A DNA stretch of 64,000 nt, from contig DASYUC010000003.1 in the NCBI GenBank assembly GCA_036001645.1, forward strand, positions 21,439 to 85,438, read 5' to 3'. Of the stretch, positions 1 through 64,000 are shown piece after piece. The stretch comes from Candidatus Limnocylindria bacterium. Its GTDB lineage: Bacteria > Chloroflexota > Limnocylindria > P2-11E. The notes under the pieces were generated by a model that saw nothing but the letters and a program-made list of their open reading frames with translations, had not been told where the DNA came from and did not search any database. Numbering within the stretch: position 1 is the first letter of the stretch; every line of letters starts with the position of its first letter. Made by a program: the position numbers and the translations under genes.

Positions 1-27
1 GGTCCGGACGGCGAAACCACGCTCGGC

Positions 28-666
28 GTGATGTCGAGCCTGTTGCGACCGGCGCGCATGTGGGCGGCGGCCGTCGCCTTGGCGGCGTTCGGCATGCTGC
101 TGCTCTTCTCGTTCAACGTCGCCGGTCTCGGTTTCCTCATCGGCAGCGGGGCGCTCGTGATCGCCACCGGTAACGCCCTGGTGCGGAGTCGAAGGCGACT
201 GCTCGCGTTCCTCTGCGCGGCACTCGTGACGCCGCTCCCCTTGCTCGCGATGCAGCTCGTCCTGGTCGCGACGGACACCGTCGGGCCGGACCGGCGCTAC
301 GAGATCCCGGCGGCGTACCGCGGCTGGGTGATCATCCAAGAAGCAACGCCGGAATGTCCGCCACTCGGCACCGATGACGGAACGCTGGTGTTCTCCATCG
401 ACCAGCGCGGATGTGGCTGCACGTCCGGGACCGGCCCAAATGGTTGGAGCCACTGGACGTACGTCGCGGTCGCGGCCGACGGTGGCCGCACCATGCTGCC
501 GGACACGGGCTGGGGCGGCGGCGGGCTCATCTGGGCAGGCTTCTCCGGGTCAGGGACCATTCACGCCCACCCCTATTCCGGTTTCTTCGTCGGGACCGAG
601 GACGAGCTGCAACGATCGTGGACTGACCAGCGATCGCAGGAGACACGTTGCCTGCAGCGCACATGA
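28..666 (+). CDS. hypothetical membrane protein (N-terminal TM helices, Gly/Trp-rich C-terminal domain)
   Basis: 212-aa ORF with hydrophobic helices (AAAVALAAFGMLLLFSF, LVTPLPLLAMQLVLVA) and sensible composition; no family recognised. Confidence 0.4.
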   Translation: MMSSLLRPARMWAAAVALAAFGMLLLFSFNVAGLGFLIGSGALVIATGNALVRSRRRLLAFLCAALVTPLPLLAMQLVLVATDTVGPDRRYEIPAAYRGWVIIQEATPECPPLGTDDGTLVFSIDQRGCGCTSGTGPNGWSHWTYVAVAADGGRTMLPDTGWGGGGLIWAGFSGSGTIHAHPYSGFFVGTEDELQRSWTDQRSQETRCLQRT

Positions 667-724
667 GGGCGACGTTGACGACGCTCTTTGGACTAAACAT
701 TTCGTCGTAGCGGCGCATTAACGA

Positions 725-1219
725 GTGTTGGATCAAAGCAGCGGCCCGAACGCGGAGCGCTGGGAGCGCCTCTATCGGGAGGAGGCTCCGCGCGTCTTCC
801 GCGCGCTGCTCGCCACGCTCCGTGACCGCGACGCCGCGCGCGACGCGTTGCACGAGGCGTTCCTCGCGGGACTGGAGCGTCCACCGGCGCGTGACGAGAA
901 CCTCGCCGGCTGGCTCTTCCGGGTCGCGCTGCGGAAGTCGCGCCGCGGTCCGTATCGGCCGCTGCTGTCGGGGATCGCCGACGCGCTGTGGCCTGCCGCC
1001 GGGAACGACGAGATCGCGCGAGCGCTCGACCGCCTCGAAGCGGGTCGCCTCCTGCAGCTGTTGACGGAACGGCAGCGCGCCATCGTCATCGCGCAGTACT
1101 ACCTCGGGCTCGAGCAGGCTGAGATCGCGCGTTTGTTCAACGTGCGCCGCGGCACGGTCGCCGCGACCCTGACCCAGGCGCTCGCACGCATGCGACGGGG
1201 AGGACAACATGCCATCTGA
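725..1219 (+). CDS. ECF-type RNA polymerase sigma-70 family sigma factor
   Basis: Region-2-like N-terminus (ERLYREEAPRVFRALL...) and region-4 HTH (ERQRAIVIAQYYLGLEQAEIARLFNVRRGTVAATLTQALARMRRG); GTG start. Confidence 0.85.
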   Translation: MLDQSSGPNAERWERLYREEAPRVFRALLATLRDRDAARDALHEAFLAGLERPPARDENLAGWLFRVALRKSRRGPYRPLLSGIADALWPAAGNDEIARALDRLEAGRLLQLLTERQRAIVIAQYYLGLEQAEIARLFNVRRGTVAATLTQALARMRRGGQHAI

Positions 1220-1868
1220 ACATTTCGCGACGATCTTTCAACGCGACCTCGACAGGCTCGATGGCCTCGCCGATCACGAGTGGATCCCGCGGGCGGCTGC
1301 ACATCGGCGCATGACCTGGGGCGGCGTCGTCGCATCCGCCGCGATCGCCGTCGTTGTCGCGGTGGTCGCTCTGAGCGCTCAGGCGGCGCGGGAGGCGCAG
1401 CTCACCCAAGACGACGCCGCGGCTACTTCGAGCCCGGACTTCGTCCTCGGGAGTCAGGGTGCCGCGGGTCCTTCGCCGAGCGCGAGCCCGGTCGCAAGCT
1501 CCAACGCGTGGCTCACCGCGGCACCCACATGTCCACCGGGTCGGATCTTGGCCCTCGACATCACGCAGCCACCGCCACCGGGCAGCGTGCCGGGAACCGG
1601 AGCGACCGGTCCGGAGGAGGCGTTCCGGAAGTCGTACCCAACGGTGACCGAGTTCAAGATGTTCCCGATGGGCGGATCGTCGGTGTGGATCGTTGCCGGC
1701 GGCCAGACATACATTGCCTATCGAGTGGGTTCACCCGGTAACTACGACTGGTTCGCCTATCCGGCGAAGGTAATCGAATGCAGAACGCCGACGAACCCAC
1801 GCACGGCTCCGCCAACGACTCCCCAGCCAGGCGGCTCGCCCTCATCAGGGCCGAAGACCGTTGGGTAG
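1209..1868 (+). CDS. putative anti-sigma factor (single-pass membrane protein with Pro/Ser-rich periplasmic domain)
   Basis: Overlaps sigma gene end by 11 nt; cytoplasmic N-terminus, one TM helix (VVASAAIAVVVAVVALSA), extracytoplasmic domain; position typical for cognate anti-sigma. Confidence 0.5.
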   Translation: MPSEHFATIFQRDLDRLDGLADHEWIPRAAAHRRMTWGGVVASAAIAVVVAVVALSAQAAREAQLTQDDAAATSSPDFVLGSQGAAGPSPSASPVASSNAWLTAAPTCPPGRILALDITQPPPPGSVPGTGATGPEEAFRKSYPTVTEFKMFPMGGSSVWIVAGGQTYIAYRVGSPGNYDWFAYPAKVIECRTPTNPRTAPPTTPQPGGSPSSGPKTVG

Positions 1869-1874
1869 TACGTC

Positions 1875-2552
1875 TCAGAGAAAGTTGAAGAGCTGCGGCA
1901 GGCGCGCGAACTGACCGGACACGAGGACAAGTCCCATCACGATCACGAGCGTTCCGCCCGCGAGATTCAGGACACGGATACCGCGAGCGAGCGCACGCGT
2001 GACGCGACGCGTTCCACCGATGCCCGCAGCGATGACGAGGAACGGCACGCCGAGGCCGAGCGCGTACGCGAGCAGCAGCACCGCGCCGGACGCGAGGTCC
2101 TCGTTGAGGAGCAGGTCGAGGATCAGGGCGAGGTACGGGCCGACGCACGGCGTGAAGCCGATGCCGAAGGCGAGACCGATGAGGAACGACCGCGGTAGAC
2201 CGGTCGTGTTGCCTTCGAGACGCAGGTCGAGCTCGCGCATGAGGAACGGGATCGTGATGAGGCCGACCATGTGCATCCCGAGCACGATGAGGAGGATCCC
2301 GCCGATCCGCTGCAGCCAATAGACGAGGTCGCCGGCGAGCGCGCCGACGAGCGCGATCGCGACCCACAGCAGCGTGAACACGAAACTGAAGCCGAGGACG
2401 AATGCGACCGCGTGCGCGACCGTGCGCGCGCGTTGCGTACCAGCCAGCGCCGCCTCACCGGCCATGTTCACCAGGAATGCGGGCACGAGCGGGAGGACGC
2501 AGGGCGAGAGGAACGAGAGAATGCCCGCGCCGAACGCGATCACGACGTTCAT
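1875..2552 (-). CDS. ccdA: cytochrome c-type biogenesis / thiol-disulfide electron transfer protein CcdA (DsbD transmembrane domain family)
   Basis: Six-TM protein with the two conserved Cys motifs SPCVLPLVPAFL and FTPCVGPYL. Confidence 0.85.
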   Translation of the reverse strand: MNVVIAFGAGILSFLSPCVLPLVPAFLVNMAGEAALAGTQRARTVAHAVAFVLGFSFVFTLLWVAIALVGALAGDLVYWLQRIGGILLIVLGMHMVGLITIPFLMRELDLRLEGNTTGLPRSFLIGLAFGIGFTPCVGPYLALILDLLLNEDLASGAVLLLAYALGLGVPFLVIAAGIGGTRRVTRALARGIRVLNLAGGTLVIVMGLVLVSGQFARLPQLFNFL

Positions 2553-2660
2553 TCGGCCAGCGTAGCCAACGGTCGCGCTTCGGTGTCGCCCTGTTCAGTA
2601 AGTCTTCCTTTTCGCCTCCCGTGAGCGCACCATCCGCTGTCTCGACTGGGCGGAGATGAG

Positions 2661-4916
2661 ATGAGTCAGACGGCAGATCGCAGCACGCAGCGCGACGACG
2701 ACACGGCGCCCAGCGGCGCCGCGGTAAGCCCGCGCCGGCTGCTCAACGCGCTGCGCGAGGTCGCGCTCATGGCGACCCGGGCGCACACGCCATCGGAGGT
2801 CGCGCTCGTCGCGGCGACGCAGCTGTGTCGGCTTCTCGAGTGCGACGACGCGGTCGTCCGCTGGTGGAACGCCGACCGCGACCGGCTCGTGCTTCTCGCC
2901 GATACGCGCCCCGACCGCAGCGGCCGCGCGGGCGATATCGCACGCGGTGAGGGTGCAGTGGGCATCGCGTTCTCGAGCGCATCGCCCGTCGTCGTCGAGG
3001 ATTACGCGCGCTGGGAGCACCAGGTGTCGTCGTCGATCGCGGTCGGCAGCGGCGTGGCGGTGCCGATGCTCCTGCAGGACTCGGCCGTCGGAGCGCTCGC
3101 CATCTATTCGCGCGAGTCGCGCCGCTACAAGGAGGCCGAGGTCCAGCTTCTGGCTCTGTTCGCGGCACAGGTCACACCGGTGATCGAGGCGGCGCTGCTG
3201 CGCATCGCGTCGCAGCGCGAGACGAACCGCGTTGCGGCCTCAGACCGCCAGCTGCGTGACATGCTCGACGCCGCGCTCGACGCACACGTCGTCATGGACT
3301 CGCACGGGCGCATCACCGAGTGGAACGCACAGGCGGAGGCGATGTTCGGGTGGCGACGCGACGAGATCGTCGGCAAGGAGCTCGCGGACACGCTCATCCC
3401 GCCCGCCCTCCGCGACATGCACCGGACCGGGCTCAGCCACTACCTGAAGACCGGCGACGGACCGATCCTTGGTCGTCGCGTGGAGCTCGAGGCGCTGCGG
3501 AAGAACGGACTCACCTTCCCCGTCGAGCTCACCGTCGCGCCGATCGGCACCTCCGAAGGACCCTCGTTCAGCGCGTTCCTCCGCGACATCAGCGAACGAC
3601 GCCAGGTGGACGAGCAGCTCCGGCGGCTCGCGCTGCACGACGCGCTCACCGGTCTTCCGAACCGGCTCCTCCTCTACGACCGCGCGGAGCAGGCGTTCGC
3701 TGTTGCAAAGCGGGCGAAGTCTTCCGTCGCGCTCCTCCTCATGGACCTCGATGGCTTCAAGGACATCAACGACGCGTACGGGCATCACGTTGGCGACAGC
3801 CTCCTGCAGGAGGTCTCGATACGCCTGCGTGTCCCGCTGCGCGAGGCGGACACCGTCGCGCGGCTCGGTGGCGACGAGTTCGCCGTGCTGCTGCCCGACA
3901 ACGACGTCGCGAACGCGCTCGCCACAGCGAAGCGGCTGCGCGAGTCGCTCGAGGTCCCACTCACGATCGAAGGCGTGCGGATGCCGCTCTCATCGAGTGT
4001 CGGCGTCGCGCTCTTCCCGGAGCACGGTGAGGATCCGCTTACGCTGCTCCGGCGCGCGGACATCGCGATGTACTCGGCGAAGCGCCGAGGCGTGGGCATC
4101 GCGCTGTACGAAGAGGGCAGCGACCTCGAGGGCGCGGCGCGCCTCGGTCTCGCGTCGGACCTGCGTGATGCGCTCCGTGACGGGCAGCTGCAGCTGAACT
4201 ATCAGCCGGTCATCGACCTCGTCTCGCGGCAGGTCTGCATGATGGAGGCGCTGGCGCGCTGGAACCATCCGCGACTCGGGCTGGTCGCCCCACTCGAGTT
4301 CATCGCATTGGCCGAGCGCACGAGCATCATGCCGCAGCTCTCCTCGTGGGCGCTGAAGACCGCACTCAGCAAGGCGGACGAATGGCAGAAGCGCGGGATC
4401 GCGATCGCGGTCAACATGGCCGTCTCGGACCTCTCGGATCCGACATTCCCCGATCGCGTGCGCGCCGCCCTCGAGGAGTCCGGTCTCCCGCCGGCCGTCC
4501 TGCACCTCGAGGTCACCGAGAGCGGCGTCATGAGCGAGCCCGAGCGCATCCTGACGTCCCTCGAACGCCTGCGGGACATCGGCGTGCGGCTCGCGATCGA
4601 CGACTTCGGCACGGGTTCCTCCTCGCTCGCGTATCTCCACCGCCTGCCGATCCACGCCTGCAAGATCGACCGTTCGTTCGTTCGCCGTTTGACATCGGAG
4701 GCGTCGAGCGTCGCGATCGTGCGCGCCACCATCGAGCTCGCCCACGCCCTGAACCTTCGAGTGATCGCCGAGGGTGTCGAGGACAACGCGACGCTCGAGG
4801 TCCTGCGAGCGATGGGCTGCGACCGCGCGCAGGGATTCTTCATCTCCGAGCCGCTGGCCGACAGTGCCACCGAGGCTTGGCTCGCGACATCATCCTGGGC
4901 GGGTGCCGGCGCGTAA
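2661..4916 (+). CDS. GAF-PAS-GGDEF-EAL signalling protein (diguanylate cyclase/phosphodiesterase)
   Basis: GAF-like N-terminus, PAS (HGRITEWNAQAEAMFGW), GGDEF (RLGGDEFAVLL), EAL (EALARW...DDFGTGSSSL). Confidence 0.9.
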   Translation: MSQTADRSTQRDDDTAPSGAAVSPRRLLNALREVALMATRAHTPSEVALVAATQLCRLLECDDAVVRWWNADRDRLVLLADTRPDRSGRAGDIARGEGAVGIAFSSASPVVVEDYARWEHQVSSSIAVGSGVAVPMLLQDSAVGALAIYSRESRRYKEAEVQLLALFAAQVTPVIEAALLRIASQRETNRVAASDRQLRDMLDAALDAHVVMDSHGRITEWNAQAEAMFGWRRDEIVGKELADTLIPPALRDMHRTGLSHYLKTGDGPILGRRVELEALRKNGLTFPVELTVAPIGTSEGPSFSAFLRDISERRQVDEQLRRLALHDALTGLPNRLLLYDRAEQAFAVAKRAKSSVALLLMDLDGFKDINDAYGHHVGDSLLQEVSIRLRVPLREADTVARLGGDEFAVLLPDNDVANALATAKRLRESLEVPLTIEGVRMPLSSSVGVALFPEHGEDPLTLLRRADIAMYSAKRRGVGIALYEEGSDLEGAARLGLASDLRDALRDGQLQLNYQPVIDLVSRQVCMMEALARWNHPRLGLVAPLEFIALAERTSIMPQLSSWALKTALSKADEWQKRGIAIAVNMAVSDLSDPTFPDRVRAALEESGLPPAVLHLEVTESGVMSEPERILTSLERLRDIGVRLAIDDFGTGSSSLAYLHRLPIHACKIDRSFVRRLTSEASSVAIVRATIELAHALNLRVIAEGVEDNATLEVLRAMGCDRAQGFFISEPLADSATEAWLATSSWAGAGA

Positions 4917-4937
4917 CACCACTACGGGAGGTCTGCG

Positions 4938-5369
4938 GTGTGGCGCTACGCGGTCCTTTGTCTCGCCTTCGCCGCGTTCGCGGCGTCGTGCGGCGCTCCG
5001 AGCCCGACCGCGCCGACAGCGGCCGCGCCGACGGCGGTCGCGACGACCGCGCCCGCCGTGACGACCGCCACCACCGCGCCCGCGGTCACGGCATCGCCGA
5101 CCCCGACCGCGGCCGTCGCGGTCATCGAGATGGGCGACAACTTCTTCGACCCGGCGCAGCTGACGGTGAGGGTCGGCACCACCGTTACCTGGAAGGTCGT
5201 CGGCCAGTCCACGCACGACCTGGTGGCACGAGACGGGTCTTTCGCCAACAACACGATGTCGTTCGGCCAGACACTGTCGTTCACGTTCACCAAGGCCGGC
5301 CGCTACGGGTACGTCTGCATGCAGCACGAGGGCGACGGGATGATCGGCGAGGTAACGGTCGTCGACTGA
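4938..5369 (+). CDS. cupredoxin (plastocyanin/azurin-like) copper-binding lipoprotein
   Basis: Signal peptide with lipobox (AASCG), Thr/Ala/Pro linker, C-terminal type-1 copper ligand pattern (H...YGYVCMQHEGDGM). Confidence 0.8.
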   Translation: MWRYAVLCLAFAAFAASCGAPSPTAPTAAAPTAVATTAPAVTTATTAPAVTASPTPTAAVAVIEMGDNFFDPAQLTVRVGTTVTWKVVGQSTHDLVARDGSFANNTMSFGQTLSFTFTKAGRYGYVCMQHEGDGMIGEVTVVD

Positions 5370-5433
5370 GCGAGCAGTGGCTGGCACTACCTCTGCATTG
5401 GGGTCGGGCATGTCAATCAAGGGACACCGGGCG

Positions 5434-5622
5434 ATGTCGGCGCTTATCGAGCGGTTCTGCGACGGACACTGCGAACGCGATCCGGAGGGTCCGCTGGTGA
5501 CCACCGTCGAAGGCGGCTGGGCATACTGCGCCGGACACGGCGAATCTGGCCACCAGTGGCGCGCCATCGATCCTCGGCCGCGGCAACAGCTCGAAGCTGA
5601 CATCGCCGCCGGCCTCGTCTAG
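5434..5622 (+). CDS. small Cys/His-containing protein, paralog A (unknown function)
   Basis: 62 aa from internal ATG (MSALIERFCDGHCERDPEGP...GGWAYCAGHGESGHQWRAIDP); clearly homologous to the ORF at 10494..10733; the longer 5377 start is possible. Confidence 0.45.
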   Translation: MSALIERFCDGHCERDPEGPLVTTVEGGWAYCAGHGESGHQWRAIDPRPRQQLEADIAAGLV

Positions 5623-5629
5623 GAGCTCC

Positions 5630-6778
5630 TTAGCCGATCGCCTCCGCCAGGTCCTCGATCAGGTCGTGCACCGTCTCGATGCCGACCGAGAGGCGAACGA
5701 GCCCGGCCGGCGGCGCGAGCTTCGTGCCGCGCACCGAGCCGTGCGTCATCGCGAGCGGGACCTCGATGAGTGATTCGACGCCGCCGAGCGACTCCGCCAG
5801 GGCGAAGATCTTCGTGCGCGCCGCCATCCGCTTCGCGGCGGCCTCCCCGGTCTTCAGCTCGAACGACAGCATCCCGCCGAACGCGCGCATCTGGCGCTTC
5901 GCGAGGTCGTGCTGCGGATGCGAGCGCAGACCCGGGTAGTTCACGCGGGCGACTTTGGGATGCTCGCTGAGCCACTCCGCGACGGCCTGGCCGTTCGCCG
6001 AGTGACGCTCCATCCGCACTCCCAGCGTCTTCGCGCCGCGGAGGACGAGCCAGGCGTCGAGCGGCCCGGGCACGCCGCCGACGGCGTTCTGCAGGAACGC
6101 AAGACGCTCCCGAAGCTCCCCCTCATTGCCGATGATCGCGCCGCCGACCACGTCGGAATGCCCGCCGAGGTACTTGGTCGTCGAATGGAGCGCCAGGTCC
6201 GCGCCGTGCGCGAGCGGGTTCTGGAGGTACGGGCTGGCGAACGTGTTGTCGACGACCGCGAGCGCCTTTCGGGTGTGCGCGATGTCAGCCAGTGCCTGGA
6301 TGTCGAGCACCTTCAGGAGCGGGTTGGTCGGCGTCTCGATCCAGACGAGGCGCGTGGTCTTGCGCATCGCCTTTCGCACACTTGCGTGCTGGCGCATGTC
6401 CACCGCCGTCGTGGCGACCCCGAGCTGCTCGAAGACGCGGACGAAGAGGCGGTAGGTCCCGCCGTACACGTCGTCACCCATCACGACGTGGTCGCCGGCC
6501 CTCAGGAGATGCGCGATCGCGTCGGTCGCGGCCATGCCCGAGCCGAACGCGAGCGCCCAGCGACCGTCCTCCAGCGCCGCGAGACACGTCTCCAGCGCGG
6601 TCCGCGTCGGATTGCCGGTCCGCGCGTACTCGTAGCCCTTGTTCTTCCCCACCGCGACCTGGGCGAAGGTCGAGGTCTGGAATATCGGAACGGTAACAGC
6701 GCCGGTGAGCCCCTCGGGCTCCTGGCCGGCGTGGATCGCGAGGGTATCGAAACCGGGCTTGCGCTTCCGCGTCGGCAC
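5630..6778 (-). CDS. Cys/Met-metabolism PLP-dependent enzyme (cystathionine gamma-synthase/gamma-lyase family)
   Basis: Full-length match to the trans-sulfuration PLP fold, incl. STTKYLGGHSDVVGG lysine motif. Confidence 0.85.
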   Translation of the reverse strand: MPTRKRKPGFDTLAIHAGQEPEGLTGAVTVPIFQTSTFAQVAVGKNKGYEYARTGNPTRTALETCLAALEDGRWALAFGSGMAATDAIAHLLRAGDHVVMGDDVYGGTYRLFVRVFEQLGVATTAVDMRQHASVRKAMRKTTRLVWIETPTNPLLKVLDIQALADIAHTRKALAVVDNTFASPYLQNPLAHGADLALHSTTKYLGGHSDVVGGAIIGNEGELRERLAFLQNAVGGVPGPLDAWLVLRGAKTLGVRMERHSANGQAVAEWLSEHPKVARVNYPGLRSHPQHDLAKRQMRAFGGMLSFELKTGEAAAKRMAARTKIFALAESLGGVESLIEVPLAMTHGSVRGTKLAPPAGLVRLSVGIETVHDLIEDLAEAIG

Positions 6779-6808
6779 GGCGTTGAGTATGCGGGGTAGC
6801 GTGATGCC

Positions 6809-7177
6809 GTGAGGGATGGAACGGGGCAGCGTCCGCGCGTGATCGTCGTCGAAGACGACGGCGATATCGCGTCGCTCCTCTCCGACATCTTCGAGACGGA
6901 GGGGTACACGCCGATCGCGGTCTCCGACGCCGCTGGCTTCAGCGAACAGATCGATCCCCCGCCCGATCTCGTGGTGTTGGACCTACGTCTCTCTCGCAGC
7001 GGCGCGGAACAGATCCTGACTGAGCTGCGCACGCACGGGATGGGAGACGTTCCGGTCCTTCTTCTGAGCGCAGCCAGCAATCTCCCCGAGCGCGCGCGCG
7101 CGCTTGGCGTCACGTCCTATCTCGCCAAGCCATTCGAGCTGGAGGATCTGCTCGTCGAGGTACGCCGGCTCATCTGA
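6809..7177 (+). CDS. single-domain response regulator (CheY-like receiver)
   Basis: VIVVEDDGDIASLL...DLVVLDLRL...LAKPFELEDL; receiver only, no output domain. Confidence 0.8.
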   Translation: MRDGTGQRPRVIVVEDDGDIASLLSDIFETEGYTPIAVSDAAGFSEQIDPPPDLVVLDLRLSRSGAEQILTELRTHGMGDVPVLLLSAASNLPERARALGVTSYLAKPFELEDLLVEVRRLI

Positions 7178-7244
7178 GTGGCTGCCGTTGGACGGTTGTT
7201 ACACGCGCTGAGCTCGCGGGCCCGCGGAACTGCTGGCGCGCCGC

Positions 7245-8548
<1,304 letters not shown>

Positions 8549-8576
<28 letters not shown>

Positions 8577-9571
8577 CGGCCGCGAGCGTGTGGTTCCCGC
8601 GCGCGCGGGAAGTCGAGCTTCGCGAGGAGACCGTCCGCGGACCGGGACCCGGCGAGGTCCGCGTCCGCGCCATCGCATCGGGGCTGTCGCACGGGACCGA
8701 GATGCTCGTGTTCCGCGGCGAGGTCCCGGCTGATCTCGCGCTGGACCTGCCGACGCTGGCGGGCAGCTACGGCTTCCCCATCAAGTTCGGTTACGCGAGC
8801 GTGGGCCGCGTGGTCGAGGTCGGCGCGGGCACAAATCTCGCGCCAGGCGATCACGTCTTCGTTCATCATCCTCATCAGCAGGAGTACGTCGTCAGCGCCG
8901 CCGCGGCGGTGCGCCTCCCCCAGCGCCTACCACCCGAGCTCGGCGTGTTCCTCGCGAACTGCGAGACGGCGCTCAACGTCGTCCTCGACGCGCACCCGCG
9001 TCTCGGCGAGGATGTCGTCGTCTTTGGCCAGGGCGTCGTCGGCCTCCTCGTGACGCAGCTCCTGGGTCTCGCCGGCGCGCGCGTCACCGCGGTCGAGCCG
9101 ATCGCGCTGCGTCGCGAGCTCGCGCTGCGCTGCGGCGCGGATGAAGCGGTCACGCCGGAAGCCGCGCCGGCGCGGATCGCGGCACGCACGAATGGCCGCG
9201 GCGCGGACGTCGTGATCGAGGCCAGCGGGAACGCGCGCGCGCTGCAGGCCGCGATCGACGCGGCCGCCTTCCAGGGCTCCGTGATCGTGTGCTCCTGGTA
9301 CGGCAGCAAGCCGGTCAGCCTCGACCTCGGTTCGCGCTTCCATCGCGCGCGGCTGCGTCTGGTCAGCTCCCAGGTCTCACAGCTCGACCCCGCGCTTGCG
9401 CCGCGCTGGGATCGCCAGCGGCGATTCGATACCGCCCTCTCGCTGCTCGGCGAGCTCGTCATCGGGCCGCTCATCACGCACCGCATTCCCTTCACTCGCG
9501 CGGCGGAGGCCTACGAGCTCGTTGACCAACGGCCCGAGGAGACCGTGCAGGTGATCCTCACCTACGACTGA
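8549..9571 (+). CDS. medium-chain dehydrogenase/reductase (zinc-dependent alcohol dehydrogenase-like) oxidoreductase
   Basis: GPGEVRVRAIASGLSHGTEM..., Rossmann motif VVVFGQGVVGLLVTQL; alternative GTG start at 8573 overlapping the upstream stop (GTGA). Confidence 0.7.
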
Positions 9572-9578
9572 GCGAGCG

Positions 9579-10574
9579 GTGCTGCTCGTCAACGGCGACC
9601 TCGCTCGCCGGACAGGTGGCAACCTCTATGACCAGCACGTGGCGCACGCCTGCCGGCGCGCGGGCCTGGCGCTTCGGATCGTTCCCGTCGCATCGACGGC
9701 GCAGGCGCGTTCCGCGCTCGCGCGCCTGAAGCCGAGCGTCATCGTGATCGACAGCATCGCGATCCCCGTCGTCGCGCCGCTCGTCGGTTGGGCGCACCAG
9801 GAGCTACGTGCGCGCGTCGTCGCTCTCATGCACATGCCAACGACCGCACGTGGAACGCGCGCGGTCCTGCGAGCGGCCGACCGCGTCATCGCGGTGAGCC
9901 CCGACCTCGCTCGCACGCTCTCGCGAACCGGCGTGCCGCGGTCGCGTCTGGTGGTCATCCCGCCAGGGTCCGACGGCATCCCGCGCGTCTCGCGTCGACG
10001 GCGAGGGGCGCCACGCGATGCTGGCGCGCTCCGGATCCTCGCGGTCGCGAACTGGTCGCCGGCGAAGGGCATCGCGACGCTTGTGGCAGCGGCCGCGCAG
10101 GTGCCGGACGTCCATCTCGATCTCGTCGGTGACGTCGGCGCGGGCGCGTACCCCGACGCCGTGCTCTCGCGCATCAGATCGAGCGAGCTGGGGCCTCGCG
10201 TCCACGTGTACGGCGCGCTCGAGGGGCGGACGCTCGCGCGCCGTTTCGCGGAGGCGGACGTCTTCGCGCTGCCGACGGAGCGCGAGGGTTACGGGATCGT
10301 CTTCGCCGAAGCGCTCCAGCGCGGCCTGCCGATCATCGCGGGGGACATCGCTACGGTGCGGGCGATCGTTGGCGACGCCGGACTGTATGTGCCGCCCCGA
10401 CGGGTGCGGCCCCTTGTGAGCGCACTGCGGCTCATGACCGACGCGTGGCTCCGACGCAGGCTCGCGAGAGCGGCGCGGGTCCGTGCGCGGGCGCTACCGA
10501 CCTGGGCCGCCAGCGGAGCTCGTTTCGGCGACCTCGTCAGAAACGAGATGCGGGCGTCCGTTGCCCGGTCGTGA
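9579..10574 (+). CDS. glycosyltransferase family 4 (GT4, group 1)
   Basis: C-terminal GT-B motif ...EGYGIVFAEALQRGLPIIAGDI...; N-terminal VLLVNGDLARRTGG. Confidence 0.8.
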   Translation: MLLVNGDLARRTGGNLYDQHVAHACRRAGLALRIVPVASTAQARSALARLKPSVIVIDSIAIPVVAPLVGWAHQELRARVVALMHMPTTARGTRAVLRAADRVIAVSPDLARTLSRTGVPRSRLVVIPPGSDGIPRVSRRRRGAPRDAGALRILAVANWSPAKGIATLVAAAAQVPDVHLDLVGDVGAGAYPDAVLSRIRSSELGPRVHVYGALEGRTLARRFAEADVFALPTEREGYGIVFAEALQRGLPIIAGDIATVRAIVGDAGLYVPPRRVRPLVSALRLMTDAWLRRRLARAARVRARALPTWAASGARFGDLVRNEMRASVARS

Positions 10575-10733
10575 TCGCAGTGTCTCTACGGCCGTTGGAT
10601 CGATGCGTGACCATGTATGGCCGTCCGCGCCTCCGGCCGCGCAGTACGCCCACGCGCGCTGCTCAAAAGTGATCGACGGATCGCCACGACGCTCGTGCGT
10701 CCCGATGCACACGAACTCGATCAGCGCAGCCAT
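10494..10733 (-). CDS. small Cys/His-containing protein, paralog B (unknown function)
   Basis: MAALIEFVCIGTHERRGDPS...AWAYCAAGGADGHTWSRIDP aligns residue-for-residue with 5434..5622; GGGAGG SD 8 nt upstream of ATG; C-terminal tail overlaps end of GT4 gene on the other strand. Confidence 0.5.
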   Translation of the reverse strand: MAALIEFVCIGTHERRGDPSITFEQRAWAYCAAGGADGHTWSRIDPTAVETLRSRPGNGRPHLVSDEVAETSSAGGPGR

Positions 10734-10823
10734 CCCGCAAACCTCCCACTGAACCCCTGGTCGTCATGGTCCACCGGAACGAGCGCTGCTGCTTGACGGC
10801 GCGTAATTCGCTGTTTTGCGTTG

Positions 10824-10837
10824 GGCGCAAATGCGCC
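10824..10837. promoter_or_regulatory. perfect inverted repeat GGCGCA-AA-TGCGCC in promoter region of small-protein paralog B
   Basis: Lies in the 180-bp lower-GC spacer between CBS stop and small-gene start. Confidence 0.25.
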
Positions 10838-10914
10838 GAGCGCTGACGACGTCGGCGTCTTGCGCTGCTGGCGCTAATTAAGAGACGACGAAAATGCCCA
10901 CGCGCGATCCGCGC

Positions 10915-12294
10915 TCAGCGGGCGCGCCGCCGCTGATGCGCGACGAACTCGAGCAGGTCCGCCTTGGTGATGATCGAAACGGGACGGTCGTCGGACGCTG
11001 CGAGCAGCGCCGGGACGCCGGAGGAGAGCTCGGCGTAGAGGCGCTCGATGTCCTCGTTCGCCTGCACCACCGGGAACGGCGCCTCCATGACGCGCTCGAC
11101 GCGCTCGTCGACGAGCGCGGGCTCGCGGAAGACGCGGTCGAGCATCGTGGTCTCCTGGACGCTGCCGACGATGTCCGTGACGAAGGTGGCCTCGCCGTCG
11201 CCGACGACGGGGATCTGCGAGATGCCGTAGCGCTGCATCGTGTCGATGGCCGAGCGCACGCTCTGCTCCTTGGACACGACGATGAGGCCGGGCGTGCCCA
11301 TGCGGTCGCGCACCACATCGAGCACCGTCGCGTGCACCGGGTAGCGTTCGAGGTAGCCGTTCTGCCGCATCCATTCGTCGTTGTAGATCTTCGAGAGGTA
11401 CGAGCGGCCCGAGTCGGCGAAGAGCACCAGGATGAGCGCGCTCTCGTCCAGCTCCTTGGCGACCTCGAGCGCCGCGAACATCGCGGTGCCCGATGAGCCA
11501 CCGACGAGGATGCCCTCCTCGCGCGTGAGGCGGCGTGCCGTGAGGAATGAATCGCGGTCGGACACGCGCATCCACCGATCGACGAGCTTGGGATCGAACG
11601 TGCCGGGGTAGAAGTCCTCGCCGATGCCCTCGACCTTGTACGGATGGATGTCTCCGGTGTAGAGGGACCCCTGTGGATCGGCGCCGATGATCTGAATGGA
11701 CGCGTTCCGCTCCTTCAGGTAGCGGCCCGCGCCCGTCACCGTGCCGCCGGTGCCGATGCCGAGCACCAGGTGCGTCACCTTCCCATCGGTCTGCTCCCAG
11801 ATCTCCGGGCCGGTCGTGTTGTAGTGCGCCTCGGGATTCATCGGGTTGTAGTACTGATTCGGCAGAAAGCCGCCAGGTGCTTCTTTCGCGAGCCGCTCCG
11901 CAACCTTGTAATAGGACTCCGGCGAGTCGGGCGGCACGGCGGTGGGACAGATGACGACCTCCGCGCCGAACGCGCGCAGCAGGTCGCGCTTCTCCTGGCT
12001 CTGCTTGTCGGCCATCGTGCAGATGACGCGGTACCCCTTGATCGCCGCGGCCATCGCGAGGCCAACGCCGGTGTTTCCGCTGGTCGGCTCGACGATCGTC
12101 CCACCCGGCTTGAGCAGACCGCGCCGCTCGGCGTCCTCGATCATGCGCAGGCCGATGCGGTCCTTGATCGAGCCACCGGGATTCAGGTGCTCGAGCTTGC
12201 CGACGAGCGTTGGCTTCAGACCTCGCCCGATGCGCGAGAGTCGGACCAGCGGTGTGTTCCCGACGAGCGCAAGGATGTCCGACGCGAGTTCCAC
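10915..12294 (-). CDS. cbs: cystathionine beta-synthase (PLP domain plus tandem CBS domains)
   Basis: Near-colinear with mycobacterial Cbs: LVGNTPLVRL, NPGGSIKDRI, PTSGNTGVGLA, GIGTGGTVTGAGRYLKE, C-terminal CBS pair. Start set to GTG at 12294 (M-ELASDILALVGNTPLV); the listed 605-aa ORF is an upstream extension overlapping the divergent gene. Confidence 0.9.
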   Translation of the reverse strand: MELASDILALVGNTPLVRLSRIGRGLKPTLVGKLEHLNPGGSIKDRIGLRMIEDAERRGLLKPGGTIVEPTSGNTGVGLAMAAAIKGYRVICTMADKQSQEKRDLLRAFGAEVVICPTAVPPDSPESYYKVAERLAKEAPGGFLPNQYYNPMNPEAHYNTTGPEIWEQTDGKVTHLVLGIGTGGTVTGAGRYLKERNASIQIIGADPQGSLYTGDIHPYKVEGIGEDFYPGTFDPKLVDRWMRVSDRDSFLTARRLTREEGILVGGSSGTAMFAALEVAKELDESALILVLFADSGRSYLSKIYNDEWMRQNGYLERYPVHATVLDVVRDRMGTPGLIVVSKEQSVRSAIDTMQRYGISQIPVVGDGEATFVTDIVGSVQETTMLDRVFREPALVDERVERVMEAPFPVVQANEDIERLYAELSSGVPALLAASDDRPVSIITKADLLEFVAHQRRRAR

Positions 12295-12351
12295 TGCGCG
12301 TGATGTTAGGTCGTATCCCCAGCGGGTCGGTCTGAGGTAAGGTCGTTCGGT

Positions 12352-12819
12352 ATGGCGCCGGTCGTGACCGAGGACACCCTGACCCGCGAGCTCGTCGTGC
12401 GTGTCCCGCCGGAGCAAGCGTTCGCGGGTTTCGTGAATCTCGGGCGGTGGTGGCCGCGTGAGTACACGTGGTCGCTGGATGTCCTCCAGAGCATCGGCAT
12501 CGAGCCGCGGCTCGGCGGCGCGTGCTTCGAGCGCGGGCCGAACGGATTCGAATGCGACTGGGGGCGCGTCCTCCTGTGGGACCCGCCGCGCCGGATCGTG
12601 TTCAGCTGGCAGATCGCGTTCGACCGCACGCCGGAGCCGAACCCCGCCAAGGCGAGCGAGGTCGAGGTGCGCTTCAGCGAAGACGGACTCGGGACGCGCG
12701 TGGCGCTCGAGCATCGCGCGTTCTCTCGCCACGGTGAAAGGGCCGCGGCCTACCGTGCCGGCATGGCCTCACCCAGTGGCTGGCCGATGATGCTGGAGCG
12801 CTTCGCCCGGTCGATCTAG
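12352..12819 (+). CDS. SRPBCC-superfamily protein (AHSA1/polyketide-cyclase-like)
   Basis: 155 aa, pattern VRVPPEQAF..F.NLGRWWP...W typical of the Aha1/SRPBCC domain. Confidence 0.7.
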   Translation: MAPVVTEDTLTRELVVRVPPEQAFAGFVNLGRWWPREYTWSLDVLQSIGIEPRLGGACFERGPNGFECDWGRVLLWDPPRRIVFSWQIAFDRTPEPNPAKASEVEVRFSEDGLGTRVALEHRAFSRHGERAAAYRAGMASPSGWPMMLERFARSI

Positions 12820-12829
12820 CGGGCCGAAC

Positions 12830-13330
12830 CTAGCGCTCGAGCAGCATGTATGCACCGACCGCGATCAGCACGATCGGAACGAAGAACGGCTGCAGCTCAT
12901 CGGGTAGGTGCAGGCCGACCACCTCCGCGATCGCGACGAGCGCCAGAAGCCCGGCCGGGATGAGCAGCCCGCGATGGTCGGTGTACAGCATGAACGCGAT
13001 CGCGAGCCCGACCGCGAGCGAGCCGAGGAAGATCGGCGCCGCGGCGTCCGCCGGCAGCGGCAGCCAGGTCGGGATCACCAGCCCCAGACCGAAGCCAACG
13101 AGCACCGCGGCGGGGACGATGTAGACGTACTGACGCGTGCCCACGTACCACGCGGCAAGGAAGGCGACGCCAAGCGCGAGGATCAGATACGCCCCCGCGT
13201 TCGAGAAGCTGAGGTTGAAGTACGGCGCGAGCGCCTGGAGGAGGAACGGCGCGCCGACGGCGACGAGGATCGCGCCGCCGAGGATGCCGCGCCGTACCCC
13301 CATGGGTCGCGATGTCGCGCGCACGCTCAC
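12830..13330 (-). CDS. hypothetical integral membrane protein
   Basis: 166 aa, four to five hydrophobic helices, good composition. Confidence 0.5.
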   Translation of the reverse strand: MSVRATSRPMGVRRGILGGAILVAVGAPFLLQALAPYFNLSFSNAGAYLILALGVAFLAAWYVGTRQYVYIVPAAVLVGFGLGLVIPTWLPLPADAAAPIFLGSLAVGLAIAFMLYTDHRGLLIPAGLLALVAIAEVVGLHLPDELQPFFVPIVLIAVGAYMLLER

Positions 13331-13339
13331 GTCCTTCCC

Positions 13340-14557
13340 CTAGGCGTCGGGCAGCGCACCCGCGTCCAACCGCCGCGCGGCCTCGCCCTGCAACGACTCC
13401 GCGTACTTTAGCCCGCTGCCGGTGTTGAAGACGACGACGCTCTCGTCGTCGTGGATCCAGCCGTCGCGTCGCAGCTTCGCCGCGGCGGCGATCGCGGCCG
13501 CGCCCTCCGGGCACACGAGCATCCCCTCCATCGCGCCCACGAGGCGCATCATGTCGCGCATCTCGTCCTCGGTGATGGCGAGCGCGATCCCCGCGCTCTC
13601 GCGCAGCGCGCGCAGGACGAGGAAGTCGCCGAGCGCCTTGGGCACGCGGAGGCCAGCGGCGAAGGTCTCTGGATCCGGCCACGGCTCCGATTCGCTCGCT
13701 CCGCTCTCGAAAGCGCGCACGATCGGCGCGCAGCCGGCCGCCTGCGCCGCGACGAAGCGCGGCATGTCGTCGCGCGCGATCCAGCCGATATCGCGCAGCT
13801 CCGCGAACCCCTTCCACATCCCGATGAGGCCCACACCGCCGCCGGTCGGGTAGACGATGACGTCGGGCAGCTTCCAGTCGAGCTGTTCGGCGAGCTCGAA
13901 GCCCATCGTCTTCTTGCCTTCGATGCGGTACGGCTCCTTCAGCGTGGACGCGTCGTACCACCCGCGCTCGGTGCAGGCGCGCTTCACGACCGCGCCGGCG
14001 TCCGCGATCGAACCCGGCACCAGGTAGACCTCCGCGCCGTACGACGACGTCTCGCGCACGATCGTCTGCGGCGTCGTGTCGGGCATGACGACGACCACGC
14101 GGATGCCCGCGCGCGCCCCGTACGCCGCCCAGGCGGCGCCGGCGTTGCCCGCGGTCGGGAGGGCGATCGTGCCCACCCCGAGCTCGAGCGCGCGCGTGAC
14201 GCCGACCGCGGCGCCGCGCGCCTTGAACGTCCCGGTCGGCAACAGGCCCTCGTCCTTCACGCGCAGGCCGGGGATGTCGAGCTCCTCGCCAATGCGCCGC
14301 GCGTCGAGGAGCGGCGTGTTCGGCTCGCCGAGGGTCACGACGCGCTCGGGATCCTCCATGGGCAGGAGCTCGCGGTAGCGCCAGAGGGTCGCGGGACGCC
14401 GCGCGAGCACCTCGCGCTGCATCGCCTCGTGGACCTTCTCGAGGTCGTAGCGGACGAGCAGCGGGCCACCGTCGTTGACGCAGGTCTGCTGCAGCGTGTC
14501 GATCTGGAAGTCCTCGCCGCCGCGCGAGCACTCGAGGTGCGTCGCGAAGGACGTCAC
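13340..14557 (-). CDS. thrC: threonine synthase
   Basis: PLP lysine motif GTFKARGAAVG, full-length similarity to short-form ThrC. Confidence 0.9.
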   Translation of the reverse strand: MTSFATHLECSRGGEDFQIDTLQQTCVNDGGPLLVRYDLEKVHEAMQREVLARRPATLWRYRELLPMEDPERVVTLGEPNTPLLDARRIGEELDIPGLRVKDEGLLPTGTFKARGAAVGVTRALELGVGTIALPTAGNAGAAWAAYGARAGIRVVVVMPDTTPQTIVRETSSYGAEVYLVPGSIADAGAVVKRACTERGWYDASTLKEPYRIEGKKTMGFELAEQLDWKLPDVIVYPTGGGVGLIGMWKGFAELRDIGWIARDDMPRFVAAQAAGCAPIVRAFESGASESEPWPDPETFAAGLRVPKALGDFLVLRALRESAGIALAITEDEMRDMMRLVGAMEGMLVCPEGAAAIAAAAKLRRDGWIHDDESVVVFNTGSGLKYAESLQGEAARRLDAGALPDA

Positions 14558-15831
14558 GCCGCGCGTTCGATCTTCGCGCCGAGCGCCCGAAGACGCGTGT
14601 CGAGGTCCTCGTAGCCGCGGTCGATCTGGTCGACGTTGCTGATGACGCTCTTGCCCTTCGCGCAGAGCGTCGCGGCGAGGAGGGCCATGCCCGCACGGAT
14701 GTCGGGGCTCCGCAGGTCGGTGCCGTACAGCTGCGAGGGCCCGACGACGACCACGCGGTGCGGATCACACAGCACGAGGCGCGCGCCCATGCTCTCGAGC
14801 GAGCCGACCCAGTACATGCGTGCGGGGAACATCCACTCGTGGATGAGCACCGTGCCTTCCGCCTGCGTCGCAAGTGCGGTGGCGATGCTCGTGAGGTCGG
14901 TCGGGAAGCCCGGCCAGATCTGCGACTTGATCGTCGGGATCGCGCCCCCGATGTCATCTTCGATGACGTAGTGGTCCCTCGCCTTCACGACGAGGTCGTC
15001 GCCGACCACCTCGGTCTCGACGCCCAGGCGCTTGAACACCATCCGCGTCATCCGCAGGTACTGCGGCACGGCGTTCTTGATCGTGGCTTCGCCGTGCGTC
15101 ATGGCGATCGCGCCGATGAGCGACCCGACCTCCATGTGATCGCTGAGGATCGTGTGATCGATGCCGCGCAGCCGCTCGACGCCCTCGATCGTGACCGTGT
15201 TGGTGCCGATCCCCTCGATGCGGGCGCCCATCCGCACGAGCGCCCGCGAGAGCTGCTGCACATGCGGCTCGCTCGCGGCGTTGTGCAGCACCGTCGTCCC
15301 CTTCGCGAGCACGGCGGCCAGCAGCGCGTTCTCCGTTGCGGTGACCGAGGCCTCATCGAGGATCACGTCCGCCCCACGCAGGCCGGATGTGCGCAGCGCG
15401 TAGCCGTCGCGCTCGACGTCGAGCTCCGCGCCGAGCGCGCGGAGCGCGAGGAAGTGCGTGTCGGTGCGACGCCGGCCGATGACATCGCCGCCGGGCAGGC
15501 CGAGCTTCACCTCCTTGTGGCGCGCGAGCAACGGACCGGCGAAGAGGAGCGAGGTCCGGATCTCGCCGGCGAGCGCCGCGGGTACCTCGGTCGACCGGAT
15601 CGTTCCGGTGATGCGGACGCTGCGCGCATCGACCTCGTCCACCGTCGCGCCGAGCGCGCTCGCGATCTCGAGCATTCCGCGCACGTCGCGGATGCGCGGC
15701 ACGTTGTGGAGCGTGACCGGCTCGTCGGTGAGCAGGGCCGCCGCGATGAGCGGCAGCACCTCGTTCTTGTTGCCCGCCGGACGGATCTCTCCGCGCAGCG
15801 GGGTACCGCCCTCGACGATGAAGCGTGCCAT
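14554..15831 (-). CDS. murA: UDP-N-acetylglucosamine 1-carboxyvinyltransferase
   Basis: MARFIVEGGTPLRGEIRPAGNKNEVLPLIAAALLTDEPV...; 4-nt overlap with thrC. Confidence 0.9.
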   Translation of the reverse strand: MARFIVEGGTPLRGEIRPAGNKNEVLPLIAAALLTDEPVTLHNVPRIRDVRGMLEIASALGATVDEVDARSVRITGTIRSTEVPAALAGEIRTSLLFAGPLLARHKEVKLGLPGGDVIGRRRTDTHFLALRALGAELDVERDGYALRTSGLRGADVILDEASVTATENALLAAVLAKGTTVLHNAASEPHVQQLSRALVRMGARIEGIGTNTVTIEGVERLRGIDHTILSDHMEVGSLIGAIAMTHGEATIKNAVPQYLRMTRMVFKRLGVETEVVGDDLVVKARDHYVIEDDIGGAIPTIKSQIWPGFPTDLTSIATALATQAEGTVLIHEWMFPARMYWVGSLESMGARLVLCDPHRVVVVGPSQLYGTDLRSPDIRAGMALLAATLCAKGKSVISNVDQIDRGYEDLDTRLRALGAKIERAA

Positions 15832-15838
15832 CGGCGGC

Positions 15839-17386
15839 CTAGCCTAGCCCGATGGCGACGGCGGGCTTGAGCTGATCGACGCCGCCGCGCAGCTCGCCCG
15901 TCTTCGGGTCGATGAGGATCGCGTTCGGGCGCGCGAACCAGGCGGACATGAGCGTCTCTTCTTTCACGTCGATCTGATGCCCGAGCGCCGCGAGGCCGGC
16001 ACGCACGTCTTCCGGGATCCGCGAATCCACCAGCAGCCCCTCGCCCTCGTCGTGCACGCGCGGACGGTTCACCGCGTCCTGCGGTCCGTCGCCGAAGTCG
16101 ACGACATTGACGATCGCCTGCGTGACCGCGCTCATGATCTTGCGGCCGCCGGGCGCGCCGACCGCCAGCAGCGGCGCGTCGCCGCGAACGATGAGCGTCG
16201 GCGCACCCGCCCACAGCACGCGCTTCCCCGGTGCGATCGAGTTGGGATTTCCCGGCACCGGGTCGAACCAGGTCATGCCGTCGACCATGACGATCCCGGT
16301 CCCCTTCGGCACGAATCCGGATCCAAATCCCTGCCCGAGCGTCTGCGTGAGCGCGACCATCGTGTGTTCCTTGTCGATCGCGTTGAGGTGCGTCGTGTGA
16401 TCCGCGAGCTGCGAGAAGCGATAGAGGAACGCCGCGCGTAGCGCCTCGGCGACCAGATGCAGGTGATCGACGCCGCCACGCTCCTTCGCGCCGAGGGGGA
16501 ACGCGTCCAGCACGGTGAGAGCGCGCGCGACCGTTGCCCCGCCCGACAGGCCGTCGAGCGTGATCACGCGATGCCCGCGGTACATCGTCTGGAGCGGCGT
16601 CCCGACGCGCGCCTCGTACTTCGCGAGATCTTCCGCGGCGAGCGCACCGCCGTTGGCACGGACATCGGCCACGATCGTGCGAGCGATCTCGCCGCGATAG
16701 AGCACCTCGGGACCGTCGCGCGCGATGACTTCGAGCGTCCGCGAGAGATCCGTCTGAACGACGCGGTCCGAAGGCTCGGTGCCGATCGGTGGACGGAGCG
16801 GCGCGCCGCTGGGGCGGAAGAAGATGCGGCGCGCGTCGCCGGCCTTCCACAGGCGCTCGGCGTACATCGCGAACGCCAGCGCGACGTACCAGTCGATCTC
16901 GAAGCCGTCTCGCGCGAGCCTGATCGCCGGCTCCATCACACGAGCGCGCGGCAGCGAGCCGTATCGCTCGAGTGCGAGGCACAGGGCCGCGGCCTGGCCC
17001 GGGACGGTCACCGACGTCGCCCCCTCGAAGTTCGCACCGTTCTTCACGGCGGGCCACATGTACATGCCCGCACGCGCACCGCCACCGACGAGCTCGAACA
17101 TGTCGGCACGCGCACCGAGCGGCGCGCACGTGCCGCCCTCCACGGACACGACGGTCCCGTCGGCGCGGCGTATGACGAGACCGGCGATCCCGCCGATGCC
17201 GCTGGTGAACGGTTCGACGACGCCCATCACGAACGCCGCGGCGACCGCGGCGTCGACGGCATTCCCGCCCTCGCGCAGCATCTCGACACCTGCATCTGCC
17301 GCGAGGTGATGCTCCGCCGTGACCATGCCGCCGCGAGCGACGGGCTCGCTCTTGTAGTGATGCCACTGGCTGCGGACGTCGGTCAT
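15839..17386 (-). CDS. ggt: gamma-glutamyltransferase
   Basis: GGT family including nucleophile region TQTLGQGFGSG; start trimmed to ATG at 17386 (MTDVRSQ...), which overlaps the upstream stop by 1 nt (TGATGA); the listed 785-aa ORF has an Arg-rich artefactual extension. Confidence 0.85.
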   Translation of the reverse strand: MTDVRSQWHHYKSEPVARGGMVTAEHHLAADAGVEMLREGGNAVDAAVAAAFVMGVVEPFTSGIGGIAGLVIRRADGTVVSVEGGTCAPLGARADMFELVGGGARAGMYMWPAVKNGANFEGATSVTVPGQAAALCLALERYGSLPRARVMEPAIRLARDGFEIDWYVALAFAMYAERLWKAGDARRIFFRPSGAPLRPPIGTEPSDRVVQTDLSRTLEVIARDGPEVLYRGEIARTIVADVRANGGALAAEDLAKYEARVGTPLQTMYRGHRVITLDGLSGGATVARALTVLDAFPLGAKERGGVDHLHLVAEALRAAFLYRFSQLADHTTHLNAIDKEHTMVALTQTLGQGFGSGFVPKGTGIVMVDGMTWFDPVPGNPNSIAPGKRVLWAGAPTLIVRGDAPLLAVGAPGGRKIMSAVTQAIVNVVDFGDGPQDAVNRPRVHDEGEGLLVDSRIPEDVRAGLAALGHQIDVKEETLMSAWFARPNAILIDPKTGELRGGVDQLKPAVAIGLG

Positions 17387-18072
17387 CAAGCGATCGTCTT
17401 GACCACCCACTCCTGCAGCGGACGCATCGCGCGGAAATGCGATGCGATGAAGGCCGGGAAGCGCGGGGTGTACGCCTCGGGCGGGATGGGCCGCTCGAAG
17501 CCGGCGAAGAGCCCGTCGTGTTTCAGGAGCTCGGCGCGCGGATGATCCGCCGGGTAACCGCGCGGCACGCGTGCGTAGCGCGTGCCCCAGACCTCGTATC
17601 CCTTCGCGCGGAGCTGCTTGACGATGCGCTCGAGCGCGCCGCCGCGCGTGGGGTCCGCGACGGCCGCGCGATAGCGCTCGAGCCGTTCGCCGGGCAGGTG
17701 GCGCGTGCCGGCGCCGAGCACGAGATTCTTCGGTGTGATCCGGAAGAAGTAGCCGGCGACGGCGGCGGTGCGGTCCTCCCCCTCCCAGAAGAAGAGGTCG
17801 AGGTGGTCCTTGTATGGGCGCTTGTCCTTCGCGAAGCGGATGTCGCGATTCACGCGCATCACCGAACCACCCCACCGAGCCTCGGCGTGCACGTCGGGCG
17901 AGATCTTGTGCAGCAGCGGCGCGAGCGCCTCGACCATCGTCATCGCCGGATGCACGAATGAGGCTTCGTACTCCGCGCGATGCGCCGCGAACCACTCGCG
18001 CCGGTTGTTCGCGGCCAGATCGGCGAGGAAACGGGGCGTGGTCCGCGGGAGGCCGCTGAAGGCGTTGGGCAT
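17386..18072 (-). CDS. DUF2461 (TIGR02453) family conserved protein
   Basis: FLADLAANNRREWF...SVMRVNRDIRFAKDKRPYKDHL signature. Confidence 0.7.
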   Translation of the reverse strand: MPNAFSGLPRTTPRFLADLAANNRREWFAAHRAEYEASFVHPAMTMVEALAPLLHKISPDVHAEARWGGSVMRVNRDIRFAKDKRPYKDHLDLFFWEGEDRTAAVAGYFFRITPKNLVLGAGTRHLPGERLERYRAAVADPTRGGALERIVKQLRAKGYEVWGTRYARVPRGYPADHPRAELLKHDGLFAGFERPIPPEAYTPRFPAFIASHFRAMRPLQEWVVKTIA

Positions 18073-18700
18073 GCGCGCCGATACTAAGCGTGTGCGCTAC
18101 GCAGCCATCGGCTTCGATCTCCTGACGGCGCTGCTCGATACGTGGTCGTTGTTCGCGGACGTCGCGGGTGGACGCGAGCTCGGCATGCGCTGGCACGCCG
18201 CGTCGCAGTCGTTGCTCCGCGGGAAGCCGTACCGCCCATTCGAGGACGTCGTACGCGATGCCGCCGGCGTCGTCGGCATCGAGAGGAGGAACGCTGACGA
18301 GCTGCTGAGGCGCTGGGCCGAGTCAGCGCCGTGGCCCGATGTGCCCGACGTCCTCCCGCATCTGAGTTCGTACACACGCTTCATCGTCACGAACTGCTCG
18401 GAACGCCTCGGGGCTCTGGCGGCGGCGCGCGCGGGGACGTTCGACCTCGTGATGACCGCGGAGCGCGCCGGCGCGTACAAGCCCGATCCACAGCCGTACC
18501 GCGCGGCGCTCGACGCCCTGGTGCTGCACCGCAAGCGGGTGCTGTTCGTCGCGGGTTCGGCGCACGACGTCGGCGGGGCGATGCGCTCGGGGATGGATGT
18601 CTACTGGGCGAACCGCGGACGCGTGCCCGCACCGACCGACGCGAAGGCGATCCGCGAGGAAGAGGATCTGCGCGGCCTCCTCGACGTGCTGGAGGGTTAG
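18071..18700 (+). CDS. HAD-superfamily hydrolase (haloacid dehalogenase-like)
   Basis: Motif I AIGFDLLTALLDTW at N-terminus after trimming to internal ATG 18071, and C-terminal HAD motifs; the listed longer ORF overlaps the divergent DUF2461 gene. Confidence 0.7.
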   Translation: MRADTKRVRYAAIGFDLLTALLDTWSLFADVAGGRELGMRWHAASQSLLRGKPYRPFEDVVRDAAGVVGIERRNADELLRRWAESAPWPDVPDVLPHLSSYTRFIVTNCSERLGALAAARAGTFDLVMTAERAGAYKPDPQPYRAALDALVLHRKRVLFVAGSAHDVGGAMRSGMDVYWANRGRVPAPTDAKAIREEEDLRGLLDVLEG

Positions 18701-18726
18701 CGATACCCATCGGCCGCGACGCCATC

Positions 18727-20535
18727 GTGCTGCGAGACGACGGTCTCCCGTGCGATCCGCACACGGATCTCGACTGGCTCGACTGGGTCGCGGCGGGCGA
18801 GACGCGCAACTGGTGCCGGAACGATGTGCTGCTCGACTGGCTCAACGAGTACCCGACGGTCCACGGCTTCGCCCGCGACGACGAGCTTCCTGGCTACGAC
18901 GAGACCTTCGATCTGGGGCGCTTCCTGATGCGGCAGGGACGCGCGTTCGAGAAGGCCGTCCTCGCCGATCTCGCGCAGCGCCATCAGCTCGTCCGCATCA
19001 CGCACCGACCCGATGAGGCACGGGCTCTTTCGGCCGCCACCGCGACGCAGGAGGCGATGCAAGCCGGCGTGCAGATCATCGCCGCCGGCGTGCTCCGCGA
19101 TCCGCAGCTGCGGATGTTCGGTGTCGTCGATCTGCTCGTGCGCTCCGACGTGCTCGGGCAGCTCTCTCCCAGCGCCTTCATCGGCGATCCGCTCGAGCTC
19201 GCGGCGATCGGCCTCTCGCACGGGCGGCACTACCGCGTCGTCGACGTGAAATACAAGACGCTCGAGCTCCTCCGGAACGGTGGTCTCTCGACGTCGCCGA
19301 GCGATCTCGACACGATCGCGCAGGCCTGGGTCTACAACGAGGCGCTCGGACGGATCCAGGGCTACACGCCGCCGGCGTCCTATGTCGCCGGCCGCGCGTG
19401 GAAGCAGGGCGAGGACCGGGGCGACCGCTGCTGGGAACGCCTCGCGCGGGTGCCGCACGACACCGTCGTGCGTGGCCGCGGCAGCGATCTGCGGGAGGTC
19501 GTGCAGCAGGCCGCGGCGTGGATCCGTCGCGTGCGGACCGAGGGCGCGGAGTGGCGCGTGCTCCCGCTGCCGTCGGTGCCCGAGCTGTGGCCGAACATGA
19601 AGGCGGACCAGGACGGGCCGTGGCACGATGCGAAGGCGAAGATCGCCGTCGCGCTCGCCGACCTCACGCTTCTTCCTCGCGTGAATACGACGCATCGGGC
19701 GCGCGCGCACGACGCAGGCGTGACGCGCTGGGACGATGCTCGCGTGTCGTCGCAGCTGCTCGGCGTGAGCAACGAGCGCGAGGCCGCGATCGTCGATGCG
19801 GTGCTGGCGGTGAACCGGCCGGGCGGCGAGACCGTCCGGCCGGAGCGGATGGTCGCGTCGACGCAGGTGTGGCGGCAGCGCGCGCCGGTCGAGATGTTCG
19901 TCGACTTCGAGTTCCTGCAGGATCTCAACGACGATTTCACGGCGTTCCCGCGCAAGGGCGGTCAGTCGCTGATCTTCCAGATCGGCTGCGGCACGTACCG
20001 GGGCGCCGTGTGGCGGTTCGAACAGTTCACCGTGGACGAGCTGTCACTGGAAGCGGAGGCGCGGATGATCGACGCCTGGCTCGCGAACCTGCACACCGTC
20101 GCCGCCGACGCCGGCTGCGACATCGGTGCCGCGCGACTCGTGCACTGGTCCCCGGCCGAGACGAGCAACTTCGAGCGCGCGTACGACAACGCGCGTGCGC
20201 GCCACCCCGATCGCGACTGGCCGGTCCTTTCCTGGTTCGACCTGCTGCACGAGGTCGTGCAGGCCGAGCCGCTCGTCGTGCGCGGCGCGTTCTCGTTCTC
20301 GCTGAAGCCGATCGCGCGGTCGCTGCATGCGCTCGGGCACATCGAGACCCTCTGGGGCGAGGGGCTCGCGGACGGCGCGGGCGCGATGGCCGGGGCATGG
20401 AACGCGGCGATCGAAGCGAAGCGCAAGGGCGTGACGCTCGGCGCGACCGAGGTCATGGGCGAGATCGCGCGCTACAACGAGGTCGACTGCCGCGTCATGG
20501 CGGAGATCCTCGATTACCTAAGACGGGAGCGATGA
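18727..20535 (+). CDS. TM0106-family predicted nuclease (RecB/Cas4-like N-domain plus RNase-H-like YprB-type C-domain)
   Basis: C-terminal MFVDFEF...IFQIGCG...YNEVDCRVMAEILDYL resembles RNase-H-fold exonuclease domains of the TM0106 family; start uncertain (first in-frame GTG after the upstream stop is 18727); N-terminal 130 aa of the listed ORF is Arg-rich artefact. Confidence 0.5.
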   Translation: MLRDDGLPCDPHTDLDWLDWVAAGETRNWCRNDVLLDWLNEYPTVHGFARDDELPGYDETFDLGRFLMRQGRAFEKAVLADLAQRHQLVRITHRPDEARALSAATATQEAMQAGVQIIAAGVLRDPQLRMFGVVDLLVRSDVLGQLSPSAFIGDPLELAAIGLSHGRHYRVVDVKYKTLELLRNGGLSTSPSDLDTIAQAWVYNEALGRIQGYTPPASYVAGRAWKQGEDRGDRCWERLARVPHDTVVRGRGSDLREVVQQAAAWIRRVRTEGAEWRVLPLPSVPELWPNMKADQDGPWHDAKAKIAVALADLTLLPRVNTTHRARAHDAGVTRWDDARVSSQLLGVSNEREAAIVDAVLAVNRPGGETVRPERMVASTQVWRQRAPVEMFVDFEFLQDLNDDFTAFPRKGGQSLIFQIGCGTYRGAVWRFEQFTVDELSLEAEARMIDAWLANLHTVAADAGCDIGAARLVHWSPAETSNFERAYDNARARHPDRDWPVLSWFDLLHEVVQAEPLVVRGAFSFSLKPIARSLHALGHIETLWGEGLADGAGAMAGAWNAAIEAKRKGVTLGATEVMGEIARYNEVDCRVMAEILDYLRRER

Positions 20536-20571
20536 AGGAGAGTGACCCAGCCCTGCTGAACGACTGAGCCT

Positions 20572-20964
20572 CTATGCGACGGTCGCGAAGCCAGCGGCCT
20601 GGAAGTCGTCGTCGAAGGCGAATGCGCGCGCGATGCCCCGCTCGCGCATCACTTGAAAGCTGACAAAGTCCACCAGGGAGACGTCAGTAGGCAGGGCCGC
20701 GAGCAGCGCGGCGAGACCCGACGCGTGCGTCGCCTCGTCGACCCAGACCGTGCTCAGCACCGGGACGAAGTCTTGCGAAAAACGGCGCACGGCCTCGGTG
20801 CCGAGGCTCCGCTGAGTCAGCGCGATCATCTCCACCAGGACGTAGCTGTGCGTCACGATCTCCTCGCCCCTTAGACCAGCGAAGGTCGTTCGTGCAGTGC
20901 TGTGGAAGCGGTCGTCCCGGTCGAGCAATGCGTACAGCGCCGACGTGTCAGCGAAGACCGTCAC
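20572..20964 (-). CDS. vapC: type II toxin VapC (PIN-domain ribonuclease)
   Basis: MTVFADTSALYALLDRDD...; conserved acidic PIN residues. Confidence 0.85.
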   Translation of the reverse strand: MTVFADTSALYALLDRDDRFHSTARTTFAGLRGEEIVTHSYVLVEMIALTQRSLGTEAVRRFSQDFVPVLSTVWVDEATHASGLAALLAALPTDVSLVDFVSFQVMRERGIARAFAFDDDFQAAGFATVA

Positions 20965-21209
20965 GGGCGGAAGGCATCCGCCAGCTCCCGGTCATGGTCG
21001 CGGCTGAGATCCTTCTGTCCCGAAGCGAACGTGCCAACGATCCGCATGGCACGGCTCATCCGATCCTCAGCGCGGACGTGGCCGCGGGCGCGAAGCCAGA
21101 GATCGACTGCTTCGCGAACGATCGCCGAATCGGAGATCTTGCGCCGCGTCGCCTCCCGCCGTACCGCGGCGGCCTGCTGTTTTGTCAGCTGGAACTGCCT
21201 GCGCTCCAT
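20961..21209 (-). CDS. vapB: VapB-type antitoxin (ribbon-helix-helix/CopG-like)
   Basis: MERRQFQLTKQQAAAVRREATRRKISDSAIVREAVDLWL; stop overlaps vapC start by 4 nt (ATGA). Confidence 0.7.
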   Translation of the reverse strand: MERRQFQLTKQQAAAVRREATRRKISDSAIVREAVDLWLRARGHVRAEDRMSRAMRIVGTFASGQKDLSRDHDRELADAFRP

Positions 21210-21284
21210 GCCATCATGATGGCACAGGCGCCAGGAGGCCGTCAACATTCATCCGGATGGGCCCAAGTGCCGGAACGACCAGTC

Positions 21285-22298
21285 TCAGGCATCGCGGGTC
21301 CGCACGCGCCACAGCGTCAGGAGCGCGAACAGCGCAGCGAGTCCGGTGAAGATCCCGGCCTCGATCGCCTGGAACGTCCAAAAACGCTCCACGGGCTGAT
21401 AGCCGATTCGGCGGAACACGCCGCGATCCGCGAGGTACGTCGAGTCGTTGCTGCTCGCGGACGGCGCGAATCGTGATGGGCTGCGGAAGTACTCGCTCAG
21501 CAGACTGCTGACGCGCTCGCGCGTCACCGGTTGGCCGTCCCGATCGACGGCGGGGACATCAACGAACAACGCATCGCGCGGGATCACACTGATCATCTCG
21601 AGCGGCATGATGATCGGCGTCTCGTACCACGGGCGCAGGTTGTGGACGGCGACACGCGCGACGCCGAAGACCAGCAGACCGACGAACATCGCCGCGAGGA
21701 TGCGTCGAGACCACGCGCCCACGAAGGCGGCCGCTGCGATCCCGAAGACCATGTACGAGGCGATGGCGGGGCCCTCGAGATCGAACGTCTCGAACGGCTT
21801 CACGTCCGTTCCCGACCGGCCGACGCCCATCAGCACGCGCGACGGTCCGATGGCGACGGCGAGGATCGCTGCCGCAATGAGCGCGGCAGCGATGATCACC
21901 GCGAGCTTGACCCCCGCCCAGCGCAAACGACCGATGCTCTGCGTCCAGGCAAGTCGGTGTGTTGCCCTTTCGAACTCGAGCGCGAAGAGCGGGCCACCAA
22001 CGTAGGATGCCGCGAGCGCGGGAATCAAGTAGATCGTGAAGAAGAGATAACGCCAGAGCCCGATCCGCTCCTGCCACTGCGAGATGAGATCCGAGCAGGT
22101 GCTGCTGTTGATGATCTGCTGCGGCCCACTGGGTGTCACGATGGTCCTCGTCTCAGGTACACAGCTGTCGACGCCGAGCTCCGCCCGGCTGCGCAGGGCG
22201 TACTCGGCGACGATCCAGATCCCAGCCGTCACGAGGATCGCGACCGCGATCAGACCAACGATCTGCACGCGGTGTTGGCGCCATGTGAGCCACGTCAT
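21285..22298 (-). CDS. ABC-2 type transporter permease
   Basis: Six predicted TM helices, 4-nt overlap with upstream ATPase gene. Confidence 0.7.
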   Translation of the reverse strand: MTWLTWRQHRVQIVGLIAVAILVTAGIWIVAEYALRSRAELGVDSCVPETRTIVTPSGPQQIINSSTCSDLISQWQERIGLWRYLFFTIYLIPALAASYVGGPLFALEFERATHRLAWTQSIGRLRWAGVKLAVIIAAALIAAAILAVAIGPSRVLMGVGRSGTDVKPFETFDLEGPAIASYMVFGIAAAAFVGAWSRRILAAMFVGLLVFGVARVAVHNLRPWYETPIIMPLEMISVIPRDALFVDVPAVDRDGQPVTRERVSSLLSEYFRSPSRFAPSASSNDSTYLADRGVFRRIGYQPVERFWTFQAIEAGIFTGLAALFALLTLWRVRTRDA

Positions 22299-23164
22299 GC
22301 GGCCACCTCCATCGCCGGTCGCATGTAGCCGAGGACGATCTCCTCGAGCGTCGCGGGACGGACGATCGTGCCGTCATCGACGCGTGCTGGACCGGGCCCG
22401 CGCAGCAGCCGGATCGTCTGCCGCTCGGCGTGCCGCGCTTCGATGAGGTCGCCGTCCAGCGCGGAGACGCCCTGGGTGCGCGGACCGATCGCGACGACGT
22501 GCGACTCGATGAGCTCCTCGGTGTCGCCGACGAGACGCGGGCGGCCATTCACGAGGATGACGAGGTGCTCGCAGACACGCTCGACGTCCGCGAGTGCGTT
22601 CGCCGAGAACACGACCGTCAGGCCGTCTTCTGCGACGACGCTCATCAGCTCCTCCAGCAGCGCGAGACGCGCGATGGGATCCAGATTGGCCACGGGCTCG
22701 TCCAGGAGCACCAGGTCTGGACGCTTGCCGAGCGCCACGCTCGTCGCGACATGCGCACGTTGTCCGGTGGACAGCGTGCGGATCTTGCGCGACAGCGGGA
22801 GTCCGAACCGCCGCACGCGCGCAAGCGCATAGGCCGGATCCCAGCGTTCGTTCAACCGCCGGCCGAGCTCGAGCGTGTCCGCCACCGTGAGGTCGCGGTA
22901 GAGCGGGCGGTCCTGCGCGACGAAGCCGACGCGCGGAAGGATCTTGCTCGTCTCGCGGACGGAGTCGTGTCCGAAGACCCTGACGGAACCTGCGGTCGGC
23001 CGAAGCAGACCCACGGCAAGGTGGATCAACGTCGTCTTCCCCGCTCCGTTCGGACCGACGAGTCCGGTGACCTTTCCTTCGGGCAGGGCGAGATCGCAGT
23101 CCGACAGCGCGATGACGGATCCGTAGCGCTTGGTGAGCGCGCTCGTCTCAACGACGGCGTCCAT
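22295..23164 (-). CDS. ABC transporter ATP-binding protein
   Basis: Walker A GPNGAGKTT, signature LSTGQRA, Walker B LVLLDEP. Confidence 0.9.
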   Translation of the reverse strand: MDAVVETSALTKRYGSVIALSDCDLALPEGKVTGLVGPNGAGKTTLIHLAVGLLRPTAGSVRVFGHDSVRETSKILPRVGFVAQDRPLYRDLTVADTLELGRRLNERWDPAYALARVRRFGLPLSRKIRTLSTGQRAHVATSVALGKRPDLVLLDEPVANLDPIARLALLEELMSVVAEDGLTVVFSANALADVERVCEHLVILVNGRPRLVGDTEELIESHVVAIGPRTQGVSALDGDLIEARHAERQTIRLLRGPGPARVDDGTIVRPATLEEIVLGYMRPAMEVAA

Positions 23165-23516
23165 GGGTGCTCTCCTCTCGTGAGAACGCGTCCTGGAATG
23201 CGACGGTGAAGAGCGCCGCCACGCTGTCGCGATCGAGCCCCGCGTCCTTCGCGCCGTGAAGCCACCGGTCCAGCGCGCGCCGCAGCGGTGTATGCACGGC
23301 TCGCTCGAGGGGCTCTGGCGCGTCCGCGGCGATGAACGTCCCCGCCCCCGGACGGCCGTGGACGAAGCCCTGGCGCTCGAGCTCGCGATAGGCCTTGAGC
23401 ACGGTATTGGGGTTTATCGCGAGGTCCTCGACGACCTCGCGCGCGGTCGGCAGCTGGTCGCCGGGCCGCAGGATCCCGTATTCGACGGCGTGCCTGACCT
23501 GCTGCGCGAGCTGCAT
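23148..23516 (-). CDS. GntR-family (YtrA-subfamily-like) transcriptional regulator
   Basis: Winged-helix GntR N-domain (GDQLPTAREVVEDLAINPNTVLKAYRELERQGFV) with short C-domain; heads a GntR-ATPase-permease operon; start set to the ATG of MQLAQQ (the listed TTG start is less likely). Confidence 0.75.
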   Translation of the reverse strand: MQLAQQVRHAVEYGILRPGDQLPTAREVVEDLAINPNTVLKAYRELERQGFVHGRPGAGTFIAADAPEPLERAVHTPLRRALDRWLHGAKDAGLDRDSVAALFTVAFQDAFSREESTHGRRR

Positions 23517-23570
23517 GTAGGTCGGGACGCCGCTGTGCGGATCGAGCCGGAACCGGAGCGTCGCTGCCAA

Positions 23571-23590
23571 TTCACTATGACACTAGTGAA
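23571..23590. promoter_or_regulatory. 7-6-7 inverted repeat TTCACTA-TGACAC-TAGTGAA upstream of the GntR/ABC operon (candidate operator)
   Basis: Perfect palindromic arms in a lower-GC promoter region about 55 nt upstream of the regulator start. Confidence 0.4.
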
Positions 23591-23633
23591 ATGGTGGAAC
23601 TCCGTCAAGCGACACTTCCGTTACGGCGCGGGG

Positions 23634-24500
23634 TCAGCGCTCGTAACGCTCGATGAACGACCCGCACTTCGCAACGAGATCCGACGGGTCGTCGTCCCGC
23701 CAGGTATCGCCGAAGACGAGGTAATGGAGCATCCGCCCCACGACGGATACGCGCAGCCCGGCGGGTCCGACGACGGACAGGCACTCGCGCTCCACGTCTT
23801 CCGGATCGGCCTTCGGATCGGCCCAGCCGTCTTCGATCGTTGTCTCGAGCAAGAGACACGCGAGGTCGTAACCGCGCGTTCCCTTGCCGACGTGAGCCGT
23901 GTCGATGATCCGCAGCGAGCCGCCGGTGACGAGCATGTTGCGGAGAACAAAGTCGCCGTGAACGAGGTCGGTGGTCGGCAATCGCAACGAACGAGCGTCC
24001 GCGGTCAGGCGCTCGAGACGGCTCAGGAGCGCGGCTGTCACCGGTCGCGCACGCATGCGCCGAGCGAGATCGGCGGCGCCGTCGAACACGACGCTGTGTA
24101 TGTAGGCGGACCAGTCCTGCCCCGCGTCGGAACGCACGTCCGCCTGCAGCCGGTTGGCGCGGATCAATTGCGCCAAGCCGTCACCACCGAGCCGAGTGGG
24201 GACGGCGCCGTCGACGAACTCCTCAACGATGTAGGCCGCGCCGCCCGGCAACGTTCCGTACGCGAGCCAACGTGAGGTCGGCCAGCCGCGAGCGCGCAGT
24301 GCCTCAACGGCGTGCGCGGCCGCGACAAGCTGCGCGGCCGCTAGATCGCGCGGATGCCACTTGAGCACTCCGCGCTCTCCATGTGGACCGCGCAGCTCGT
24401 GCGCACCTTGCAGATAGCCACCCGGAAGACGGCCGACGAGCACCCAACCGCTGGCATCGCGCTCGTTGATCATGCGGATGACGTCCGCGGTATCGGTCAT
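23634..24500 (-). CDS. phosphotransferase-family (APH/choline-kinase-like) kinase
   Basis: Catalytic loop VHGDFVLRNMLV and IDTAHVGKGTRGYDLA; start trimmed to MTDTADVI. Confidence 0.7.
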   Translation of the reverse strand: MTDTADVIRMINERDASGWVLVGRLPGGYLQGAHELRGPHGERGVLKWHPRDLAAAQLVAAAHAVEALRARGWPTSRWLAYGTLPGGAAYIVEEFVDGAVPTRLGGDGLAQLIRANRLQADVRSDAGQDWSAYIHSVVFDGAADLARRMRARPVTAALLSRLERLTADARSLRLPTTDLVHGDFVLRNMLVTGGSLRIIDTAHVGKGTRGYDLACLLLETTIEDGWADPKADPEDVERECLSVVGPAGLRVSVVGRMLHYLVFGDTWRDDDPSDLVAKCGSFIERYER

Positions 24501-24516
24501 GCGTCGAACGCGGGCT

Positions 24517-25038
24517 TCAGCAGCCGGCGCGGATCGCGTCGATGACGTTCGCCGACACCAACGGCCGTCCGGGGCAGTCGAGGAACGAACCGACCGCGCG
24601 CGGCCCGTCCGCCACGAACACGCGAAGCCCTGCATTCGCACCGCGAAAGTCGACCGCGGTCCGGCCGCTCCGATCCACAGTCGTCGACGAGGCTCCGAAC
24701 CGGGTCTGGAACTCGCGCGCCTCCGCGGTGTCGCGCGCGAGGGCCACCAGAGCGCCGTCTGTGACCTCGGTGGTCCGCATGAAATGCTCGAACCGAGCGC
24801 ACGCGAAGTACGGCCGCGTCGTGTGAGCGAGAACGACGATCAGGAGGCCGCCGATGATGAGGGGAGCTCCGAGGATCCGGTTCGTCGCTGCGACGCCGAG
24901 CGCCATGATCGCCGCGCCGCCTGCGACCAGGAGGCCCCAGGGGTCGTAGTAGGTAGCGCCCAAAAGCCCGCTGCGAGAGCGGCTGCGAGGAGCGCGCGGG
25001 GCCACGAACGCATGGTCAGACCTTCGCCAGCGCTCCAT
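24517..25038 (-). CDS. hypothetical protein (one TM segment)
   Basis: ORF with reasonable composition downstream of the CGS-like gene; start uncertain. Confidence 0.3.
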   Translation of the reverse strand: MERWRRSDHAFVAPRAPRSRSRSGLLGATYYDPWGLLVAGGAAIMALGVAATNRILGAPLIIGGLLIVVLAHTTRPYFACARFEHFMRTTEVTDGALVALARDTAEAREFQTRFGASSTTVDRSGRTAVDFRGANAGLRVFVADGPRAVGSFLDCPGRPLVSANVIDAIRAGC

Positions 25039-26209
25039 CGAGGTCGGCGACGATATCGTCGGGGTCTTCGATACCGACGGAGAAACGGAGCGTGCCCTCG
25101 TTGATCCCAAGACGCGCCCGCTCCTCTGGCGCGACGCGCCGGTGGGACGAGATCGCGGGGTAGAGGACCTCGCTGAAGAGATCGCCCAGCGTCGTCGCCG
25201 AGGCCGCGAGCTGAAGGGCGTCGAGGAAGCGGAAGGCCGCGGGCTTCGTCGCGTCTTTGAGGTCGAACGTGACGACGCCGCCGAAGAGGCCGCCGAACTG
25301 CCGCCGCGCGAGATCGTGCTGCGGGTGATCGGGCAGACCGGGATAGCGCACGCGCGCGACCTTGGGATGCCGGCTGAGATGCTGAGCGACGCGGAGCGCG
25401 CTCTCGCACTGACGGCGCACGCGCAGCTCGAGCGTGCGCATGCCGCGGATGCACAGCCACGCCTCGTGCGGCGGAAGGTACGCGCCGTCGAGGATGGTGC
25501 GGTCGCGCATCGCCTTCGCGACCGCGGCGCTGCCGGCGACGCTGCCGGCCATGACGTCGCCGTGGCCGTTCACGTACTTCGTGAGCGAGTGGATCACGAC
25601 GTCGGCGCCGAGCGTCGCGGGCCGCAGCAGGACCGGTGACGCGAACGTCGCATCGACCGCGAGCGTGGCGCCGCTGCTATGTGCGAGCTTCGCGAGCGCG
25701 GCGATGTCCGTGATGCGCAGCAGCGGGTTCGCCATCGCCTCGATGTACAGCAGCGTCGTCGGCGCCTCGCGGAGAGCGGCTTCGACCTTCCGGTGGTCGG
25801 TCGCGTCGACGAAGACGATCTTCGCGCCGCGCTCACGGATCCAGCGCTCGAACAGGGCGCGGACCTGGCCGTAGATGTCCTCCTGCGCGACGATGCGACC
25901 GCCGGTCGCGACCGCGCAGGCATCGGCGAACGCTGCGATCGCCGCCATGCCCGACACGAAACAGGTCGCCGCGGCCGTGCCCTCGAGCTCCGCGAGCGCC
26001 ATCTCGAGCGCCGCCGTCGTCGGCGTGCCGTAGCGGCCGTAGACGTAGCCGGCGCGGTCGTTACCGAAAACGTCGTCCTGCGCGGCGGCGGAGCGATAGT
26101 CGAACGCGACACTTTGGACGAGGGGCGGCGCGACCGGAACGCCTTCGCCGGGTGGTAGCGCGCGCGCAGACCGCACCACGCGCGTGCCGATCCGAGCTTC
26201 CTTCCCCAT
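25016..26209 (-). CDS. Cys/Met-metabolism PLP-dependent enzyme (cystathionine gamma-synthase/beta-lyase family), second copy
   Basis: SLTKYVNGHGDVMAGS lysine motif, full-length fold. Confidence 0.85.
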   Translation of the reverse strand: MGKEARIGTRVVRSARALPPGEGVPVAPPLVQSVAFDYRSAAAQDDVFGNDRAGYVYGRYGTPTTAALEMALAELEGTAAATCFVSGMAAIAAFADACAVATGGRIVAQEDIYGQVRALFERWIRERGAKIVFVDATDHRKVEAALREAPTTLLYIEAMANPLLRITDIAALAKLAHSSGATLAVDATFASPVLLRPATLGADVVIHSLTKYVNGHGDVMAGSVAGSAAVAKAMRDRTILDGAYLPPHEAWLCIRGMRTLELRVRRQCESALRVAQHLSRHPKVARVRYPGLPDHPQHDLARRQFGGLFGGVVTFDLKDATKPAAFRFLDALQLAASATTLGDLFSEVLYPAISSHRRVAPEERARLGINEGTLRFSVGIEDPDDIVADLDGALAKV

Positions 26210-26233
26210 CGTCCGCGAGTCTAGGTGCGTGGG

Positions 26234-26581
26234 CTAGTGGCCGGCCTCTTCTTCGATGGCCTCTTCCACCATCGCCTTCTCGACCGGGCGCGGCTTCTCG
26301 GTCTCCATGGCCTTCGCGCGCTCGATGAGATCGGCGACTTTCTGTCCGCCCTTGCGGCCGATCCGCTCGAAGTGGCCAGGACCGTACTTGGCCGTCACGG
26401 CCTTCCCGCCCTTCTTGCCGATCCGCCCAAAGAACTCGGGGCCGTACTTCGTCGCTGTGCTGGACCCACCCTTTTTCCCGATCTTCTCGTAGAACTCAGG
26501 ACCGTACTTTTCGCTGACGAGGCGCCCACCCATACGGCCCGCTTCGGCCACAGTCATTCCACCACCGGATCTGCGCGCCAT
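26234..26581 (-). CDS. KGG-repeat general stress protein (YciG-like)
   Basis: Three tandem 20-aa repeats KYGPEFYEKIGKKGG; GGAG SD. Confidence 0.75.
   Translation of the reverse strand: MARRSGGGMTVAEAGRMGGRLVSEKYGPEFYEKIGKKGGSSTATKYGPEFFGRIGKKGGKAVTAKYGPGHFERIGRKGGQKVADLIERAKAMETEKPRPVEKAMVEEAIEEEAGH
26345..26509 (-). repeat. 3 x ~60-nt tandem coding repeats (KGG motif)
   Basis: Visible at nucleotide level within 26234..26581. Confidence 0.6.
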
Positions 26582-26679
26582 GGCCTGCTCCTTTCAGTAG
26601 CGGCCAAGATGACGGGCAGGGTGCGTGCCGCACGCCTGTCGGCAGAGCGACATCGAGTAACAAGTGCGCAACGATTGCG

Positions 26680-27864
26680 TCAGGCGGGGGCCATTTCGAG
26701 ATCAATGGGCTCTTCGCGGACGAAACGCAGCACGATCAGCGATGACAACAGCGCCGCGCCCATGCAGAAGACGCCGAGCGCCCAGAACCCGTAGAGGTCG
26801 ATCAGCAGTCCGCCGATCGCCGCACCACCGACGATGCTGAGACTTCCCGTCGCGCCCGAGAGCGCAAGCAGCGTCCCTCGCGCCTCCGGAACCTGCTCGG
26901 TGAGGAGCGTCGAGTTCGTCGCGAAGCGTGCGCCGATCACGGCTGACAACACGAGATTGAGCGCGCTCGTGACCAGCAGCGGTAGGGCGACGTTCGTCTG
27001 TAGCAGAAGGAGCACACCCGATACGAGGATCGCGCTCGCGACGACCGGACGATGTCCGATGCGATCGCCGATGCGGCCGCCGACCTGGCTGCCGATGAAG
27101 ACGCCGAGCCCCATCGTGAGCGCGTACGTCGAAGCTGTGCCCTGCGTGAGCCCGAACGTGTCCTCAAAGAACACGACGAGATACGTGACCCACGTGAACC
27201 AGTAGAGACCGCCGAGCAGGCTGGAGATGATCGCCGCGACGGCCGAACGATTCTTGAGGATCGTGTGGTAGAGCTCGAACACGCGGCTCTCGCTCACATG
27301 GATCTGCGCCGGCCTCAGCTGGAAGAGGAGCAGCGCCGCCGCCGCGATCGCGAGCAGGCCGACGAGCGCGAGCGAGACACGCCAGCTCGTCGCCTCGGCG
27401 ACGATGCCCGCGACGGGGATGCCGACGACGCTCGCCATCGTATTGAAGCCGATGACGGTCGATATCGCGCGCCCGCGCTCGCGGTACGGGAAGTTGTCGC
27501 CGAGGGTCGCATTGACGTTCGGGAAGATCACCGACGCACCGGCACCGGCGATCGCGCGCAGGAAGAGCAGCAGCCCGAAGCTGTTGACGAATGAACCGAG
27601 CAGCGTGAAGACGCCCATGATCATCGCGCCGCCGACCAGGAATCGCTTACGCCCGAAGCGGTCCGAATACGGTCCGCTGAGGATCGCGATCAGGATGCCC
27701 GGCGCGCCATACGCAGCCGCGACGAGGCCGGCGGTGCCCGTGGTGACGCCGAACTCCGCTGCGAGCTGCGTGATGACGGGACTGATGACGATGTTCGCGT
27801 AGACCGACGAGAAGGTGAGGAACCCAAGGATCGCGAGGAGCAGGCGCCGCTCGCGGCGGGTCAA
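26680..27864 (-). CDS. MFS transporter
   Basis: 12-TM MFS pattern (GPYSDRFGRK); start placed at TTG 27864 overlapping the upstream stop (TTGA) because the longer listed ORF runs into the M20 peptidase gene. Confidence 0.75.
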   Translation of the reverse strand: MTRRERRLLLAILGFLTFSSVYANIVISPVITQLAAEFGVTTGTAGLVAAAYGAPGILIAILSGPYSDRFGRKRFLVGGAMIMGVFTLLGSFVNSFGLLLFLRAIAGAGASVIFPNVNATLGDNFPYRERGRAISTVIGFNTMASVVGIPVAGIVAEATSWRVSLALVGLLAIAAAALLLFQLRPAQIHVSESRVFELYHTILKNRSAVAAIISSLLGGLYWFTWVTYLVVFFEDTFGLTQGTASTYALTMGLGVFIGSQVGGRIGDRIGHRPVVASAILVSGVLLLLQTNVALPLLVTSALNLVLSAVIGARFATNSTLLTEQVPEARGTLLALSGATGSLSIVGGAAIGGLLIDLYGFWALGVFCMGAALLSSLIVLRFVREEPIDLEMAPA

Positions 27865-29225
27865 TCCAGGGGTCGGCCGGCGAACGCGTGCAGGAAACGA
27901 CCGAATGCGCGGATGTGATCCACGTAGTCGGCCACTGCGATGTTCTCGTTGGGCGCGTGATTCGCGGACGAGGCGTTGCCCGACCCGAAGCCGACGACCG
28001 GGATCCCGAGCTGATCGCAGACCTGCGCCATCGGGCCACTGCCGACCATGAGCGGATACACGACCGGGTCGGTGCCATACGCGGCGCGGCACGCGGCGAC
28101 CGCGGCGCGCGCGGGCGCCGAATCGGCGGGCCAGCGTGACGGCCGCTCACCGTGCATCGCGATGATCTCGATGTCACCAAGACCGCGACGCTCGAGATGC
28201 GCCCGCAACAGCCGCTCGACCAGCTCCGGCGTGAGATCGGGCACGAGGCGGAAGTCGAGCTTCGCGCTCGCGACGGCGGGGAGCACCGTCTTCGAGCCCG
28301 GGCCGGAGTAGCCAGAGGTGAGGCCGCAGATCGTGCACGTCGGCTCGAAGAAGTGCTTGAGCTTGAGCGGCGTTCCGGTGAGCCCGCGGATGAAGCGCGG
28401 CACATCGTGGATGCGCTTCGTACCCTCTTCGTCGTACGGCAGCTGCTCGAGCATGCGTAGCTCATCGGGCGTCGGCTTGCGCACGGCGTCCATGAGACCG
28501 TCGATGACGATCTCGTCCTTGTCGTTCTTCAGCGTGGCAAGCGCCCAGACGAGACGCCACGCGGCGTTCGGGATGATCGTCGCCACCGACGAGTGCGCGT
28601 CCTGCTTCGCGCCACGCACGCGCAGCTCGAAATACGCGATGCCTTTCAGGCCGAGCGAGACCGTCGGCCGGCCCGCGGCATCCTTGTAGCCCGCCTCCCA
28701 GATGCAGCCGTCGGCGCGCAGACGGTCCGCGTTCTTTTGCACGAACTCCGCGAGATGCTCCGAGCCGATCTCCTCCTCGCCCTCATAGAGGACGCGCACG
28801 CGGAGCGGCAGCTCGCCGAGCGTCGCGCGGTACGCCTCGATCGCCTGAAGGCGCGCCATGAGATTGCCCTTGTTGTCGGACACGCCGCGGGCGAACAGAT
28901 GGCCATCGCGCTCGGTCGGCTCGAACGGGGGCGTCTTCCACTCATCCAGCGGATCGGGCGGCTGCACGTCGTAGTGGTCGTACACGAGGAGCGTCTTCTC
29001 GCCGCGACCGATCTCGCCCACGATCGTCGGAGGTCCACCGTCGACGCGCAGGCTCTCGGCCGCGACGCCGGCGCGTCGCGTACGCTCGAGCACCGCGCGA
29101 GCGGTCTCGTCGATCGCGCTCTTCTGCGCGGAGACGGTGGGCAGGCGCACCAGCTGCTTCAGCTCTTCGATGTACTCGCGCTCGCGCGCGCGCACGTACG
29201 CATCAAATGCGTCGAATGAGGTCAC
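27861..29225 (-). CDS. M20-family metallopeptidase (dipeptidase, ArgE/DapE/CPG2-like)
   Basis: Metal-binding motifs HYDVQP and GVSDNKG, dimerisation domain. Confidence 0.85.
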   Translation of the reverse strand: MTSFDAFDAYVRAREREYIEELKQLVRLPTVSAQKSAIDETARAVLERTRRAGVAAESLRVDGGPPTIVGEIGRGEKTLLVYDHYDVQPPDPLDEWKTPPFEPTERDGHLFARGVSDNKGNLMARLQAIEAYRATLGELPLRVRVLYEGEEEIGSEHLAEFVQKNADRLRADGCIWEAGYKDAAGRPTVSLGLKGIAYFELRVRGAKQDAHSSVATIIPNAAWRLVWALATLKNDKDEIVIDGLMDAVRKPTPDELRMLEQLPYDEEGTKRIHDVPRFIRGLTGTPLKLKHFFEPTCTICGLTSGYSGPGSKTVLPAVASAKLDFRLVPDLTPELVERLLRAHLERRGLGDIEIIAMHGERPSRWPADSAPARAAVAACRAAYGTDPVVYPLMVGSGPMAQVCDQLGIPVVGFGSGNASSANHAPNENIAVADYVDHIRAFGRFLHAFAGRPLD

Positions 29226-29234
29226 GCCGGTAGG

Positions 29235-29540
29235 CTAGCCCGACGTGACGGGAGACGCAGTGCGCGTCTTGCTGCGGCCGAGATCGCAGCGCGGCGAGTA
29301 AGGGGTGATCTCGATCCAGCGCTTCTCGCAGAGGTAATGGATGAGACCGTCGGCGTCCTCGACCGTCTCGCGCCGGTACACCTTCGCGCGCGGCACCATG
29401 AAGACGCAGTCGCCGCAATTCAGCGGCAGCGCCGGACGCGGCCGGCTCGCCTGGCGCGCCACGACCAGCGCAAGACCCAGCGCGGCGACTGAGAGGGCGA
29501 TGATCACCGCGAAGATGGCGAAGATGGCCAGCGGACCCAT
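29235..29540 (-). CDS. small membrane-anchored protein with four Cys (possible zinc-ribbon)
   Basis: N-terminal TM helix, then NCGDC...YLCEK...SPRCD. Confidence 0.35.
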   Translation of the reverse strand: MGPLAIFAIFAVIIALSVAALGLALVVARQASRPRPALPLNCGDCVFMVPRAKVYRRETVEDADGLIHYLCEKRWIEITPYSPRCDLGRSKTRTASPVTSG

Positions 29541-29589
29541 ATCCGTTCGGGCCTCCTCCCCGTATCAACGGTATCAGGAGGTGAGCGCC

Positions 29590-29772
29590 ATGCGATCAGC
29601 ACTCATTGCCCTCGCCGCAGCGCTGCTGCTGGCGACCACCGCGTGTGGCGCTGCCGGCTCGGGCGGAAGCGGCGCTCCCAAGGCGCCTCCGGCGAACGCC
29701 ACCAACGCGCCTTCGTATGTGCCCACGCCGACCGGCGGCCAGCCCGCGGACCCCTACGACTACGGGTATTAG
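29590..29772 (+). CDS. small secreted lipoprotein (60 aa)
   Basis: AGGAGG SD 8 nt upstream of ATG; signal peptide plus lipobox LATTAC. Confidence 0.5.
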   Translation: MRSALIALAAALLLATTACGAAGSGGSGAPKAPPANATNAPSYVPTPTGGQPADPYDYGY

Positions 29773-29838
29773 TCTCGCGGCATCGACTTCGGCATCCATG
29801 TCGGCCACCTCGGCGGACCGCTCGACGAGCTGCGACGG

Positions 29839-30711
29839 TTGTGGCTCTTCGCCGACGAGCGTGGCTTCCACACCTTCTCGGTCTCCGATCACTTCCAGGA
29901 AACGCCGCATCAGGGCGGCGCTGGTGACTGCTTCGAATCCGTCGCGACCCTGACCGCCGCGGCGGCGGAGACGACACGCGTGCGTGTCGGATGCCTCGTC
30001 TTCAGCATCGCGTATCGGAATCCCGGTCTGCTCGCGAAGTCCGTGACGGCGATCGACCACATCTCGAAGGGCCGCGCCGAGTGCGGCATCGGCGCGGGCT
30101 GGAACGAACCGGAATATCGGGCGTTCGGTTACGAATTCCCGGACGTGAGGACGCGCGAGGACCAGCTCGAGGAGTACGCCGAGGCGCTGCGCCTCCTGTT
30201 CGATGAGCCGTTCGCCGACTTTGCCGGTACGCACTACATGCTCCGCCACGCTCCGAACAACCCGCGGCCGCTCCAGCGCCATCTTCCGCTGTGGATCGGC
30301 GGCGCCGGCGAGAAGCGCACGCTGCGGACGGCGGCGCGCTTCGCCGATGGCTGGAACGCGCCGTACCTCGCGCCCGCCGAATGGAAGCGGAAGAACGAGG
30401 TGCTCGATCGCTGGTGCGCCGAGCTTGGCCGCGACGGAAGCGGGATCGCGCGCACGGTCAACGTCGGCTTCTACATGGGCGCCGACGCGAAGGGCGCGGC
30501 CCGCGGCGAGGAGCGCTACGAGCGCGATTGGGGCGCCGACACCCGCGGCTTCACCGGTTTTCTGCGCGGGACGCCGTCGCAGGCCACGTCGCTCGCAAGC
30601 GAGTTCCGCGACGCGGGCGTCGAGCGGCTCAACATCGCCGTCCGGAGCGGCCCCTACGACTGGGACGCGCTCGCCGCGTTCGCCGAGCAGGTCATCCCCA
30701 CCCTTAGATGA
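29839..30711 (+). CDS. LLM-class (luciferase-like) F420/flavin-dependent oxidoreductase
   Basis: Conserved LLM N-terminal stretch (IDFGIHVGHLGGPL) actually begins at 29776, upstream of the listed TTG; no canonical in-frame start there. Confidence 0.75.
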   Translation: MWLFADERGFHTFSVSDHFQETPHQGGAGDCFESVATLTAAAAETTRVRVGCLVFSIAYRNPGLLAKSVTAIDHISKGRAECGIGAGWNEPEYRAFGYEFPDVRTREDQLEEYAEALRLLFDEPFADFAGTHYMLRHAPNNPRPLQRHLPLWIGGAGEKRTLRTAARFADGWNAPYLAPAEWKRKNEVLDRWCAELGRDGSGIARTVNVGFYMGADAKGAARGEERYERDWGADTRGFTGFLRGTPSQATSLASEFRDAGVERLNIAVRSGPYDWDALAAFAEQVIPTLR

Positions 30712-31253
30712 GCCTCGAGATCCTTCGCCTCGACGGACCGACGTTCGACGCGGCGATCCCCGACCTCGCCGTGATCCTCGCCGACGCGGTCGCGGGTGGT
30801 GCCTCGGTGGGCTTCACTCTGCCGTTCAGCCCAGAGGATGCCGCGACGTGGTGGCAGAGCATCGAACGCGACGTCGTGCGCGGAGACGTGCTCGTCATCG
30901 TCGCGCGCCTGGACCGTCGGGTCGTCGGCACGGCGCAGCTGCGACTCGCGCAGTGGCCGAACGCGCGGCATCGCGCCGAGGTCGCGAAGGTGCTGGTGCA
31001 CCGCTCGGCGCGGCGGCGTGGGATCGCGACCGCCCTCATGCACGAGATCGAACGCATCGCGTTCATGGAGGGGCGCACGCTGCTGGTGCTGGACACGATC
31101 GCCGGCAGCGAAGCGGTGGAGCTGTACACGAAGCTCGGATGGACGCGCGTGGCCGAGATCCCGCGGTACGCCGGGCTTCCCGACGGCGAGCTGCGTCCGA
31201 CGACGATCTTCTATCGCGACCTCGAGCCGAAAGGACCGCGGACCTCGCCGTGA
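30708..31253 (+). CDS. GNAT-family N-acetyltransferase
   Basis: Acetyl-CoA motif RRRGIATALMHEIE; ATGA overlap with LLM gene. Confidence 0.8.
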   Translation: MSLEILRLDGPTFDAAIPDLAVILADAVAGGASVGFTLPFSPEDAATWWQSIERDVVRGDVLVIVARLDRRVVGTAQLRLAQWPNARHRAEVAKVLVHRSARRRGIATALMHEIERIAFMEGRTLLVLDTIAGSEAVELYTKLGWTRVAEIPRYAGLPDGELRPTTIFYRDLEPKGPRTSP

Positions 31254-31639
31254 ACGCGCCGCGGCTCGGCATCGAGCCGCTCGGCGTCGCCAAGCCAGAC
31301 GGCGAGAGCTGGCGCACGACCTGGCGCGTCGCGAATCTGGATGTTGACCCCGTCCGTGTTCTTGGCGCGATCGCCCCGCATTCGCAGTTCCGTGGCGAGG
31401 CTTCGCTCGATCGCGAGATACGTGGCAAGAGCACCACGCAGATCTCCCTCGTCGTGCGGATCGACGCAGCCGCGCGCGCTGAGATCGAGAACGCGTTCGT
31501 CATCCTCCTGATCCAGCGCGGCGATGAGCGGTGGCGCCTGCTCGCGCGACTTCGCGTGCCGCTCGACGCAGAGATCCGGCCGCGGCCGCGGATCGAGGCG
31601 GTCACCGTGCAGCGCGTGGGCTTCTCCGGCGAGCTTTAG
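31250..31639 (+). CDS. hypothetical protein
   Basis: GTG overlapping the GNAT stop (GTGA); 129 aa with good composition; no family recognised. Confidence 0.4.
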   Translation: MNAPRLGIEPLGVAKPDGESWRTTWRVANLDVDPVRVLGAIAPHSQFRGEASLDREIRGKSTTQISLVVRIDAAARAEIENAFVILLIQRGDERWRLLARLRVPLDAEIRPRPRIEAVTVQRVGFSGEL

Positions 31640-31739
31640 AGTTCACGCAATGAAGATGACCCAGAAGGACCGCTACGTGATGCAGCGGATGAAGGGCTGA
31701 CGGGGCAACTGAAGCCTCGGCTTCGAGGAGACCACGGGT

Positions 31740-31871
31740 ATGGTCTCGAACGTGTTGGAAATGGACCAAGACGAGCTGGTAAAGCAGCTCAAGTCCTTCA
31801 AGACGAAGTACGCCGGCGATGCGGAATGGGACGAGATCCGCGCGGGCTTTCCCAAGTCGTGGCCGATCTAG
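31740..31871 (+). CDS. small protein (43 aa), unknown function
   Basis: GAGGAG SD 9 nt upstream; MVSNVLEMDQDELVKQLKSFKTKYAGDAEWDEIRAGFPKSWPI; stop 1 nt before the YjbR start; sits in a lower-GC insert. Confidence 0.35.
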   Translation: MVSNVLEMDQDELVKQLKSFKTKYAGDAEWDEIRAGFPKSWPI

Positions 31872-31872
31872 C

Positions 31873-32304
31873 GTGACGACGCTCAAGGCCGCGAAGGCGC
31901 GGCTCCTGAAATACGCGCTCGCGAAGCCGGACGCGACGCTCGAGCACCCGTGGGGCGAGAACGTCACGAAGGTGCGGGGCAAGGTCTTCGTGTTCTTCGG
32001 CATGGAGACGGGCGACTACGTCATGGGCGTCAAGCTCACGACGGCGCTGCTCTACGCGAAGAGCCTGCCCTACGTCGAGGCGATGGGCTACGGGCTCGGC
32101 AAGTCGGGTTGGGTCAGCATCAAGACCCCGAATGGTGCGCTACCGGTCGAGATGTTCGAGGAGTGGATCGACGAAAGCTATGTGAACGTCGCGCCGAAGC
32201 GGAAGACGGGAGTCAGCAGCGCGGCTCCGAGAGCCCGAGCGCGTCCCGCAGCGCGTCGCGGACGCGCACGTCCGTCGACATCACGAAGAACCGATCGCTC
32301 ATAG
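31873..32304 (+). CDS. MmcQ/YjbR-family protein
   Basis: HPWGENVTKVRGKVFVFFG...GYGLGKSGWVSI; GTG start directly after the small ORF. Confidence 0.65.
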   Translation: MTTLKAAKARLLKYALAKPDATLEHPWGENVTKVRGKVFVFFGMETGDYVMGVKLTTALLYAKSLPYVEAMGYGLGKSGWVSIKTPNGALPVEMFEEWIDESYVNVAPKRKTGVSSAAPRARARPAARRGRARPSTSRRTDRS

Positions 32305-32737
32305 CGAAGTAGAGACGGCCCATCGCAGTGCCCGTCACGGGAGATGCGCTGTGCATCCGACCCGCGACCCGCACCGTGAATTTCGTTTCGCCTGGTCCCT
32401 CTTCCGTGCAGACCGTCACGTCGGTGGCCGGGACATCGAGGAACAGCACGTCGGCTCGCACTTGGATGCCGTCGACCGTTCCCGTGAAGACGCCCGACCG
32501 GCGCGCGGCGTCGCCAAGGATCCAATCGAACTTGGATACGCCGACGAACGAAAGGCGGAGGCCTGCGTTGGCCAGCGGCGCGACGACGGCTTGTTCCTCC
32601 GCTGCGCGCGGCACGTTGGCGGAGCCAGAGGCTGACGCAGAGGGTCGCGGGCTGGGGGTGACAGTGGGGCCGCAGGCGCACAGCACCGCAGCCGTGAGCA
32701 ATGTCACATGGACCAGATCGCGCATCACCGAAAGCAC
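32213..32737 (-). CDS. hypothetical lipoprotein
   Basis: Signal peptide with lipobox LCACG; 92-nt convergent overlap with the YjbR-family tail. Confidence 0.45.
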   Translation of the reverse strand: MLSVMRDLVHVTLLTAAVLCACGPTVTPSPRPSASASGSANVPRAAEEQAVVAPLANAGLRLSFVGVSKFDWILGDAARRSGVFTGTVDGIQVRADVLFLDVPATDVTVCTEEGPGETKFTVRVAGRMHSASPVTGTAMGRLYFAMSDRFFVMSTDVRVRDALRDALGLSEPRC

Positions 32738-32779
32738 TACAACCGAACTGCGGCTTGGTTCCGTGCGCGCCGAGGCGCG

Positions 32780-34864
32780 CTACCGCGCGGTCGCCACAGG
32801 CGACGCGACGATCTCCGCGAGGCTCGCCTCGAGCAGCGGCGCGACCGCGCGCGCGTACGTCGCGGTCAGGTGATGGTCGTCGCGGTACACGATCGTCCAG
32901 TCGATGATCGCCGGACACCGCTCGCTTCCGCAGATCCACTCAGCCGGATCGATGAGCCATGCGCGGCTGAGCTCGGCGGCGATCTTGTCACGCGCGAGAT
33001 GCGAGGTCAGCGCGTACGAACGCGACGTCGAGCACCCATCGGGCGGACGCGTCGGCCGAGACAGGCACGCCGGCACGTCGTAAGCGCTGAGCGGGGTGTC
33101 GGCGATGACCGCGACCCGGCCCGGTAGTGCTGTCAGCAGTCGGGCCATCGCCGCTCCCTGACGCTTCAGATCGGCGTCCACCGGATCCACCGGATGCACC
33201 CAGCGGCTCGACGAGACCAGGACGAGGTCGGGCTTCTCGCGCGCGAGAGCCTTCACCACGGCCGTCCGCCAGAGCGCGCACTCCGTGTACTCGCGCTCCA
33301 GATGCAGCGACGTGATCCGCATGTCGAGGAAGATGCACGAGTCCTTCGTGAGCGGGAGCACGCGCCAGCCGCGCTCGCGCGCGATGACCTCGAGCGCAGG
33401 GAACCACTGCGAGGCGTGCGAGTCGCCGACGAGCGCGACCGTGTACTGCCCGTCTGGATCGCCGAGCCGGCAGAGCGGCGGCTGCGAGCCCGCGAGCGAG
33501 AGGCCGCAGCCGCGCTCGTTCAGGCCGTCGCCATCGTCGCGCGCGTCGCTGAGGCGTGGATGCAGCTCGGGCTTCGCCGCGATGGCAGGCGCGATCTCGA
33601 CGGCGCTCGACGTCGTGGGGAGCGGACCTGGATCGCTGTGGCTCGACACGACGCTGCTGGTGCCCGCGACGACCGCGCCGGGCGCAGCGATCGACGGGTC
33701 CACGACAGGTATGAGATCCGCGGCCAGCGACTCGCCGCGCCTCGTGACCGCGTCGGCCCCGCCCACGGCGACGAGCTGTGCGATGACGGCAACGGCGCAG
33801 ACAGCGGCCGCGGCGAATGCGAGTGGTCGGCGCGAGGAGCGAGCGACGGGGGGCGCACGGCGGAAGCGCTCTTCCACCAGCCACCAGCTGAGCGCGCTGA
33901 TCAGCACCGCCGCCGCGACCAGGAGCCAGCGGAGCTCTTCGGACAGCGGCCCCGCGGCGACCGCGGCGAGCGTGAGGACCGGCCAGTGGTACAGGTAGAG
34001 CGAGAAGCTGATGCGGCCAAGCGCTCTCAGTGGCGGGAAGGTGAGAAGGCGTCCCGGCGCCCAAGACCGTCCACCCGAAACGATCAACAGCGCGGCGCCG
34101 AACGTCGGCGCGAGCGACGCCACCCCGGGGTACGTCGTCATCGCGTCGAGCGCCACGGCCGAAGCCGCGACGAGGCCGAGCCCGATCCAACCGCTGATCA
34201 CGGCCGGCACGTCGCGCATCCCGGCGAAGCGGGCGGCGTGGATCGCGAGCAGCGCCCCGAGCGCGAGCTGCCACGCGCGCGTCGGCAGACCGTAGAAGGC
34301 GAACGCCGCGTCGGTCGGAGTGACCGCAAGTGACAGCGCGAGCGACGCGCAGAAGATCAGGAGCACGAACGCGCTGAGCCGGCGGAGACGCGCGGCGATC
34401 AGGAGCAGGATCGGCCAGACCAGGTAGAACTGCTCCTCGACGCCGAGGGACCAGTAATGGAGGAACGGCGACGGCGTGGTCGAGGCGAAGTAGTCGGTCG
34501 CGCGCGACGCGAACAGGAGGTTGCCCACGAAGAGCGCGGACGCGGTGCCGTCCAGCGCGACCGCCGGAAGGTCGAGCGGCGCGACGATGAAGGCCGCGGC
34601 CGCGAGGGTGACGACGATGGCGACGATGGCGGCGGGAAGGATCCGCCGCGCGCGTCGCACGTAGAAGGCTGCGAGATCGAGCGTTCCGCCCGTGACGAGC
34701 TCTCGGAGCAGCAGGCCGGTGATGAGGAACCCCGAGAGGACGTAGAACACGTCCACGCCGACGAAGCCACCGCTCAGCCCGAGCAGCCTCGCGTGGAACA
34801 GGACCACCAGCACGACGGCCAGACCGCGCAGCCCCTCGAGATCGCCGCGGAACGGCGCAGGCAT
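32780..34864 (-). CDS. acyltransferase-3 (OafA/YrhL-like) membrane acyltransferase with C-terminal SGNH-hydrolase domain
   Basis: N-terminal 10-TM acyltransferase_3 domain (GLRGLAVVLVVLFH...), C-terminal SGNH motifs (VALVGDSHASQW). Confidence 0.8.
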   Translation of the reverse strand: MPAPFRGDLEGLRGLAVVLVVLFHARLLGLSGGFVGVDVFYVLSGFLITGLLLRELVTGGTLDLAAFYVRRARRILPAAIVAIVVTLAAAAFIVAPLDLPAVALDGTASALFVGNLLFASRATDYFASTTPSPFLHYWSLGVEEQFYLVWPILLLIAARLRRLSAFVLLIFCASLALSLAVTPTDAAFAFYGLPTRAWQLALGALLAIHAARFAGMRDVPAVISGWIGLGLVAASAVALDAMTTYPGVASLAPTFGAALLIVSGGRSWAPGRLLTFPPLRALGRISFSLYLYHWPVLTLAAVAAGPLSEELRWLLVAAAVLISALSWWLVEERFRRAPPVARSSRRPLAFAAAAVCAVAVIAQLVAVGGADAVTRRGESLAADLIPVVDPSIAAPGAVVAGTSSVVSSHSDPGPLPTTSSAVEIAPAIAAKPELHPRLSDARDDGDGLNERGCGLSLAGSQPPLCRLGDPDGQYTVALVGDSHASQWFPALEVIARERGWRVLPLTKDSCIFLDMRITSLHLEREYTECALWRTAVVKALAREKPDLVLVSSSRWVHPVDPVDADLKRQGAAMARLLTALPGRVAVIADTPLSAYDVPACLSRPTRPPDGCSTSRSYALTSHLARDKIAAELSRAWLIDPAEWICGSERCPAIIDWTIVYRDDHHLTATYARAVAPLLEASLAEIVASPVATAR

Positions 34865-35019
34865 GTCGTCGCCGAGAGCAATCGGCGTGCCCTCGCCTGC
34901 CTGGTAGGCAAATGCGCCGTCGTTCCCACGTGCTACGGCCGTACTGGCGCCTGGTTGATTGCGAACCGCGACATGCTAGGCGCGCGTCGAAACAGGGACC
35001 GTATCGGTCACGACGCGGT

Positions 35020-35790
35020 TCAGTCGCGGGGTAGGCGTACTTCCGGATGCCGCAGCGCCAGCGGAGTCTCTCCCGACCAGTACACGTCGCGCTGGCCGGT
35101 CATCGCCTGAACGTGCCCGTCCCATTCGAAGTTGAAGGCCTCGCACCCGAGCCGGACGGCGCGACGGACCTTCTCCTGCGTGACCTCGTCGCGCGCGAGC
35201 TTGTGGATCATCGCGATCTGACGATCCCCGTGCCCGGTGTCCTGCTCCGCGTGCAGCTCATACGTCGCGGCCGCGCGCTTGCTGAATCCGTAGTGCCCGA
35301 CGAGCTCTTTGAAGACCCGCGCGGCGGCGCCGTCCGGGCCGCCGTGCATCGCCTCCACGTACGCGAGCAGTGCGACGCCTTCGAGCGCGCTGCGGTTCTG
35401 GCAGCCCGAGCGGATCATCTCGATCGCCGCGAGCGTGCCCGGCGCCACGTCGGCGCGATCGGCCTGCGCGCGCGTGATGCCGGCTTCCTCGAGGAACTGC
35501 AGCATGATGTCGACGTGCGTCCGCTCGCCGCCGAGCTCCTCCATGAAGTTCTCCATCACCACGTCCATGAGGTCGTAGTTCCGCTCGCTCGCGACGTTGG
35601 TGACGATGTAGCCGAAGAAGATCGGATTGGTGCGCACGCGCAGGTAGTGCTGGATCTCGCCGAGGACGATCTGCTCGCGCGTCCAGCGGTGCTCCACGAT
35701 GCCTTTGAACCAGGGGTGGTCGGGCATCCATAGCCCGCGCGCGACCTGCCAGAGCTCTTCGACGAAGGCGTCGGGCGGGGTCACAGCCAC
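35020..35790 (-). CDS. TenA/PqqC-like (heme-oxygenase-fold) protein
   Basis: Helical iron/thiamin-related family pattern; 256 aa. Confidence 0.6.
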   Translation of the reverse strand: MAVTPPDAFVEELWQVARGLWMPDHPWFKGIVEHRWTREQIVLGEIQHYLRVRTNPIFFGYIVTNVASERNYDLMDVVMENFMEELGGERTHVDIMLQFLEEAGITRAQADRADVAPGTLAAIEMIRSGCQNRSALEGVALLAYVEAMHGGPDGAAARVFKELVGHYGFSKRAAATYELHAEQDTGHGDRQIAMIHKLARDEVTQEKVRRAVRLGCEAFNFEWDGHVQAMTGQRDVYWSGETPLALRHPEVRLPRD

Positions 35791-35833
35791 GGCCTAACTG
35801 TAGGCCGCTCTTACTACCTCAGGCTTTACAGAA

Positions 35834-36124
35834 TCAGCCGCGTCGGGCGCGGACCAGTGCGAGAAGCGCGAGCGGGACGTACGCGAGGATGAAGAAGAAT
35901 GTCGCCCAGATGAGGCCACCGAGGCCGGCGACGTATACAGTCGCGCCCGTCGGCGCCGGGCCCGTCTCAGATGCCAGGTCGGACAGAGCGACGACGCCAA
36001 GCACGAGGCCGAAGACCACCACCGCGGTGAGCGCCGCCAGCTTCACGGGGCGCCGCAACGAGCGGAAGAACAACGCGGGCAGCGCCAGGAGGAACGCAGC
36101 GGCGATCTGTGCGCCGGCGTACAC
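35834..36124 (-). CDS. small membrane protein (3 TM)
   Basis: 96 aa hydrophobic. Confidence 0.4.
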   Translation of the reverse strand: MYAGAQIAAAFLLALPALFFRSLRRPVKLAALTAVVVFGLVLGVVALSDLASETGPAPTGATVYVAGLGGLIWATFFFILAYVPLALLALVRARRG

Positions 36125-36147
36125 GAACGGCGCGGCTTGATCGAGCG

Positions 36148-36273
36148 TCAGCGCTTGTCGGCGATGCGGCGTAGGTACCGAACGGCGAACACGCCGAGCA
36201 CGATGTAGACCACAGTAGCGGCGACACCGAGGAGCGCGGCCACGATCGCGATTCCCGAAACGTCCATGGCCAT
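36148..36273 (-). CDS. tiny membrane protein (41 aa)
   Basis: MAMDVSGIAIVAALLGVAATVVYIVLGVFAVRYLRRIADKR, single TM; unlisted because under 60 aa. Confidence 0.25.
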   Translation of the reverse strand: MAMDVSGIAIVAALLGVAATVVYIVLGVFAVRYLRRIADKR

Positions 36274-36339
36274 GAAGTCTAGGAGCGGGCGTGCGAGCAG
36301 ACGGCTCGCGTCGGGTGGCTTCAGAGGGCCGTGCTGATC

Positions 36340-36415
36340 GGCGGGCCGTGCGGGAATCGGACCCGCGACTTTTCGCTTAGAAGGCGAATGCTCTGATCCA
36401 CTGAGCTAACGGCCC
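36340..36415 (-). tRNA. tRNA-Arg (anticodon UCU)
   Basis: Manual fold: acceptor GGGCCGU/ACGGCCC, D-arm GCUC-AGUGGAUCA-GAGC, anticodon stem UUCGC/GCGAA with loop CUUCUAA, T-arm GCGGG-UCCGAUU-CCCGC, discriminator G, CC encoded. Confidence 0.8.
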
Positions 36416-36440
36416 GCGCTAATTATCGGGGACGCGCTCG

Positions 36441-37838
36441 CTACCGGGCCGTGTGGATGGGTCTGCCCCGCGCGACGAGCGCGGCCTCGCGGAACGTCTC
36501 CGCGAGCGTTGGATGCGCGTGGATCGTCGCGATCACGTCGTCGGTCGTCGCCTCGAGACGCATCGCGAGCGTCGCCTCGGCGATGAGCTCGCTGGCCTGC
36601 GGTCCGACGATGTGGACGCCGACGATGCGCTGGTCCTTCCCGGCGGCGACGATCTTCGTGACGCCGTCGCTCTCGCCGAGGGCGCGCGCGCGACCTGACG
36701 CCTTGAACGAGAAGCGCGCGACCTTCACGTCCCCGCCGTACTTCTCCTTCGCCTGCGCCTCCGTGAGACCGACCTGGGCGATCTCGGGGTGCGTGTAGAC
36801 GACGTTCGGTACGACGTCGTAGTCCATCGTCGCCTCTTCGCCGAGGATCGTGTCGACGGCGACCTCACCCTGCGTCGACGCGACGTGCGCGAGCTTTGGG
36901 GCACGCGGGTCACCGATGCAGTCGCCGATCGCCCACACGCCCTTCACGCTCGTGCGCATGCGCTCGTCGACCGTGATGCCCAGCCGGTTGGTCGCGAAGC
37001 CGGCCTGCTCGACGCCGGTGTAATTCGCCACACGCCCGGCGCCGAGGAGCACCTCGTCGCTGTCGAACGTCTTCTTCGCGCCGCCCACCTCCGCCGTCAC
37101 CTTCACCGTCCCGCCGGACCGCGAGACCTCGGTCACCTTCGCCTCGGTGACGACGGTGACGCCACGCGACTGCAGCGAACGAACTAGGAGGCGCACGAGC
37201 TCCGGATCGGCGTACGCGATCGGCTGAGGCAGCATCTCGAGCACGGTGACCTCGGTCCCGAGCTCGGCGTAGAACGTCCCGAGCTCGAGGCCGATCGCTC
37301 CGCCGCCGATCACGATGAGCCGCTTCGGTGGTGTCGTGAGCGACAGGGCGCCGACGTTGTCGAGCGGCTTGGATTCGGCGAGCCCTTTGATCGGCGGCAT
37401 GCCGACCTTGGAGCCGGTCGCGACGATGACGTTCTTCATGTCGATCGCCTGTTCCCCACTCGCGGTCCGGACCTTCAGCTGCGTCGGCGACACGAGCGTG
37501 CCCTCGCCCTTGATGAGGTCGACCTTGCGCGCTTTCAGGAGCTGCTCGACGCCCGCAACGTTCTGCGCGACGACCGCGTCCTTGCGCGCGACGGCCTTCG
37601 TCAGGTCGAAGCGCGCCCCTTGCACGATGATCCCGTGCTCCTCGCCGTGGGTCGTGACCCAGTACGCGTGACTCGAATCGAGAAGGGCCTTCGAGGGGAT
37701 GCAGCCCACCGTCACGCAGATGCCACCGACGCGGTCTCGCTCGATGAGGGCCACGCGCGCACCCTTGATACCTGCGTGGAGCGCCGCGACGTAGCCACCG
37801 GGGCCGCCGCCGAGGATGGCGATGTCGTACGGCGTCAC
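36441..37838 (-). CDS. lpd: dihydrolipoyl dehydrogenase
   Basis: FAD motif ILGGGPGGYVAA, redox disulfide GGICVTVGCIPSK, NAD motif, interface domain; start set to GTG 37838 (MTPYDIAIL). Confidence 0.9.
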   Translation of the reverse strand: MTPYDIAILGGGPGGYVAALHAGIKGARVALIERDRVGGICVTVGCIPSKALLDSSHAYWVTTHGEEHGIIVQGARFDLTKAVARKDAVVAQNVAGVEQLLKARKVDLIKGEGTLVSPTQLKVRTASGEQAIDMKNVIVATGSKVGMPPIKGLAESKPLDNVGALSLTTPPKRLIVIGGGAIGLELGTFYAELGTEVTVLEMLPQPIAYADPELVRLLVRSLQSRGVTVVTEAKVTEVSRSGGTVKVTAEVGGAKKTFDSDEVLLGAGRVANYTGVEQAGFATNRLGITVDERMRTSVKGVWAIGDCIGDPRAPKLAHVASTQGEVAVDTILGEEATMDYDVVPNVVYTHPEIAQVGLTEAQAKEKYGGDVKVARFSFKASGRARALGESDGVTKIVAAGKDQRIVGVHIVGPQASELIAEATLAMRLEATTDDVIATIHAHPTLAETFREAALVARGRPIHTAR

Positions 37839-37856
37839 GTGTAAGACACTAATGGC

Positions 37857-38339
37857 GTGCGTCGGGCGATGCTGTCGCCACTGGTCCTGATCACCATGAT
37901 CCTCGCAGCTCAGCCGGCCCTCGCGTCGTGCCCCCCACCCGAGACAGCCCAGGAGCTCGCGCGGCGCGAGGACGTCGCCGCGACCGGCGTGGTGAGCTCG
38001 TTCGTTCCCCTCGGCTTCATCTTCGCCGCCGACCGCGTGTACAAGGGCGATGTCCCAGCGCACGTTCTCGTTCTCGGCCAGTACCGTCCCCCGGATCCGC
38101 TCGGGACGCGTCTCTTCGTCGTCATGCGTTACCACCTACCGGGGGTGTACTCGATGGCCTCCTGCGACGGACGACCGATGCCCGACGCGTCCCTCGGCGC
38201 CCTCGGCGAGGGGCGAGCGCCGTCGTCCGACGTTCCCACGGTCGCCCTCGGCGCGATCGTCGCGCTCACGTCGCTCCTCGTGATCGCGCGACGCCCGAGG
38301 GGCAGACCCCCGACACCCGCGACCGCCTCCGCGTACTAG
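37857..38339 (+). CDS. hypothetical secreted/membrane-anchored protein
   Basis: Signal peptide (LVLITMILAAQPALA) and C-terminal TM anchor. Confidence 0.45.
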   Translation: MRRAMLSPLVLITMILAAQPALASCPPPETAQELARREDVAATGVVSSFVPLGFIFAADRVYKGDVPAHVLVLGQYRPPDPLGTRLFVVMRYHLPGVYSMASCDGRPMPDASLGALGEGRAPSSDVPTVALGAIVALTSLLVIARRPRGRPPTPATASAY

Positions 38340-38349
38340 CGGACCCGCG

Positions 38350-38601
38350 TCAGCGGAGCAGCGCCACCGTCCCCGCCGCGTCTCGCTCGAGCGGATGGGC
38401 CGCGTAGCCATGCTTCGCGTAGAGGCGCAGGTACAGCGGAAGGAACGCGAGGCCGAGGCGTCCGTACTGCTTCACGTGCCGCAGCTCGTGCCGCCACAGC
38501 GCATCCGTCGGCTCACGCGCGAACACGACGACGTGTCCGAAGGTGATCGCCGCATAGCCGCGGCGCGTGAGCACGAGGTGCGCGAGGCCGCGGTCGCTCA
38601 C
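38350..38601 (-). CDS. small DUF4157-like zincin-motif protein
   Basis: AAITFGHVVVFAREPTDALWRHELRHVKQ matches the DUF4157 core (..T.G..I.F......LLAHEL.HV.Q) with HExxH. Confidence 0.45.
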   Translation of the reverse strand: MSDRGLAHLVLTRRGYAAITFGHVVVFAREPTDALWRHELRHVKQYGRLGLAFLPLYLRLYAKHGYAAHPLERDAAGTVALLR

Positions 38602-39000
38602 ATAGAGGTAGCAGCCGTCGCGGAAGCGCGGACGCGCGAACGAGAGCCGGCCGAGAACGTGACCGATCGGATCGGCGTGATGAGCGATGAGCTCGCGCGC
38701 GACGCGACTACTGTTCGACGCTATCGACGACCGCCTGCACCGCCGCGGTCACCCGTTCGGCGGTCGTGACGCGCGGATCGAAGCGCAGCGTGAGCTTTCG
38801 GTCGATCGCCTCCATGCTCACGCTGACCACTCCCTCGATCTTCCTGCAACCCGTCACGACCTGTGACGCACAGGAGCTTCACATCAGTGCCGAGATCTCG
38901 AGCGAGATCTCCTCGAGGTCGGCCGCGGCAGAGGCCGCGGGCGCGCGAGGCCCGGCGTCCGGCGTCAGTGCCGGCGAGCCGCACGCGACGACCGCGACCA

Positions 39001-39049
39001 CCAAAAGGAAGGGCGCCAAACGCACAGGGTGATTGTGCGCTTGGCGCCC
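39001..39049 (-). terminator. intrinsic terminator after the CsbD-like gene
   Basis: 15-bp stem (1 mismatch) GGGCGCCAAGCGCACA/UGUGCGUUUGGCGCCC with 7-nt loop, followed by UUCCUUUUGG on the minus strand. Confidence 0.5.
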
Positions 39050-39073
39050 AAGGTCGCGGTGGGTCAGGAAGTA

Positions 39074-39307
39074 CTAGTGGTCGACGTCCTCGACCGGCGG
39101 GTGGTCTTCCTTGAATTCGCCGATGCCCTGCTTGATCTTGCCTTTGGCCTGGTCCACCTTGCCGCCGATCTCGGTCGAGCGGTCGCCGCCGATCTTTCCA
39201 ACTTGCTCCTTGACCTTGCCCTTCGCTTCGTCGAACTTGCCTTCGACCTGCAACTCGTCCCCCGTCTTGTCTTTCATCGTCTTGTCTTTCATCGTCTTGT
39301 CCTTCAT
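39074..39307 (-). CDS. CsbD-family general stress protein
   Basis: GKFDEAKGKVKEQVGKIGGD...GKVDQAKGKIKQGIGEFKE; GGAGG SD 6 nt before ATG 39307. Confidence 0.8.
   Translation of the reverse strand: MKDKTMKDKTMKDKTGDELQVEGKFDEAKGKVKEQVGKIGGDRSTEIGGKVDQAKGKIKQGIGEFKEDHPPVEDVDH
39263..39307 (-). repeat. 3 x 15-nt perfect/near-perfect tandem repeat encoding MKDKT-MKDKT-MKDKT at the CsbD N-terminus
   Basis: cgtcttgtctttcat x2 + cgtcttgtccttcat on the plus strand. Confidence 0.7.
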
Positions 39308-39376
39308 CTGTTGCCTCCATGCGAAATACGGCCCCAAGAAAGGGGCGGCAAGACCGATGCCGCGACACCCTCTGCG

Positions 39377-40054
39377 CTAGAGCGTGAGGAGGATGAGCGG
39401 GAGGTTGTTCGCTAGGTCGATCGCACCCACGACGACGAGGACGACTCCCGCGACGCGCGAGACGACCTCGCGGTGCCGCGCGAAGAACAGCACCAGCGAT
39501 CGCTGCTTCGAATACGCGAGCAGTGAGATCGCGAGCAGTGGCAGACCGAAGCCGAGCCCGAACGCCATGAAGAAAGCGAACGCGCCGATGAAGCTGTCGA
39601 ACGACAGCGACAGCCCGAAGAGGGCAACGAGCAAGGGCGCGGCGCACGGCAGCGCGATCGGTCCGTACAGCACGCCATACGCGTAGGCCGAACGGATCGT
39701 TCCTCCGCCGACCTTCGCGGGACCGAGCACCGGGAGCCTCGCGAACGGATCGTGGCCGAACAGGAGCACGATCCCGAGCGCGATGACCACGATGTCGGCC
39801 AGCGGCGTCACGATCCGCAGCACGCTTGACGTCGACAATGCGAGCGCAGCCATGAGCGCACCGAGGACGACCATCGTTGTGAGCACTCCCGCCAGGACGA
39901 CCAGCCCGAGCCACGGAGCGGCACGCGACGGGACGCCGTCCTCGCGGCGCGCGGCCAGGTACGCCAGGAATCCCGGATAGAGCGGAAGGGCGCACGGCGA
40001 CACCGTCGCGAACAATCCGATGGCGAAGCCGGTCGCGAGCTCGCTGGCTAGCAC
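39377..40054 (-). CDS. ccdA: CcdA-family thiol-disulfide electron transfer membrane protein, second paralog
   Basis: FATVSPCALPLYPGFL and PIALPCAAPLLVALFG motifs; GTG start 3 nt after the stop of the TlpA-like gene. Confidence 0.8.
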   Translation of the reverse strand: MLASELATGFAIGLFATVSPCALPLYPGFLAYLAARREDGVPSRAAPWLGLVVLAGVLTTMVVLGALMAALALSTSSVLRIVTPLADIVVIALGIVLLFGHDPFARLPVLGPAKVGGGTIRSAYAYGVLYGPIALPCAAPLLVALFGLSLSFDSFIGAFAFFMAFGLGFGLPLLAISLLAYSKQRSLVLFFARHREVVSRVAGVVLVVVGAIDLANNLPLILLTL

Positions 40055-40057
40055 GCT

Positions 40058-40660
40058 CTAAGCGCGGTAGCGGTCGACGAGCATGCGCACCGTGTTCGCG
40101 TCGCGGTGACCGAATGGAACGAGGTGCGCTTCTCCCTTCGGGTCCACGATGAACATCGGCTCGGACGGTGGCGTGAGGAACTGCGTGCCGAATGCGCGCT
40201 GCAGCTCGACGAGCATCTCCCGCGGCGCGAGCGCGAACCGCCAGCCAAAGCCGTGCTGTTCCGCGAACCGCCTCAGTTGATCAGCGTTCTCTGTCGTGTC
40301 CACGTCGATCGAGACCATGAGCACGTCCGACCCGAGGCTCGGGAGGGTGTCCTTCACAACCAACTGCTGTGAGAGGCAGCTCAGTCACCAGACCGCCATG
40401 CCTTCGACGATCACCGTCTTGCCCGCGAATCCGTCCAGCGTGAAGCGCTCGCCGGTGCGAACGTCGGTGAGTGCGATGCGAAGGACGGGCGACGAGGCGG
40501 ACGATGCAGGCGATGCCGCGCTCGTTGGCGTCGCCGAGGCGGTGACGGCCGTGGCCGCGACGTCGGTACGCGGCGGCGCGCTCGCGGCGGGCGGCGTCAC
40601 GGCGCCGCAGGCCACGCAGGCGACGACGAGCGCAAGCGCTACGCCCGGGGCGATCCGCAC
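40058..40660 (-). CDS. TlpA/ResA-like thioredoxin-fold lipoprotein interrupted by in-frame TGA at the first Cys position of the CxxC motif (W-TGA-L-S-C); candidate selenoprotein or nonsense-mutated pseudogene
   Basis: The N-half (lipoprotein signal MVRIAPGVALALVVAC, ...FAGKTVIVEGMAVW) and C-half (LSCLSQQ...VSIDVD...FIVDPKGEAHLVP) are in the same frame, separated only by TGA at 40385-40387; the two listed ORFs 40385..41461 and 40058..40363 are its halves. Confidence 0.55.
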
Positions 40661-40795
40661 CACGTCGATGCTACGGCGCGAGCGTGCTGTCGGATGCGGG
40701 CCGCGACGCGAACACCGGTCGGCGATGGAGCGCGGCGAACGGCGATGGCGCTCACCAGTTGACGGTCGGGCCGCCACCCGTTCATCGTTGGCGCC

Positions 40796-41803
40796 ATGGC
40801 CGTCGCGGACGTTCTGGGTCTGGGCGCACGCCTCCCGGCGGGCTACCGCGCGCGCGAGTTCGCGGACGGCGACCGGGAGCCGTTCGTCGCGGAGCGCAGC
40901 CGCGAACAGCACTGGATGCAACACGGCAGTGCCGCGGAATGGCGCTACTGGGAGAACCTCACGAAGGACCCGACGCTGCTGCGCGTGAGCGTCGACGCGC
41001 CGGACGGCAGCATCGCCGCGATCGCCGACATCGGCGTCGGGTTCATGGCCCGCCCCGACCGCTCGCAGTTCATCGGGATGACGGTCCTCGCGCCATATCG
41101 GCGGAAGGGCATCGGCACCGCGCTGCTCGAGGCGCTCGAGGACGAGGCCAGGCGTCGCGAAGTCCCGAGGCTGCTCGCGGGTGCGAACGAGGGCGAGAAG
41201 TTCGCCCTCGATTGGGCCATCGCCCACGGTTACCGCCAGATCGGGCGCCGCATCGCGTCCTACGTCGAGCTGTCGAAGTTCGAGCCAGGGCAGTTCTCCG
41301 AGGCGACGGCGCGCGCACGCGCCAGCGGCATCACGATCACGAGCTTCGCCGAGACGCTCGACGGCCGCGACGCGGCCGCGCAGGAGCAATGGTGGCGAGC
41401 GCTGTACGCGGCGGAGGCGCCGATGTGGGAGGACATCCCGTTCGCGACACCCACGCCGCACTGGCCGTGGGAGCGCTTCTACGAGGCGGCGACGAGCGGC
41501 CAGATGCTCATGGACCTATCGCTGGTCGCATACGCAGGCGATCAGATCGCGGGATTCACCACGACCGGGAAACGCCAGGACCGCGACGGTTGGACGTGGA
41601 TGACCGGAACGGCGCGCGAGCACCGCGGCCACGGCGTGGCGCGCGCGCTCAAGGTGGAAGCGCTCACGCGCGCGAAGCGAAAGGGCCTGCGCGCGATGGG
41701 CACGACGAACGACGAGCCGAACAAGTCGATGCGCGGGATCAACGCGAAGCTGGGCTACCAGATGCTTCCGGCGCACGTGGAGCTGGAGAAGCCGCTGGCC
41801 TGA
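40796..41803 (+). CDS. GNAT-family N-acetyltransferase with tandem GNAT domains
   Basis: Two acetyltransferase cores (RRKGIGTALLEALE and HRGHGVARALKVEAL). Confidence 0.7.
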   Translation: MAVADVLGLGARLPAGYRAREFADGDREPFVAERSREQHWMQHGSAAEWRYWENLTKDPTLLRVSVDAPDGSIAAIADIGVGFMARPDRSQFIGMTVLAPYRRKGIGTALLEALEDEARRREVPRLLAGANEGEKFALDWAIAHGYRQIGRRIASYVELSKFEPGQFSEATARARASGITITSFAETLDGRDAAAQEQWWRALYAAEAPMWEDIPFATPTPHWPWERFYEAATSGQMLMDLSLVAYAGDQIAGFTTTGKRQDRDGWTWMTGTAREHRGHGVARALKVEALTRAKRKGLRAMGTTNDEPNKSMRGINAKLGYQMLPAHVELEKPLA

Positions 41804-43178
41804 CGTCCTGAGGTAGCAGGAGCAGCATGAGGCCCGCGCCGAGTGCGGCCGTCGATGAGAGGATCAGTCCCCCACCCACATCGGTCAGCTGCCAGATCGC
41901 GGTCGCGCCGAGCGCGCCGATCACCGTCCCGGTCTGCGCGACCGCGCTCACGACGCCGAACACGCGTCCGCGCCGTGCCGCCGGGACCGCCGTCGTGAGG
42001 AGCGCGAACCACGACGCGTTGTACGCCGTGAGCGCGGCGCCGGTGACGAAGCTGATCGCGTAGAAGAACGGCTTCGGCAGCCCGAAGAAGACGATGAAGC
42101 CGAACAGGAAGATCGGGATCGACGAGAGCACGGCCATGCGCCGCCGCCCGGTGCGGTCGGCGAGATGGCCGAGCCATGGACCGAGGGTGATGTCGCCGAT
42201 GCCGAAGATCGTGAAGATGATCCCGACGTCGAAGGTCGACCAGCCCAAGCGACTTGTGACGAATGGCGCGTAGCTCGTGATCCAACCGCCGAACCCGATG
42301 AGCAGCAGCAGATTCCCCGCGAGCAGGATGAACACCGTCCGGCTCCAGACCCGGCCGCCCGCGGCGGCGGTCGCGGCGCCCTCGTGCGCGCGCGTCTGGG
42401 GACGCGGGAGGAAGAGCGCGGCAACGAACGCGAGCGCGCTCGTTCCGGCGACGATGAGGAACGGAGCGCGTAGGTCGCCGCCGGCGGCGACGAGGCCCCC
42501 GAATCCGGGGCCGAGGATGCTCCCGGCCGAGTTCGCCGCCGAGATGATGCTGTTGAAGAACGCGAGACTCGCCTGCTCGGCGGTCTGCGAGATGTACAGG
42601 CGCGTCGCGACCATGTTGATGCCGCCGCCGAGGCCTGCGATGACGCGGTAGCCGATGAGCGCGATCGCCGTGGGCGCGGTCGCGATGAGCAGGTTCGCGG
42701 CCGCGTAGGTCCCGATCCCGGCCACGACGAAGCGCCGCGCGCCGTAGCGGTCCATGAGGAATCCCGACGCGAACTGCGCGACACCGTTCGCGATCGCGAA
42801 GCCGCTCGTCATGAGGCCGAGCTGCAGGGGCGTGGCGCCAAGCGATAGCGCGTAGAGCGGGAGCAGCGGGAGCATGATCGAGATGCCCAGGCTCGAGACG
42901 AACGAGATCGTCGCGAGCACGGCGAGCGCGGGGCTGCCGTTCTCCCGGAGGCGCTGGATCACGGCGCGTACGCTAGCGATCGCATGGAAGGTGATCCCGT
43001 TGGCGCGTTCCTCCTCCTCGGGTCCGCGCTCTGCGCCATCAGCGCGAGCCTTGTCGTGTGCTACGTCATCTGGCTGAACACCTGGGAAGGCTGGGAATCG
43101 TGGAACGCTCGGACCGGCCTCGACGCCGACCGCGCGGCGGAGGAGCGCCTTATGGGGCGCATCGGGCGTAGATGACAA
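41739..43178 (-). CDS. MFS transporter
   Basis: 12-TM MFS pattern; N-terminus may start later than listed. Confidence 0.75.
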   Translation of the reverse strand: MSSTPDAPHKALLRRAVGVEAGPSVPRFPAFPGVQPDDVAHDKARADGAERGPEEEERANGITFHAIASVRAVIQRLRENGSPALAVLATISFVSSLGISIMLPLLPLYALSLGATPLQLGLMTSGFAIANGVAQFASGFLMDRYGARRFVVAGIGTYAAANLLIATAPTAIALIGYRVIAGLGGGINMVATRLYISQTAEQASLAFFNSIISAANSAGSILGPGFGGLVAAGGDLRAPFLIVAGTSALAFVAALFLPRPQTRAHEGAATAAAGGRVWSRTVFILLAGNLLLLIGFGGWITSYAPFVTSRLGWSTFDVGIIFTIFGIGDITLGPWLGHLADRTGRRRMAVLSSIPIFLFGFIVFFGLPKPFFYAISFVTGAALTAYNASWFALLTTAVPAARRGRVFGVVSAVAQTGTVIGALGATAIWQLTDVGGGLILSSTAALGAGLMLLLLPQDVRPAASPAPRAPEASGSPASR

Positions 43179-43226
43179 AAGGAGGGAGGCGAAACGCCTC
43201 CCTCCTTTCGTGGTCGCAAGTGGACG

Positions 43227-44798
43227 CTAATCGGCGGGTGTCGCCTCGGTCATCATGCCGGGCTCTTCGCCACCGACCTCCGACCAGATCTTGACGTTCT
43301 TGGGCTCCCTCAGGAACAGCGTTCCAAGCACCACGGTCATGATCGAGACCGTGATCACGTACGCCAGACCGAGATAGATGTTGCCGTTCGGGTCAGGCGG
43401 GGTCGACGTGTTGAACTGCCGCAGATCGAAGATGCCGAGCCACGGCACGTACGACGTCTGGATCGGGATCGTCGCACCGACGAGGCCGGTGAACGTCAGC
43501 GGGAGCAGGCCGCCGAACCAGCCGTTCCCGAAGTGGTAGGGGATCGAGAGCGAGGTGTAGCGGACCTTCGCGCGGAAGTACTCCACCAGGAAGGCCGCGA
43601 TCGGTCCGTAGACCATCGTCACGTAGATCACCTGGATCCACACCAGGCCGACCAACAGGAGGGTGTCGGGATTCGCTTTCGTGATGAGACCGGTCGGGCC
43701 ATATTCGACATGCGCCGCGCTGTACATCCCGTGGTAGATCGGGATGTACGTGACCGCGGCGATGAGACAACCGGCGAGGATGATGATCTTGCGGCCGATC
43801 TTGTCCGAAAGCCAGCCGAAGAACAGGAAGAACGGCGTTCCCAGCGCGACCGCCCACAGCATGATGGTGTACGACTGCGTGAAGCTGAGCTTCAAGTACG
43901 TCGTCATGAAGAAGTTGGCTTGGAACTGACCCTGGTACCAGACGACGCCCTGGCCGGCGGTGAGGCCGAGCAGGACGAGCAGGATCGTGCCGACCTTGCG
44001 TCCGCTGAAGCTCTCCTTGGCCCAGTTGCCAGCGCCGGTCACGGCCTGGTTCGCCGCCTTGAGGCGCGCGAACAGCGGGGTCTCGCGGAGGCGGATGCGG
44101 ATGTAGAGCGCGACGATCAGCAGTAGCGCGCCGAGGATGAACGGGTACCGCCAGCCGACCGACGCGAAGTCGGCGGTCGCCATGGTCGTGCGGAAATACA
44201 GGATGACCGCGAGCGCGAAGAAGAAGCCGAGCGTGGCGGTGGTCTGGATCCACGAGGTGTAGAGACCGCGCTTGTTGTCGGGCGCGTGCTCGGCCACGTA
44301 GATCGCGGCGCCACCGTACTCACCGCCGAGCGCGAGACCCTGGATCAATCGCAGGATCACGAGCCCGATCGGCGCCAGGAGGCCGATGTCCTTGTACGTC
44401 GGAAGCAGACCCATGAGAACGGTGGAGAGGCCCATCGCCGTGATGGTCACGAGGAACGTGTACTTGCGTCCGATGATGTCGCCGAGTGCGCCGAAGATGA
44501 CAGCGCCGAACGGCCGAACGAGGAAGCCCGCCGCATACGCGGCGAACCCCGAGAGCTGCACCGCGGTCGGATTGTCACCCGGGAAGAAGAGCGGTGAAAG
44601 GAACGGCGTCAGCGTCGCGTAGAGATAGAAGTCGTACCACTCGACGATCGTGCCGGCGGACGCCGCGGTGATGACGAACGGAAGCCCGTAGGTCGGTCTT
44701 GTCGCCGTCGCCGCGCCCGCTCTAGTCGTTGCCAAGTTCCACCCCCTGCGCCGATCTGGCGAAGGGGTATTTCTGGGACACGCAGGCTCCGACGTCAA
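43227..44798 (-). CDS. MFS transporter, metabolite:H+ symporter (MHS, ProP-like) family
   Basis: WYDFYLY, GALGDIIGRKYT, FGNGWFGG signature segments. Confidence 0.85.
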   Translation of the reverse strand: MTSEPACPRNTPSPDRRRGWNLATTRAGAATATRPTYGLPFVITAASAGTIVEWYDFYLYATLTPFLSPLFFPGDNPTAVQLSGFAAYAAGFLVRPFGAVIFGALGDIIGRKYTFLVTITAMGLSTVLMGLLPTYKDIGLLAPIGLVILRLIQGLALGGEYGGAAIYVAEHAPDNKRGLYTSWIQTTATLGFFFALAVILYFRTTMATADFASVGWRYPFILGALLLIVALYIRIRLRETPLFARLKAANQAVTGAGNWAKESFSGRKVGTILLVLLGLTAGQGVVWYQGQFQANFFMTTYLKLSFTQSYTIMLWAVALGTPFFLFFGWLSDKIGRKIIILAGCLIAAVTYIPIYHGMYSAAHVEYGPTGLITKANPDTLLLVGLVWIQVIYVTMVYGPIAAFLVEYFRAKVRYTSLSIPYHFGNGWFGGLLPLTFTGLVGATIPIQTSYVPWLGIFDLRQFNTSTPPDPNGNIYLGLAYVITVSIMTVVLGTLFLREPKNVKIWSEVGGEEPGMMTEATPAD

Positions 44799-44843
44799 CT
44801 CGCCCGTGCGCGACAGAAGAGTGTCGCTTGCTCGCCCTGTCGG

Positions 44844-46808
44844 TCACTCCTCCTTGCCGGAGGCCGACGCGGTCCGGATCGAATCGACGACGGTCGCGTC
44901 CGCCAGCGTGGTCGTGTCGCCGAGCGGCGTGCCGTTCGCTATGTCGCGGAGCAAGCGACGCATGATCTTCCCCGAGCGGGTCTTCGGCAGCTCCGGCGTG
45001 AACATGATCGTTTTCGGGCGGGCGATCGAGCCGATCTTGCTGACGACGTGCTCGCGGAGCTCCTTCGACAGCCCTTCGCCGGCCTCCTTGCCGCCGCGGA
45101 GCGTGACGAAGGCGAAGATCGCCTGGGTGGTGACCGGGTCCTCGCGGCCGATGACGGCCGCCTCGGCCACCGCTGGGTGCGAGACGAGCGCCGACTCGAC
45201 CTCGGTGGTCGAGATGCGGTGGCCGGAGATCTTCATCACGTCGTCGACCCGACCCATGAGCCAGAAGTAACCGTCCTTGTCGCGGCGTGCGCCGTCGCCG
45301 GCGAAATACCGGCCGGGGTAGCGGCTCCAGTAGGTCTCGCGATATCGCGCGTCGTCCTTGTAGATGCCGCGAAGCATCGCGGGCCAAGGCTTCGTGATGA
45401 CGAGATACCCCGCGCCACCGAGTGCCACGCTCTTGCCGTCCTCGTCGACGACATCCGCTCCGACGCCGGGGAACGGGAACGTGGCGCTTCCGGGCTTCGT
45501 CGTGGTGAGGCCCGGGAGCGGCGTGACGAGGATCATGCCCGTCTCCGTCATCCACCAGGTGTCGACGATCGGACACCGGCCGCCGCCGATGTTCTCGTGG
45601 TACCAGAGCCAGGCCTCGGGATTGATCGGCTCGCCGACGGAACCGAGCAAGCGCAGCGAGCTCATGTCGTGTTTCTCCGGATACTCGGCGCCCCACTTCA
45701 TGAACGTCCGGATCGCGGTCGGCGCGCAGTAGAGGATCGAGACCTTGTACTTCTCGATGACCCTCCACCAGCGATCCTTGTCCGGGAAGTCGGGCGTGCC
45801 CTCGTACATGACGCCGGTCGATCCGTTCGCGAGCGGCCCGAACACGATGTAGCTGTGACCGGTGACCCAGCCGATGTCAGCGGCACACCAATACACGTCC
45901 TCGTGCTTGATGTCGAAGATGAGCTTGTGCGTCGTCGCGACACCCGCGAGGTAGCCGGCCGTCGTGTGCACGATGCCCTTCGGCTTCGCCGTGGTGCCTG
46001 AGGTGTAGAGCAGGTACAGCATGTGCTCGCTCTCGAGGGACTCCGCCGCGCACTCGGGCTTCTGCTTGTCGACCATTTCGTGCCACCAGACGTCGCGGCC
46101 GATCGTCCACGGCACGTCCTGCTTCGTGCGCTTCACCACGAGGACCTTTTCGATCGTCTTCGCCTGCGCGACGGCGTCGTCGGCATTCTTCTTGAGCGCG
46201 ACCGCGCTCCCCTTCCGGTATCCGCCGTCGGCGGTGATGAGGACCTTTGCCTCCGAGTCGTTGATGCGGCCGGAGAGAGCCTCGGCGGAGAATCCGCCGA
46301 AGACCACCGTGAACGGCGCGCCGATGCGGGCGCACGCGAGCATCGCGGCAGGCAGCTCGGGGATCATCGGCATGTAGATCGCGACGCGGTCGCCCTTGCG
46401 GACGCCGAGCTCCTTGAGCGCGTTCGCGCAGCGGCAAGTCATCTCGAGGAGGTCCCGGTACGTGATCGTCCTCGTGTCGCCGGGCTCGCCCTCCCAGTGG
46501 TACGCGACCTTCGTCCCGCGGCCGGCTTTCACGTGCCGGTCGAGACAGTTCTCGGAGATGTTCAGCTCACCGCCGAGGAACCACTTCGCGTACGGCGCCT
46601 CCCACACGAGGACCTTGTCGAACGGCTTGCGCCAGAGGAGGTCCTTCGCCTGCTCCGCCCAGAACCCTTCGAGGTCCCGCTCCGCCCGCTGGTAGATAGC
46701 CGGATCGTTGGCGTTCGCCTTGGCGGCGAAGTCGGGTGGCGGCGGGAACCTGCGGTCCTCTTGGGCGAAGGTCTCGAGCGCCGTGGTGCTCTTGGTGCCG
46801 CTCGCCAT
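44844..46808 (-). CDS. acs: acetyl-CoA synthetase (acetate-CoA ligase)
   Basis: AMP-binding motif [11 protein letters not shown], full-length 654 aa Acs architecture. Confidence 0.9.
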
Positions 46809-46847
46809 GGCTCACCCCCGTCTCGGTCTGGGCCGCCGAGTATGCGA

Positions 46848-47345
46848 CTAGATCGCGGTGGCCGTCCCTTGGTCGAGCGCCCGCAGGTGGGCGATGTAGT
46901 GGTTCGGCAGCGTCAGGAGCCAGCCGAAGCAATTGAGCTCCCCGTAGTACGGATGACGGGCGGTGGCGCCGGTGTTCGGCTCCGCGGGGAACTCGGCCCG
47001 AAGCCGGCGCAGGGCCCCAGCGGCCTTCTCGGCGAGCGTGGAAATGCCAGGCCGGTTCACGGCCGACGCAGCGGGTCGCGGCTGGCCCGTGGAACCCGCT
47101 TCTTGTCCCTGCGCGAGACGAAGGGCGATGAGTGAGACGCCACGTTCGATGATCAGGAGGTGGACGGCGATCTGACCGACTCCCCAGTCGTCATCCGATC
47201 CCGCGGCGAGGTCGGCGTCGGTCGCCTGTTCGACCCGAGCCAGGAGTCGCGCGCGCCACTCGTCCGTCCCATCGGCCAGAAGGCGGATAGTCTCGCTGAC
47301 CCACCCGGGACGGTCCGGCGGGTCATCGGTTACGGTGAGCGTCAC
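46848..47345 (-). CDS. DinB_2/YfiT-like (MDMPI N-terminal-like) metal-dependent protein
   Basis: C-terminal 165 aa of the listed ORF (IRLLADGTDEW...GQIAVHLLIIE...) ; the listed upstream part overlaps the HU gene region and is discarded. Confidence 0.55.
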   Translation of the reverse strand: MTLTVTDDPPDRPGWVSETIRLLADGTDEWRARLLARVEQATDADLAAGSDDDWGVGQIAVHLLIIERGVSLIALRLAQGQEAGSTGQPRPAASAVNRPGISTLAEKAAGALRRLRAEFPAEPNTGATARHPYYGELNCFGWLLTLPNHYIAHLRALDQGTATAI

Positions 47346-47418
47346 AACAACGCATATTGCGCCGTTCGTGTGTGAGAATGCGGCGCGACTTGGCCGGAAG
47401 GCCGCACAGGAGGACGAA

Positions 47419-47709
47419 GTGGCGGGGATCTCAAAGTCGGAAACACTGAATCGGCTCTCGGAGAAGACACAGCTGACGAAGAAGCAGGTGGGCCTCGTTC
47501 TCGAAGAGCTGGCGGCCCTGGCGTACAAGGAAGCCCGCAACGGCTTCACGTTCCCGGGCGTCGGCAAGCTCGTCATCGTCGACCGCAAGGCTCGGCTCGG
47601 CCGCAACCCGGCGACCGGTGAGACGATCCAGATCCCGGCGAAGCGCGTGCTCAAGTTCCGCATCGCCAAGCAGGCGAAGGACTCGACTCTCGCGAAGCGC
47701 GGCAAGTAG
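47419..47709 (+). CDS. hup: HU/IHF-family nucleoid-associated DNA-binding protein
   Basis: AGGAGG SD 5 nt before GTG 47419; KKQVGLVLEELAALAYKEARNGFTFPGVGKLVIVDRKARLGRNPATGETIQIPAKRVLKFR plus Lys-rich tail. Confidence 0.85.
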   Translation: MAGISKSETLNRLSEKTQLTKKQVGLVLEELAALAYKEARNGFTFPGVGKLVIVDRKARLGRNPATGETIQIPAKRVLKFRIAKQAKDSTLAKRGK

Positions 47710-47826
47710 CGGCGCCGCAAAGCACTTTTCTTCGCGGGGTCCTTCATCGCGCGCGGTGAAGGACCTCGCGATACCTGGTCAGCTCTGACAGCCAGATAAG
47801 CCGCGCAGCCGTTTCTCGCGTCTGCT

Positions 47827-47839
47827 ACGTTCGGAACGT
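47827..47839. promoter_or_regulatory. perfect palindrome ACGTTC-G-GAACGT 5 nt upstream of the regulator start codon (candidate auto-operator)
   Basis: Occupies the position where an SD would be. Confidence 0.3.
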
Positions 47840-47843
47840 TCAG

Positions 47844-48314
47844 ATGAAACAGAACAAGGCCAAGATGACGGCGGCGCAGCACGACTTCGTGGATCACCTG
47901 GGCCAGCAGGTGGTCGGCTGGAACCTTCCTCGCACCACGGGACGCGTCTGGGCGTACCTGCTGATCCGCGGAGAGCCCGCTGTGCTCGACGACATCGCGC
48001 GCGACCTCGACGTCGCGAAGAGCGGCGCGAGCGTTGGAGCGCGCCAGCTGGTCGCGTTCGGTCTCGCGCGCAGCACTGGTGAGCGTGGCAGCCGGCGCGT
48101 CCTCTTCAGCGCGATCGACAACATGGACGCCATGTTCGCGGCGCGCAGCGAGAGCGCGCGCGCCGTGATGAGACTGCTGAACGAGGGTGCGCGCGTCGCA
48201 TCGATGCCAGCGACGCGCGCCAAGCTGCGCGAGATGGCATCCACCGTCGACGAGATCCTCGAACGAGAGGGCGCGGCGATCGCGTCGCGCAGCCGGAAGG
48301 GGAGACAGCCATGA
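47844..48314 (+). CDS. GbsR/MarR-type winged-helix transcriptional regulator
   Basis: RVWAYLLIRGEPAVLDDIARDLDVAKSGASVGARQLVAFGL; heads an ABC-2 exporter operon. Confidence 0.55.
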   Translation: MKQNKAKMTAAQHDFVDHLGQQVVGWNLPRTTGRVWAYLLIRGEPAVLDDIARDLDVAKSGASVGARQLVAFGLARSTGERGSRRVLFSAIDNMDAMFAARSESARAVMRLLNEGARVASMPATRAKLREMASTVDEILEREGAAIASRSRKGRQP

Positions 48315-49192
48315 CCGAAGCCATCGAGACGCATGGACTCACCAAGGACTACGGAAGCGGACGCGGCATCTTCGATCTGGACCTGAGCGTTCCGGTGGGC
48401 GAGGTCTTCGGCTTCCTTGGACCGAACGGCGCCGGGAAGACGACGACCATCCGCCTGCTCATGGGTCTCATCCACGCCACACGTGGCAACGCGCGCATCT
48501 TCGGGTTGGACTCTGACCGCGACGCTGTCGCCGTGAAGCGCAAAGTGGGCTACTGCCCCGGCGAGCTTCCACAGTTCGGCGGCTGGCGCGGATCCGAGAT
48601 CGTCGCGTACGTGGCTGGACTGCGTGGCGATGTGAAGGACGCCTCGATCATCGCGCTCGCGACGCGGCTCGACCTCGATCTCGGCCGCAAGTACCGCGAG
48701 TACTCGCACGGCAACAAGCAGAAGCTCGCGCTCGTGCTCGCGTTCATGCACCAGCCTGCGCTTGTGATCCTGGACGAGCCGACGACCGGCCTCGATCCGC
48801 TACATCAGCAGGAGTTCTACGGCATCGTCCGCGACGCCCGCACCGCGGGGGCGACGATCTTCATCTCCTCGCACGTCCTCTCGGAGGTCGAGCACGTGTG
48901 CGACCGTGTCGGCATCGTGCGCGATGGACACCTCGTGACCGTGAGCGCTCTCGAGGATCTCGTCGGCATGCGCGCCTTCCGGGTGGAGATCGACTTCGCG
49001 GACGATGTGCCGGTCGACAGGCTCCGGCGGGTCGAGGGCCTCGACCAGCTCGTCATCACCGACCATCGAGCCACCGCCCTGCTGCGCGGCACGTTCGAGC
49101 CGCTCATGTCCGCGGTCTCGGGCGCGCGCGTGACCGGCTTCACGAGCCGCGAGCCTAGCCTCGAGGAGATCTTCCTCACGTACTACCGGTGA
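48311..49192 (+). CDS. ABC transporter ATP-binding protein
   Basis: GPNGAGKTT, YSHGNKQK signature region, VILDEP. Confidence 0.9.
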   Translation: MTEAIETHGLTKDYGSGRGIFDLDLSVPVGEVFGFLGPNGAGKTTTIRLLMGLIHATRGNARIFGLDSDRDAVAVKRKVGYCPGELPQFGGWRGSEIVAYVAGLRGDVKDASIIALATRLDLDLGRKYREYSHGNKQKLALVLAFMHQPALVILDEPTTGLDPLHQQEFYGIVRDARTAGATIFISSHVLSEVEHVCDRVGIVRDGHLVTVSALEDLVGMRAFRVEIDFADDVPVDRLRRVEGLDQLVITDHRATALLRGTFEPLMSAVSGARVTGFTSREPSLEEIFLTYYR

Positions 49193-50808
49193 TGCTCATC
49201 CGTATCGCGCTGAAGCAGCAGACCGTCGGCGTCATCGCCCTGGCGCTCCTCGTGGCCAGCGGCGGTGTGCTGAACACCCTCGCATTCGTCCAGATCGCCG
49301 GCACGACACCGGCCGAGCGCGCTGCGTTCGCGCAGCAGATGACGTTGCTCGGTGCGCAGCTCTCCTACATGCTTCCGGTCCCGGTGCGGATCGACACGCT
49401 CGCCGGCTACCTCGAGTGGCGCTGGTTCGGCACGCTCGTGGTCGTCTTCGGTATCTGGGCCGCGATCTCGGCGAGCGGAAGCGGCCGCGGGGATGAGGAG
49501 CGCGGCCTGGTCGAGCAATGGCTCGCCGCCGGCGTCGGGCGCGCGCGATATCTCATCACCCGTGTCGCCGTGTTCGCGGCGATCGCGATCATCGTGATCG
49601 GCACGATGCAGCTGTCGATCCTCCTCTCCGCGGACGGCGAACCGCTTGTGGGCAGGGACCTGTTTGCGATGGGTCTCAATCTCCTCGCGACGACGCTGTG
49701 TTGCTACGGTCTCGCTCTGGTGATCGCGCAGCTCGTCACGACCCGCCGCGGCGCGGGCGGGATCGCGGCGGGGCTGCTCATCGGGCTCTTCCTCCTGAAC
49801 GGGGCGGGCCGCACGACCGACATCGGTCCGGTGCGCTGGCTGTCGCCTTTTTATTACTTCGAACGCAGTAGACCGCTCACTGATGCCGGATCGCTCGATG
49901 TCGGTGCCGTCAGCGCGTTGTTGGGCGCGGCAGTCCTCCTGATTACGATCGGGATCGTCACGTTCGCGCGTCGTGATCTCGGCGGGACCGCCCTACCGGG
50001 GACCATGCGGGACAGCCGCGCGTCGCGCTCCCCCTCACGCGATCCCCTCCTCCGTCTACCGGTGCTGGGCCCGCTGCGACAGCAGCGCATCTGGGTCGCC
50101 TCGTGGCTCGTGGGCTTTGTCGTGCTCGCGGCGGCCCTCACCTCGATCACCCGGACGATCGTCGACTCGCTCACGTCGTCGGCGGTGCCGTTCCTGCGCG
50201 CCTACTTCGAGCGTGCGGGGCTCAGCGTGTACGACTCGTTCGTCGGCGTCATCTGGCTCTCGACGGCGACGCTGCTGCTGTCGATCTACGCGATCGTCCA
50301 GGTCGCAAGCTGGTCCGCGGACGACGCCGAGGGGAGGCTCGCGACGATCCTTTCGGCGCCCGTGTCGCACGGCCGTGTCATCCTCGAGCGGCTCGCGACG
50401 CTCCTCGTCGCCGTCGCGCTCATCGCGGCGGCGTCGTCGGTCGCCGTGTGCGCGGTCGCGGCGGGCCAAGGGATCAGGCTCGACGGCGGACGCGTCGCGC
50501 TCGCGGCCGCCCTGCTCCTCACGATCCCCTTCGCGTTCGGCTCCATCGGCCAATTCATCTCGGCCTCGCGCCCGCGAATTGCGGTCGTGGCGCTCTCGAC
50601 GGTCGCGGTGTTCAGCTACTTCGTGCAGCAATTCGTGCCGCTCTTCGGCTGGCCGGAGTGGGTCGCGAATCTCTCGCTCTATACGCTCTACGGCATGCCG
50701 ATGTCCGGAGAGATCAGATGGGGCGGCGTGGCGGGCCTCGTCGGGATCGGCGCTGTCGCGACGGCGGCGTCCCTGATGGCCCTGCGACGACGGGATATCG
50801 GTGCCTAG
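49189..50808 (+). CDS. ABC-2 family transporter permease (about 12 TM)
   Basis: 539-aa polytopic membrane protein, ATGA overlap with ATPase gene. Confidence 0.7.
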   Translation: MMLIRIALKQQTVGVIALALLVASGGVLNTLAFVQIAGTTPAERAAFAQQMTLLGAQLSYMLPVPVRIDTLAGYLEWRWFGTLVVVFGIWAAISASGSGRGDEERGLVEQWLAAGVGRARYLITRVAVFAAIAIIVIGTMQLSILLSADGEPLVGRDLFAMGLNLLATTLCCYGLALVIAQLVTTRRGAGGIAAGLLIGLFLLNGAGRTTDIGPVRWLSPFYYFERSRPLTDAGSLDVGAVSALLGAAVLLITIGIVTFARRDLGGTALPGTMRDSRASRSPSRDPLLRLPVLGPLRQQRIWVASWLVGFVVLAAALTSITRTIVDSLTSSAVPFLRAYFERAGLSVYDSFVGVIWLSTATLLLSIYAIVQVASWSADDAEGRLATILSAPVSHGRVILERLATLLVAVALIAAASSVAVCAVAAGQGIRLDGGRVALAAALLLTIPFAFGSIGQFISASRPRIAVVALSTVAVFSYFVQQFVPLFGWPEWVANLSLYTLYGMPMSGEIRWGGVAGLVGIGAVATAASLMALRRRDIGA

Positions 50809-51841
50809 CGCGCCGGGCCCGAACGTACCTTTCCCGCCGCAGGAGGCGGAGCTCGTCGAGGAGATCCCGACCGGACCGAAGTGGCAGTACGAGCCGAAGT
50901 GGGACGGCTTCCGCGGCGTGCTGGAGAACGACAACGGCGAGCTCGCGCTGTGGAGCCGCAACGGTCGTCCCCTGCTGCGCTACTTCCCCGAGCTGCGCGC
51001 CCTCGGCGAGCTCCTCCCGCCGCACTCCGCGCTCGACGGCGAGATCGTCATCGAGCGCGAGGGCAGCCTCGACTTCGACGCGATGCAGATGAGGCTTCAT
51101 CCGGCCGAGTCGCGCATCCGCAGGCTCGCGGCAGAGACGCCCGCGACCTACATCGCGTTCGACGTGCTGCTTTGGAACGGCGAGCCCGTGCATCAGAAGC
51201 CGCTCGCGGACCGCCGAGCGAAGCTTCTCGAGGTCGCGAAGGGCTTCACGCTGTCACTCACGACGACGGACCTCGCGACGGCGAAGCACTGGCTCGAGCG
51301 GCTCGAGGTGATCGGGCTCGACGGGATCATCGCGAAGCGAGTTGACGCCGTGTACAAACCGGGGTCGCGCGAGGTCGTGAAGAAGGTCAAGTACCACAAG
51401 ACCTGCGATTGCGTGATCGTCGGATACCGGACGAACGGCGAGAAGATCGCGAGCCTGCTGCTCGGCCTCTATCGCGAGGACGGCACGCTCGACTTCGTCG
51501 GCCACACCTCCGGCATCGCGGCCTCGCTCCAGAAGCAGCTGCAGCAGCTGCTGCCGCCGCTGAAGGAGGAGGGTGCCCTTGGCTTCGACCCGAGCGAGTG
51601 GGGCCGCACACCCGACGCCGGGTCACGCTGGTCGCAAGGAAAGGATCTTCCCTGGCACGAGATCCGGCCCGAGCTGGTCTGCGAGATCCGCTACGACAAG
51701 ATGGAGGACGAGCGCATCCGGCACGGCACGCGCTTTCTCCGCTTCCGACCCGACAAGGATCCGAAGGAATGCACCTGGGATCAGGTGCGGCCTCAGCCGA
51801 AGAAGGGCGATCCGATCCTGGCGGAGCTGCTCCGCAGCTAA
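50801..51841 (+). CDS. ligC: ATP-dependent DNA ligase (LigC-type, ligase domain only)
   Basis: Adenylation motif I EPKWDGFRG, motifs III to VI, OB domain. Confidence 0.85.
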   Translation: MPSAPGPNVPFPPQEAELVEEIPTGPKWQYEPKWDGFRGVLENDNGELALWSRNGRPLLRYFPELRALGELLPPHSALDGEIVIEREGSLDFDAMQMRLHPAESRIRRLAAETPATYIAFDVLLWNGEPVHQKPLADRRAKLLEVAKGFTLSLTTTDLATAKHWLERLEVIGLDGIIAKRVDAVYKPGSREVVKKVKYHKTCDCVIVGYRTNGEKIASLLLGLYREDGTLDFVGHTSGIAASLQKQLQQLLPPLKEEGALGFDPSEWGRTPDAGSRWSQGKDLPWHEIRPELVCEIRYDKMEDERIRHGTRFLRFRPDKDPKECTWDQVRPQPKKGDPILAELLRS

Positions 51842-53355
51842 CGCAGCAGCTCGTCGCGGGCGTGGATGAGCGCGAGGCGCGCGCGCTCGCGCTCGAGGTT
51901 CCAGCCCTGCCAGTCGGGCGCGCGGCCCTCGTCACGGCGCGAGAGCTCGATGCGCAACAGGATGTCGGCGTAGAGCCGCTGGCTGAGAGGCAGACGCGGG
52001 AAGGCATCGACGAGCTCGACGATGGCCCCGCCGCCGAGCGTCGCGAGGTGGTCGGCGTCCAGCCCGCGCGCCGCGTCTTCTGGCAATCCGGACGGATCGA
52101 GAACGCGCGCGATGTTCGCGCGCGCGACGAACGCCGCAGGACCGATGGCGTTCGCCGCGAACGCGACGAGCACGACCGCCATCGCGAGGGGCTGCAGCGC
52201 ATATGACATGCGGCCGCGAACGACCCTCCACGCGAAGAGCAGCAGCGCGAGCGCGAGGAACGCGATCGCGCAGTTCGCGTAGAAGCGCAGCTCTGTCCAG
52301 CCGTAGGCCTGCTGGTAGAGGTCGAGCCGGTACCAGGCGGACACGAGCACCAGCGCGGTGAGCGCGAGCAGCGTCAGCGCCGCGGCGAGATAGACGCGGC
52401 CACGGTCGAGCACCGCCAGCTCCAGCCCGAAGAGCAGCGCGCCGACGAGCGCGACCGCGGCGATGAGCTCGAAGAAGCCGCGCCGCGCATACGCGCTGTA
52501 GCTGATCGCGGCCGCGTCGAGCGTGTCGCGACCGCCGAAGAGATACGCGAGCTGCAGCGTGACGAACATCGCGAAGAGCGCGGCGACGAGGATCAGTGTC
52601 ACCGTCGCGGTCTCGGCGGCGAGCAGCGATCGCGAGCGCGACACCAGGTAGTCGCGCGGCATGCGCCACAGGGCGGCGAGCGCGCCGGCCGCGGGCCACG
52701 CGAACGCGAGCGCGATGAAGAGGCGTCCCGGTGTTTCGCCGAGGAGGTCGGCGAGCCGCTTCAGGTCGAAGACGTTCTCGAGCGAGCGTGCGAACACGGC
52801 GTCGGCCGACGAGAAGAGCACCGCGAAGATGACCACGAACGGCGCCGCGAGGCCGACGCCCCCGGCATAGCCAGACGCTCGGGCGAACCGTCGCGGCGCG
52901 AGGCGCAGACGCGGCCACGCTGGAACGAGCACGTCGGCCGCGCCGAGGAGCAGGCGTCCGCTGAGCGACCAGCCTTCGGCGACGAGGCGCGCGACGGGCA
53001 GGACGCTGATCGGCACGCCGCTCCAGGCGATCACGGTCGCGGCGGCACAGCCGATGGCGGCGACCGCGTCGAACGCGAGGAGCGGACCGTCCGCGCGGAC
53101 CGCGCAGAACGCCGCGAATGCGAGCGCGCTCGCGGGCAGCCACGCGTCAGATGCGCGCAGGGGGGCCGAGCGGTCGCGCTGCGACCACGCGGCGGCGAGG
53201 AACAACGCCGTGATGAGCAGCGCGTTCAGTCCGAGCGGCTGGTGAAAGAACAGGACCTGCCCGACGAGGCCGAGCAGCAAAGCGAGCGCGATCGCGGCGG
53301 GGGCCCGTCGTTCGAGCATGCCGGCCATGGTCCCGGCCGCGAACGTCGCAGTCAT
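51838..53355 (-). CDS. polytopic integral membrane protein (DUF4153/DUF4173-like)
   Basis: about 12 predicted TM helices; start trimmed to MTATFAAG (ATG 53355). Confidence 0.5.
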   Translation of the reverse strand: MTATFAAGTMAGMLERRAPAAIALALLLGLVGQVLFFHQPLGLNALLITALFLAAAWSQRDRSAPLRASDAWLPASALAFAAFCAVRADGPLLAFDAVAAIGCAAATVIAWSGVPISVLPVARLVAEGWSLSGRLLLGAADVLVPAWPRLRLAPRRFARASGYAGGVGLAAPFVVIFAVLFSSADAVFARSLENVFDLKRLADLLGETPGRLFIALAFAWPAAGALAALWRMPRDYLVSRSRSLLAAETATVTLILVAALFAMFVTLQLAYLFGGRDTLDAAAISYSAYARRGFFELIAAVALVGALLFGLELAVLDRGRVYLAAALTLLALTALVLVSAWYRLDLYQQAYGWTELRFYANCAIAFLALALLLFAWRVVRGRMSYALQPLAMAVVLVAFAANAIGPAAFVARANIARVLDPSGLPEDAARGLDADHLATLGGGAIVELVDAFPRLPLSQRLYADILLRIELSRRDEGRAPDWQGWNLERERARLALIHARDELLR

Positions 53356-53442
53356 CGCGCGCACGAGACGCTCGATGCAGGTAGTACTTAGCCGTCCCAC
53401 AAGTGAGACGACGGCGAGACCGAGGGCCGGTAGTCTCGGGGC

Positions 53443-53853
53443 GTGCGGATCCAGAACGCGCAGCGCGTCTCCGAGGCGATCCAGACGCTCAGCGCGGGCA
53501 CCTCGCTCGACACGCTGGTCGATCGCCTCTACGACCTCACCGACGGCACGCTCGCACTCGATCGCGCGACGCTGCATCGGATCGCGCGTGGCAAGACGCA
53601 GGTCGCCCGCGCGATCGACTCGCCCGAGGAATGCATCCGCCTCTACTTCGCTTTGATGATCCTGGGCTGCGAGCGCGAGCTTTCGGTCACCTCGATCGTC
53701 GACGAGGGTCACGCCGTGCTCGCGGGATTCGTCGGCGAGCCGCTCGCGTCGCTCATCTTCCGCGATCTCGCGGCGACGCTGCCGAAGCTGACCGACCGCT
53801 ACACGCTCAAGGAATATCTCGAGGAGGGTCTGCGCGTATGGCTACCGAAGTGA
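53443..53853 (+). CDS. XRE-family helix-turn-helix protein
   Basis: HTH LDRATLHRIARGKTQ, 136 aa. Confidence 0.45.
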   Translation: MRIQNAQRVSEAIQTLSAGTSLDTLVDRLYDLTDGTLALDRATLHRIARGKTQVARAIDSPEECIRLYFALMILGCERELSVTSIVDEGHAVLAGFVGEPLASLIFRDLAATLPKLTDRYTLKEYLEEGLRVWLPK

Positions 53854-54440
53854 GCACCGGGCGGCCACGCGCCGAGAGCCACACCCTCCGCGCCGAGGAG
53901 GAGCGGCTGCGCGCGCATCTCGAGCAACGGCTGCGCGTGCAGACGCGCTTCGCGCCTCTCGCCGACGTCCGCGCGCTCCTGGTGAGCCGCGAGGGCCGGC
54001 CGAGGAGTCTCGTCGTGAGCTCACAGGCGAGCGTCGCCGAGCGCATCTATCTCTACGTGCACGTCGCCGCGCACATCGCGCTCGGCCATGACCTGCCCCT
54101 CGTGACGATCGTCGAGGGCACGCCCGGCGTCACCCGCTTCTCCGACGCGTCGCGCCACCGCGAGGCGGAGGAGCTCGCGCGCGCGATCTGGTGGGGACAG
54201 ACCGACAAGGGCGGTCTGCTCGGCGCGCCCGCGTCCGTCCAACGATCGGCGATGCTCAGGCGTCTGCTCGCAAGCGAGACGGCGCGCGGCGCGCTGCGCT
54301 CGTTGCTCATCGGCATGCGCCACGTGTACTACGACCTGCGGGTCGAACGCGCTCTTGCGGGCAGTCGCGTCGCGGCGTGGCTCCGCGATGCGCTGTGCGT
54401 GACCGCGGTGGTAAGCGTCGCCCCCCAGCTCTCCGACTAG
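53838..54440 (+). CDS. hypothetical protein, weakly ImmA/IrrE-like with degenerate HVAAH motif
   Basis: GAGGAGGG SD 9 nt upstream; IYLYVHVAAHIALGH resembles the ImmA FTLAHELGH region but lacks the catalytic Glu; 16-nt overlap with the XRE gene. Confidence 0.35.
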   Translation: MATEVSTGRPRAESHTLRAEEERLRAHLEQRLRVQTRFAPLADVRALLVSREGRPRSLVVSSQASVAERIYLYVHVAAHIALGHDLPLVTIVEGTPGVTRFSDASRHREAEELARAIWWGQTDKGGLLGAPASVQRSAMLRRLLASETARGALRSLLIGMRHVYYDLRVERALAGSRVAAWLRDALCVTAVVSVAPQLSD

Positions 54441-55471
54441 GGCTGGTCGGGCGACTCTTTCGGCGGCCGTCGCGACGTTCCGCGGTTCCAGCCGCTCCCG
54501 CGGCCCCGCTCGCGCCAGGCGCGCTGCTCCTCTTCGGTCCACGGCCGGCTGGGGCGCACGAGCACGCGGTCATCGACGACCGGGTCCTTCAGCTTCAGCG
54601 TCTTGAACAGCGGCTTCAGGTCCGCACGGTGCTGCCAGATGTCGGCCGTGAGGTCGCCGACCTTCGCGACGCGGTCGCGCATCGTCTCGAGCGTGAAGGC
54701 CTCGGGTCGGACGTCCGGGACCTCGTCCCAGCGCAGCGGCGCCGACGCGCGCGCATCCGCCATCGGCCGGATCGAGTAGGCCGAGGCGATGGTGCGATCG
54801 AACGCGTTCTGACCGTAATCGACGAAGACGCCCGTCCGGTCCTTCACGACCCAGGTCGTCGTCGCGATCTTCGGGACGCGGTTCGCGACCTCGACCGCGA
54901 CGGCTTTCGCGAAGCGGCGCACCTCGGGGAACGGCAGCTCGATCTGGATCGGCGTGAGGATGTGCATGCCCGATACGCCGGAGGTCTTCGGGTAGCTCGG
55001 TAGCTTGAGCTCATCGAGCACGTCCTTCACCACCATCGCGATCTCCCGGACGTGCTCCCACGGGTTGCCTTCGCTCGGATCGAGGTCGATCAGCAGGTAG
55101 TCGGGCCGAGCCACGTCGGCGACGCGCGAGTGCCAGGTGTGCATCTCGATGCACCCGAGGTTCGCGATCCATACGAGGCCGGCCGCGTCGGTGACGACCG
55201 GAAAGTCCGCCTCGTTGCCGCTCGGATAGCTGATATGGACGGTCTCGAGCCAGTCCGGATGCGGCACGGGCACGCGCTTCTGGTAGAAGAAGTCGCCCTC
55301 GACGCCGTTCGGATGCCGCTTCATCTGCATCGGACGTCGCTCGACATGGTTGAGTGCGTACGGCGCGATATCGGCGTAGTACTGGACGAGATCGCCTTTG
55401 GTCAGCCCGCGCGCGGGGAAGAACACCTTCTCGAGGTTGGTGACCGCGACCTCTCGCTCGCCGACGCGCAC
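54437..55471 (-). CDS. LigD-type primase-polymerase domain protein (PolDom/Prim-Pol)
   Basis: archaeo-eukaryotic primase fold: MQMKRHPNG, LIDLDP, SGVSGMHI motifs. Confidence 0.8.
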   Translation of the reverse strand: MRVGEREVAVTNLEKVFFPARGLTKGDLVQYYADIAPYALNHVERRPMQMKRHPNGVEGDFFYQKRVPVPHPDWLETVHISYPSGNEADFPVVTDAAGLVWIANLGCIEMHTWHSRVADVARPDYLLIDLDPSEGNPWEHVREIAMVVKDVLDELKLPSYPKTSGVSGMHILTPIQIELPFPEVRRFAKAVAVEVANRVPKIATTTWVVKDRTGVFVDYGQNAFDRTIASAYSIRPMADARASAPLRWDEVPDVRPEAFTLETMRDRVAKVGDLTADIWQHRADLKPLFKTLKLKDPVVDDRVLVRPSRPWTEEEQRAWRERGRGSGWNRGTSRRPPKESPDQP

Positions 55472-55511
55472 GCGGTCATTGTGCGCGGAGCGCCGCGAGA
55501 CTACGCCAGGC

Positions 55512-56417
55512 TCAGCGGACCGTGATCGTCCAGTAGATGCCGGGATCCTCGAGCCAGGTCGTTCCGTCGATCACGCCGCGCGCCCGCAGCAGGTACGAGC
55601 CCGGACTCGAGGGCGCGCGCACCTGGAACTGGAACCAGCCGAGCTGACCGGGTCCGACGTACTCGGTCGTCGTGGTCGCGATGCGCGAAGCCGACGGCCA
55701 CCCGTAGTCGAGATCCCAGCGCTGCGCGTCGAGCGGGTCCGCGGTGCCGAGATTCGCCTGCTGCCCCGGGCTGCCGCGGTACCAGCCGCGGTAGCCGGTG
55801 TTGCGAAGCGCGAGGACCAGCGTCGCGGTCTGGCCGGGCGACAGCGTCACGTCGGGGCTTTGCGCCGACCACGCGCCGTGAAACCCGAGGTCGAACGACG
55901 GGAGTGCGGTCGCGGCGTCGACGATCCCCCCGACGTCCATGACCCAGTAGGTGTGGTAGCTCGAGCCCGCGCTGTACGCGCGACCGACGCCGATCGCGCG
56001 GTAGTTCGGATTCGTCAGGACCGCGTAGTGAGCTGGGCTGTTGATCCAGCCGTTCAGCACTTCGCCGGCGCTCGTGTAGCCGGCCGCCATGTTCTCGCCG
56101 GTGTACGTCTGCGGGCCGGGGTAGCCGGCGTCGCTCATGCGCTGGATCGGCGCACGCCCGTCTCGCGACGTGTGCGAAAAGTAGTCAAAGACCGCCATGT
56201 CCGTCGCCATCCACTTCGCCGCGAACGTCAGGGTGTCGGAGATAGCCAGGCGGGCGAGCCCTCGTGCGGCACGGAAGGAGTTCACGGCCGCGACGAGATC
56301 GGATTCCTGCGCGTCCAAGCTGGCGGCAGCGCTGGGCAGCGACCCGGGCCACGCCACGAGCAAGCAGGCAACGAGTGCGGCGGAGACTAGGACTCGCGGC
56401 GTGTGAAGCGTGGACAA
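55512..56417 (-). CDS. secreted CAP/SCP/PR-1-superfamily protein with extra C-terminal domain
   Basis: Signal peptide; CAP motifs YFSHTSRDG, GENMAAGY, HYAVLTNPNYRAIGVG. Confidence 0.7.
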   Translation of the reverse strand: MSTLHTPRVLVSAALVACLLVAWPGSLPSAAASLDAQESDLVAAVNSFRAARGLARLAISDTLTFAAKWMATDMAVFDYFSHTSRDGRAPIQRMSDAGYPGPQTYTGENMAAGYTSAGEVLNGWINSPAHYAVLTNPNYRAIGVGRAYSAGSSYHTYWVMDVGGIVDAATALPSFDLGFHGAWSAQSPDVTLSPGQTATLVLALRNTGYRGWYRGSPGQQANLGTADPLDAQRWDLDYGWPSASRIATTTTEYVGPGQLGWFQFQVRAPSSPGSYLLRARGVIDGTTWLEDPGIYWTITVR

Positions 56418-56547
56418 CCGTTCCCCTCCTCACCCGGTCCTCACACCGGGCTCGTTGGGTCAACGGAGGGGGCACGAAGGTGATGCGGTCGTCCTACGGT
56501 TTCGTCCGCTGGACGAACGACAAGCCGTCACAGCGCCCGGTCGGCCG

Positions 56548-57063
56548 CTATCGCATCCTCGTTGCGCCCGCGGTGGCGATCCAGGCGCGCGCTGTCGCGT
56601 GGAGCGACGCATACGCGTCCCAGGTCGACCGCGCCCATCGCCGCAGAGCTTCGCCGTATCTCACCGGATCGTCGGCGCCGACCAGCTCGCGGATCGTGGT
56701 CGCACCGTAGGTGGGTGGCAGCGCAGGCTTCGCGATCGGCGACGGCCCGCTGAGCCACCGCTGCACCGCCGCGTTCACGGACTGTGCATCGTGCTCGTCG
56801 TCGAGCCAGGCGCACAACCCGGTCAGATGCGCCGCGAACGATTTCGCCGAGCGACCGTAGCGGTCGGGATGCTGCAAGGCATAGACGTCGACGACGACCC
56901 GGTGATAGCGCGCGAAGCGCATGTCCTCGTACTCGCGCAGACCGATCGATTCGAAGAGGCGCTGACAGCCCTCCGCCCCGTCCGCGACCGCCAGGCCGCA
57001 GCTGGCGCAGACCTCGTTGGCGAGGCCCGGTCCGATCCCGCGGATGCCCGGCGCGACTTCCAC
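56548..57063 (-). CDS. hypothetical Cys-containing protein
   Basis: VAPGIRGIGPGLANEVCASCGLAVADGAEGC...; start trimmed to GTG 57063; the overlapping + ORF 56410..57150 is Arg-rich and discarded. Confidence 0.4.
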   Translation of the reverse strand: MEVAPGIRGIGPGLANEVCASCGLAVADGAEGCQRLFESIGLREYEDMRFARYHRVVVDVYALQHPDRYGRSAKSFAAHLTGLCAWLDDEHDAQSVNAAVQRWLSGPSPIAKPALPPTYGATTIRELVGADDPVRYGEALRRWARSTWDAYASLHATARAWIATAGATRMR

Positions 57064-57080
57064 GCCGGTAGTCTGACGCG

Positions 57081-57608
57081 ATGCCGGTCCAGCATCGCAG
57101 CGAACGGATCGCTGCTCCACGTCTTCGGACGATCGCGAAGCGGCTGCTGAACGCATCGACGCTGTGCGCGATATCGACGGTCTCGGCCGGCGGCCGGCCG
57201 CACGTCAACACCACCTACTTCGCGTGGAGCCCGGCGCTCGAGATCGTGTGGCTGTCGGCGCCCGAGGCGCGGCATTCGCGGAACATCGGGCGCCAGCCAT
57301 CGGTCGCGCTGGCGGTATACGACTCGACGCAGACGTGGGGAGGCTTCGATCGTGGCATCCAGCTGTTCGGTACCGCGAGCGAGTTGACCGGACGCGCGGC
57401 GCGCGACGCGGCACGACTCTACGGCAGACGGTTCAAGGCATATTCAGCCGACGAGCTGCGCGCGTACCGCTTCTACCGATTCCGTCCGCGAGCGCTGAAG
57501 CTGTTCCACGAGCGCGCGCTCGGCGGCGGCACGTTCGTGACCGCGAAGGTCTCGCGCGATGGTCGTTTGGCATGGGAGCGCACCGAGAGCTACGTGAGCT
57601 CGGCCTGA
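57081..57608 (+). CDS. pyridoxamine 5'-phosphate oxidase-family (FMN-binding split-barrel) protein
   Basis: LCAISTVSAGGRPHVNTTYFAW..EIVWLS. Confidence 0.7.
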   Translation: MPVQHRSERIAAPRLRTIAKRLLNASTLCAISTVSAGGRPHVNTTYFAWSPALEIVWLSAPEARHSRNIGRQPSVALAVYDSTQTWGGFDRGIQLFGTASELTGRAARDAARLYGRRFKAYSADELRAYRFYRFRPRALKLFHERALGGGTFVTAKVSRDGRLAWERTESYVSSA

Positions 57609-57634
57609 TACCCCGCACTAGATTGAGCGCAGCC

Positions 57635-58099
57635 ATGAGCTTCATCGCGCTCAAGTTCCTGCACATCGCTTTCATGTTCATGGGCGCCGCGTTCGCGGTC
57701 GGACCCGCTGCTCTCATCTATCTGATCGCACGATCGGCCGATGCAGCGGCGATCCGCCGGTCCTTCGCGCTCGCGGAGCGCATCTTCCAGATCAGCACCG
57801 CGAGCTACGGACTGGGCATTGTCTCGGGATTTGTCGCCGCGCTTGTCGGAAGCCTCGACCTCACCGCGTCATGGCTCATCACCGCGTACGTTCTGGTGGC
57901 GCTGCTGGGCGTCGACGGCACGCTGTTCGACCTGTGGTCGAAGGACGTCGCCCACGACTTTGCCTCGAACGACGGAGGTGACGCCACTCGTATCGACCGC
58001 CTCCGGCACGACCGGCGACCGGTCTACCTGCTGGGCGCGATGGTCGTCCTGATCGTCGCCGTCGTCTTCGTCATGGTCACCAAGCTCAGCATCTTCTAG
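57635..58099 (+). CDS. DUF2269-like membrane protein (4 TM)
   Basis: 154 aa hydrophobic, ATG 57635. Confidence 0.45.
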   Translation: MSFIALKFLHIAFMFMGAAFAVGPAALIYLIARSADAAAIRRSFALAERIFQISTASYGLGIVSGFVAALVGSLDLTASWLITAYVLVALLGVDGTLFDLWSKDVAHDFASNDGGDATRIDRLRHDRRPVYLLGAMVVLIVAVVFVMVTKLSIF

Positions 58100-58632
58100 G
58101 CGCGCGGCGCGCCGGAGACCCGCGAGAGACCGACCCACGGGTCGATCGCGGCGAGCCCGTTGCTCCCGAGGATCAGCGAGATCTCCCCGCAGTGATACGC
58201 ATCGTGCGTGACGAGTCGCATCAGGACGGACTGGCGGGTGTGGATCCGGACCTCGGTCCCGCGCGTCCGCCGGGCCTCCTGGCCCAGTGTCTCGGGCGTC
58301 CACGTCTCCAGGCAGCGCTCCACGATCTTCCAGGACGACACCAGGGCGCCGACGAGCTCGTCGGCGGATCGGGGATGCGCGAGGTCATCCTCCCAGCCGA
58401 AACCCGTCGGGTCGGCGAACGGCGTCGTCTGCGCGCCGGGCTCCTTGAACACGTGACACAGCCAAAACACGCGCGCGCCGGCGAGATGCGACGCACTCGC
58501 CCAGATCGGCCAGCTGGGCGAACCGACGGGGAGCGCGAGCTGTTCGGTGGAGAGCGGCGCGAGCGCCGTGACGAGACCGTCGTTGATAAGGCGCCACCCT
58601 TCGTAGAAGGGCGCGACGGTGGAGTTTCGCAT
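58096..58632 (-). CDS. DinB-family (DinB_2) protein
   Basis: Start trimmed to MRNSTVAPFYEGW; His-containing four-helix pattern. Confidence 0.55.
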   Translation of the reverse strand: MRNSTVAPFYEGWRLINDGLVTALAPLSTEQLALPVGSPSWPIWASASHLAGARVFWLCHVFKEPGAQTTPFADPTGFGWEDDLAHPRSADELVGALVSSWKIVERCLETWTPETLGQEARRTRGTEVRIHTRQSVLMRLVTHDAYHCGEISLILGSNGLAAIDPWVGLSRVSGAPRA

Positions 58633-58706
58633 CGGCGAAAGGCTAGCAAGTTGCGGATACAAAGCCCCTGTGGAACCGCGAAATCGCCACGCTTGTAGAT
58701 CGAGTA

Positions 58707-59186
58707 ATGAGGAGCTTCCGAATCTCATTGACCGGTGCGACGCTATCTGGATTCATGCTGGTCAGCTGTTCCGCCGTCGTCGCACCTTCCGTTCGCCCTT
58801 CTGCGACCGCAAGCGTCCATTGCGACGCAGGCACGATCCGCGACGCAGGCGAGCGCTTCTTTACGCTCTTCAACCAGCGCAAGCTCGATGAGCTCATGAC
58901 CCTGTTCCTGCCGGATGCGCGAACGTACTACGTCCGCCGCGGCGATCCGGTCACCGGTGACTTCAAGGAGAGCGGTCCCGCGGAGATCCGGCAGATGCTC
59001 GCCGACCGCATTGCCAGCGGTGAAACATTGCGGACGTCCGCGATCGTCACGGTCTCGAGCGGCGGATCGACGATCGCTACGGGGACGTTCCCCGATGGCA
59101 CCACCAGGAGACTCGATGTGAAGTACGGCTATGACTGCCGTCGCCCGGGAATTTCGCAGCTGCTGATCACGCCGATCGGTGTGTGA
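58707..59186 (+). CDS. hypothetical lipoprotein
   Basis: Signal peptide plus lipobox LVSCS; lower-GC 5' region. Confidence 0.45.
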   Translation: MRSFRISLTGATLSGFMLVSCSAVVAPSVRPSATASVHCDAGTIRDAGERFFTLFNQRKLDELMTLFLPDARTYYVRRGDPVTGDFKESGPAEIRQMLADRIASGETLRTSAIVTVSSGGSTIATGTFPDGTTRRLDVKYGYDCRRPGISQLLITPIGV

Positions 59187-59278
59187 TCTCGCGAATAGTG
59201 CGTCACTTTCCCATCCGGATGCGTCGCGCGCGCAGTTCCGCCACGCGATGGTCTGTCCGGGCACGAACGGCGTGACCA

Positions 59279-60571
59279 TCACGGCAGTATCCGGTTGAGG
59301 TCCCGAGGGAAGAGCGTCGTCTCGCGCAGGTTGCTCGCGCCGATGACCTGCTGCACCCAGCGTTCGATGCCGATCGCGAACCCACCATGGGCGGGCATGC
59401 CGTAACGGAACGCCTCGAGGTAACCGGCGAACGGCGTGGGGTCGATGTGCCTCTCGCGCATCGCCGTCTCGTAGTCCTCGTATCGATGGAGCCGCTGGCC
59501 CCCGGTGGCGAGCTCGAGGCCACGGAACAACAGATCGAAGCTGTTGGAGTACGCCGGTCGCGCGGGGTCGGGGTGCGTGTAGAACGGACGCTTCGTCATC
59601 GGAAACCCCACGACGAACAGGAAGTCGGAGTTGTATGTCCGGAGCGCCCACTCGCCCAGCCAACGCTCATGCGACGGTGCCAGATCAGGCTCGGCCAGCA
59701 CCTCGGTGCCGAACTCGCCAGCGAGCAGGTCGAGGGCCTCGGTGAAGTGCAGCTCGGGAAACTTGAGTGGCACCGCGATCGGCAGGCGGGCCCCGGCCCG
59801 CGCTACGGCGGCGTGCTCGCTCACCGCGCCGGCCATGGCGCTCGTCACCTGCCCGAGCAGTGCCATCACGTCGTGGTGGTCGGTGATGAATCCCATCTCC
59901 GCATCGAGCGAGATGTACTCGTTCAGATGGCGCGGCGTGTCGTGGGGCTCCGCACGGAAGACCGGCGCGACCTCGAACACGCGCTCGAACGCGCCGACGA
60001 GCATCTGCTTGTACAGCTGCGGGCTTTGCGCGAGATACGCCGGCTGGCCGAAGTAGTCGAGCCGGAAGCAGTTGGCGCCGCTCTCGGTCGCGGTCGCAAC
60101 GATCTTTGGCGTGAACACTTCCGTGAACCCCCGCTCGCGCAGGGCTGCGCGATACGCCGCAGCGGTGGCGTCCATGAGCTGGAACGCCGCACGCCGACGT
60201 GGGTGGCGCAGCGAGACCGCCGCATGGTCGAGGAGCGTCGGTAGCGCCGCGTCAATCGTCGGCCGGAACAGGTCGAATGGAAGACCCGCAGCCGCGGACG
60301 ACAAGACGCGCACCGTCGCCTCGCGCACCTCAACTCCGCCGGGAGCTCGCGGCTCAGCAACGGCAAGGCCACCGACCTCGATCGCCGACTCGGGCGTGAT
60401 CTGGTCGACGCCGGATGCATCGGGTACGGACGCGACCTGGCACATGCCCCAGGCGTCGCGGAGCACGAGGAAGGTGACCTGCGAGAGGAGCCGGCGGTGG
60501 TGCAGCCAGCCGCGCAGCAGCACCTGTTCACCGGCGTGTTGCGCGAGTTCGCTGGTTCGTATGCGTTCCAC
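59279..60571 (-). CDS. aspS: class IIb aminoacyl-tRNA synthetase, archaeal-type AspRS/AsnRS family (about 430 aa)
   Basis: N-terminal OB anticodon-binding domain, class II motifs 1-3 (FRAE, GGQRLHRYE, GFAIGIERW); start set to GTG 60571 with GGAGG SD 6 nt upstream; the listed ORF adds 16 codons of leader. Confidence 0.75.
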   Translation of the reverse strand: MERIRTSELAQHAGEQVLLRGWLHHRRLLSQVTFLVLRDAWGMCQVASVPDASGVDQITPESAIEVGGLAVAEPRAPGGVEVREATVRVLSSAAAGLPFDLFRPTIDAALPTLLDHAAVSLRHPRRRAAFQLMDATAAAYRAALRERGFTEVFTPKIVATATESGANCFRLDYFGQPAYLAQSPQLYKQMLVGAFERVFEVAPVFRAEPHDTPRHLNEYISLDAEMGFITDHHDVMALLGQVTSAMAGAVSEHAAVARAGARLPIAVPLKFPELHFTEALDLLAGEFGTEVLAEPDLAPSHERWLGEWALRTYNSDFLFVVGFPMTKRPFYTHPDPARPAYSNSFDLLFRGLELATGGQRLHRYEDYETAMRERHIDPTPFAGYLEAFRYGMPAHGGFAIGIERWVQQVIGASNLRETTLFPRDLNRILP

Positions 60572-60775
60572 AGGTCGCCTCCGTCTTTCATGTGGACGGG
60601 GAAACCGTGGTGCCACCACACTTCGCTCGCCCTGTGGCGAGCCTCATGAGGTCCGATAACGGGGACGACCGGCGGGTTCTAGATGGACTCGCGCCCACTC
60701 TTCCCGCACTCGAGGGTGTCCGACGCTGAGCTCCGGGCACCGCCTTGCACCATCCGGCGGCTCTCTTGGCCCTAC
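60572..60775 (-). promoter_or_regulatory. candidate T-box riboswitch leader (SD-sequestering, actinobacterial translational type) upstream of the aaRS gene
   Basis: On the minus strand: F-box CCGUUA; stem-III hairpin CUCGCC-ACAG-GGCGAG; T-box core GUGUGG-UGGCACC-ACGG-UUUCC-CCGU-CCACAU (A1 and A2 helices with 7-nt bulge); downstream hairpin UCCCCGUC/GACGGAGG covering the GGAGG SD. Confidence 0.5.
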
Positions 60776-60887
60776 ACCCAGGTCGCTCCCAGTCAGCGTG
60801 TTGCCTTGATCGTAGACCGAAACTCGGCGACGGGGTCGACGCGAGGTCTTCGCGCGCACCAAACACCGCTTGACTGGAAGAAGTGTC

Positions 60888-60963
60888 GGTAGCCCGTACC
60901 GGATTCGAACCGGTGGTCTCTGCCTTGAGAGGGCAGTGTCCTGGGCCGCTAGACGAACGGGCC
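60888..60963 (-). tRNA. tRNA-Glu (anticodon CUC)
   Basis: Manual fold: acceptor GGCCCGU/ACGGGCU (G1-U72 wobble), D-loop AGCGGCCCA, anticodon stem CUGCC/GGCAG loop CUCUCAA, T-arm ACCGG-UUCGAAU-CCGGU, discriminator A, CC encoded. Confidence 0.8.
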
Positions 60964-61080
60964 GGAGGCTTCCATTGTACCGAGCGTGACCTGTCGCGGT
61001 CCCTTCACGCGCTGAGCGATCTCGTCGCGCCGGGCGTCCGGCGCATCCCCATCCCCCTCCCGATCCGCGGTCTCTCGATC

Positions 61081-62007
61081 GTGAACGCCTATCTCGTCGA
61101 AGGGGCGCACGGCTGGAGCCTCGTCGACGTGGGCCTCCACACGGCCGAGGCCGAGCAGGCGCTCCGCGCCGGTCTGGCAGACGCGGGGATCGGCATCGAG
61201 GACGTGCGGCGCGTGTTCGTCACCCATCTTCATCCCGATCACATGGGCATGGCGGGGACGCTCGAGCGCGCGGGCGCCGAGGTGCTCATGCACACGCCGG
61301 AGATCGCCGCCGCGCGCCGCGTCTGGTCGAAGGGACACGAGGCGATCGACGCGACCTACGACTGGTTCGTGCGCCACGGGATGCCGCGGGACGTCGATGA
61401 GGGGATGCGACAGGCCTGGATCGCGATGGGCGAGCGCGTCGACGATCTCGGCCGTGTGAGCGGCGTCGAGGACGGGGCGAACGTCGATCTCGGCGGTCGC
61501 GCGACGCAGCTCCGCTGGACGCCGGGGCATACCGACTACCACGCCGTCCTCATCGACGAACGCGACGGCGTCTTGTTCGCGGGCGATCACGTGTTGCCGC
61601 GCATCACCTCGAACATCGGGCTCTATCCCTCCTCGCGCGACGATCCGCTCGGCGACTTCCTCGGCGCTCTCGCGCGGCTACGCGACCTACCGGTGAAGCG
61701 CGTGTTGCCGGCGCACGGCGATCCGTTCGAAGACCTCGCCGGCCGTGTCGACGAGCTCCTTGCGCATCACGCGGCGCGACTCGATGCGACCGTCGCGGCG
61801 ATCGGGGCGACCGAACGTGACGCGTATGCGATCGCGCGAACGCTCTTCCCGGTACTGCGCTCCCCGCACGAGGAGCGCTTCGCGCTTGCCGAGACGCTCG
61901 CGCATCTCCGGCACCTCGAACGCAAAGGTCTTGTGCGCGAGATCGAAGGATCCCCTGCGCGATGGAGCGTCACGCGTCACCGTGAGGGCAGGGGCATCGC
62001 CCCTTAA
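61081..62007 (+). CDS. MBL-fold metallo-hydrolase
   Basis: THLHPDHMG motif; start uncertain: the ORF is open back across the tRNA-Glu gene with no canonical in-frame start until GTG 61081. Confidence 0.7.
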   Translation: MNAYLVEGAHGWSLVDVGLHTAEAEQALRAGLADAGIGIEDVRRVFVTHLHPDHMGMAGTLERAGAEVLMHTPEIAAARRVWSKGHEAIDATYDWFVRHGMPRDVDEGMRQAWIAMGERVDDLGRVSGVEDGANVDLGGRATQLRWTPGHTDYHAVLIDERDGVLFAGDHVLPRITSNIGLYPSSRDDPLGDFLGALARLRDLPVKRVLPAHGDPFEDLAGRVDELLAHHAARLDATVAAIGATERDAYAIARTLFPVLRSPHEERFALAETLAHLRHLERKGLVREIEGSPARWSVTRHREGRGIAP

Positions 62008-62618
62008 GCGCCAGGACTCCGGTAGCGCTCGAGCGTCTTCGGATCGTCCCTGCCATTCGCTTTGAGGTGCCGCTCGACGACGCCGGCGCCCTGCTCCGGG
62101 AACACGTTGAGGCACATCGGGTCGAGCAGCAGGAACAGCTGCGCGTCACGCGTGCGCGGCACGACCAACGGACCCGAGAACGAATGCGCCTCGACCATGT
62201 GCGCGAGCGGCTCAGGCCCACCGAGCTCGCGCACGATCCGGCCGGCCTCGATCGCGTGGTTGTATCCGGGTATCCCGACGACCGCGCCGTCCTTCTCGCT
62301 GAACTCGATGACCTTCGCCGCGTCGTGCACGTACACGGCGGCGCGAAAGGTGTCGAGGTCGAGGTCCTGCTTCCAAAGCTCGCGGAACATCGGGACGAGC
62401 GTCTCCGAGATGCGGACCATCGCGAGCACGTGCTTCACGAGGTTGCCGTGCGTCGCGATCGGCATCGTCGGATGGAGCGGGATGCGCTCTATGTCGGTCC
62501 ACGCGGGATTCCGCTCGGAGACGTAGCGCCACATGTCGGTCGAGAGCTTGCGCAGTCGCGCGTCGCGGATGTCTTTGATGCCGGGAAAGGCTCGCAGGAC
62601 GTCGCTCTCGCTCGGCAC
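62004..62618 (-). CDS. HD-domain phosphohydrolase
   Basis: H...HD (VYVHDAAK) metal motif; start set to GTG 62618. Confidence 0.65.
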   Translation of the reverse strand: MPSESDVLRAFPGIKDIRDARLRKLSTDMWRYVSERNPAWTDIERIPLHPTMPIATHGNLVKHVLAMVRISETLVPMFRELWKQDLDLDTFRAAVYVHDAAKVIEFSEKDGAVVGIPGYNHAIEAGRIVRELGGPEPLAHMVEAHSFSGPLVVPRTRDAQLFLLLDPMCLNVFPEQGAGVVERHLKANGRDDPKTLERYRSPGA

Positions 62619-62666
62619 GACTCGAATAATCGTCGGCCCGATGGGTTGCTGCGCATTCGACGTGAA

Positions 62667-62682
62667 TAGAACGCGTGTTCTA
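62667..62682. promoter_or_regulatory. 6-4-6 inverted repeat TAGAAC-GCGT-GTTCTA in the divergent HD / HNH promoter region
   Basis: Overlaps the listed GTG start of the first HNH ORF; an internal ATG at 62696 is the more likely start. Confidence 0.3.
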
Positions 62683-63363
62683 CGCTGAGGATTCGATGAC
62701 TGCGCCGCGAAATCAACGTCCTTACAACGTCCGCTACTACGCGGCACATCGTCAGGCTGAGCTGGATCGCGTAATGAAGCGCCACGCGGCGGCTATCTCG
62801 TTCCTCCGAAATCTCCGCCGCGTCCCGTGTGAAGAGTGTGGCCAGATGTTCCCCCCTTACGTGATGGATTTCGATCATCGCGACCCCGGTAAGAAGCTCT
62901 TTGCGATCACCGGTGGTCATGCGCCACTCATTCGCGCGACAAACTGATCGCTGAGATCGAGAAGTGCGACATCGTGTGGGCGAACTGCCATGCGTTGAGG
63001 ACCTACGCCAAGCTGATGGATCGCCGACGTCGGTCAACGCCCGAGGAGTGGGCTCCCGGCAAGTCGGCGCGTATCGTTCAGAACCGTGCGCGATGGCGGG
63101 CCAACGCGGCCCTGCTGAACGAGCTCCGCGATGTCCCGTGCGAGGACTGCCGCATGAGGTTTCCGCCGTGTGTAATGCAGTTCGACCACCGTGACCCTTC
63201 GACGAAGAATTACGAAGTCACGCGGATCATCGCTCGGGCACGTTCCGTGATCCTGGCCGAGGTAGCAAAGTGCGATATCGTTTGTGTGAACTGCCATCGG
63301 AAACGGACGTACCAGCGGCGCATGGCAGAAGCAAACGGATCTTCACGTGCGGGTGTGGCGTAG
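62675..63363 (+). pseudogene. tandem-duplicated HNH-endonuclease-like gene; copy 1 disrupted by a 1-nt deletion, copy 2 intact
   Basis: Copy 1: LRRVPCEECGQMFPPYVMDFDHRDPGKK...; after a -1 frame change continues ...RDKLIAEIEKCDIVWANCHALRTY and reads without a stop into copy 2 (LRDVPCEDCRMRFPPCVMQFDHRDPSTKN...KCDIVCVNCHRKRTY). The listed ORFs 62675..62947 and 62974..63363 are the two frames. Confidence 0.55.
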
Positions 63364-63421
63364 TGGTAGCGCGCGATCCTTCCAAGATTGAGGCGCGGGT
63401 CCGATTCCCGCCACCCGCTCC
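63349..63421 (+). tRNA. tRNA-Gly (anticodon UCC)
   Basis: Manual fold: acceptor GCGGGUG/CACCCGC, D-arm GCGU-AGUGGUA-GCGC, anticodon stem CGAUC/GAUUG loop CUUCCAA, T-arm GCGGG-UCCGAUU-CCCGC, discriminator U, CC encoded; first 15 nt overlap the HNH ORF 3' end. Confidence 0.85.
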
Positions 63422-63599
63422 GACTGACACTGTCGCGTTGCGAGTTGTGCGTCGGGTTCGTGCGATCAGCCTGTCGGATTTGCGAATTGCGTGTCGGAGT
63501 ACCGGCCGAGCCTGACTTCTTGGCCTCTTATCGCACCCCGACGCCATCGCCGGCACCTCTCGTGGCGCGCGGCTCACGACCGCTACCGCTGGCCGGGCG

Positions 63600-64000
63600 T
63601 CAGCCCAACCTGGCCAGCGCAAGACCGACCGCGCCGGCCGCCGCCACCACGATCACCTCAGGGATCCGCAGTCGCCATAGGAGCAGGAGACTGACCGCGG
63701 CGATCGCCGCGGTGGGCAGATCCAGGATCGCCCGGCGCGCGAGTACGAGCACCGCCCCGGCGATCGCGCCGCTCGCGGCCGCGGTGCAACCGGCGACGAA
63801 AGCCCTGAGCTGCGGATTGTCGCGATGCCGCTTGAACCACGGCGCGGGCAGGATCGTGAGCAGGTAGACGGGGAGGAACATCCCGATCGCCGCGACCGTC
63901 GCGCCCGCGCTACCCGCAACGAGGTAGCCAATGAACGCCACGGTGATGACGACCGGACCTGGGGTGATGAGAGCGACGGCCACCGCGTCGAGGAACTGGC
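63600..64000 (-). CDS. chromate transporter (ChrA-family) C-terminal part; gene continues beyond window end
   Basis: Hydrophobic ChrA-like repeat unit (FIGYLVAGSAGA...MFLPVYL); truncated by the window. Confidence 0.5.
   Translation of the reverse strand, partial: QFLDAVAVALITPGPVVITVAFIGYLVAGSAGATVAAIGMFLPVYLLTILPAPWFKRHRDNPQLRAFVAGCTAAASGAIAGAVLVLARRAILDLPTAAIAAVSLLLLWRLRIPEVIVVAAAGAVGLALARLG

Follow-up and report, generated by a model that had tools for sequence, protein, structure and literature searches.

A tlpA-like gene from Candidatus Limnocylindria, crossed by an in-frame TGA at the codon of its nucleophilic residue, is best explained as encoding one full-length, lipid-anchored extracytoplasmic TlpA/ResA-type reductase of ~200 amino acids whose nucleophile is selenocysteine (Sec; W-U-x-x-C). 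We put the probability of this reading at roughly 0.85. The gene lies within a stretch of 64,000 nucleotides (hereafter the window), and as a UxxC selenoprotein with a thioredoxin fold it adds a well-supported member to a known class.

The interrupted gene and its protein family

The tlpA-like gene (40058–40663, minus strand) is ~201 codons long and runs in one frame through the internal TGA (40385–40387, minus strand) to a TAG stop (40058–40060). Translation of the minus strand across window positions 40055–40663 gives VVRIAPGVALALVVACVACG...GKTVIVEGMAVW-TGA-LSCLSQQLVVKDTLPSLG...RYRA-TAG, in which codons 1–92 make up the N-terminal part up to the TGA and the residues around it read TVIVEGMAVW-U-LSCLSQQLVVK. 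The TGA, the proposed Sec codon, occupies the nucleophilic position of W-U-L-S-C, and the resolving Cys of the UxxC motif (TGC, 40376–40378, minus strand) is invariant, with one synonymous TGT (L013). Eight full-length homologs (P0001–P0008) carry WCxxC at exactly the TGA column. The initial annotation had described two same-frame open reading frames parted by a TGA at the first Cys of a WCxxC motif, and both the frame and the homolog alignment agree with this description. In public annotations the halves appear as hypothetical proteins, and the gene tables of two related loci (L001, L003) show the gene as split at the TGA.

By eye and by ortholog conservation, the start codon is a GTG at 40663 or 40660, and the first residues form a putative signal peptide with a lipobox (..LALVVAC16-VAC19-G; 40607–40663, minus strand). 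The candidate lipid-modified Cys is encoded at 40616–40618 (VVAC) or, three residues on, at 40607–40609 (CVAC); orthologs keep a hydrophobic stretch followed by [VF]-[VA]-A-C-G-G. The joined product had also been proposed to be a TlpA/ResA-type lipoprotein, which the profile and fold matches below bear out, together with the signal peptide recognised by eye.

The joined protein scores 23.5 bits against the Pfam Redoxin model (gathering score 26.6), and its closest Cys homolog (P0001, 55% domain identity) carries a precomputed PF08534 match. Searched against the PDB, the family profile matched the thiol:disulfide interchange protein 3or5 (E=2.5e-9), TlpA (1jfu, E=3e-5) and also ResA. An AF2 model of P0001 (pLDDT 90) places W65-C66 directly before helix 67–83, and Foldseek matched this model to TlpA-like 3or5, ResA, DsbE/F, TlpA and Sco-like structures at E-values of 1e-7 to 1e-10. 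As modelled through P0001, the protein has a thioredoxin fold with the CxxC column at the N-terminus of helix alpha1. Bacillus subtilis ResA, which works with CcdA, and Bradyrhizobium TlpA are likewise membrane-anchored extracytoplasmic WCxxC thioredoxin-fold proteins that are re-reduced via CcdA/DsbD; both use a nucleophilic Cys, whereas Sec is proposed in that place here. While ResA (1st9/1su9), TlpA (1jfu/4txv) and 3or5 match by structure and profile, sequence identity to them is below 25%, and the NCBIfam TlpA and ResA equivalogs score the protein far under their cut-offs.

Within the TlpA-like superfamily (cd02966), predicted UxxC selenoproteins are an already listed class from marine metagenomes and Deltaproteobacteria, entered as ‘thiol-disulfide isomerase-like protein’ and ‘thiol:disulfide interchange protein’ (PMC13188914 and PMC1794560, Table 1 of each), with MGB1650493.1 and MDE0950781.1 as reference TlpA-like selenoproteins (PMC13188914, Table 1). 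The listed proteins share with the one described here the thioredoxin fold, Sec as the first residue of UxxC, the existence of Cys homologs and a SECIS within the coding region. Compared with those families by description only, the present clade differs in being a lipoprotein of soil Limnocylindria/Chloroflexota with the motif MAVW-U-x-x-C-L-[SA]-Q-Q and with ccdA always next to it. None of the NCBIfam selenoprotein models recognises either this protein or the second candidate described below. The second-best NCBIfam match of the tlpA-like protein, NF041054, is also a TlpA/ResA-like selenoprotein family, but its 354-position model carries the motif WAxxUGC, in contrast to W-U-x-x-C in ~200 amino acids here, and with 19.3 bits, far under the cut-off of 300, the protein is not a member. 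NF041057 (the Rcas_1661 family, named after Roseiflexus), a thioredoxin-like lipoprotein family with Sec forms from the same phylum, was rejected too (9.4 bits, cut-off 190, the match lying in the signal-peptide region only).

Conservation of the TGA and of a downstream hairpin

At this codon 17 other loci also have TGA, with protein identities of 52–100% (L001, L003, L005, L008–L010, L012–L021 and L027; the MAG records are L008, DASYUY01; L009, DATKCP01; L010, JANMSU01; and L013, CAJDUG01). It is identical in an independent assembly (L003), is kept amid flanking synonymous changes in L005 and L001, and is found in three Candidatus Limnocylindria/Chloroflexota MAGs at 72–75% identity, in 10 metagenome loci, in L019 at 58% and in L027 at 52%. 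The TGA-bearing forms comprise at least 13 distinct sequence variants, and this divergence among the contigs excludes a single clonal misassembly. The initial annotation had suggested checking whether relatives carry TGC or TGA here: related loci carry TGA, and TGC or TGT is confined to outgroups (L011, L022–L025 and P0001–P0008), with all remoter homologs having Cys. In a phylogenetic tree all 15 U-forms group as one clade, sister to the Cys-form P0001.

Purifying selection is similar on the two sides of the TGA, with dN/dS of 0.18 upstream and 0.16 downstream at a mean dS of 0.62–0.72. Among the 16 close loci, 14 keep the frame open as far as the conserved stop, as do L019 and L027. The copies in L002, L020 and L021 are broken, frameshifted or rearranged, which indicates that some strains can do without the gene. 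Of the 55 genes predicted in the window, 31 end in TGA as an ordinary stop, so the genetic code is not reassigned.

Following the UGA, within the coding sequence, lies a SECIS candidate predicted by RNAfold, UCACAGC-AGUUG-GUUGUGA (40351–40376, minus strand; -10.3 to -12 kcal/mol). It consists of a 7-bp upper stem, UCACAGC/GUUGUGA (40354–40372), of which 6 bp are invariant; a 5-nt apical loop, AGUUG (40361–40365), that starts 20 nt after the UGA (19-nt spacing); and a lower stem, CCU/AGG, with a 1-nt bulge. Bacterial SECIS elements (bSECIS) are described as having an apical loop of 3–9 nt, an upper stem of 4–16 bp, a G in the first two loop positions, a UGA-to-loop distance of 16–37 nt and an MFE of at most -7.5 kcal/mol (PMC13188914). 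The candidate agrees with this description in loop size, stem, loop G, spacing and MFE.

The six core pairs are unbroken in 16 of 16 aligned orthologs, the sole variable core position changing from G-U to A-U. Codons +7 and +9 to +11 after the TGA (CAG, GTT, GTG and AAG) are codon-invariant in 14 of 14 sequences, and codon +8 is TTG in 13 of the 14, with TTC (Phe) in L019. Rare codons are kept in the hairpin of this otherwise GC3-rich gene, TTG accounting for 3.7% of Leu codons and GTT for 3.3% of Val codons in the window. Pair counts over the aligned orthologs gave no significant covariation, because the hairpin is nearly invariant; its support is this invariance and not compensatory change. 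The single-sequence folding z-score of the hairpin is unremarkable (-0.46). At gathering thresholds, the only Rfam matches of the window are three tRNAs; a permissive scan of 40250–40450 gave no match, to a bacterial SECIS family or otherwise.

No convincing SECIS had been recognised in the initial annotation, a view that the UCACAGC hairpin, which overlaps the hairpin noted there, now revises. That earlier 6-bp hairpin, AGCUGC/GCAGUU, is present and, as described, has no G in its first two loop positions; a small CCCGA/UCGGG hairpin reported further downstream was found as well. AGCUGC/GCAGUU is also largely conserved in orthologs, and pair counts do not separate it from UCACAGC/GUUGUGA. It was nevertheless set aside, because its 9-nt spacing and missing loop G break two bSECIS rules and because the hairpins of L027 and of the second TGA gene share the geometry of the other one. 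In the L027 paralog, as in the second gene, the UGA stands at the first Cys of CxxC; it is followed in L027 by GGCGC-AGUU-GCGCC. The stems of these two hairpins differ from that of the tlpA-like gene, but they share its loop motif and spacing, the loop being AG[G/U]U and starting 17 nt after the UGA in both.

The E. coli fdhF-type SECIS likewise forms a stem-loop directly after the UGA, inside the open reading frame, with a small apical loop. The hairpins described here resemble bSECIS in having G then G/U at loop positions 2–3 and a UGA-to-loop distance of 16–19 nt, although they share no primary-sequence similarity with the fdhF element. The fdhF SECIS has a bulged U in its upper stem, and none is evident here.

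A second TGA gene and the ccdA neighbourhood

A ccdA-like gene of 225 codons for a DsbD_TM protein (39377–40054, minus strand; PF02683, E=1e-11) begins with a GTG 3 nt past the tlpA-like stop, and its product retains both conserved Cys residues (..VSPCALPLYPGF.. and ..IALPCAAP..). The preserved TlpA-CcdA operon context reported initially holds more widely, since wherever a U-form or Cys-form locus extends far enough, as in Anaerolineae and Haloferax, a ccdA-like gene adjoins tlpA. At none of the loci inspected does tlpA-ccdA have genes for cytochrome c maturation (resBC/ccs) or cox/sco as neighbours, and no client gene is consistently found beside the pair in the more distant loci. In the closest clade a small csbD-like gene (39074–39307, minus strand; PF05532, E=5e-15) is syntenic; in the window it separates the ccdA-like gene from a second gene with an in-frame TGA.

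This second gene (38708–39025, minus strand), ~1.5 kb downstream of the tlpA-like gene, is a candidate selenoprotein gene for an HMA/MerP-like lipoprotein, VRLAPFLLVVAVVAC-G...ISALM-TGA-SSC..., with the TGA (38879–38881) in M-U-S-S-C and the spanning peptide ...EISALM-U-SSCASQVVTGCR. Its motif L-M-U-S-S-C compares with the M-x-C-x-x-C metal site of HMA, MerP and CopZ domains. It matches Pfam HMA over profile positions 2–58 of 62 (E=1e-4; 23.0 bits, with the cut-off at 24.8), and its best NCBIfam matches, all below cut-off, are MerTP (31 bits), UxxU metal-binding (seleno)protein (30) and MerP (27.7). The TGA is conserved in 8 loci, with dN/dS of ~0.43 on each side. One ortholog (P0011/L026) has TGC in its place and an unchanged hairpin, which implies that Cys is functionally acceptable at this site; on the 4.2-kb contig of this ortholog there is no tlpA-like or ccdA gene upstream of csbD.

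RNA folding placed a SECIS candidate at 38842–38875 (minus strand; -16 kcal/mol, z=-2.5), kept in the 8 TGA loci. It has an upper stem CGUCAC/GUGACG, a lower stem CCUGUG/UGCAGG and a loop AGGUC (38858–38862) that starts 17 nt after the UGA; in L012 a U-A pair is changed to U-G. When the window was scanned for in-frame TGAs flanked on either side by coding signal, the tlpA-like and HMA-like genes alone emerged, the other matches being antisense frames of real genes. Among the 1350 TGA triplets of the window the hairpin pattern, a motif defined post hoc, likewise fits only these two.

Decoding of the UGA and a proposed redox role

The initial annotation had held a nonsense mutation or sequencing error to be as likely as recoding. 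A TGC-to-TGA change in a decaying pseudogene, or a sequencing or assembly error, would need a single base, and it would fit the Redoxin score just under the gathering threshold and the rearranged or frameshifted copies in L002, L020 and L021. It does not fit the recurrence of TGA in 17 other loci, which stem from independent samples and different assemblers, the equal dN/dS on either side at a dS of about 0.6–0.7, the open frame in the close loci, L019 and L027, or the monophyly of the U-forms with Cys only in outgroups, and we regard it as close to negligible. Judged by these sequence comparisons, the TGA is not a pseudogene mutation or an error. The TGA might instead be a true stop, yielding an N-terminal lipoprotein fragment that ends at the Trp and a C-terminal fragment restarted at the TTG (40361–40363) or at the GTG, with the invariant nucleotides serving as the restart signal. 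The gene callers that split L001 and L003 at the TGA are consistent with such a pair, as are the invariant TTG (apart from the TTC of L019) and GTG 8–10 codons past it. However, translation could restart at the TTG at the earliest, and the seven codons that separate it from the TGA behave as coding: the Cys codon varies only between TGC and TGT, and codons +4 and +6 only between CTC and CTG (Leu) and between CAA and CAG (Gln), a synonymous pattern near the UxxC Cys which indicates that they are translated. As two fragments, the protein would also be without its catalytic nucleophile, and its fold would be broken between beta1 and alpha1; neither TTG nor GTG is preceded by a Shine-Dalgarno-like purine run; and the HMA-like gene and the L027 paralog are built likewise, a TGA followed by a hairpin, yet differ in sequence and lack a codon for an equivalent restart. 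Two polypeptides are thus very improbable.

There is somewhat more room for a UGA that is recoded with a residue other than Sec, either Cys via selC*/selB*, a tRNA(Cys) resembling tRNA-Sec paired with a SelB paralog, or Trp, Cys or Arg by hairpin-stimulated near-cognate read-through, yet this too is unlikely. Systems with selC* tRNA(Cys) have been described in Deltaproteobacteria and may use SelB-like factors, and the TGC-bearing ortholog of the HMA-like gene suggests that Cys can serve at such a site. In the genomes examined, however, selC* was reported alongside complete Sec systems; retention of a costly UGA-plus-hairpin down to 52% identity would be hard to explain for Cys insertion with TGC one base away; Trp or Arg would destroy the conserved redox motif; and the hairpins match the Sec-specific bSECIS consensus. 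We therefore infer that the residue inserted at the UGA is Sec rather than Cys. More speculatively, the UGA could be read by a tRNA/SelB pair of a non-canonical kind, of 8/4 tRNA-Sec or selC* type.

The lineage background accords with Sec usage in part. Chloroflexi are recorded as Sec users with tRNA-Sec, for which an 8/4 acceptor/T-stem form has been reported, and one of the NCBIfam families is a thioredoxin-like (seleno)lipoprotein of Chloroflexota. Searches by tblastn for selA, selB and selD in the 64-kb window and ~200 kb of related loci gave no match; the queries were E. coli SelD, SelB and SelA sequences, which match the corresponding Pfam families. The two other TGA-plus-hairpin genes of the lineage, the HMA-like gene and the L027 paralog, speak for such machinery indirectly. 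ARAGORN, run on the window and 21 loci, detected no tRNA-Sec, and a literature search for Limnocylindria or Ellin6529 together with selenocysteine returned no report.

We propose a model in which the UGA at 40385–40387 is recoded co-translationally, with a SelB-type elongation factor carrying Sec-tRNA(Sec) presumed to bind UCACAGC-AGUUG-GUUGUGA 13–31 nt downstream, within the coding sequence. By analogy with ResA-CcdA and TlpA, Sec-pathway export and lipidation would leave the protein anchored to the outside of the cytoplasmic membrane, where it would alternate between selenol/thiol and selenylsulfide states. The translationally coupled CcdA-like protein would re-reduce it, the electrons probably flowing outward from cytoplasmic thioredoxin, and the reductase may in turn reduce disulfides or a selenylsulfide of exported clients. 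The HMA/MerP-like U-x-x-C lipoprotein is a candidate client in the closest clade only. There, tlpA(U)-ccdA and this lipoprotein could form a dedicated extracytoplasmic selenol relay, in which the CcdA-fed Sec reductase would keep the selenylsulfide of a Sec-containing (Hg/Cu) metal-binding lipoprotein reduced; we offer this as a speculative extension that is doubtful at present. If true, it would be a case of a selenoprotein with another selenoprotein as its client, in aerobic soil Chloroflexota.

The general understanding of Sec decoding and of TlpA-CcdA systems is unchanged by these results; descent from Cys ancestors among thioredoxin-fold UxxC proteins is the commonest way in which selenoproteins arise. 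Both TGA genes are split or dropped by gene callers, and the three natural candidate SECIS variants with their common AG[G/U]U loop could guide the annotation of selenoproteins in Chloroflexota. Taken together, the two genes add two predicted exported seleno-lipoproteins to Limnocylindria, a widespread uncultured soil class, and the Sec reading implies that these bacteria would have Sec machinery and a need for selenium.

The in-frame TGA of the tlpA-like gene

On the minus strand, window positions 40663..40058 translate as a single frame, VVRIAPGVALALVVACVACG ... GKTVIVEGMAVW-TGA-LSCLSQQLVVKDTLPSLGSDVLMVSIDVD ... VDRYRA-TAG, in which the in-frame TGA occupies 40385-40387. The GTG start of a 225-aa ccdA-like ORF (39377-40054, minus strand; PF02683 DsbD/CcdA transmembrane domain, E=1e-11) lies 3 nt past the TAG. 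The joined protein, with cysteine read at the TGA, matched Redoxin weakly (23.5 bits; gathering score 26.6), and W-C-x-x-C was found at exactly the TGA column in all eight full-length homologs. Given the single frame, the adjoining CcdA-type ORF and the motif in eight homologs, the initial annotation accurately described a TGA at the first Cys of the CxxC of a TlpA-like, CcdA-coupled protein. TGA terminates 31 of the 55 genes predicted in the window, indicating that the codon is not reassigned.

A family profile searched against solved structures recovered TlpA-like, ResA and thioredoxin chains (3or5, E=2.5e-9), with fATWCPPC aligned to mAvWCtnC. The structure model and PDB comparison rest on P0001, the closest Cys homolog, standing in for the window protein; the predicted structure (pLDDT 90) places the first Cys directly before helix alpha1, and its best PDB matches were Aquifex aq_2194, TlpA-like 3or5, BsSco, ResA, DsbE/DsbF and TlpA. 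The proposed TlpA-CcdA operon context was confirmed, with the two genes adjacent in every locus covering the region, whether the site encodes TGA (U-form, U being the proposed selenocysteine, Sec) or TGC/TGT (Cys-form), including those of Anaerolineae and Haloferax. Genes for cytochrome c maturation or cox/sco were not found next to the pair in any locus inspected. The window contains a further CcdA/DsbD_TM gene of more canonical type (MNVVIAFGAGILSFLSPCVLPLVPAF...) at 1875-2594 (minus strand), and the ccdA beside the tlpA-like gene is therefore a paralog. Elsewhere in the window (~5630-15843 and 25016-26233), several PLP-enzyme genes have the look of sulfur-amino-acid metabolism when their translations are judged by eye (two cystathionine gamma-synthase/lyase-like copies, a cystathionine beta-synthase-like gene with CBS domains and a threonine synthase-like gene).

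Conservation of the TGA in relatives

The database match P0009 is a 113-aa "hypothetical protein" ending ...GKTVIVEGMAVW, and its contig (L001) shares the TGA, past which the frame stays intact. Among contigs carrying an identical CcdA protein, the independent assembly L003 is identical to the window across the TGA region, and L005 encodes W-TGA-L-N-C with synonymous changes around the TGA. A scan of species-representative genomes identified matches of 72-75% identity in two Candidatus Limnocylindria MAGs and one Chloroflexota MAG, each of which has TGA, in the motif W-U-L-S-C or W-U-R-S-C; an Anaerolineae homolog (30% identity) has TGT at the site. A metagenome scan added ten TGA loci, with LS, LN, LA, RS, RN, SN, GN or VS at the xx positions, and four loci of 35-39% identity with TGC. 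A tandem paralog beside P0001, 52% identical to the window protein, encodes W-TGA-Q-T-C. The comparison of relatives proposed at the outset returned TGA in close relatives and Cys codons in P0001 and in homologs of 30-39% identity. The 15 U-forms that entered the neighbour-joining analysis grouped as one clade, sister to P0001, with Cys in every other homolog. dN/dS was 0.18 upstream of the TGA (33 codons) versus 0.16 downstream (107 codons; Nei-Gojobori, 13 distinct sequences, mean dS 0.6-0.7).

The retention of TGA across many loci, the equal constraint on its two sides and the single U-form clade reject the pseudogene or sequencing error that had been raised as an alternative. Translation as two polypeptides, with a restart at a TTG or GTG past the TGA, is likewise rejected, because the seven codons ahead of the restart show the substitution pattern of coding sequence (their Cys is invariant, with synonymous TGT) and because such a split would remove the nucleophile. 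A selC*-type tRNA that inserts cysteine at the UGA is a possible but unparsimonious explanation, as is generic read-through.

A candidate SECIS hairpin downstream of the UGA

RNAfold analysis of the window and L001 predicted a hairpin overlapping, but distinct from, the AGCUGC/GCAGUU hairpin noted initially. Its upper stem, UCACAGC/GUUGUGA, sits on a CCU/AGG lower stem interrupted by a single bulged base and carries an AGUUG loop that begins 20 nt past the UGA; the hairpin folds at -10.3 to -12 kcal/mol. All 16 aligned orthologs preserve the six core pairs, the only variable core position being G-U versus A-U, while the bulge is free to vary. No double compensatory changes were detected among these orthologs, and consequently covariation is not significant; it is conservation at synonymous sites that supports the predicted hairpin. 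Codons +7 and +9 to +11 past the TGA are codon-invariant in 14/14 sequences, 13 of which have TTG at codon +8, with TTC (Phe) in L019; in the rest of the gene, invariance is seen at only 18% of comparable codons. Codons that are rare in the window (TTG, 3.7% of Leu; GTT, 3.3% of Val) occur within the element. L019, at 58% identity, retains CACAAC-AGUUC-GUUGUG, and the corresponding region of Cys-form homologs is unrelated in sequence.

The published bacterial SECIS model specifies a 3-9-nt loop on a 4-16-bp upper stem, a G, usually then G or U, in the first two loop positions, a UGA-to-loop distance of 16-37 nt and an MFE <= -7.5 kcal/mol (PMC13188914). The conserved UCACAGC-AGUUG-GUUGUGA element agrees with all four requirements, contrary to the earlier view that no convincing SECIS was present. 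The AGCUGC/GCAGUU hairpin does exist, with five of six pairs conserved, but its loop lies 10 nt past the UGA and lacks a G in positions 1-2.

A second TGA-containing gene and proposed Sec decoding

When the window was scanned for in-frame TGAs flanked on each side by coding signal, one further case emerged, at 38879-38881 (minus strand), within an HMA/MerP-like lipoprotein gene (38708..39025, minus strand) that is a candidate selenoprotein with the motif L-M-U-S-S-C. A lipoprotein signal (VRLAPFLLVVAVVAC-G) precedes an HMA/MerP-like domain containing ...EISALM-TGA-SSCASQVV.... Pfam HMA matched below its cut-off (E=1e-4, 23 bits; cut-off 24.8), as did the top NCBIfam models (MerTP, "UxxU metal-binding (seleno)protein" and MerP). 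The TGA is kept in eight loci, with dN/dS ~0.43 on either side, and one ortholog of 76% identity (P0011, L026) has TGC. The predicted hairpin, CGUCAC-AGGUC-GUGACG (-16 kcal/mol, z=-2.5), has its loop from 17 nt past the UGA; in L012 one pair changes from U-A to U-G.

In the Cys-form L026 gene (2281-2595) the hairpin sequence is unchanged and may be a fossil SECIS. The contig, 4.2 kb long, has an MMPL-type transporter gene upstream of csbD in place of tlpA(U)-ccdA. Either a recent change from Sec to Cys or the loss of Sec use in this strain could account for this. Broken or rearranged copies, which may represent real decay or assembly chimeras, occur in L002 (72-503, an MMPL N-terminus joined to the final ~30 codons of the tlpA-like gene), in L020 and L021 (3777-4045, tlpA-like copies frameshifted or truncated) and in L010 (6144-6419, HMA-like gene disrupted).

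The csbD - HMA(U) - HExxH protein - lpd block downstream is restricted to the closest clade. The csbD-like gene begins with three tandem 15-nt repeats (39263-39307, minus strand) encoding MKDKT-MKDKT-MKDKT. Directly past its stop, a 16-bp GC-rich hairpin with a U-tract (39011-39049, minus strand; z=-8) has a 3' arm that takes in the beginning of the HMA-like gene, from its GTG (39025) through the first codons. The hairpin is kept in nine loci, L002 showing one compensatory change from A-U to G-C, and may act as a terminator for csbD, sequester the start codon, or do both. The 83-aa HELRH (HExxH) protein gene (38350-38601, minus strand; borderline eCIS_core/DUF4157-type Pfam match, 22.2 bits versus 22) shares synteny with the HMA-like gene across all close loci.

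Comparison with the W-TGA-Q-T-C paralog in L027, whose hairpin is GGCGC-AGUU-GCGCC with its loop from 17 nt past the UGA, showed that the stems of the three genes differ while an AG[G/U]U loop, starting 17-20 nt past the UGA, is common to them; the other two genes thereby lend the tlpA-like case independent support. A pattern defined after these hairpins were seen (stem >=5 bp, 4-5-nt AGNU loop, loop start 15-22 nt after TGA) matched only the tlpA-like and HMA-like hairpins among 1350 TGA triplets of the window. In L027 (4578-5740; also L028 and L029) the paralog is followed by the Cys-form P0001 gene and then ccdA; upstream in L027 (72% GC) are a sulfite-oxidase-like molybdoenzyme gene and a two-component system.

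We propose that SelB with Sec-tRNA(Sec) would bind the tlpA-like hairpin, leading to Sec insertion at the UGA. The protein would then be exported and lipidated, acting at the outer face of the cytoplasmic membrane as a selenol/thiol reductant that CcdA may recycle from cytoplasmic thioredoxin. No selA, selB, selD or tRNA-Sec was found in the 64-kb window or the related loci searched; selenoproteins and tRNA-Sec are on record for Chloroflexi in general.

Predicted families of UxxC selenoproteins have already been catalogued for the TlpA-like superfamily (PMC13188914; PMC1794560), and the tlpA-like protein scores far below the NCBIfam ResA-like WAxxUGC (19.3 bits; cut-off 300) and Chloroflexota selenolipoprotein (9.4 bits; cut-off 190) models. 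Sec in metal-binding and HMA-type contexts is likewise on record, and bacterial selenoproteins have most commonly arisen by conversion of Cys to Sec in thiol oxidoreductases. Judged from sequence, what is new here is the lineage, the pairing of two candidate seleno-lipoproteins in one cluster and the putative SECIS loop motif common to them.

Follow-up and report, generated by a model that had tools for sequence, protein, structure and literature searches.

Translational T-boxes are mostly actinobacterial, the majority having an intermediate or ultrashort Stem I and only a few a long one (PMC7583486); the same review describes the translational T-box logic that is proposed here. The search for class II (translational) T-boxes in TBDB was confined to Actinobacteria and to hits with a truncated Stem I (PMC7778990), and experiments on translational T-boxes have been centred on the actinobacterial ileS leaders, in which Stem I is truncated. 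With regard to aspS, a T-box has been reported on one of the three aspS genes of Clostridium acetobutylicum (Wels et al., PMC2494555). The leader described in this work is located 5′ of an aspS gene on the minus strand of the window, by which we mean the whole 64-kb stretch of DNA that was analysed, and is probably an Asp-specific T-box riboswitch controlling translation initiation. The family is well known, whereas the version of it found here has rarely been documented.

The leader matched the Rfam T-box model RF00230 from end to end (model positions 1-219 at 60805-60589, minus strand; cmscan in E-value mode, 68.7 bits), with E = 8.6e-13 when the whole 64-kb window was compared to all 4,227 Rfam families and E = 6.9e-15 in a local search. 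The first-pass annotation, which had recognised the hallmarks of a T-box in this minus-strand leader and proposed a scan with this covariance model, is thereby borne out: all the motifs it listed are present and the match is significant, though it falls below the RF00230 gathering score of 93 bits, which is an annotation cut-off and not a structural feature. Because of this difference in score the T-box is invisible in routine Rfam annotation, and a default scan of the window at the gathering threshold reported three tRNAs only. The RF00230 scan gave no second T-box in the 64 kb. The amino acid of the specifier agrees with the regulated gene, as GAC (Asp) is found 5′ of a gene for AspRS. Judged from the covariance model, the conservation of the leader 5′ of orthologous genes and the covariation of its helices, the aspS leader is a genuine T-box riboswitch.

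When the model alignment was mapped to coordinates, a complete canonical T-box architecture was obtained (Table 1). The upstream limit at 60775 that had been drawn previously had to be corrected, since the element begins at 60805, 30 nt further upstream, and the shorter box leaves out the K-turn as well as one side, the 5′ strand, of the lower helices of Stem I. The F-box CCGUUA, the Stem-III-like hairpin and the A1/A2 helices enclosing a 7-nt UGGNACC bulge, all of which had been named before, were found in their places. Within Stem I the GAC-A motif sits at the end of the specifier loop, directly 5′ of the closing helix. The S-turn of this loop is degenerate in the clade of the window, with AGCGA/GUCG where the consensus has AGUA/GAA; this is the sole visible departure from the family and counts against the T-box explanation. 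The apex of Stem II is formed by a UGGGC-GCGA-GUCCA hairpin with a GCGA tetraloop, and the helix (helix 6) is 88.7% paired among 69 related leaders. One sub-group of related leaders in the 69-leader alignment has no Stem II. The strands of the pseudoknot are CGG-UCGUCC-CCG…GGAC, of which IIB corresponds to GUCC pairing with GGAC. The core of Stem III listed earlier, CUCGCCACAGGGCGAG, occupies 60641-60626 and is extended by one pair to the full helix at 60642-60625; among orthologues the length of this stem ranges from 18 to ~70 nt. In the discriminator, A1 consists of GUGUGG-CCACAU and A2 of ACGG-CCGU, and GGUGGCACCACG is unvaried across the 69 leaders. For 18 window-type sequences RNAalifold gave this arrangement of A1, bulge and A2 as the consensus, and one pair in A1 covaries among them (UA:9/CG:6/UG:3).

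Table 1. Features of the aspS leader and of its surroundings, in window positions.
Feature	Position	Strand	Basis
tRNA-Glu(CUC), upstream of the leader	60963-60888		
Putative sigma-70-type promoter	60809..60839	minus	alignment conservation only
Putative -10, TACGAT	60814-60809	minus	
Weak putative -35, TCGACC (19-nt spacer to -10)	60839-60834	minus	
T-box riboswitch leader, full length (RF00230)	60590..60805	minus	cmscan match; pairing in 69 leaders
Stem I, long form	60708..60799	minus	model alignment; covarying basal helices
K-turn of Stem I, CUGA (CUGA/GA)	at 60796	minus	model alignment
AG bulge of Stem I, AGAGA	60766-60762	minus	model alignment
Distal loop of Stem I, GGAUGGUGCAA	60755-60745	minus	model alignment
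Specifier GAC (Asp) with conserved 3′ purine A	60717..60720	minus	RF00230 specifier columns
Stem II	60672..60707	minus	model alignment; pairing in 69 leaders
Stem IIA/B pseudoknot, including F-box	60651..60671	minus	model alignment; covariation
F-box CCGUUA	60662-60657	minus	sequence
Stem III, GCUCGCC-ACAG-GGCGAGC, followed by purines GAA	60625..60642	minus	model alignment
Discriminator/antisequestrator, GUGUGG/UGGCACC/ACGG/UUUCC/CCGU/CCACAU	60590..60621	minus	RNAalifold consensus
7-nt T-box bulge UGGCACC	60615-60609	minus	between A1 and A2
Predicted sequestrator hairpin, CCAC-GGUU-(U)-CCCCGUC with GACGG(A)GG-(C)-GACC-(U)-GUGG	60568..60610	minus	minimum-energy fold, window and close orthologues
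Sequestrator outer helix, CCAC / GUGG	60610-60607 / 60571-60568	minus	minimum-energy fold
Sequestrator middle helix, GGUU / GACC	60606-60603 / 60576-60573	minus	minimum-energy fold
Sequestrator inner helix, CCCCGUC / GACGG(A)GG	60601-60595 / 60585-60578	minus	minimum-energy fold
Shine-Dalgarno GGAGG, 6-nt spacer to start	60578..60582	minus	sequence
aspS, archaeal-type non-discriminating AspRS, 430 aa, GUG start 60571	59279..60571	minus	NF003483, PF00152

The product of the downstream gene, previously described as an archaeal-type AspRS/AsnRS, can be assigned to AspRS, as it scored 517.8 bits against NF003483 (NCBIfam aspartate--tRNA(Asn) ligase; cutoff 353) and also matched PF00152 (Pfam tRNA-synt_2). 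Its nearest named relatives are found in Candidatus Limnocylindria MAGs (69%) and in other Chloroflexota, so that the host is probably a member of the Chloroflexota close to Candidatus Limnocylindria rather than an actinobacterium. The Chloroflexi analysed by Wels et al. were without AsnRS (PMC2494555), which fits the presence of a non-discriminating AspRS in the window. The suggestion that the first 16 codons of the listed ORF are actually leader proved right: the homologues, of 429-433 aa and with up to 91% identity, align end-to-end with 100% coverage from the GUG at 60571. The gene model was mended accordingly, moving the aspS start from 60619 to 60571, and the 16 extra codons correspond to the discriminator and the sequestrator.

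The expression platform of this leader is best read as an SD-sequestering, translational one, a reading that rests on structure prediction and that the architecture and the conservation of the region make the best supported. The GGAGG Shine-Dalgarno was located 6 nt from the GTG start, as had been pointed out, and is conserved as GG(G)AGG in orthologues. The competing hairpin proposed in the first-pass annotation was recovered with its predicted burial of the SD, whereas its extent had to be revised, since the predicted sequestrator is a long imperfect hairpin that reaches further than stated and buries the start codon together with the SD. It excludes the antisequestrator because it occupies A2 on both strands, along with the bulge at its 3′ end and the first base of the A1 3′ strand. 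Minimum-energy folding gave this hairpin for the window and a like one for each of 13 tested close relatives, with shifts in the register of the middle helix. No clean column-wise covariation was found for the sequestrator in the MAFFT alignment, from which RNAalifold returned the antisequestrator instead; the reason is that the register shifts between sequences, and MAFFT misaligns GACGGAGG against GACGGGAGG, so that per-sequence folding was used in its place.

The proposed comparison of folds with and without the antisequestrator gave the expected direction of change. With the antisequestrator enforced, that is with A1 imposed and the bulge kept open, the predicted unpaired probability of the initiation region in the window rose from 0.19 in the free state to 0.46, and the mean over positions -13 to +3 in 14 window-type leaders rose from 0.23 to 0.54. 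The start codons of those members that use GUG are ~0.00-0.04 unpaired in the free state. Dinucleotide shuffles of the 5′ segment gave a mean of 0.35, from which the native values differ only slightly, and in 2-39% of the shuffles the initiation region was masked no less than by the native segment, which is a weak control because any GC-rich segment pairs with the G-rich SD. A large gap in ensemble free energy, of 7-17 kcal/mol, is predicted to separate the two states, and tRNA binding would have to make up for it.

Termination at hairpins without a U-run, like Rho-type attenuation, is debated for high-GC bacteria, and the hairpin at 60610-60568, being GC-rich and stable, might act on transcription instead, either as a U-less intrinsic terminator of an Asp T-box or by exposing a Rho entry site. 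Most T-boxes are transcriptional (PMC7583486), and terminators made of a hairpin and a U-run are found in the aspS leaders of Firmicutes and of Ktedonobacteria- and Anaerolineae-type Chloroflexota. In the window, however, the terminator scan found no terminator-like site within 59000-61300 and a U-run is absent after the hairpin, the 3′ strand of which consists of the SD and the start codon, a placement that no terminator needs; furthermore, only 18 nt lie between the end of the discriminator and the start codon, too tight for a separate terminator after A1. An action on transcription is for these reasons considered unlikely, while the empty terminator scan, the 18-nt spacing and the sequestrator as minimum-energy fold agree with the translational mode that had been predicted for this leader. 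Transcriptional and translational modes are not mutually exclusive.

The specifier column reads GAC in nearly all of the 69 leaders and GAU once, and in the RF00230 alignment GAC and the purine after it fall on the specifier position, in agreement with the earlier suggestion that the GAC-A at 60720-60717 is a possible Asp specifier. The same triplet is present in the orthologue leaders of Bacillus, Paenibacillus, Actinomycetota and other Chloroflexota according to the Rfam alignment. As a GAC specifier is here combined with an AspRS gene downstream, the ligand should be tRNA-Asp. The UGGC in the bulge predicts a G73 discriminator on the cognate tRNA, and G73 is a known identity base of tRNA-Asp. 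No tRNA-Asp gene was found in the window or in 51 related loci. The neighbouring tRNA-Glu(CUC) was rejected as ligand, as it would require a GAG specifier and its discriminator is A, not G.

It is very improbable that the T-box reads another tRNA, which could be tRNA-Asn, the second substrate of the enzyme, or a tRNA decoded through a shifted specifier frame, GGA (Gly) or ACA (Thr); UGGC implies a G73 tRNA, which would suit Asp (and Asn), whereas the bacterial tRNAs for Gly and Thr do not match. The non-discriminating type of the enzyme, which also charges tRNA-Asn, and an AAC at the specifier position of a clostridial orthologue leader (L063) are in favour of such a ligand, and so are a T-box of C. 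acetobutylicum known for tRNA-dependent amidation to Asn-tRNA(Asn), as far as the titles in PMC4206432 indicate, and the observation in TBDB that more than one specifier frame is possible in many T-boxes (PMC7778990). The covariance-model alignment nevertheless sets GAC and then A in the canonical frame, and the bases that flank the near-invariant triplet vary among the 69 leaders (GGACAC / GGACGC / CGACAC), preserving neither GGA nor ACA.

Conservation of the leader extends well beyond the window. In orthologue contigs (63-85% identity) the neighbouring genes are unrelated, yet at least ~230 nt of non-coding DNA precede aspS in all of them, and the upstream DNA of every such contig aligns to the leader of the window. 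A profile made from these aligned leaders retrieved kindred leaders 5′ of aspS in further Chloroflexota and also in many Actinomycetota, among them Micromonospora, Nonomuraea, Amycolatopsis, Streptosporangium and Kitasatospora. A full-length T-box match was obtained in 20 of the 23 loci scanned with Rfam; most high-GC leaders scored 40-75 bits, while the gathering score was exceeded by L080 (Bacillus multifaciens, 143.6 bits), L048 (117.2), L002 (107.5), L055 (Paenibacillus, 104.4) and L053 (102.1). The T-box motif of the clade, GAAGTGYGGTGGCACCACGG, was found in 76 metagenomic stretches, with the aspS ORF next to it in 64; the remaining ones are mostly truncated contigs in which the same aspS ORF starts, and two of the 76 are unrelated coding matches.

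Covariation was assessed in a set of 69 distinct leaders, each from a distinct contig, onto which the structure of the window was projected, and controls were made by sliding the 3′ partners by 1-3 columns. Standard pairs filled 82.5% of the cells in the proposed structure and 40-48% in the slid controls, a figure that leans toward the proposed structure because it was drawn from one member of the set; the counts of changes on both sides of a pair are less affected and amounted to 39 of 56 pairs, compared to 19-27 in the controls. The covariation score was 0.191 for the proposed structure vs 0.044-0.080 for the controls. Covarying pairs were observed at the base of Stem I (AU:44/GC:23 and GC:49/AU:15), in the IIB pseudoknot (helix 9; CG:26/UA:13/GC:1), in Stem III (CG:40/UA:17 and GC:38/CG:21) and in A1 (CG:54/UA:11/UG:4). 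Three small ORFs that overlap the leader (60588-60866, 60644-60862 and 60683-60892) were rejected as coding, because Stem III and the loops of the orthologous leaders contain insertions and deletions of widely varying length. Asp-rich mini-ORFs are noted for four of the loci (L018, L025, L055 and L080).

Folding of 60555-60810 did not recover Stem I, and a fold of the whole leader is uninformative because the RNA is multi-domain, tRNA-dependent and of 67% GC. A decayed, nonfunctional T-box remnant or a chance GC-rich structure, mirrored in the sub-threshold Rfam score and in a whole-leader fold no more stable than shuffles (z = -1.31), is scarcely credible against the E-value of the match, the intactness of every functional motif, the strong conservation and compensatory covariation of 69 leaders from unrelated genomic contexts and the kindred leaders that exceed the gathering score.

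Judged from alignment conservation, a separate promoter for the leader is most likely, and the tRNA-Glu gene would then be a neighbour outside the element. A TAnnnT box is near-invariant 8-10 nt 5′ of the T-box in the 69-leader alignment, and many rows show TTGAC-like boxes ~17 nt above it; a consensus promoter scan called no promoter for the leader. Only the nearest relatives (L105, L136) have the tRNA-Glu gene upstream. Co-transcription with tRNA-Glu as a conserved feature was judged unlikely, because the neighbours of the other orthologues are unrelated and a conserved -10 lies between the tRNA and the T-box.

For tRNA binding, discriminator pairing and the action of the switch on aspS translation we infer the following course. 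Transcription of the leader would begin at a promoter of its own, a short distance downstream of tRNA-Glu, and its long Stem I would bind tRNA-Asp by pairing of the GAC specifier with the GUC anticodon, while the platform formed by AGAGA and the distal loop may stack on the elbow of the tRNA, and Stem II and the IIA/B pseudoknot may aid decoding. The 3′ GCCA of an uncharged tRNA would pair with the UGGC of the 7-nt bulge, and A1 and A2, which form the antisequestrator, would be stabilised by this 3′ end, leaving the SD and the GUG start codon single-stranded, so that AspRS would be made. With a charged tRNA, or with none, the alternative hairpin would prevail as the more stable structure; in it the SD and start codon region would be paired with the two A2 strands and the bulge's 3′ end, and binding of the 30S subunit would be blocked.

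The view that a T-box on an aspS-type gene is unusual turned out to be overstated, since Asp T-boxes precede the orthologue in Firmicutes, many Chloroflexota and many Actinomycetota. Behind these Asp T-boxes several expression platforms are found across lineages, and T-boxes on this aspS family are therefore common. Beside the terminators mentioned above, the Actinomycetota have CACCUCC in or after the 3′ strand of A1 opposite GGAGGUG, an arrangement described for actinobacterial ileS; the clade of the window has CCCGUC/GACGGGAGG together with CCAC/GUGG; and in L001, L002, L091 and L086 the partner of the T-box sequence GGUGGCACC is GGUGUCAC(C), situated 3′ of the SD and 5′ of the start codon. 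Outside Actinobacteria, it is uncommon for a full-length Stem I to go together with a translational platform. The Stem I of the window carries both AGAGA and the distal loop, and thus differs from the truncated Stem I by which the “class II” of TBDB, or ileS type, is defined; the aspS T-box would work like translational class II but falls outside that structural subclass. A literature search, which covered the key papers in part and is weak evidence, returned no description of an Asp-specific translational T-box in Chloroflexota.

It is quite possible, and we suggest it tentatively, that these leaders form an uncatalogued and environmentally widespread class of translational Asp T-boxes with full-length Stem I in Chloroflexota, in which the invariant T-box sequence …CACCACGG pairs with the start-codon region in addition to the pairing of the SD, favouring GUG-G starts. 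If this is true, the class would form, together with the terminator-type and anti-SD-type leaders, a natural series in which one aptamer has swapped expression platforms, and one gene family with terminator, anti-SD and T-box-to-start-codon platforms would be a compact system for the study of expression-platform turnover. A translational T-box that has kept Stem I, Stem II and the pseudoknot entire, and that differs in amino-acid specificity, would also make the kinetic and thermodynamic arguments of the field testable on another scaffold. Default Rfam annotation misses, besides the leader of the window, most of its high-GC relatives in Chloroflexota and Actinomycetota, and T-box regulation in these phyla is for this reason likely under-counted.

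Three described systems can be compared directly with the leader of the window. Non-discriminating AspRS takes part in the tRNA-dependent route to Asn-tRNA(Asn). The amidation T-box of C. acetobutylicum studied by Saad et al. is reportedly a transcriptional element that has Asn as its specifier along with a second codon, whereas the T-box of the window has a single GAC, for Asp. According to the titles cited in PMC4206432, that system (Saad et al. 2012, 2013) is likewise tied to the indirect Asn-tRNA(Asn) route. Transcriptional Asp T-boxes precede aspS in Firmicutes, that of C. acetobutylicum (PMC2494555) being one example. Those of L080 and L055 share with the window the archaeal-type aspS (41-45% identity), the GAC specifier and the layout of Stem I, Stem II, IIA/B, Stem III and discriminator, but they have a UGGU bulge and end in a hairpin with a U-run, where the window has UGGC, no U-run and a predicted SD/start sequestrator.

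The actinobacterial ileS T-box (Mycobacterium / Nocardia; Sherwood, Grundy & Henkin 2015, as presented in PMC7583486 and PMC7778990) shares with the leader of the window, as far as these two sources describe it, the lack of a terminator, the position on an aminoacyl-tRNA synthetase gene and a high-GC host; its opposition of A1/bulge/A2 to a helix that buries the SD is predicted for the window as well. The specifier differs (Ile in ileS, Asp in the window), as does the host, which for the window is probably a member of the Chloroflexota. Stem I is of full length in the window, with K-turn, AG bulge and distal loop, and intermediate or ultrashort in most translational T-boxes (PMC7583486). Finally, the predicted sequestrator of the window is built from the last part of the bulge plus the two A2 strands and covers the start codon as well, whereas in actinobacterial ileS the anti-SD is located in the 3′ strand of A1, the strand that is likewise involved in the CACCUCC/GGAGGUG pairing of the actinobacterial aspS leaders.

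Across the upstream regions of L001-L091 (loci with an orthologous aspS), three or four T-box expression platforms were found on the same gene, differing by lineage: a terminator with a U-run, an anti-SD of the form CACCUCC/GGAGGUG, the CCCGUC/GACGGGAGG plus CCAC/GUGG arrangement that is present in the window, and a direct pairing of GGUGGCACC with GGUGUCACC.

Four loci, belonging to two phyla, have an Asp T-box of the terminator type that is separated from aspS by a short ORF in which Asp codons are extremely frequent; there is no ORF of this kind in the window. Examples of the peptide beginnings are MDDGDDDDDDDDNN…, MDDDDNDND…, MPDDDDCSDDSD… and MDGDDDN…, and in both Firmicutes (L055 and L080) the ORF crosses the SD and start codon of aspS out of frame. 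This ORF looks like a leader peptide that would act as a ribosome-based Asp sensor, in series with the T-box.

Features of the window and of orthologous aspS loci (positions with a minus sign are relative to aspS)
Feature	Locus	Position	Strand	Remark
tRNA-Glu(CUC)	window	60888-60963	-	directly 5' of the aspS leader
TAnnnT box	window	60809-60814	-	from conservation
TTGAC-like box, weaker	window	60834-60839	-	from conservation; upstream of the TAnnnT box
ORF as listed	window	60883-62007	+	5' end inside the tRNA-Glu gene
Asp-rich short ORF	L018, Ktedonobacterales	about -201		
Asp-rich short ORF	L025, Chloroflexia	-149		
Asp-rich short ORF	L055, Paenibacillus hemerocallicola	-116		
Asp-rich short ORF	L080, Bacillus multifaciens	-79		

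Nearly every one of the 69 aligned leaders has the TAnnnT box, with the weaker TTGAC-like box 5' of it, ahead of the T-box, and a consensus promoter scan made no call at these boxes. Further upstream, the discriminator A of the tRNA-Glu(CUC) gene is followed by CCG, so that its 3' CCA is incompletely encoded. The neighbourhood of tRNA-Glu and tRNA-Gly(UCC) was also found in L105, the closest relative. Because the opposite-strand ORF, as listed, opens within the tRNA-Glu gene, its real start must be located further downstream; its sequence contains an HLHPDHMG motif similar to the HxHxDH motif of metallo-beta-lactamase-fold hydrolases.

In the aspS orthologue of L088 / L146, a CUG stands where the GUG start would be by homology, and the gene as deposited (P0008, 418 aa) starts further downstream; this orthologue either uses a non-canonical start codon or has its start site shifted.

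Variation was also observed in the specifier and the bulge. The aspS-orthologue leader of L063 (uncultured Clostridium sp.) has AAC (Asn), not GAC, as its specifier, together with a UGGU bulge; the Lachnospiraceae-type loci L064-L079 are grouped with it. In Paenibacillus (L055) and Bacillus (L080), a UGGU bulge occurs alongside a GAC specifier; with a G73 tRNA-Asp, this bulge would have to form a U-G pair.

Finally, a large sub-group of metagenomic Asp leaders has neither Stem II nor the IIA/B pseudoknot, Stem I leading almost directly into Stem III, as seen at about columns 312-385 of the leader alignment (A4; examples are L095, L097, L098, L102, L104, L106, L108, L109, L119, L131-L133, L144, L145, L149, L152, L153, L157, L158 and L166). 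Their SD is a weak GGAGC/AGGAG, and accessibility predictions gave mixed results in this sub-group. In this layout, these Asp leaders resemble the glyQS-type T-boxes.

Follow-up and report, generated by a model that had tools for sequence, protein, structure and literature searches.

The window, the whole 64-kb stretch of Limnocylindria DNA analysed here, contains an interval bounded by tRNA-Glu(CUC) on the minus strand (60888-60963) and by tRNA-Gly(UCC) of sequence type B on the plus strand (63349-63421), both called by ARAGORN and Rfam. Between the two tRNA genes lie a gene for an MBL-fold hydrolase (Strvi_7410-like; 61012-62007, plus strand; Pfam Lactamase_B 7e-28, NF053820 1.7e-47), a gene for an HD-domain protein (62004-62618, minus strand; 204 aa from a GTG at 62618; Pfam HD 4.4e-7, 30.6 bits with a cut-off of 22) and a disrupted gene composed of two HNH-like units. 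The interval is flanked by genes for a chromate transporter and a class II aaRS. A previous sequence-only reading of this DNA had described the same tRNA pair, an MBL frame open across tRNA-Glu with no canonical start, the HD hydrolase, and two HNH-like units whose combined frame ends within tRNA-Gly, and our analysis agrees with it on all of these points.

The tRNA-Glu, MBL and HD genes are ordinary resident chromosomal genes and do not belong to an insert, and tRNA-Gly is likewise resident. MBL adjoins tRNA-Glu in dozens of loci, including those in which the HNH gene is absent (empty sites). An ATTGTA/ATTCTA block beside tRNA-Glu is kept across the compared loci, and the complement of 60974-60979 provides tRNA-Glu with the -10-like hexamer TACAAT. 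The MBL reading frame (60883-62007) runs open through tRNA-Glu, with no in-frame ATG, GTG or TTG between 60963 and 61081. The profile N-terminus corresponds to residue 44 of this frame, at 61012, where an in-frame CTG is kept in 12 of 12 compared loci; this codon is probably the MBL start. Orthologues of the HD protein with 84-88% identity are found in loci L003-L006, L058 and L070, and HD is also present at empty sites, being a resident gene in the clade of the window only. On the left flank, synteny extends further out, and the right flank of tRNA-Gly differs among relatives.

The upstream part of HNH unit 1 is located at 62696-62947 on the plus strand, and its N-terminus, MTAPRNQRPYNVRYY, aligns with full-length homologues. 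Alignment with four relatives (L003, L005, L006 and L058) places a 1-nt deletion at 62931/62932, which removes the G of an ATG. The window reads CTC AT- TCG CGC at this site, L003 and L058 read CT[CG] ATG TCG CGC, and L005 and L006 read CT[GC] ATG TCA CG[TC], the ancestral peptide being ...PLMSRDKLIAEIEKCD. As a consequence of the deletion, the unit-1 frame is truncated by a TGA at 62945-62947. The single-nucleotide deletion reported earlier is thus real, and position 62946, to which it had been assigned, marks only the resulting stop codon. The frame after the deletion is -1 relative to the upstream frame (62675 mod 3 = 2; 62974 mod 3 = 1) and extends over 62932-63363, covering the remainder of unit 1, the linker and the whole of unit 2, which is intact and matches phrog_3106 'HNH endonuclease' (1.6e-25). 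It terminates with a TAG at 63361-63363, 15 nt into tRNA-Gly.

Besides the deletion, unit 1 carries a Trp codon (TGG, 62977-62979) in place of the first Cys of its CxxCH zinc/catalytic motif, confirming the WANCH motif noted before. This codon is a conserved TGC in relatives; 69 of 70 relatives encode Cys here (TGC/TGT), and the window is the sole TGG of that comparison. The frameshifted unit retains the DH, N and H residues. The dN/dS ratio is still low in both units (about 0.11-0.17), indicating that inactivation is recent. Judged from its sequence, the window copy is recently inactivated, bearing the deletion, the Cys-to-Trp exchange at a zinc ligand and weakened promoter hexamers, while unit 2 and the putative tRNA promoter embedded in it are intact.

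Homologues of the HNH gene form a family of which we found 158 members, mostly of 155-201 aa and with both units present. GTDB species representatives contribute 150 matches, almost all from MAGs that carry a Limnocylindria or Chloroflexota label. Two units are the rule across the family, and units 1 and 2 of the window share only ~60-70% DNA identity, so no recent local duplication has occurred; the two-unit chain of ~200 aa, previously taken for a tandem duplication, is the native architecture of the family. No HNH domain is detected in the window units at E <= 0.1 with Pfam (including PF01844) or NCBIfam models, and PF01844 matches 22 of 52 family members weakly, short of its threshold (best E = 3.9e-4). 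The family is assigned to the HNH (beta-beta-alpha-metal) group via PHROGs and fold matches. The member P0004 matches PHROG HNH-endonuclease families at 1e-45 and unit 2 of the window at 1.6e-25, and there are 398 matching phage records, many of which bear an HNH endonuclease annotation. AlphaFold2 predicts a strand-strand-helix arrangement in each unit of P0004 (mean pLDDT 94.6). In Foldseek the model aligns with viral HNH endonuclease models from BFVD (E = 6e-13, TM 0.72), a comparison of predicted with predicted structures, and single units superpose on HNH endonuclease models with an rmsd of 1.2-1.7 A. Among solved structures, it retrieves HNH proteins only, at non-significant values (E = 0.3-0.9).

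The predicted catalytic residues, His (of DH), Asn and His, and the CxxC...CxxC zinc ligands vary little or not at all in either unit throughout the family and are complete in unit 2 of the window. A label as c-type cytochrome was rejected. By inspection, the N-terminus MTAPRNQRPYNVRYY has no hydrophobic stretch resembling a signal peptide, and the CxxCH motif sits in the HNH helix; the weak Pfam cytochrome matches most likely result from the two CANCH motifs. Relatives are also found in viral contigs, where 27 of 79 lie no more than 300 nt from a tRNA gene, which often begins 2-30 nt downstream of them, the nearest viral relatives being at most 58% identical.

The HNH gene is preceded by a putative promoter (62656-62686, plus strand), composed of a -35-like hexamer TTCGAC (62656-62661), a LexA-type box GAACGCGTGTTC (62669-62680) and a -10-like hexamer TACGCT (62681-62686), with the ATG at 62696 located 9 nt past the latter. 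Relatives possess TTGACA and either TATGAT or TATACT, indicating that both hexamers are degraded in the window. No other perfect GAAC-N4-GTTC occurs in the 64-kb window. In 67 of 83 loci a box occupies the same place between the -35 and -10 hexamers, being perfect in 43 and carrying one mismatch in 24. The 818 kb of loci contain 53 perfect boxes in total, ~43 of them at the cassette promoter; the ten others lie in G+C-rich contexts, with no gene start visible there. In Firmicutes and Actinobacteria, LexA recognises GAAC-N4-GTTC (PMC3323433, PMC4234289). Its conserved placement makes the cassette a candidate LexA (SOS) target. The REP13E12 HNH-domain genes of Mycobacterium tuberculosis are also LexA-regulated.

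A second promoter-like element is embedded in unit 2. The -10-like hexamer TATCGT (63275-63280, plus strand) is formed by codons of the KCDIV segment, ~68 nt upstream of tRNA-Gly. The Asp codon of this segment is GAT in 64 and GAC in 6 sequences, as opposed to 15 GAT and 53 GAC at the homologous unit-1 site (Fisher p = 1.5e-17), and the pattern TAnnnT is found at 62 of 70 unit-2 sites versus 0 of 70 unit-1 sites. Moreover, locus L156 has lost the HNH gene and kept the fragment with TATCGT. TATCGT probably drives tRNA-Gly. The T4 seg and mob genes show the same embedded-promoter arrangement (PMC2988022). Insertion of the cassette parts the tRNA from its native TAGAAT promoter, and the embedded hexamer probably takes over its transcription.

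The position of the stop codon raises a further possibility, to which we give little credence, namely that the cassette has captured an essential tRNA whose processing throttles the nuclease. Having displaced the native tRNA-Gly promoter and supplied one from within its own coding region, the cassette would not be cleanly deletable, and in L156 the fragment bearing the promoter is all that survives. Since the stop codon lies within the tRNA, maturation of a read-through transcript by RNase P would remove it, and the resulting non-stop nuclease message would be subject to tmRNA tagging. In this way tRNA processing would limit how much is made of a two-site nuclease that is SOS-induced and potentially toxic. 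If true, this would constitute a bacterial homing system that is chromosomal and has a double HNH in one chain, and a previously undescribed tie between tRNA maturation and the control of a selfish gene.

The extent of the insert becomes apparent from comparison with locus L108, an empty site whose tRNA-Gly is 100% identical to that of the window. The MBL and HD DNA of the two loci is 85-86% identical, and a blastn search of window positions 62600-64000 against L108 yields the tRNA as the sole match (100% over 77 nt). The segment without a counterpart in L108, ~62640-63335 on the plus strand, corresponds to an inserted HNH cassette comprising the promoter and the two-unit gene. The GC dip noticed earlier at about 62620-63350 was borne out by a composition check, in which 62620-63349 (GC 0.593) is the lowest 730-nt stretch of the 64-kb window. 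In 75 of 77 loci the GC content of the HNH gene is ~6 points under that of its flanks, and its GC3 is 0.73 versus 0.84 for MBL.

The cassette occupies a fixed site. tRNA-Gly(tcc) follows directly after the HNH gene in all 76 loci with sequence there, and the HNH stop codon lies within the tRNA in 63 of these 76. A metagenome scan anchored on MBL recovered 15 empty loci, with tRNA-Gly coming directly after HD or MBL (11 of the 15 in the clade of the window), and ~53 occupied loci; inverted, frameshifted and single-unit copies were also seen. In the comparison with relatives that the sequence-only reading had proposed, it is the HNH gene, and not the whole interval between the tRNAs, that is absent at the exact spot in close relatives. 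The spacers of the empty loci are short (45-57 nt) and alike between lineages, with a TAGAAT element of their own and no gene remnant. Type A tRNA-Gly is found in 24 loci with the gene and in none without it, and the empty sites are all of type B (15 of 15; Fisher p = 4.6e-4), a co-variation suggestive of co-conversion or co-inheritance of a flanking marker. In addition, the HNH gene has been disrupted independently in several lineages, with frameshifts at different positions.

Taking these observations together, we interpret ~62640-63335 of the window as a copy of a free-standing, homing-type HNH selfish gene located upstream of tRNA-Gly(UCC) in Limnocylindria, an explanation to which we assign a probability of roughly two in three. 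An intact cassette comprises a putative promoter of sigma-70-like type, whose -35 and -10 hexamers enclose a LexA-type SOS box, and a near-leaderless ORF of ~200 aa encoding two tandem HNH units per chain. It has no terminator, most reading frames ending in the first 10-15 nt of the tRNA. By analogy with known homing genes, LexA cleavage would de-repress nuclease expression, the nuclease would cut the empty allele near the tRNA, and recombinational repair off the occupied allele would copy the gene in, together with flanking markers.

An alternative is that the tandem HNH gene encodes a useful nuclease of the SOS regulon that is old and has been passed on vertically, for example a structure-specific repair enzyme, which has been lost many times and whose loss is under way in the window. 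The gene is distributed class-wide and intact in most species, and its low dN/dS (0.1-0.2) and conserved host-type SOS box fit a useful host gene equally well as a selfish one. On a broad scale the HNH tree sets the MBL-context clade apart from the rest, and HNH and MBL identities are positively correlated (Pearson 0.68). Because the tree tracks genomic context and the identities correlate, much of the HNH gene history is vertical. However, when occupancy is mapped on a single-gene (MBL) host tree built from metagenome contigs, empty and occupied loci interleave at the tips as sisters, and the empty spacers are uniform, free of scars and furnished with their own promoter-like TAGAAT element. 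HNH divergence is also decoupled from that of the host, with HNH identities of 52-83% where the host MBL is 87-91% identical, and in L070 the gene and its tRNA have been inverted together in place, with the flanks on either side conserved. The restriction of tRNA type A to occupied loci, the persistently low GC3 and the kinship with phage free-standing HNH genes beside tRNAs point in the same direction, and we consider a useful resident nuclease unlikely, favoring the homing-type selfish gene.

The earlier proposal that the whole tRNA-Glu-to-tRNA-Gly interval, with MBL, HD and HNH, was acquired as a single integrated island or forms a defence locus draws on the tRNA at each end, the restriction of HD to one clade and the variable right flank of tRNA-Gly. 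It is highly improbable, given that tRNA-Glu and MBL, with HD in this clade, have normal GC and occur both at empty sites and across many species, and that the left flank is syntenic. No integrase is encoded, no second copy of either tRNA-Gly end that could serve as an att repeat exists in the 64-kb window, a point that had been put forward for checking, and no meaningful repeats are found in 58000-64000. PADLOC models gave zero matches to P0004, P0029 and unit 2 of the window. What stands of the suggested remnant of a tRNA-targeted mobile or defence element is a decaying, apparently mobile, tRNA-associated gene, as indicated by the empty sites and the low GC, and the defence part is not supported.

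A sequencing or assembly error in an otherwise intact gene is more doubtful still. Single-base indels are common, and three frameshifted relatives come from MFD-labelled MAGs that may be of long-read origin, but the same deletion and the same TGG are present in two separate Logan assemblies from different runs (SRR11743100 and SRR11742948; L001 and L002). The frameshift is therefore not a one-off assembly error, and the lost G lies outside a homopolymer (CTCAT[G]TCG). Programmed frameshifting that would yield a functional two-unit protein, proposed earlier as a +1 shift, can practically be dismissed, since although the frames overlap by ~18 codons (62893-62947), both units read through apart from the shift and the lesion is stable in three assemblies, the shift is -1, no X XXY YYZ heptamer is seen by eye in 62893-62947, the RNA downstream has no more stable a fold than shuffled sequences (z = 0.36), in L003, L005 and L006 a single frame runs unbroken and carries ATG at the site, frameshifts in other lineages sit elsewhere, and the same copy bears the Trp at the zinc Cys and the weakened promoter hexamers.

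The window itself captures an ordinary event, a selfish gene shortly after its inactivation. Following it up exposed an unannotated family, called 'hypothetical protein' or, wrongly, 'cytochrome c552' in existing sources, which appears to be the chromosomal counterpart of the free-standing homing endonucleases of phages. The family is widespread in an abundant, largely uncultured soil class and combines two predicted active sites in a single HNH chain, and its gene is physically joined to that of an essential tRNA, illustrating how a selfish gene may be integrated into host transcription. It offers a natural system in which to follow how homing genes invade bacterial chromosomes, become fixed, decay and are lost, and compact site-specific nucleases might be obtained from it. 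Genome annotation would also gain from correct leaderless starts and from recognition of ORFs that end within tRNA genes.

The closest parallels are found in T-even phages, whose mobA-E (HNH) and segB (GIY-YIG) are likewise small nuclease genes that have entered a fixed position between genes of the host, with segB located between tRNA genes and similarly tRNA-associated (PMC2988022, PMC2790892). These free-standing homing genes share with the Limnocylindria cassette the presence/absence polymorphism, the co-variation of flanking markers and the frequent defunct copies, as well as a promoter of the downstream essential gene within the endonuclease coding region, which favors retention (PMC2988022, PMC2790892). 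Unlike the T-even genes, the cassette is bacterial-chromosomal, encodes two HNH units per chain, possesses its own promoter with a LexA-type box and ends its ORF in the tRNA, and its cleavage activity and homing are putative. The phage families phrog_3106, phrog_2255 and phrog_4234 (Streptomyces, Mycobacterium, Klebsiella and Pseudomonas phages) are homologous to the individual units (E = 1e-25 to 1e-45), sharing the CxxC...DH...CxNCH core and the single-unit fold (1.2-1.7 A), but are mostly single-unit proteins, some with extra domains, at no more than 58% identity, and their names are annotations. The two-unit 'HNH endonuclease' proteins of Medusavirus, Clandestinovirus and Marseillevirus (BFVD) align in predicted fold over ~200 columns across both units (E = 6e-13, TM 0.67-0.74), whereas they are longer (277-545 aa), encoded by eukaryotic viruses, 18-28% identical and uncharacterised. 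With the SOS genes of Gram-positive bacteria (PMC3323433, PMC4234289), the cassette shares the exact palindrome between the -35 and -10 hexamers, kept over dozens of species.

The interval between tRNA-Glu(ctc) (60888-60963, minus strand) and tRNA-Gly(tcc) (63349-63421, plus strand), both called by ARAGORN and Rfam, contains an MBL-fold ORF (Pfam Lactamase_B, 7e-28; NF053820, 1.7e-47), an HD ORF on the minus strand (Pfam HD, 30.6 bits) and two HNH ORFs in different frames (62675-62947 and 62974-63363). Each HNH ORF harbors one CxxC...DHRD...KCDIVCxNCH unit. The second one ends at a TAG (63361-63363), 15 nt within tRNA-Gly, and its C-terminal tail ...NGSSRAGVA is encoded by the native tRNA leader together with the tRNA itself. 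The GC content of 62620-63349 is 0.593, compared with a window mean of 0.684, and this is the lowest 730-nt stretch in the 64 kb. In these respects, namely the two tRNAs, MBL, HD, the two HNH units, the stop inside tRNA-Gly and the lower-GC segment, the sequence-only reading described the locus correctly.

The window units have no match in Pfam or NCBIfam, and a profile search of PDB sequences gave none either; PF01844 weakly matches 22 of 52 family members. The phage profile phrog_3106 ('HNH endonuclease') matches P0004, the intact orthologue from the related locus L003, at 1e-45 in two stretches, and unit 2 of the window at 1.6e-25. In addition, tblastn identified 398 phage records, many of them annotated as HNH endonuclease, with a core 40-50% identical. 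AlphaFold2 modelled P0004 with high confidence (pLDDT 94.6). Foldseek against solved structures finds HNH proteins only (Cap5, Gme HNH, T4 endonuclease VII and the Cas9 HNH domain), all non-significant. Among viral models, two-unit giant-virus 'HNH endonucleases' align over about 200 columns (E = 6e-13, TM 0.72), and single-unit HNH endonuclease models from Streptomyces and Mycobacterium phages match at 1.2-1.7 A. Across the family, the catalytic residues (DH, N and H) and all four zinc cysteines show little or no variation in either unit. A defence system was rejected, since PADLOC has no match for the HNH proteins. In Myxococcus phage Mx1, an HNH-unit relative (H7, 48414-48635) lies under a feature annotated solely as tRNA-Lys; this phage, too, may have an unannotated HNH ORF that abuts or overlaps a tRNA.

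A search with unit 2 retrieved 158 proteins, most of 155-201 aa with both units, and the two-unit protein is the native form of the family. The local tandem duplication proposed earlier is wrong, because both units are normal in the family; in the window they share about 60-70% DNA identity. No Pfam domains are on record for the 158 proteins except spurious cytochrome matches, which most likely stem from the two CxxCH motifs. The source names are 'hypothetical protein' or 'cytochrome c552 subunit', the latter presumably due to the same motifs, and the c-type cytochrome implied by these names and by weak Pfam matches was rejected. The true start of family members is located 4-9 nt past the -10 hexamer, which leaves no space for a ribosome-binding site. 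In many members, gene callers took an internal MDFDHRD as the start, so that the first CxxC is lost (P0003, P0005-P0012, P0023, P0060 and others). Single-unit versions of about 120 aa with an intact ORF occur in L131, L144 and L146; they have the same SOS-box promoter and TATCGT hexamer, and reading continues into the tRNA.

Alignment with intact relatives places the lesion of the window copy between 62931 and 62932, where the G of an ATG codon is lost (CTC AT- TCG CGC in the window, CT[CG] ATG TCG CGC in L003 and L058, CT[GC] ATG TCA CG[TC] in L005 and L006). Position 62946, to which the deletion had been assigned, is merely the resulting stop codon, and the downstream frame is -1 rather than +1. 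The reported loss of a zinc-finger Cys in unit 1 is borne out, with a Trp codon at 62977-62979. Two Logan assemblies from different sequencing runs (L001, SRR11743100; L002, SRR11742948) differ very little from the window in this region and share both the deletion and the TGG, which shows the frameshift lesion to be real in that population. A programmed frameshift, suggested as the alternative, was rejected, since neither a slippery heptamer in the ORF overlap nor downstream RNA structure (z = 0.36) was found. Both promoter hexamers of the window copy are degraded (TTCGAC and TACGCT versus TTGACA and TATGAT in L003). The lesions spare the SOS-type box, unit 2 and TATCGT. The dN/dS is 0.1-0.2 for both units alike, window lineage included, and shows no relaxed selection on unit 1 in that lineage, which dates the lesion as recent and leaves a loss of function unproven.

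In GTDB species representatives, relatives are encoded by 150 stretches, and 80 loci were fetched, nearly all from MAGs labelled Limnocylindria or Chloroflexota. In this HNH-anchored sample, which excludes empty sites by construction, a same-strand tRNA-Gly(tcc) is located downstream of the gene in 76 of the 76 loci having sequence there. The reading frame stops within the tRNA in 63 of them; it ends at tRNA position 10 in 37 loci, at position 15 in 11, and further into or past the tRNA in 13. About 65 loci have a single intact ORF, and frameshifts occur at differing positions in L058, L072, L074, L075, L082 and three MFD-labelled MAGs. In 75 of 77 loci the GC content of the gene is about 6 points under that of the flanking DNA; its GC3 is 0.73 versus 0.84 for MBL.

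Seen from the HNH gene, the locus appears simply conserved and vertically inherited. A scan of metagenomes with the MBL protein as query (80 loci, 68-91% identity) overturned this view. In eleven loci of the window's clade (L088, L089, L091, L093, L096, L098, L101, L108, L109, L113 and L115), HD is followed by 45-57 nt and then tRNA-Gly, without the HNH gene, and in three loci of an HD-less clade (L139, L140 and L151) MBL stands directly before tRNA-Gly. No remnant of the HNH gene was seen in the empty spacers. Particularly, L108 has a tRNA-Gly 100% identical to that of the window over 77 nt and MBL and HD DNA of 85-86% identity, with no counterpart of window 62640-63335. Other close relatives are occupied, several with frameshifted copies, and empty and occupied states are repeatedly sister tips in the MBL tree. 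Of the two tRNA-Gly(UCC) types, A is found solely beside the gene (24 to 0), with type B at each of the 15 empty sites (p = 4.6e-4); the window also has type B. HNH identity to the window is 52%-83% where the host MBL is 87-91% identical. Moreover, a tRNA gene lies within 300 nt in 27 of the 79 relatives fetched from viral contigs, often 2-30 nt downstream and often in arrays of 15-34 tRNAs; seven adjoin tRNA-Gly(tcc). Identity to these viral relatives does not exceed 58%, and a close phage vector was rejected on that account. Together, the mixture of empty and occupied sites, the tRNA types, the mismatch between HNH and host, and the viral tRNA neighbours point to a free-standing homing-type gene at a fixed site.

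The two tRNA types are quite different (A, GCGGGAGTAGCTCAG...; B, GCGGGTGTGG...), both are found after the HNH gene, and they swap between very close relatives (L003, L005, L094, L108 and others). Inverted modules are present in L118, L122, L125, L147 and L161. In L070, the gene and tRNA-Gly are inverted in place (6001-8384) between conserved flanks, one side as in L006 and L007, the other with HD, MBL and tRNA-Glu; its HNH is 52% identical to that of the window although MBL is 88%.

An integrase-type island was rejected, as neither att-like repeats nor an integrase was found at the locus; within the window, the search suggested for a direct repeat of the tRNA-Gly end gave nothing. The evidence does not fit an island bounded by both tRNAs. 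The proposed remnant of a tRNA-targeted mobile element stands for the HNH segment and fails for MBL and HD: at empty sites the HNH segment is absent, and HD/MBL are still there.

MBL lacks a canonical start codon. All 12 loci compared share the in-frame CTG found at 61012, which falls at the N-terminus of the family profile. The DNA between tRNA-Glu and this CTG is conserved (window 60964-61030) and looks like a tRNA-Glu promoter on the opposite strand, with TACAAT or TAGAAT some 10 nt ahead of the tRNA. A T-box leader (60589-60805, minus strand; 68.7 bits, E = 8e-14, under the Rfam gathering score of 93) precedes a class II aminoacyl-tRNA synthetase ORF (59279-60619, Pfam tRNA-synt_2). The stretch from a conserved left-flank gene to tRNA-Glu (window about 56430-60880) is about 2.6 kb longer than in L005; the extra sequence contains a SnoaL-like ORF, the synthetase and its T-box. 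The empty loci L088, L089 and L098 have about 1.76 kb extra between MBL and HD. Just past tRNA-Gly, 63430-63505 is conserved and non-coding with internal direct repeats TTGCGAGTTGTGCGTCGG and TTTGCGAATTGCGTGTCGG; it is also present in L005, L058 and L115 and is common to occupied and empty loci. The right flank (a chromate transporter, 63600-63983, minus strand) is shared with none of L005, L006 and L007.

At a fixed distance upstream of the ORF, the HNH promoter contains the palindrome GAAC-N4-GTTC, perfect in 43 of 83 loci and with one mismatch in 24. It sits between a TTGACA-like -35 and a TAnnnT -10. About 43 of the 53 perfect copies in 818 kb of loci fall here, as does the only one in the window. 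The other ten, checked as possible control sites near other SOS genes in the loci, look like chance matches. This palindrome corresponds to the LexA motif known from Firmicutes and Actinobacteria (PMC3323433, PMC4234289), and the HNH gene may be under LexA control.

A second hexamer lies inside unit 2, whose KCDIV codons read AAG TGC GAT ATC GT. The Asp codon is GAT in 64 and GAC in 6 unit-2 sites, versus 15 and 53 at the homologous unit-1 site (p = 1.5e-17), and the Ile is nearly fixed in unit 2, being Ile or Val in unit 1. This codon and Ile bias yields a TAnnnT hexamer (TATCGT), 42-67 nt before the tRNA, in 62 of 70 unit-2 versus 0 of 70 unit-1 sites. In addition, dS is lower in unit 2 than in unit 1. 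L092 and L107 lack TATCGT and have TAAAAT 11 nt ahead of the tRNA instead, and empty spacers have a conserved TAGAAT upstream of the tRNA, at a distance of about 37 nt in the HD clade and about 12 nt in the HD-less clade. We read TATCGT as a putative tRNA promoter embedded in the selfish gene. In L156, an unrelated ORF of about 900 nt stands in place of the HNH gene, and a 17-20 nt unit-2 fragment, GTGCGATATCGTTTGTG, which holds TATCGT, is kept together with the leader about 75 nt before tRNA-Gly (5874).

An embedded-promoter arrangement of this type is described for the T4 seg and mob genes, where it aids retention (PMC2988022); there, as in our reading of the HNH gene, the promoter is embedded in the selfish gene itself. 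This kind of element is already known from phages. Within the literature searched, the variant seen here, which is chromosomal, has two units, bears an SOS-type box and is fused to a tRNA, is new.
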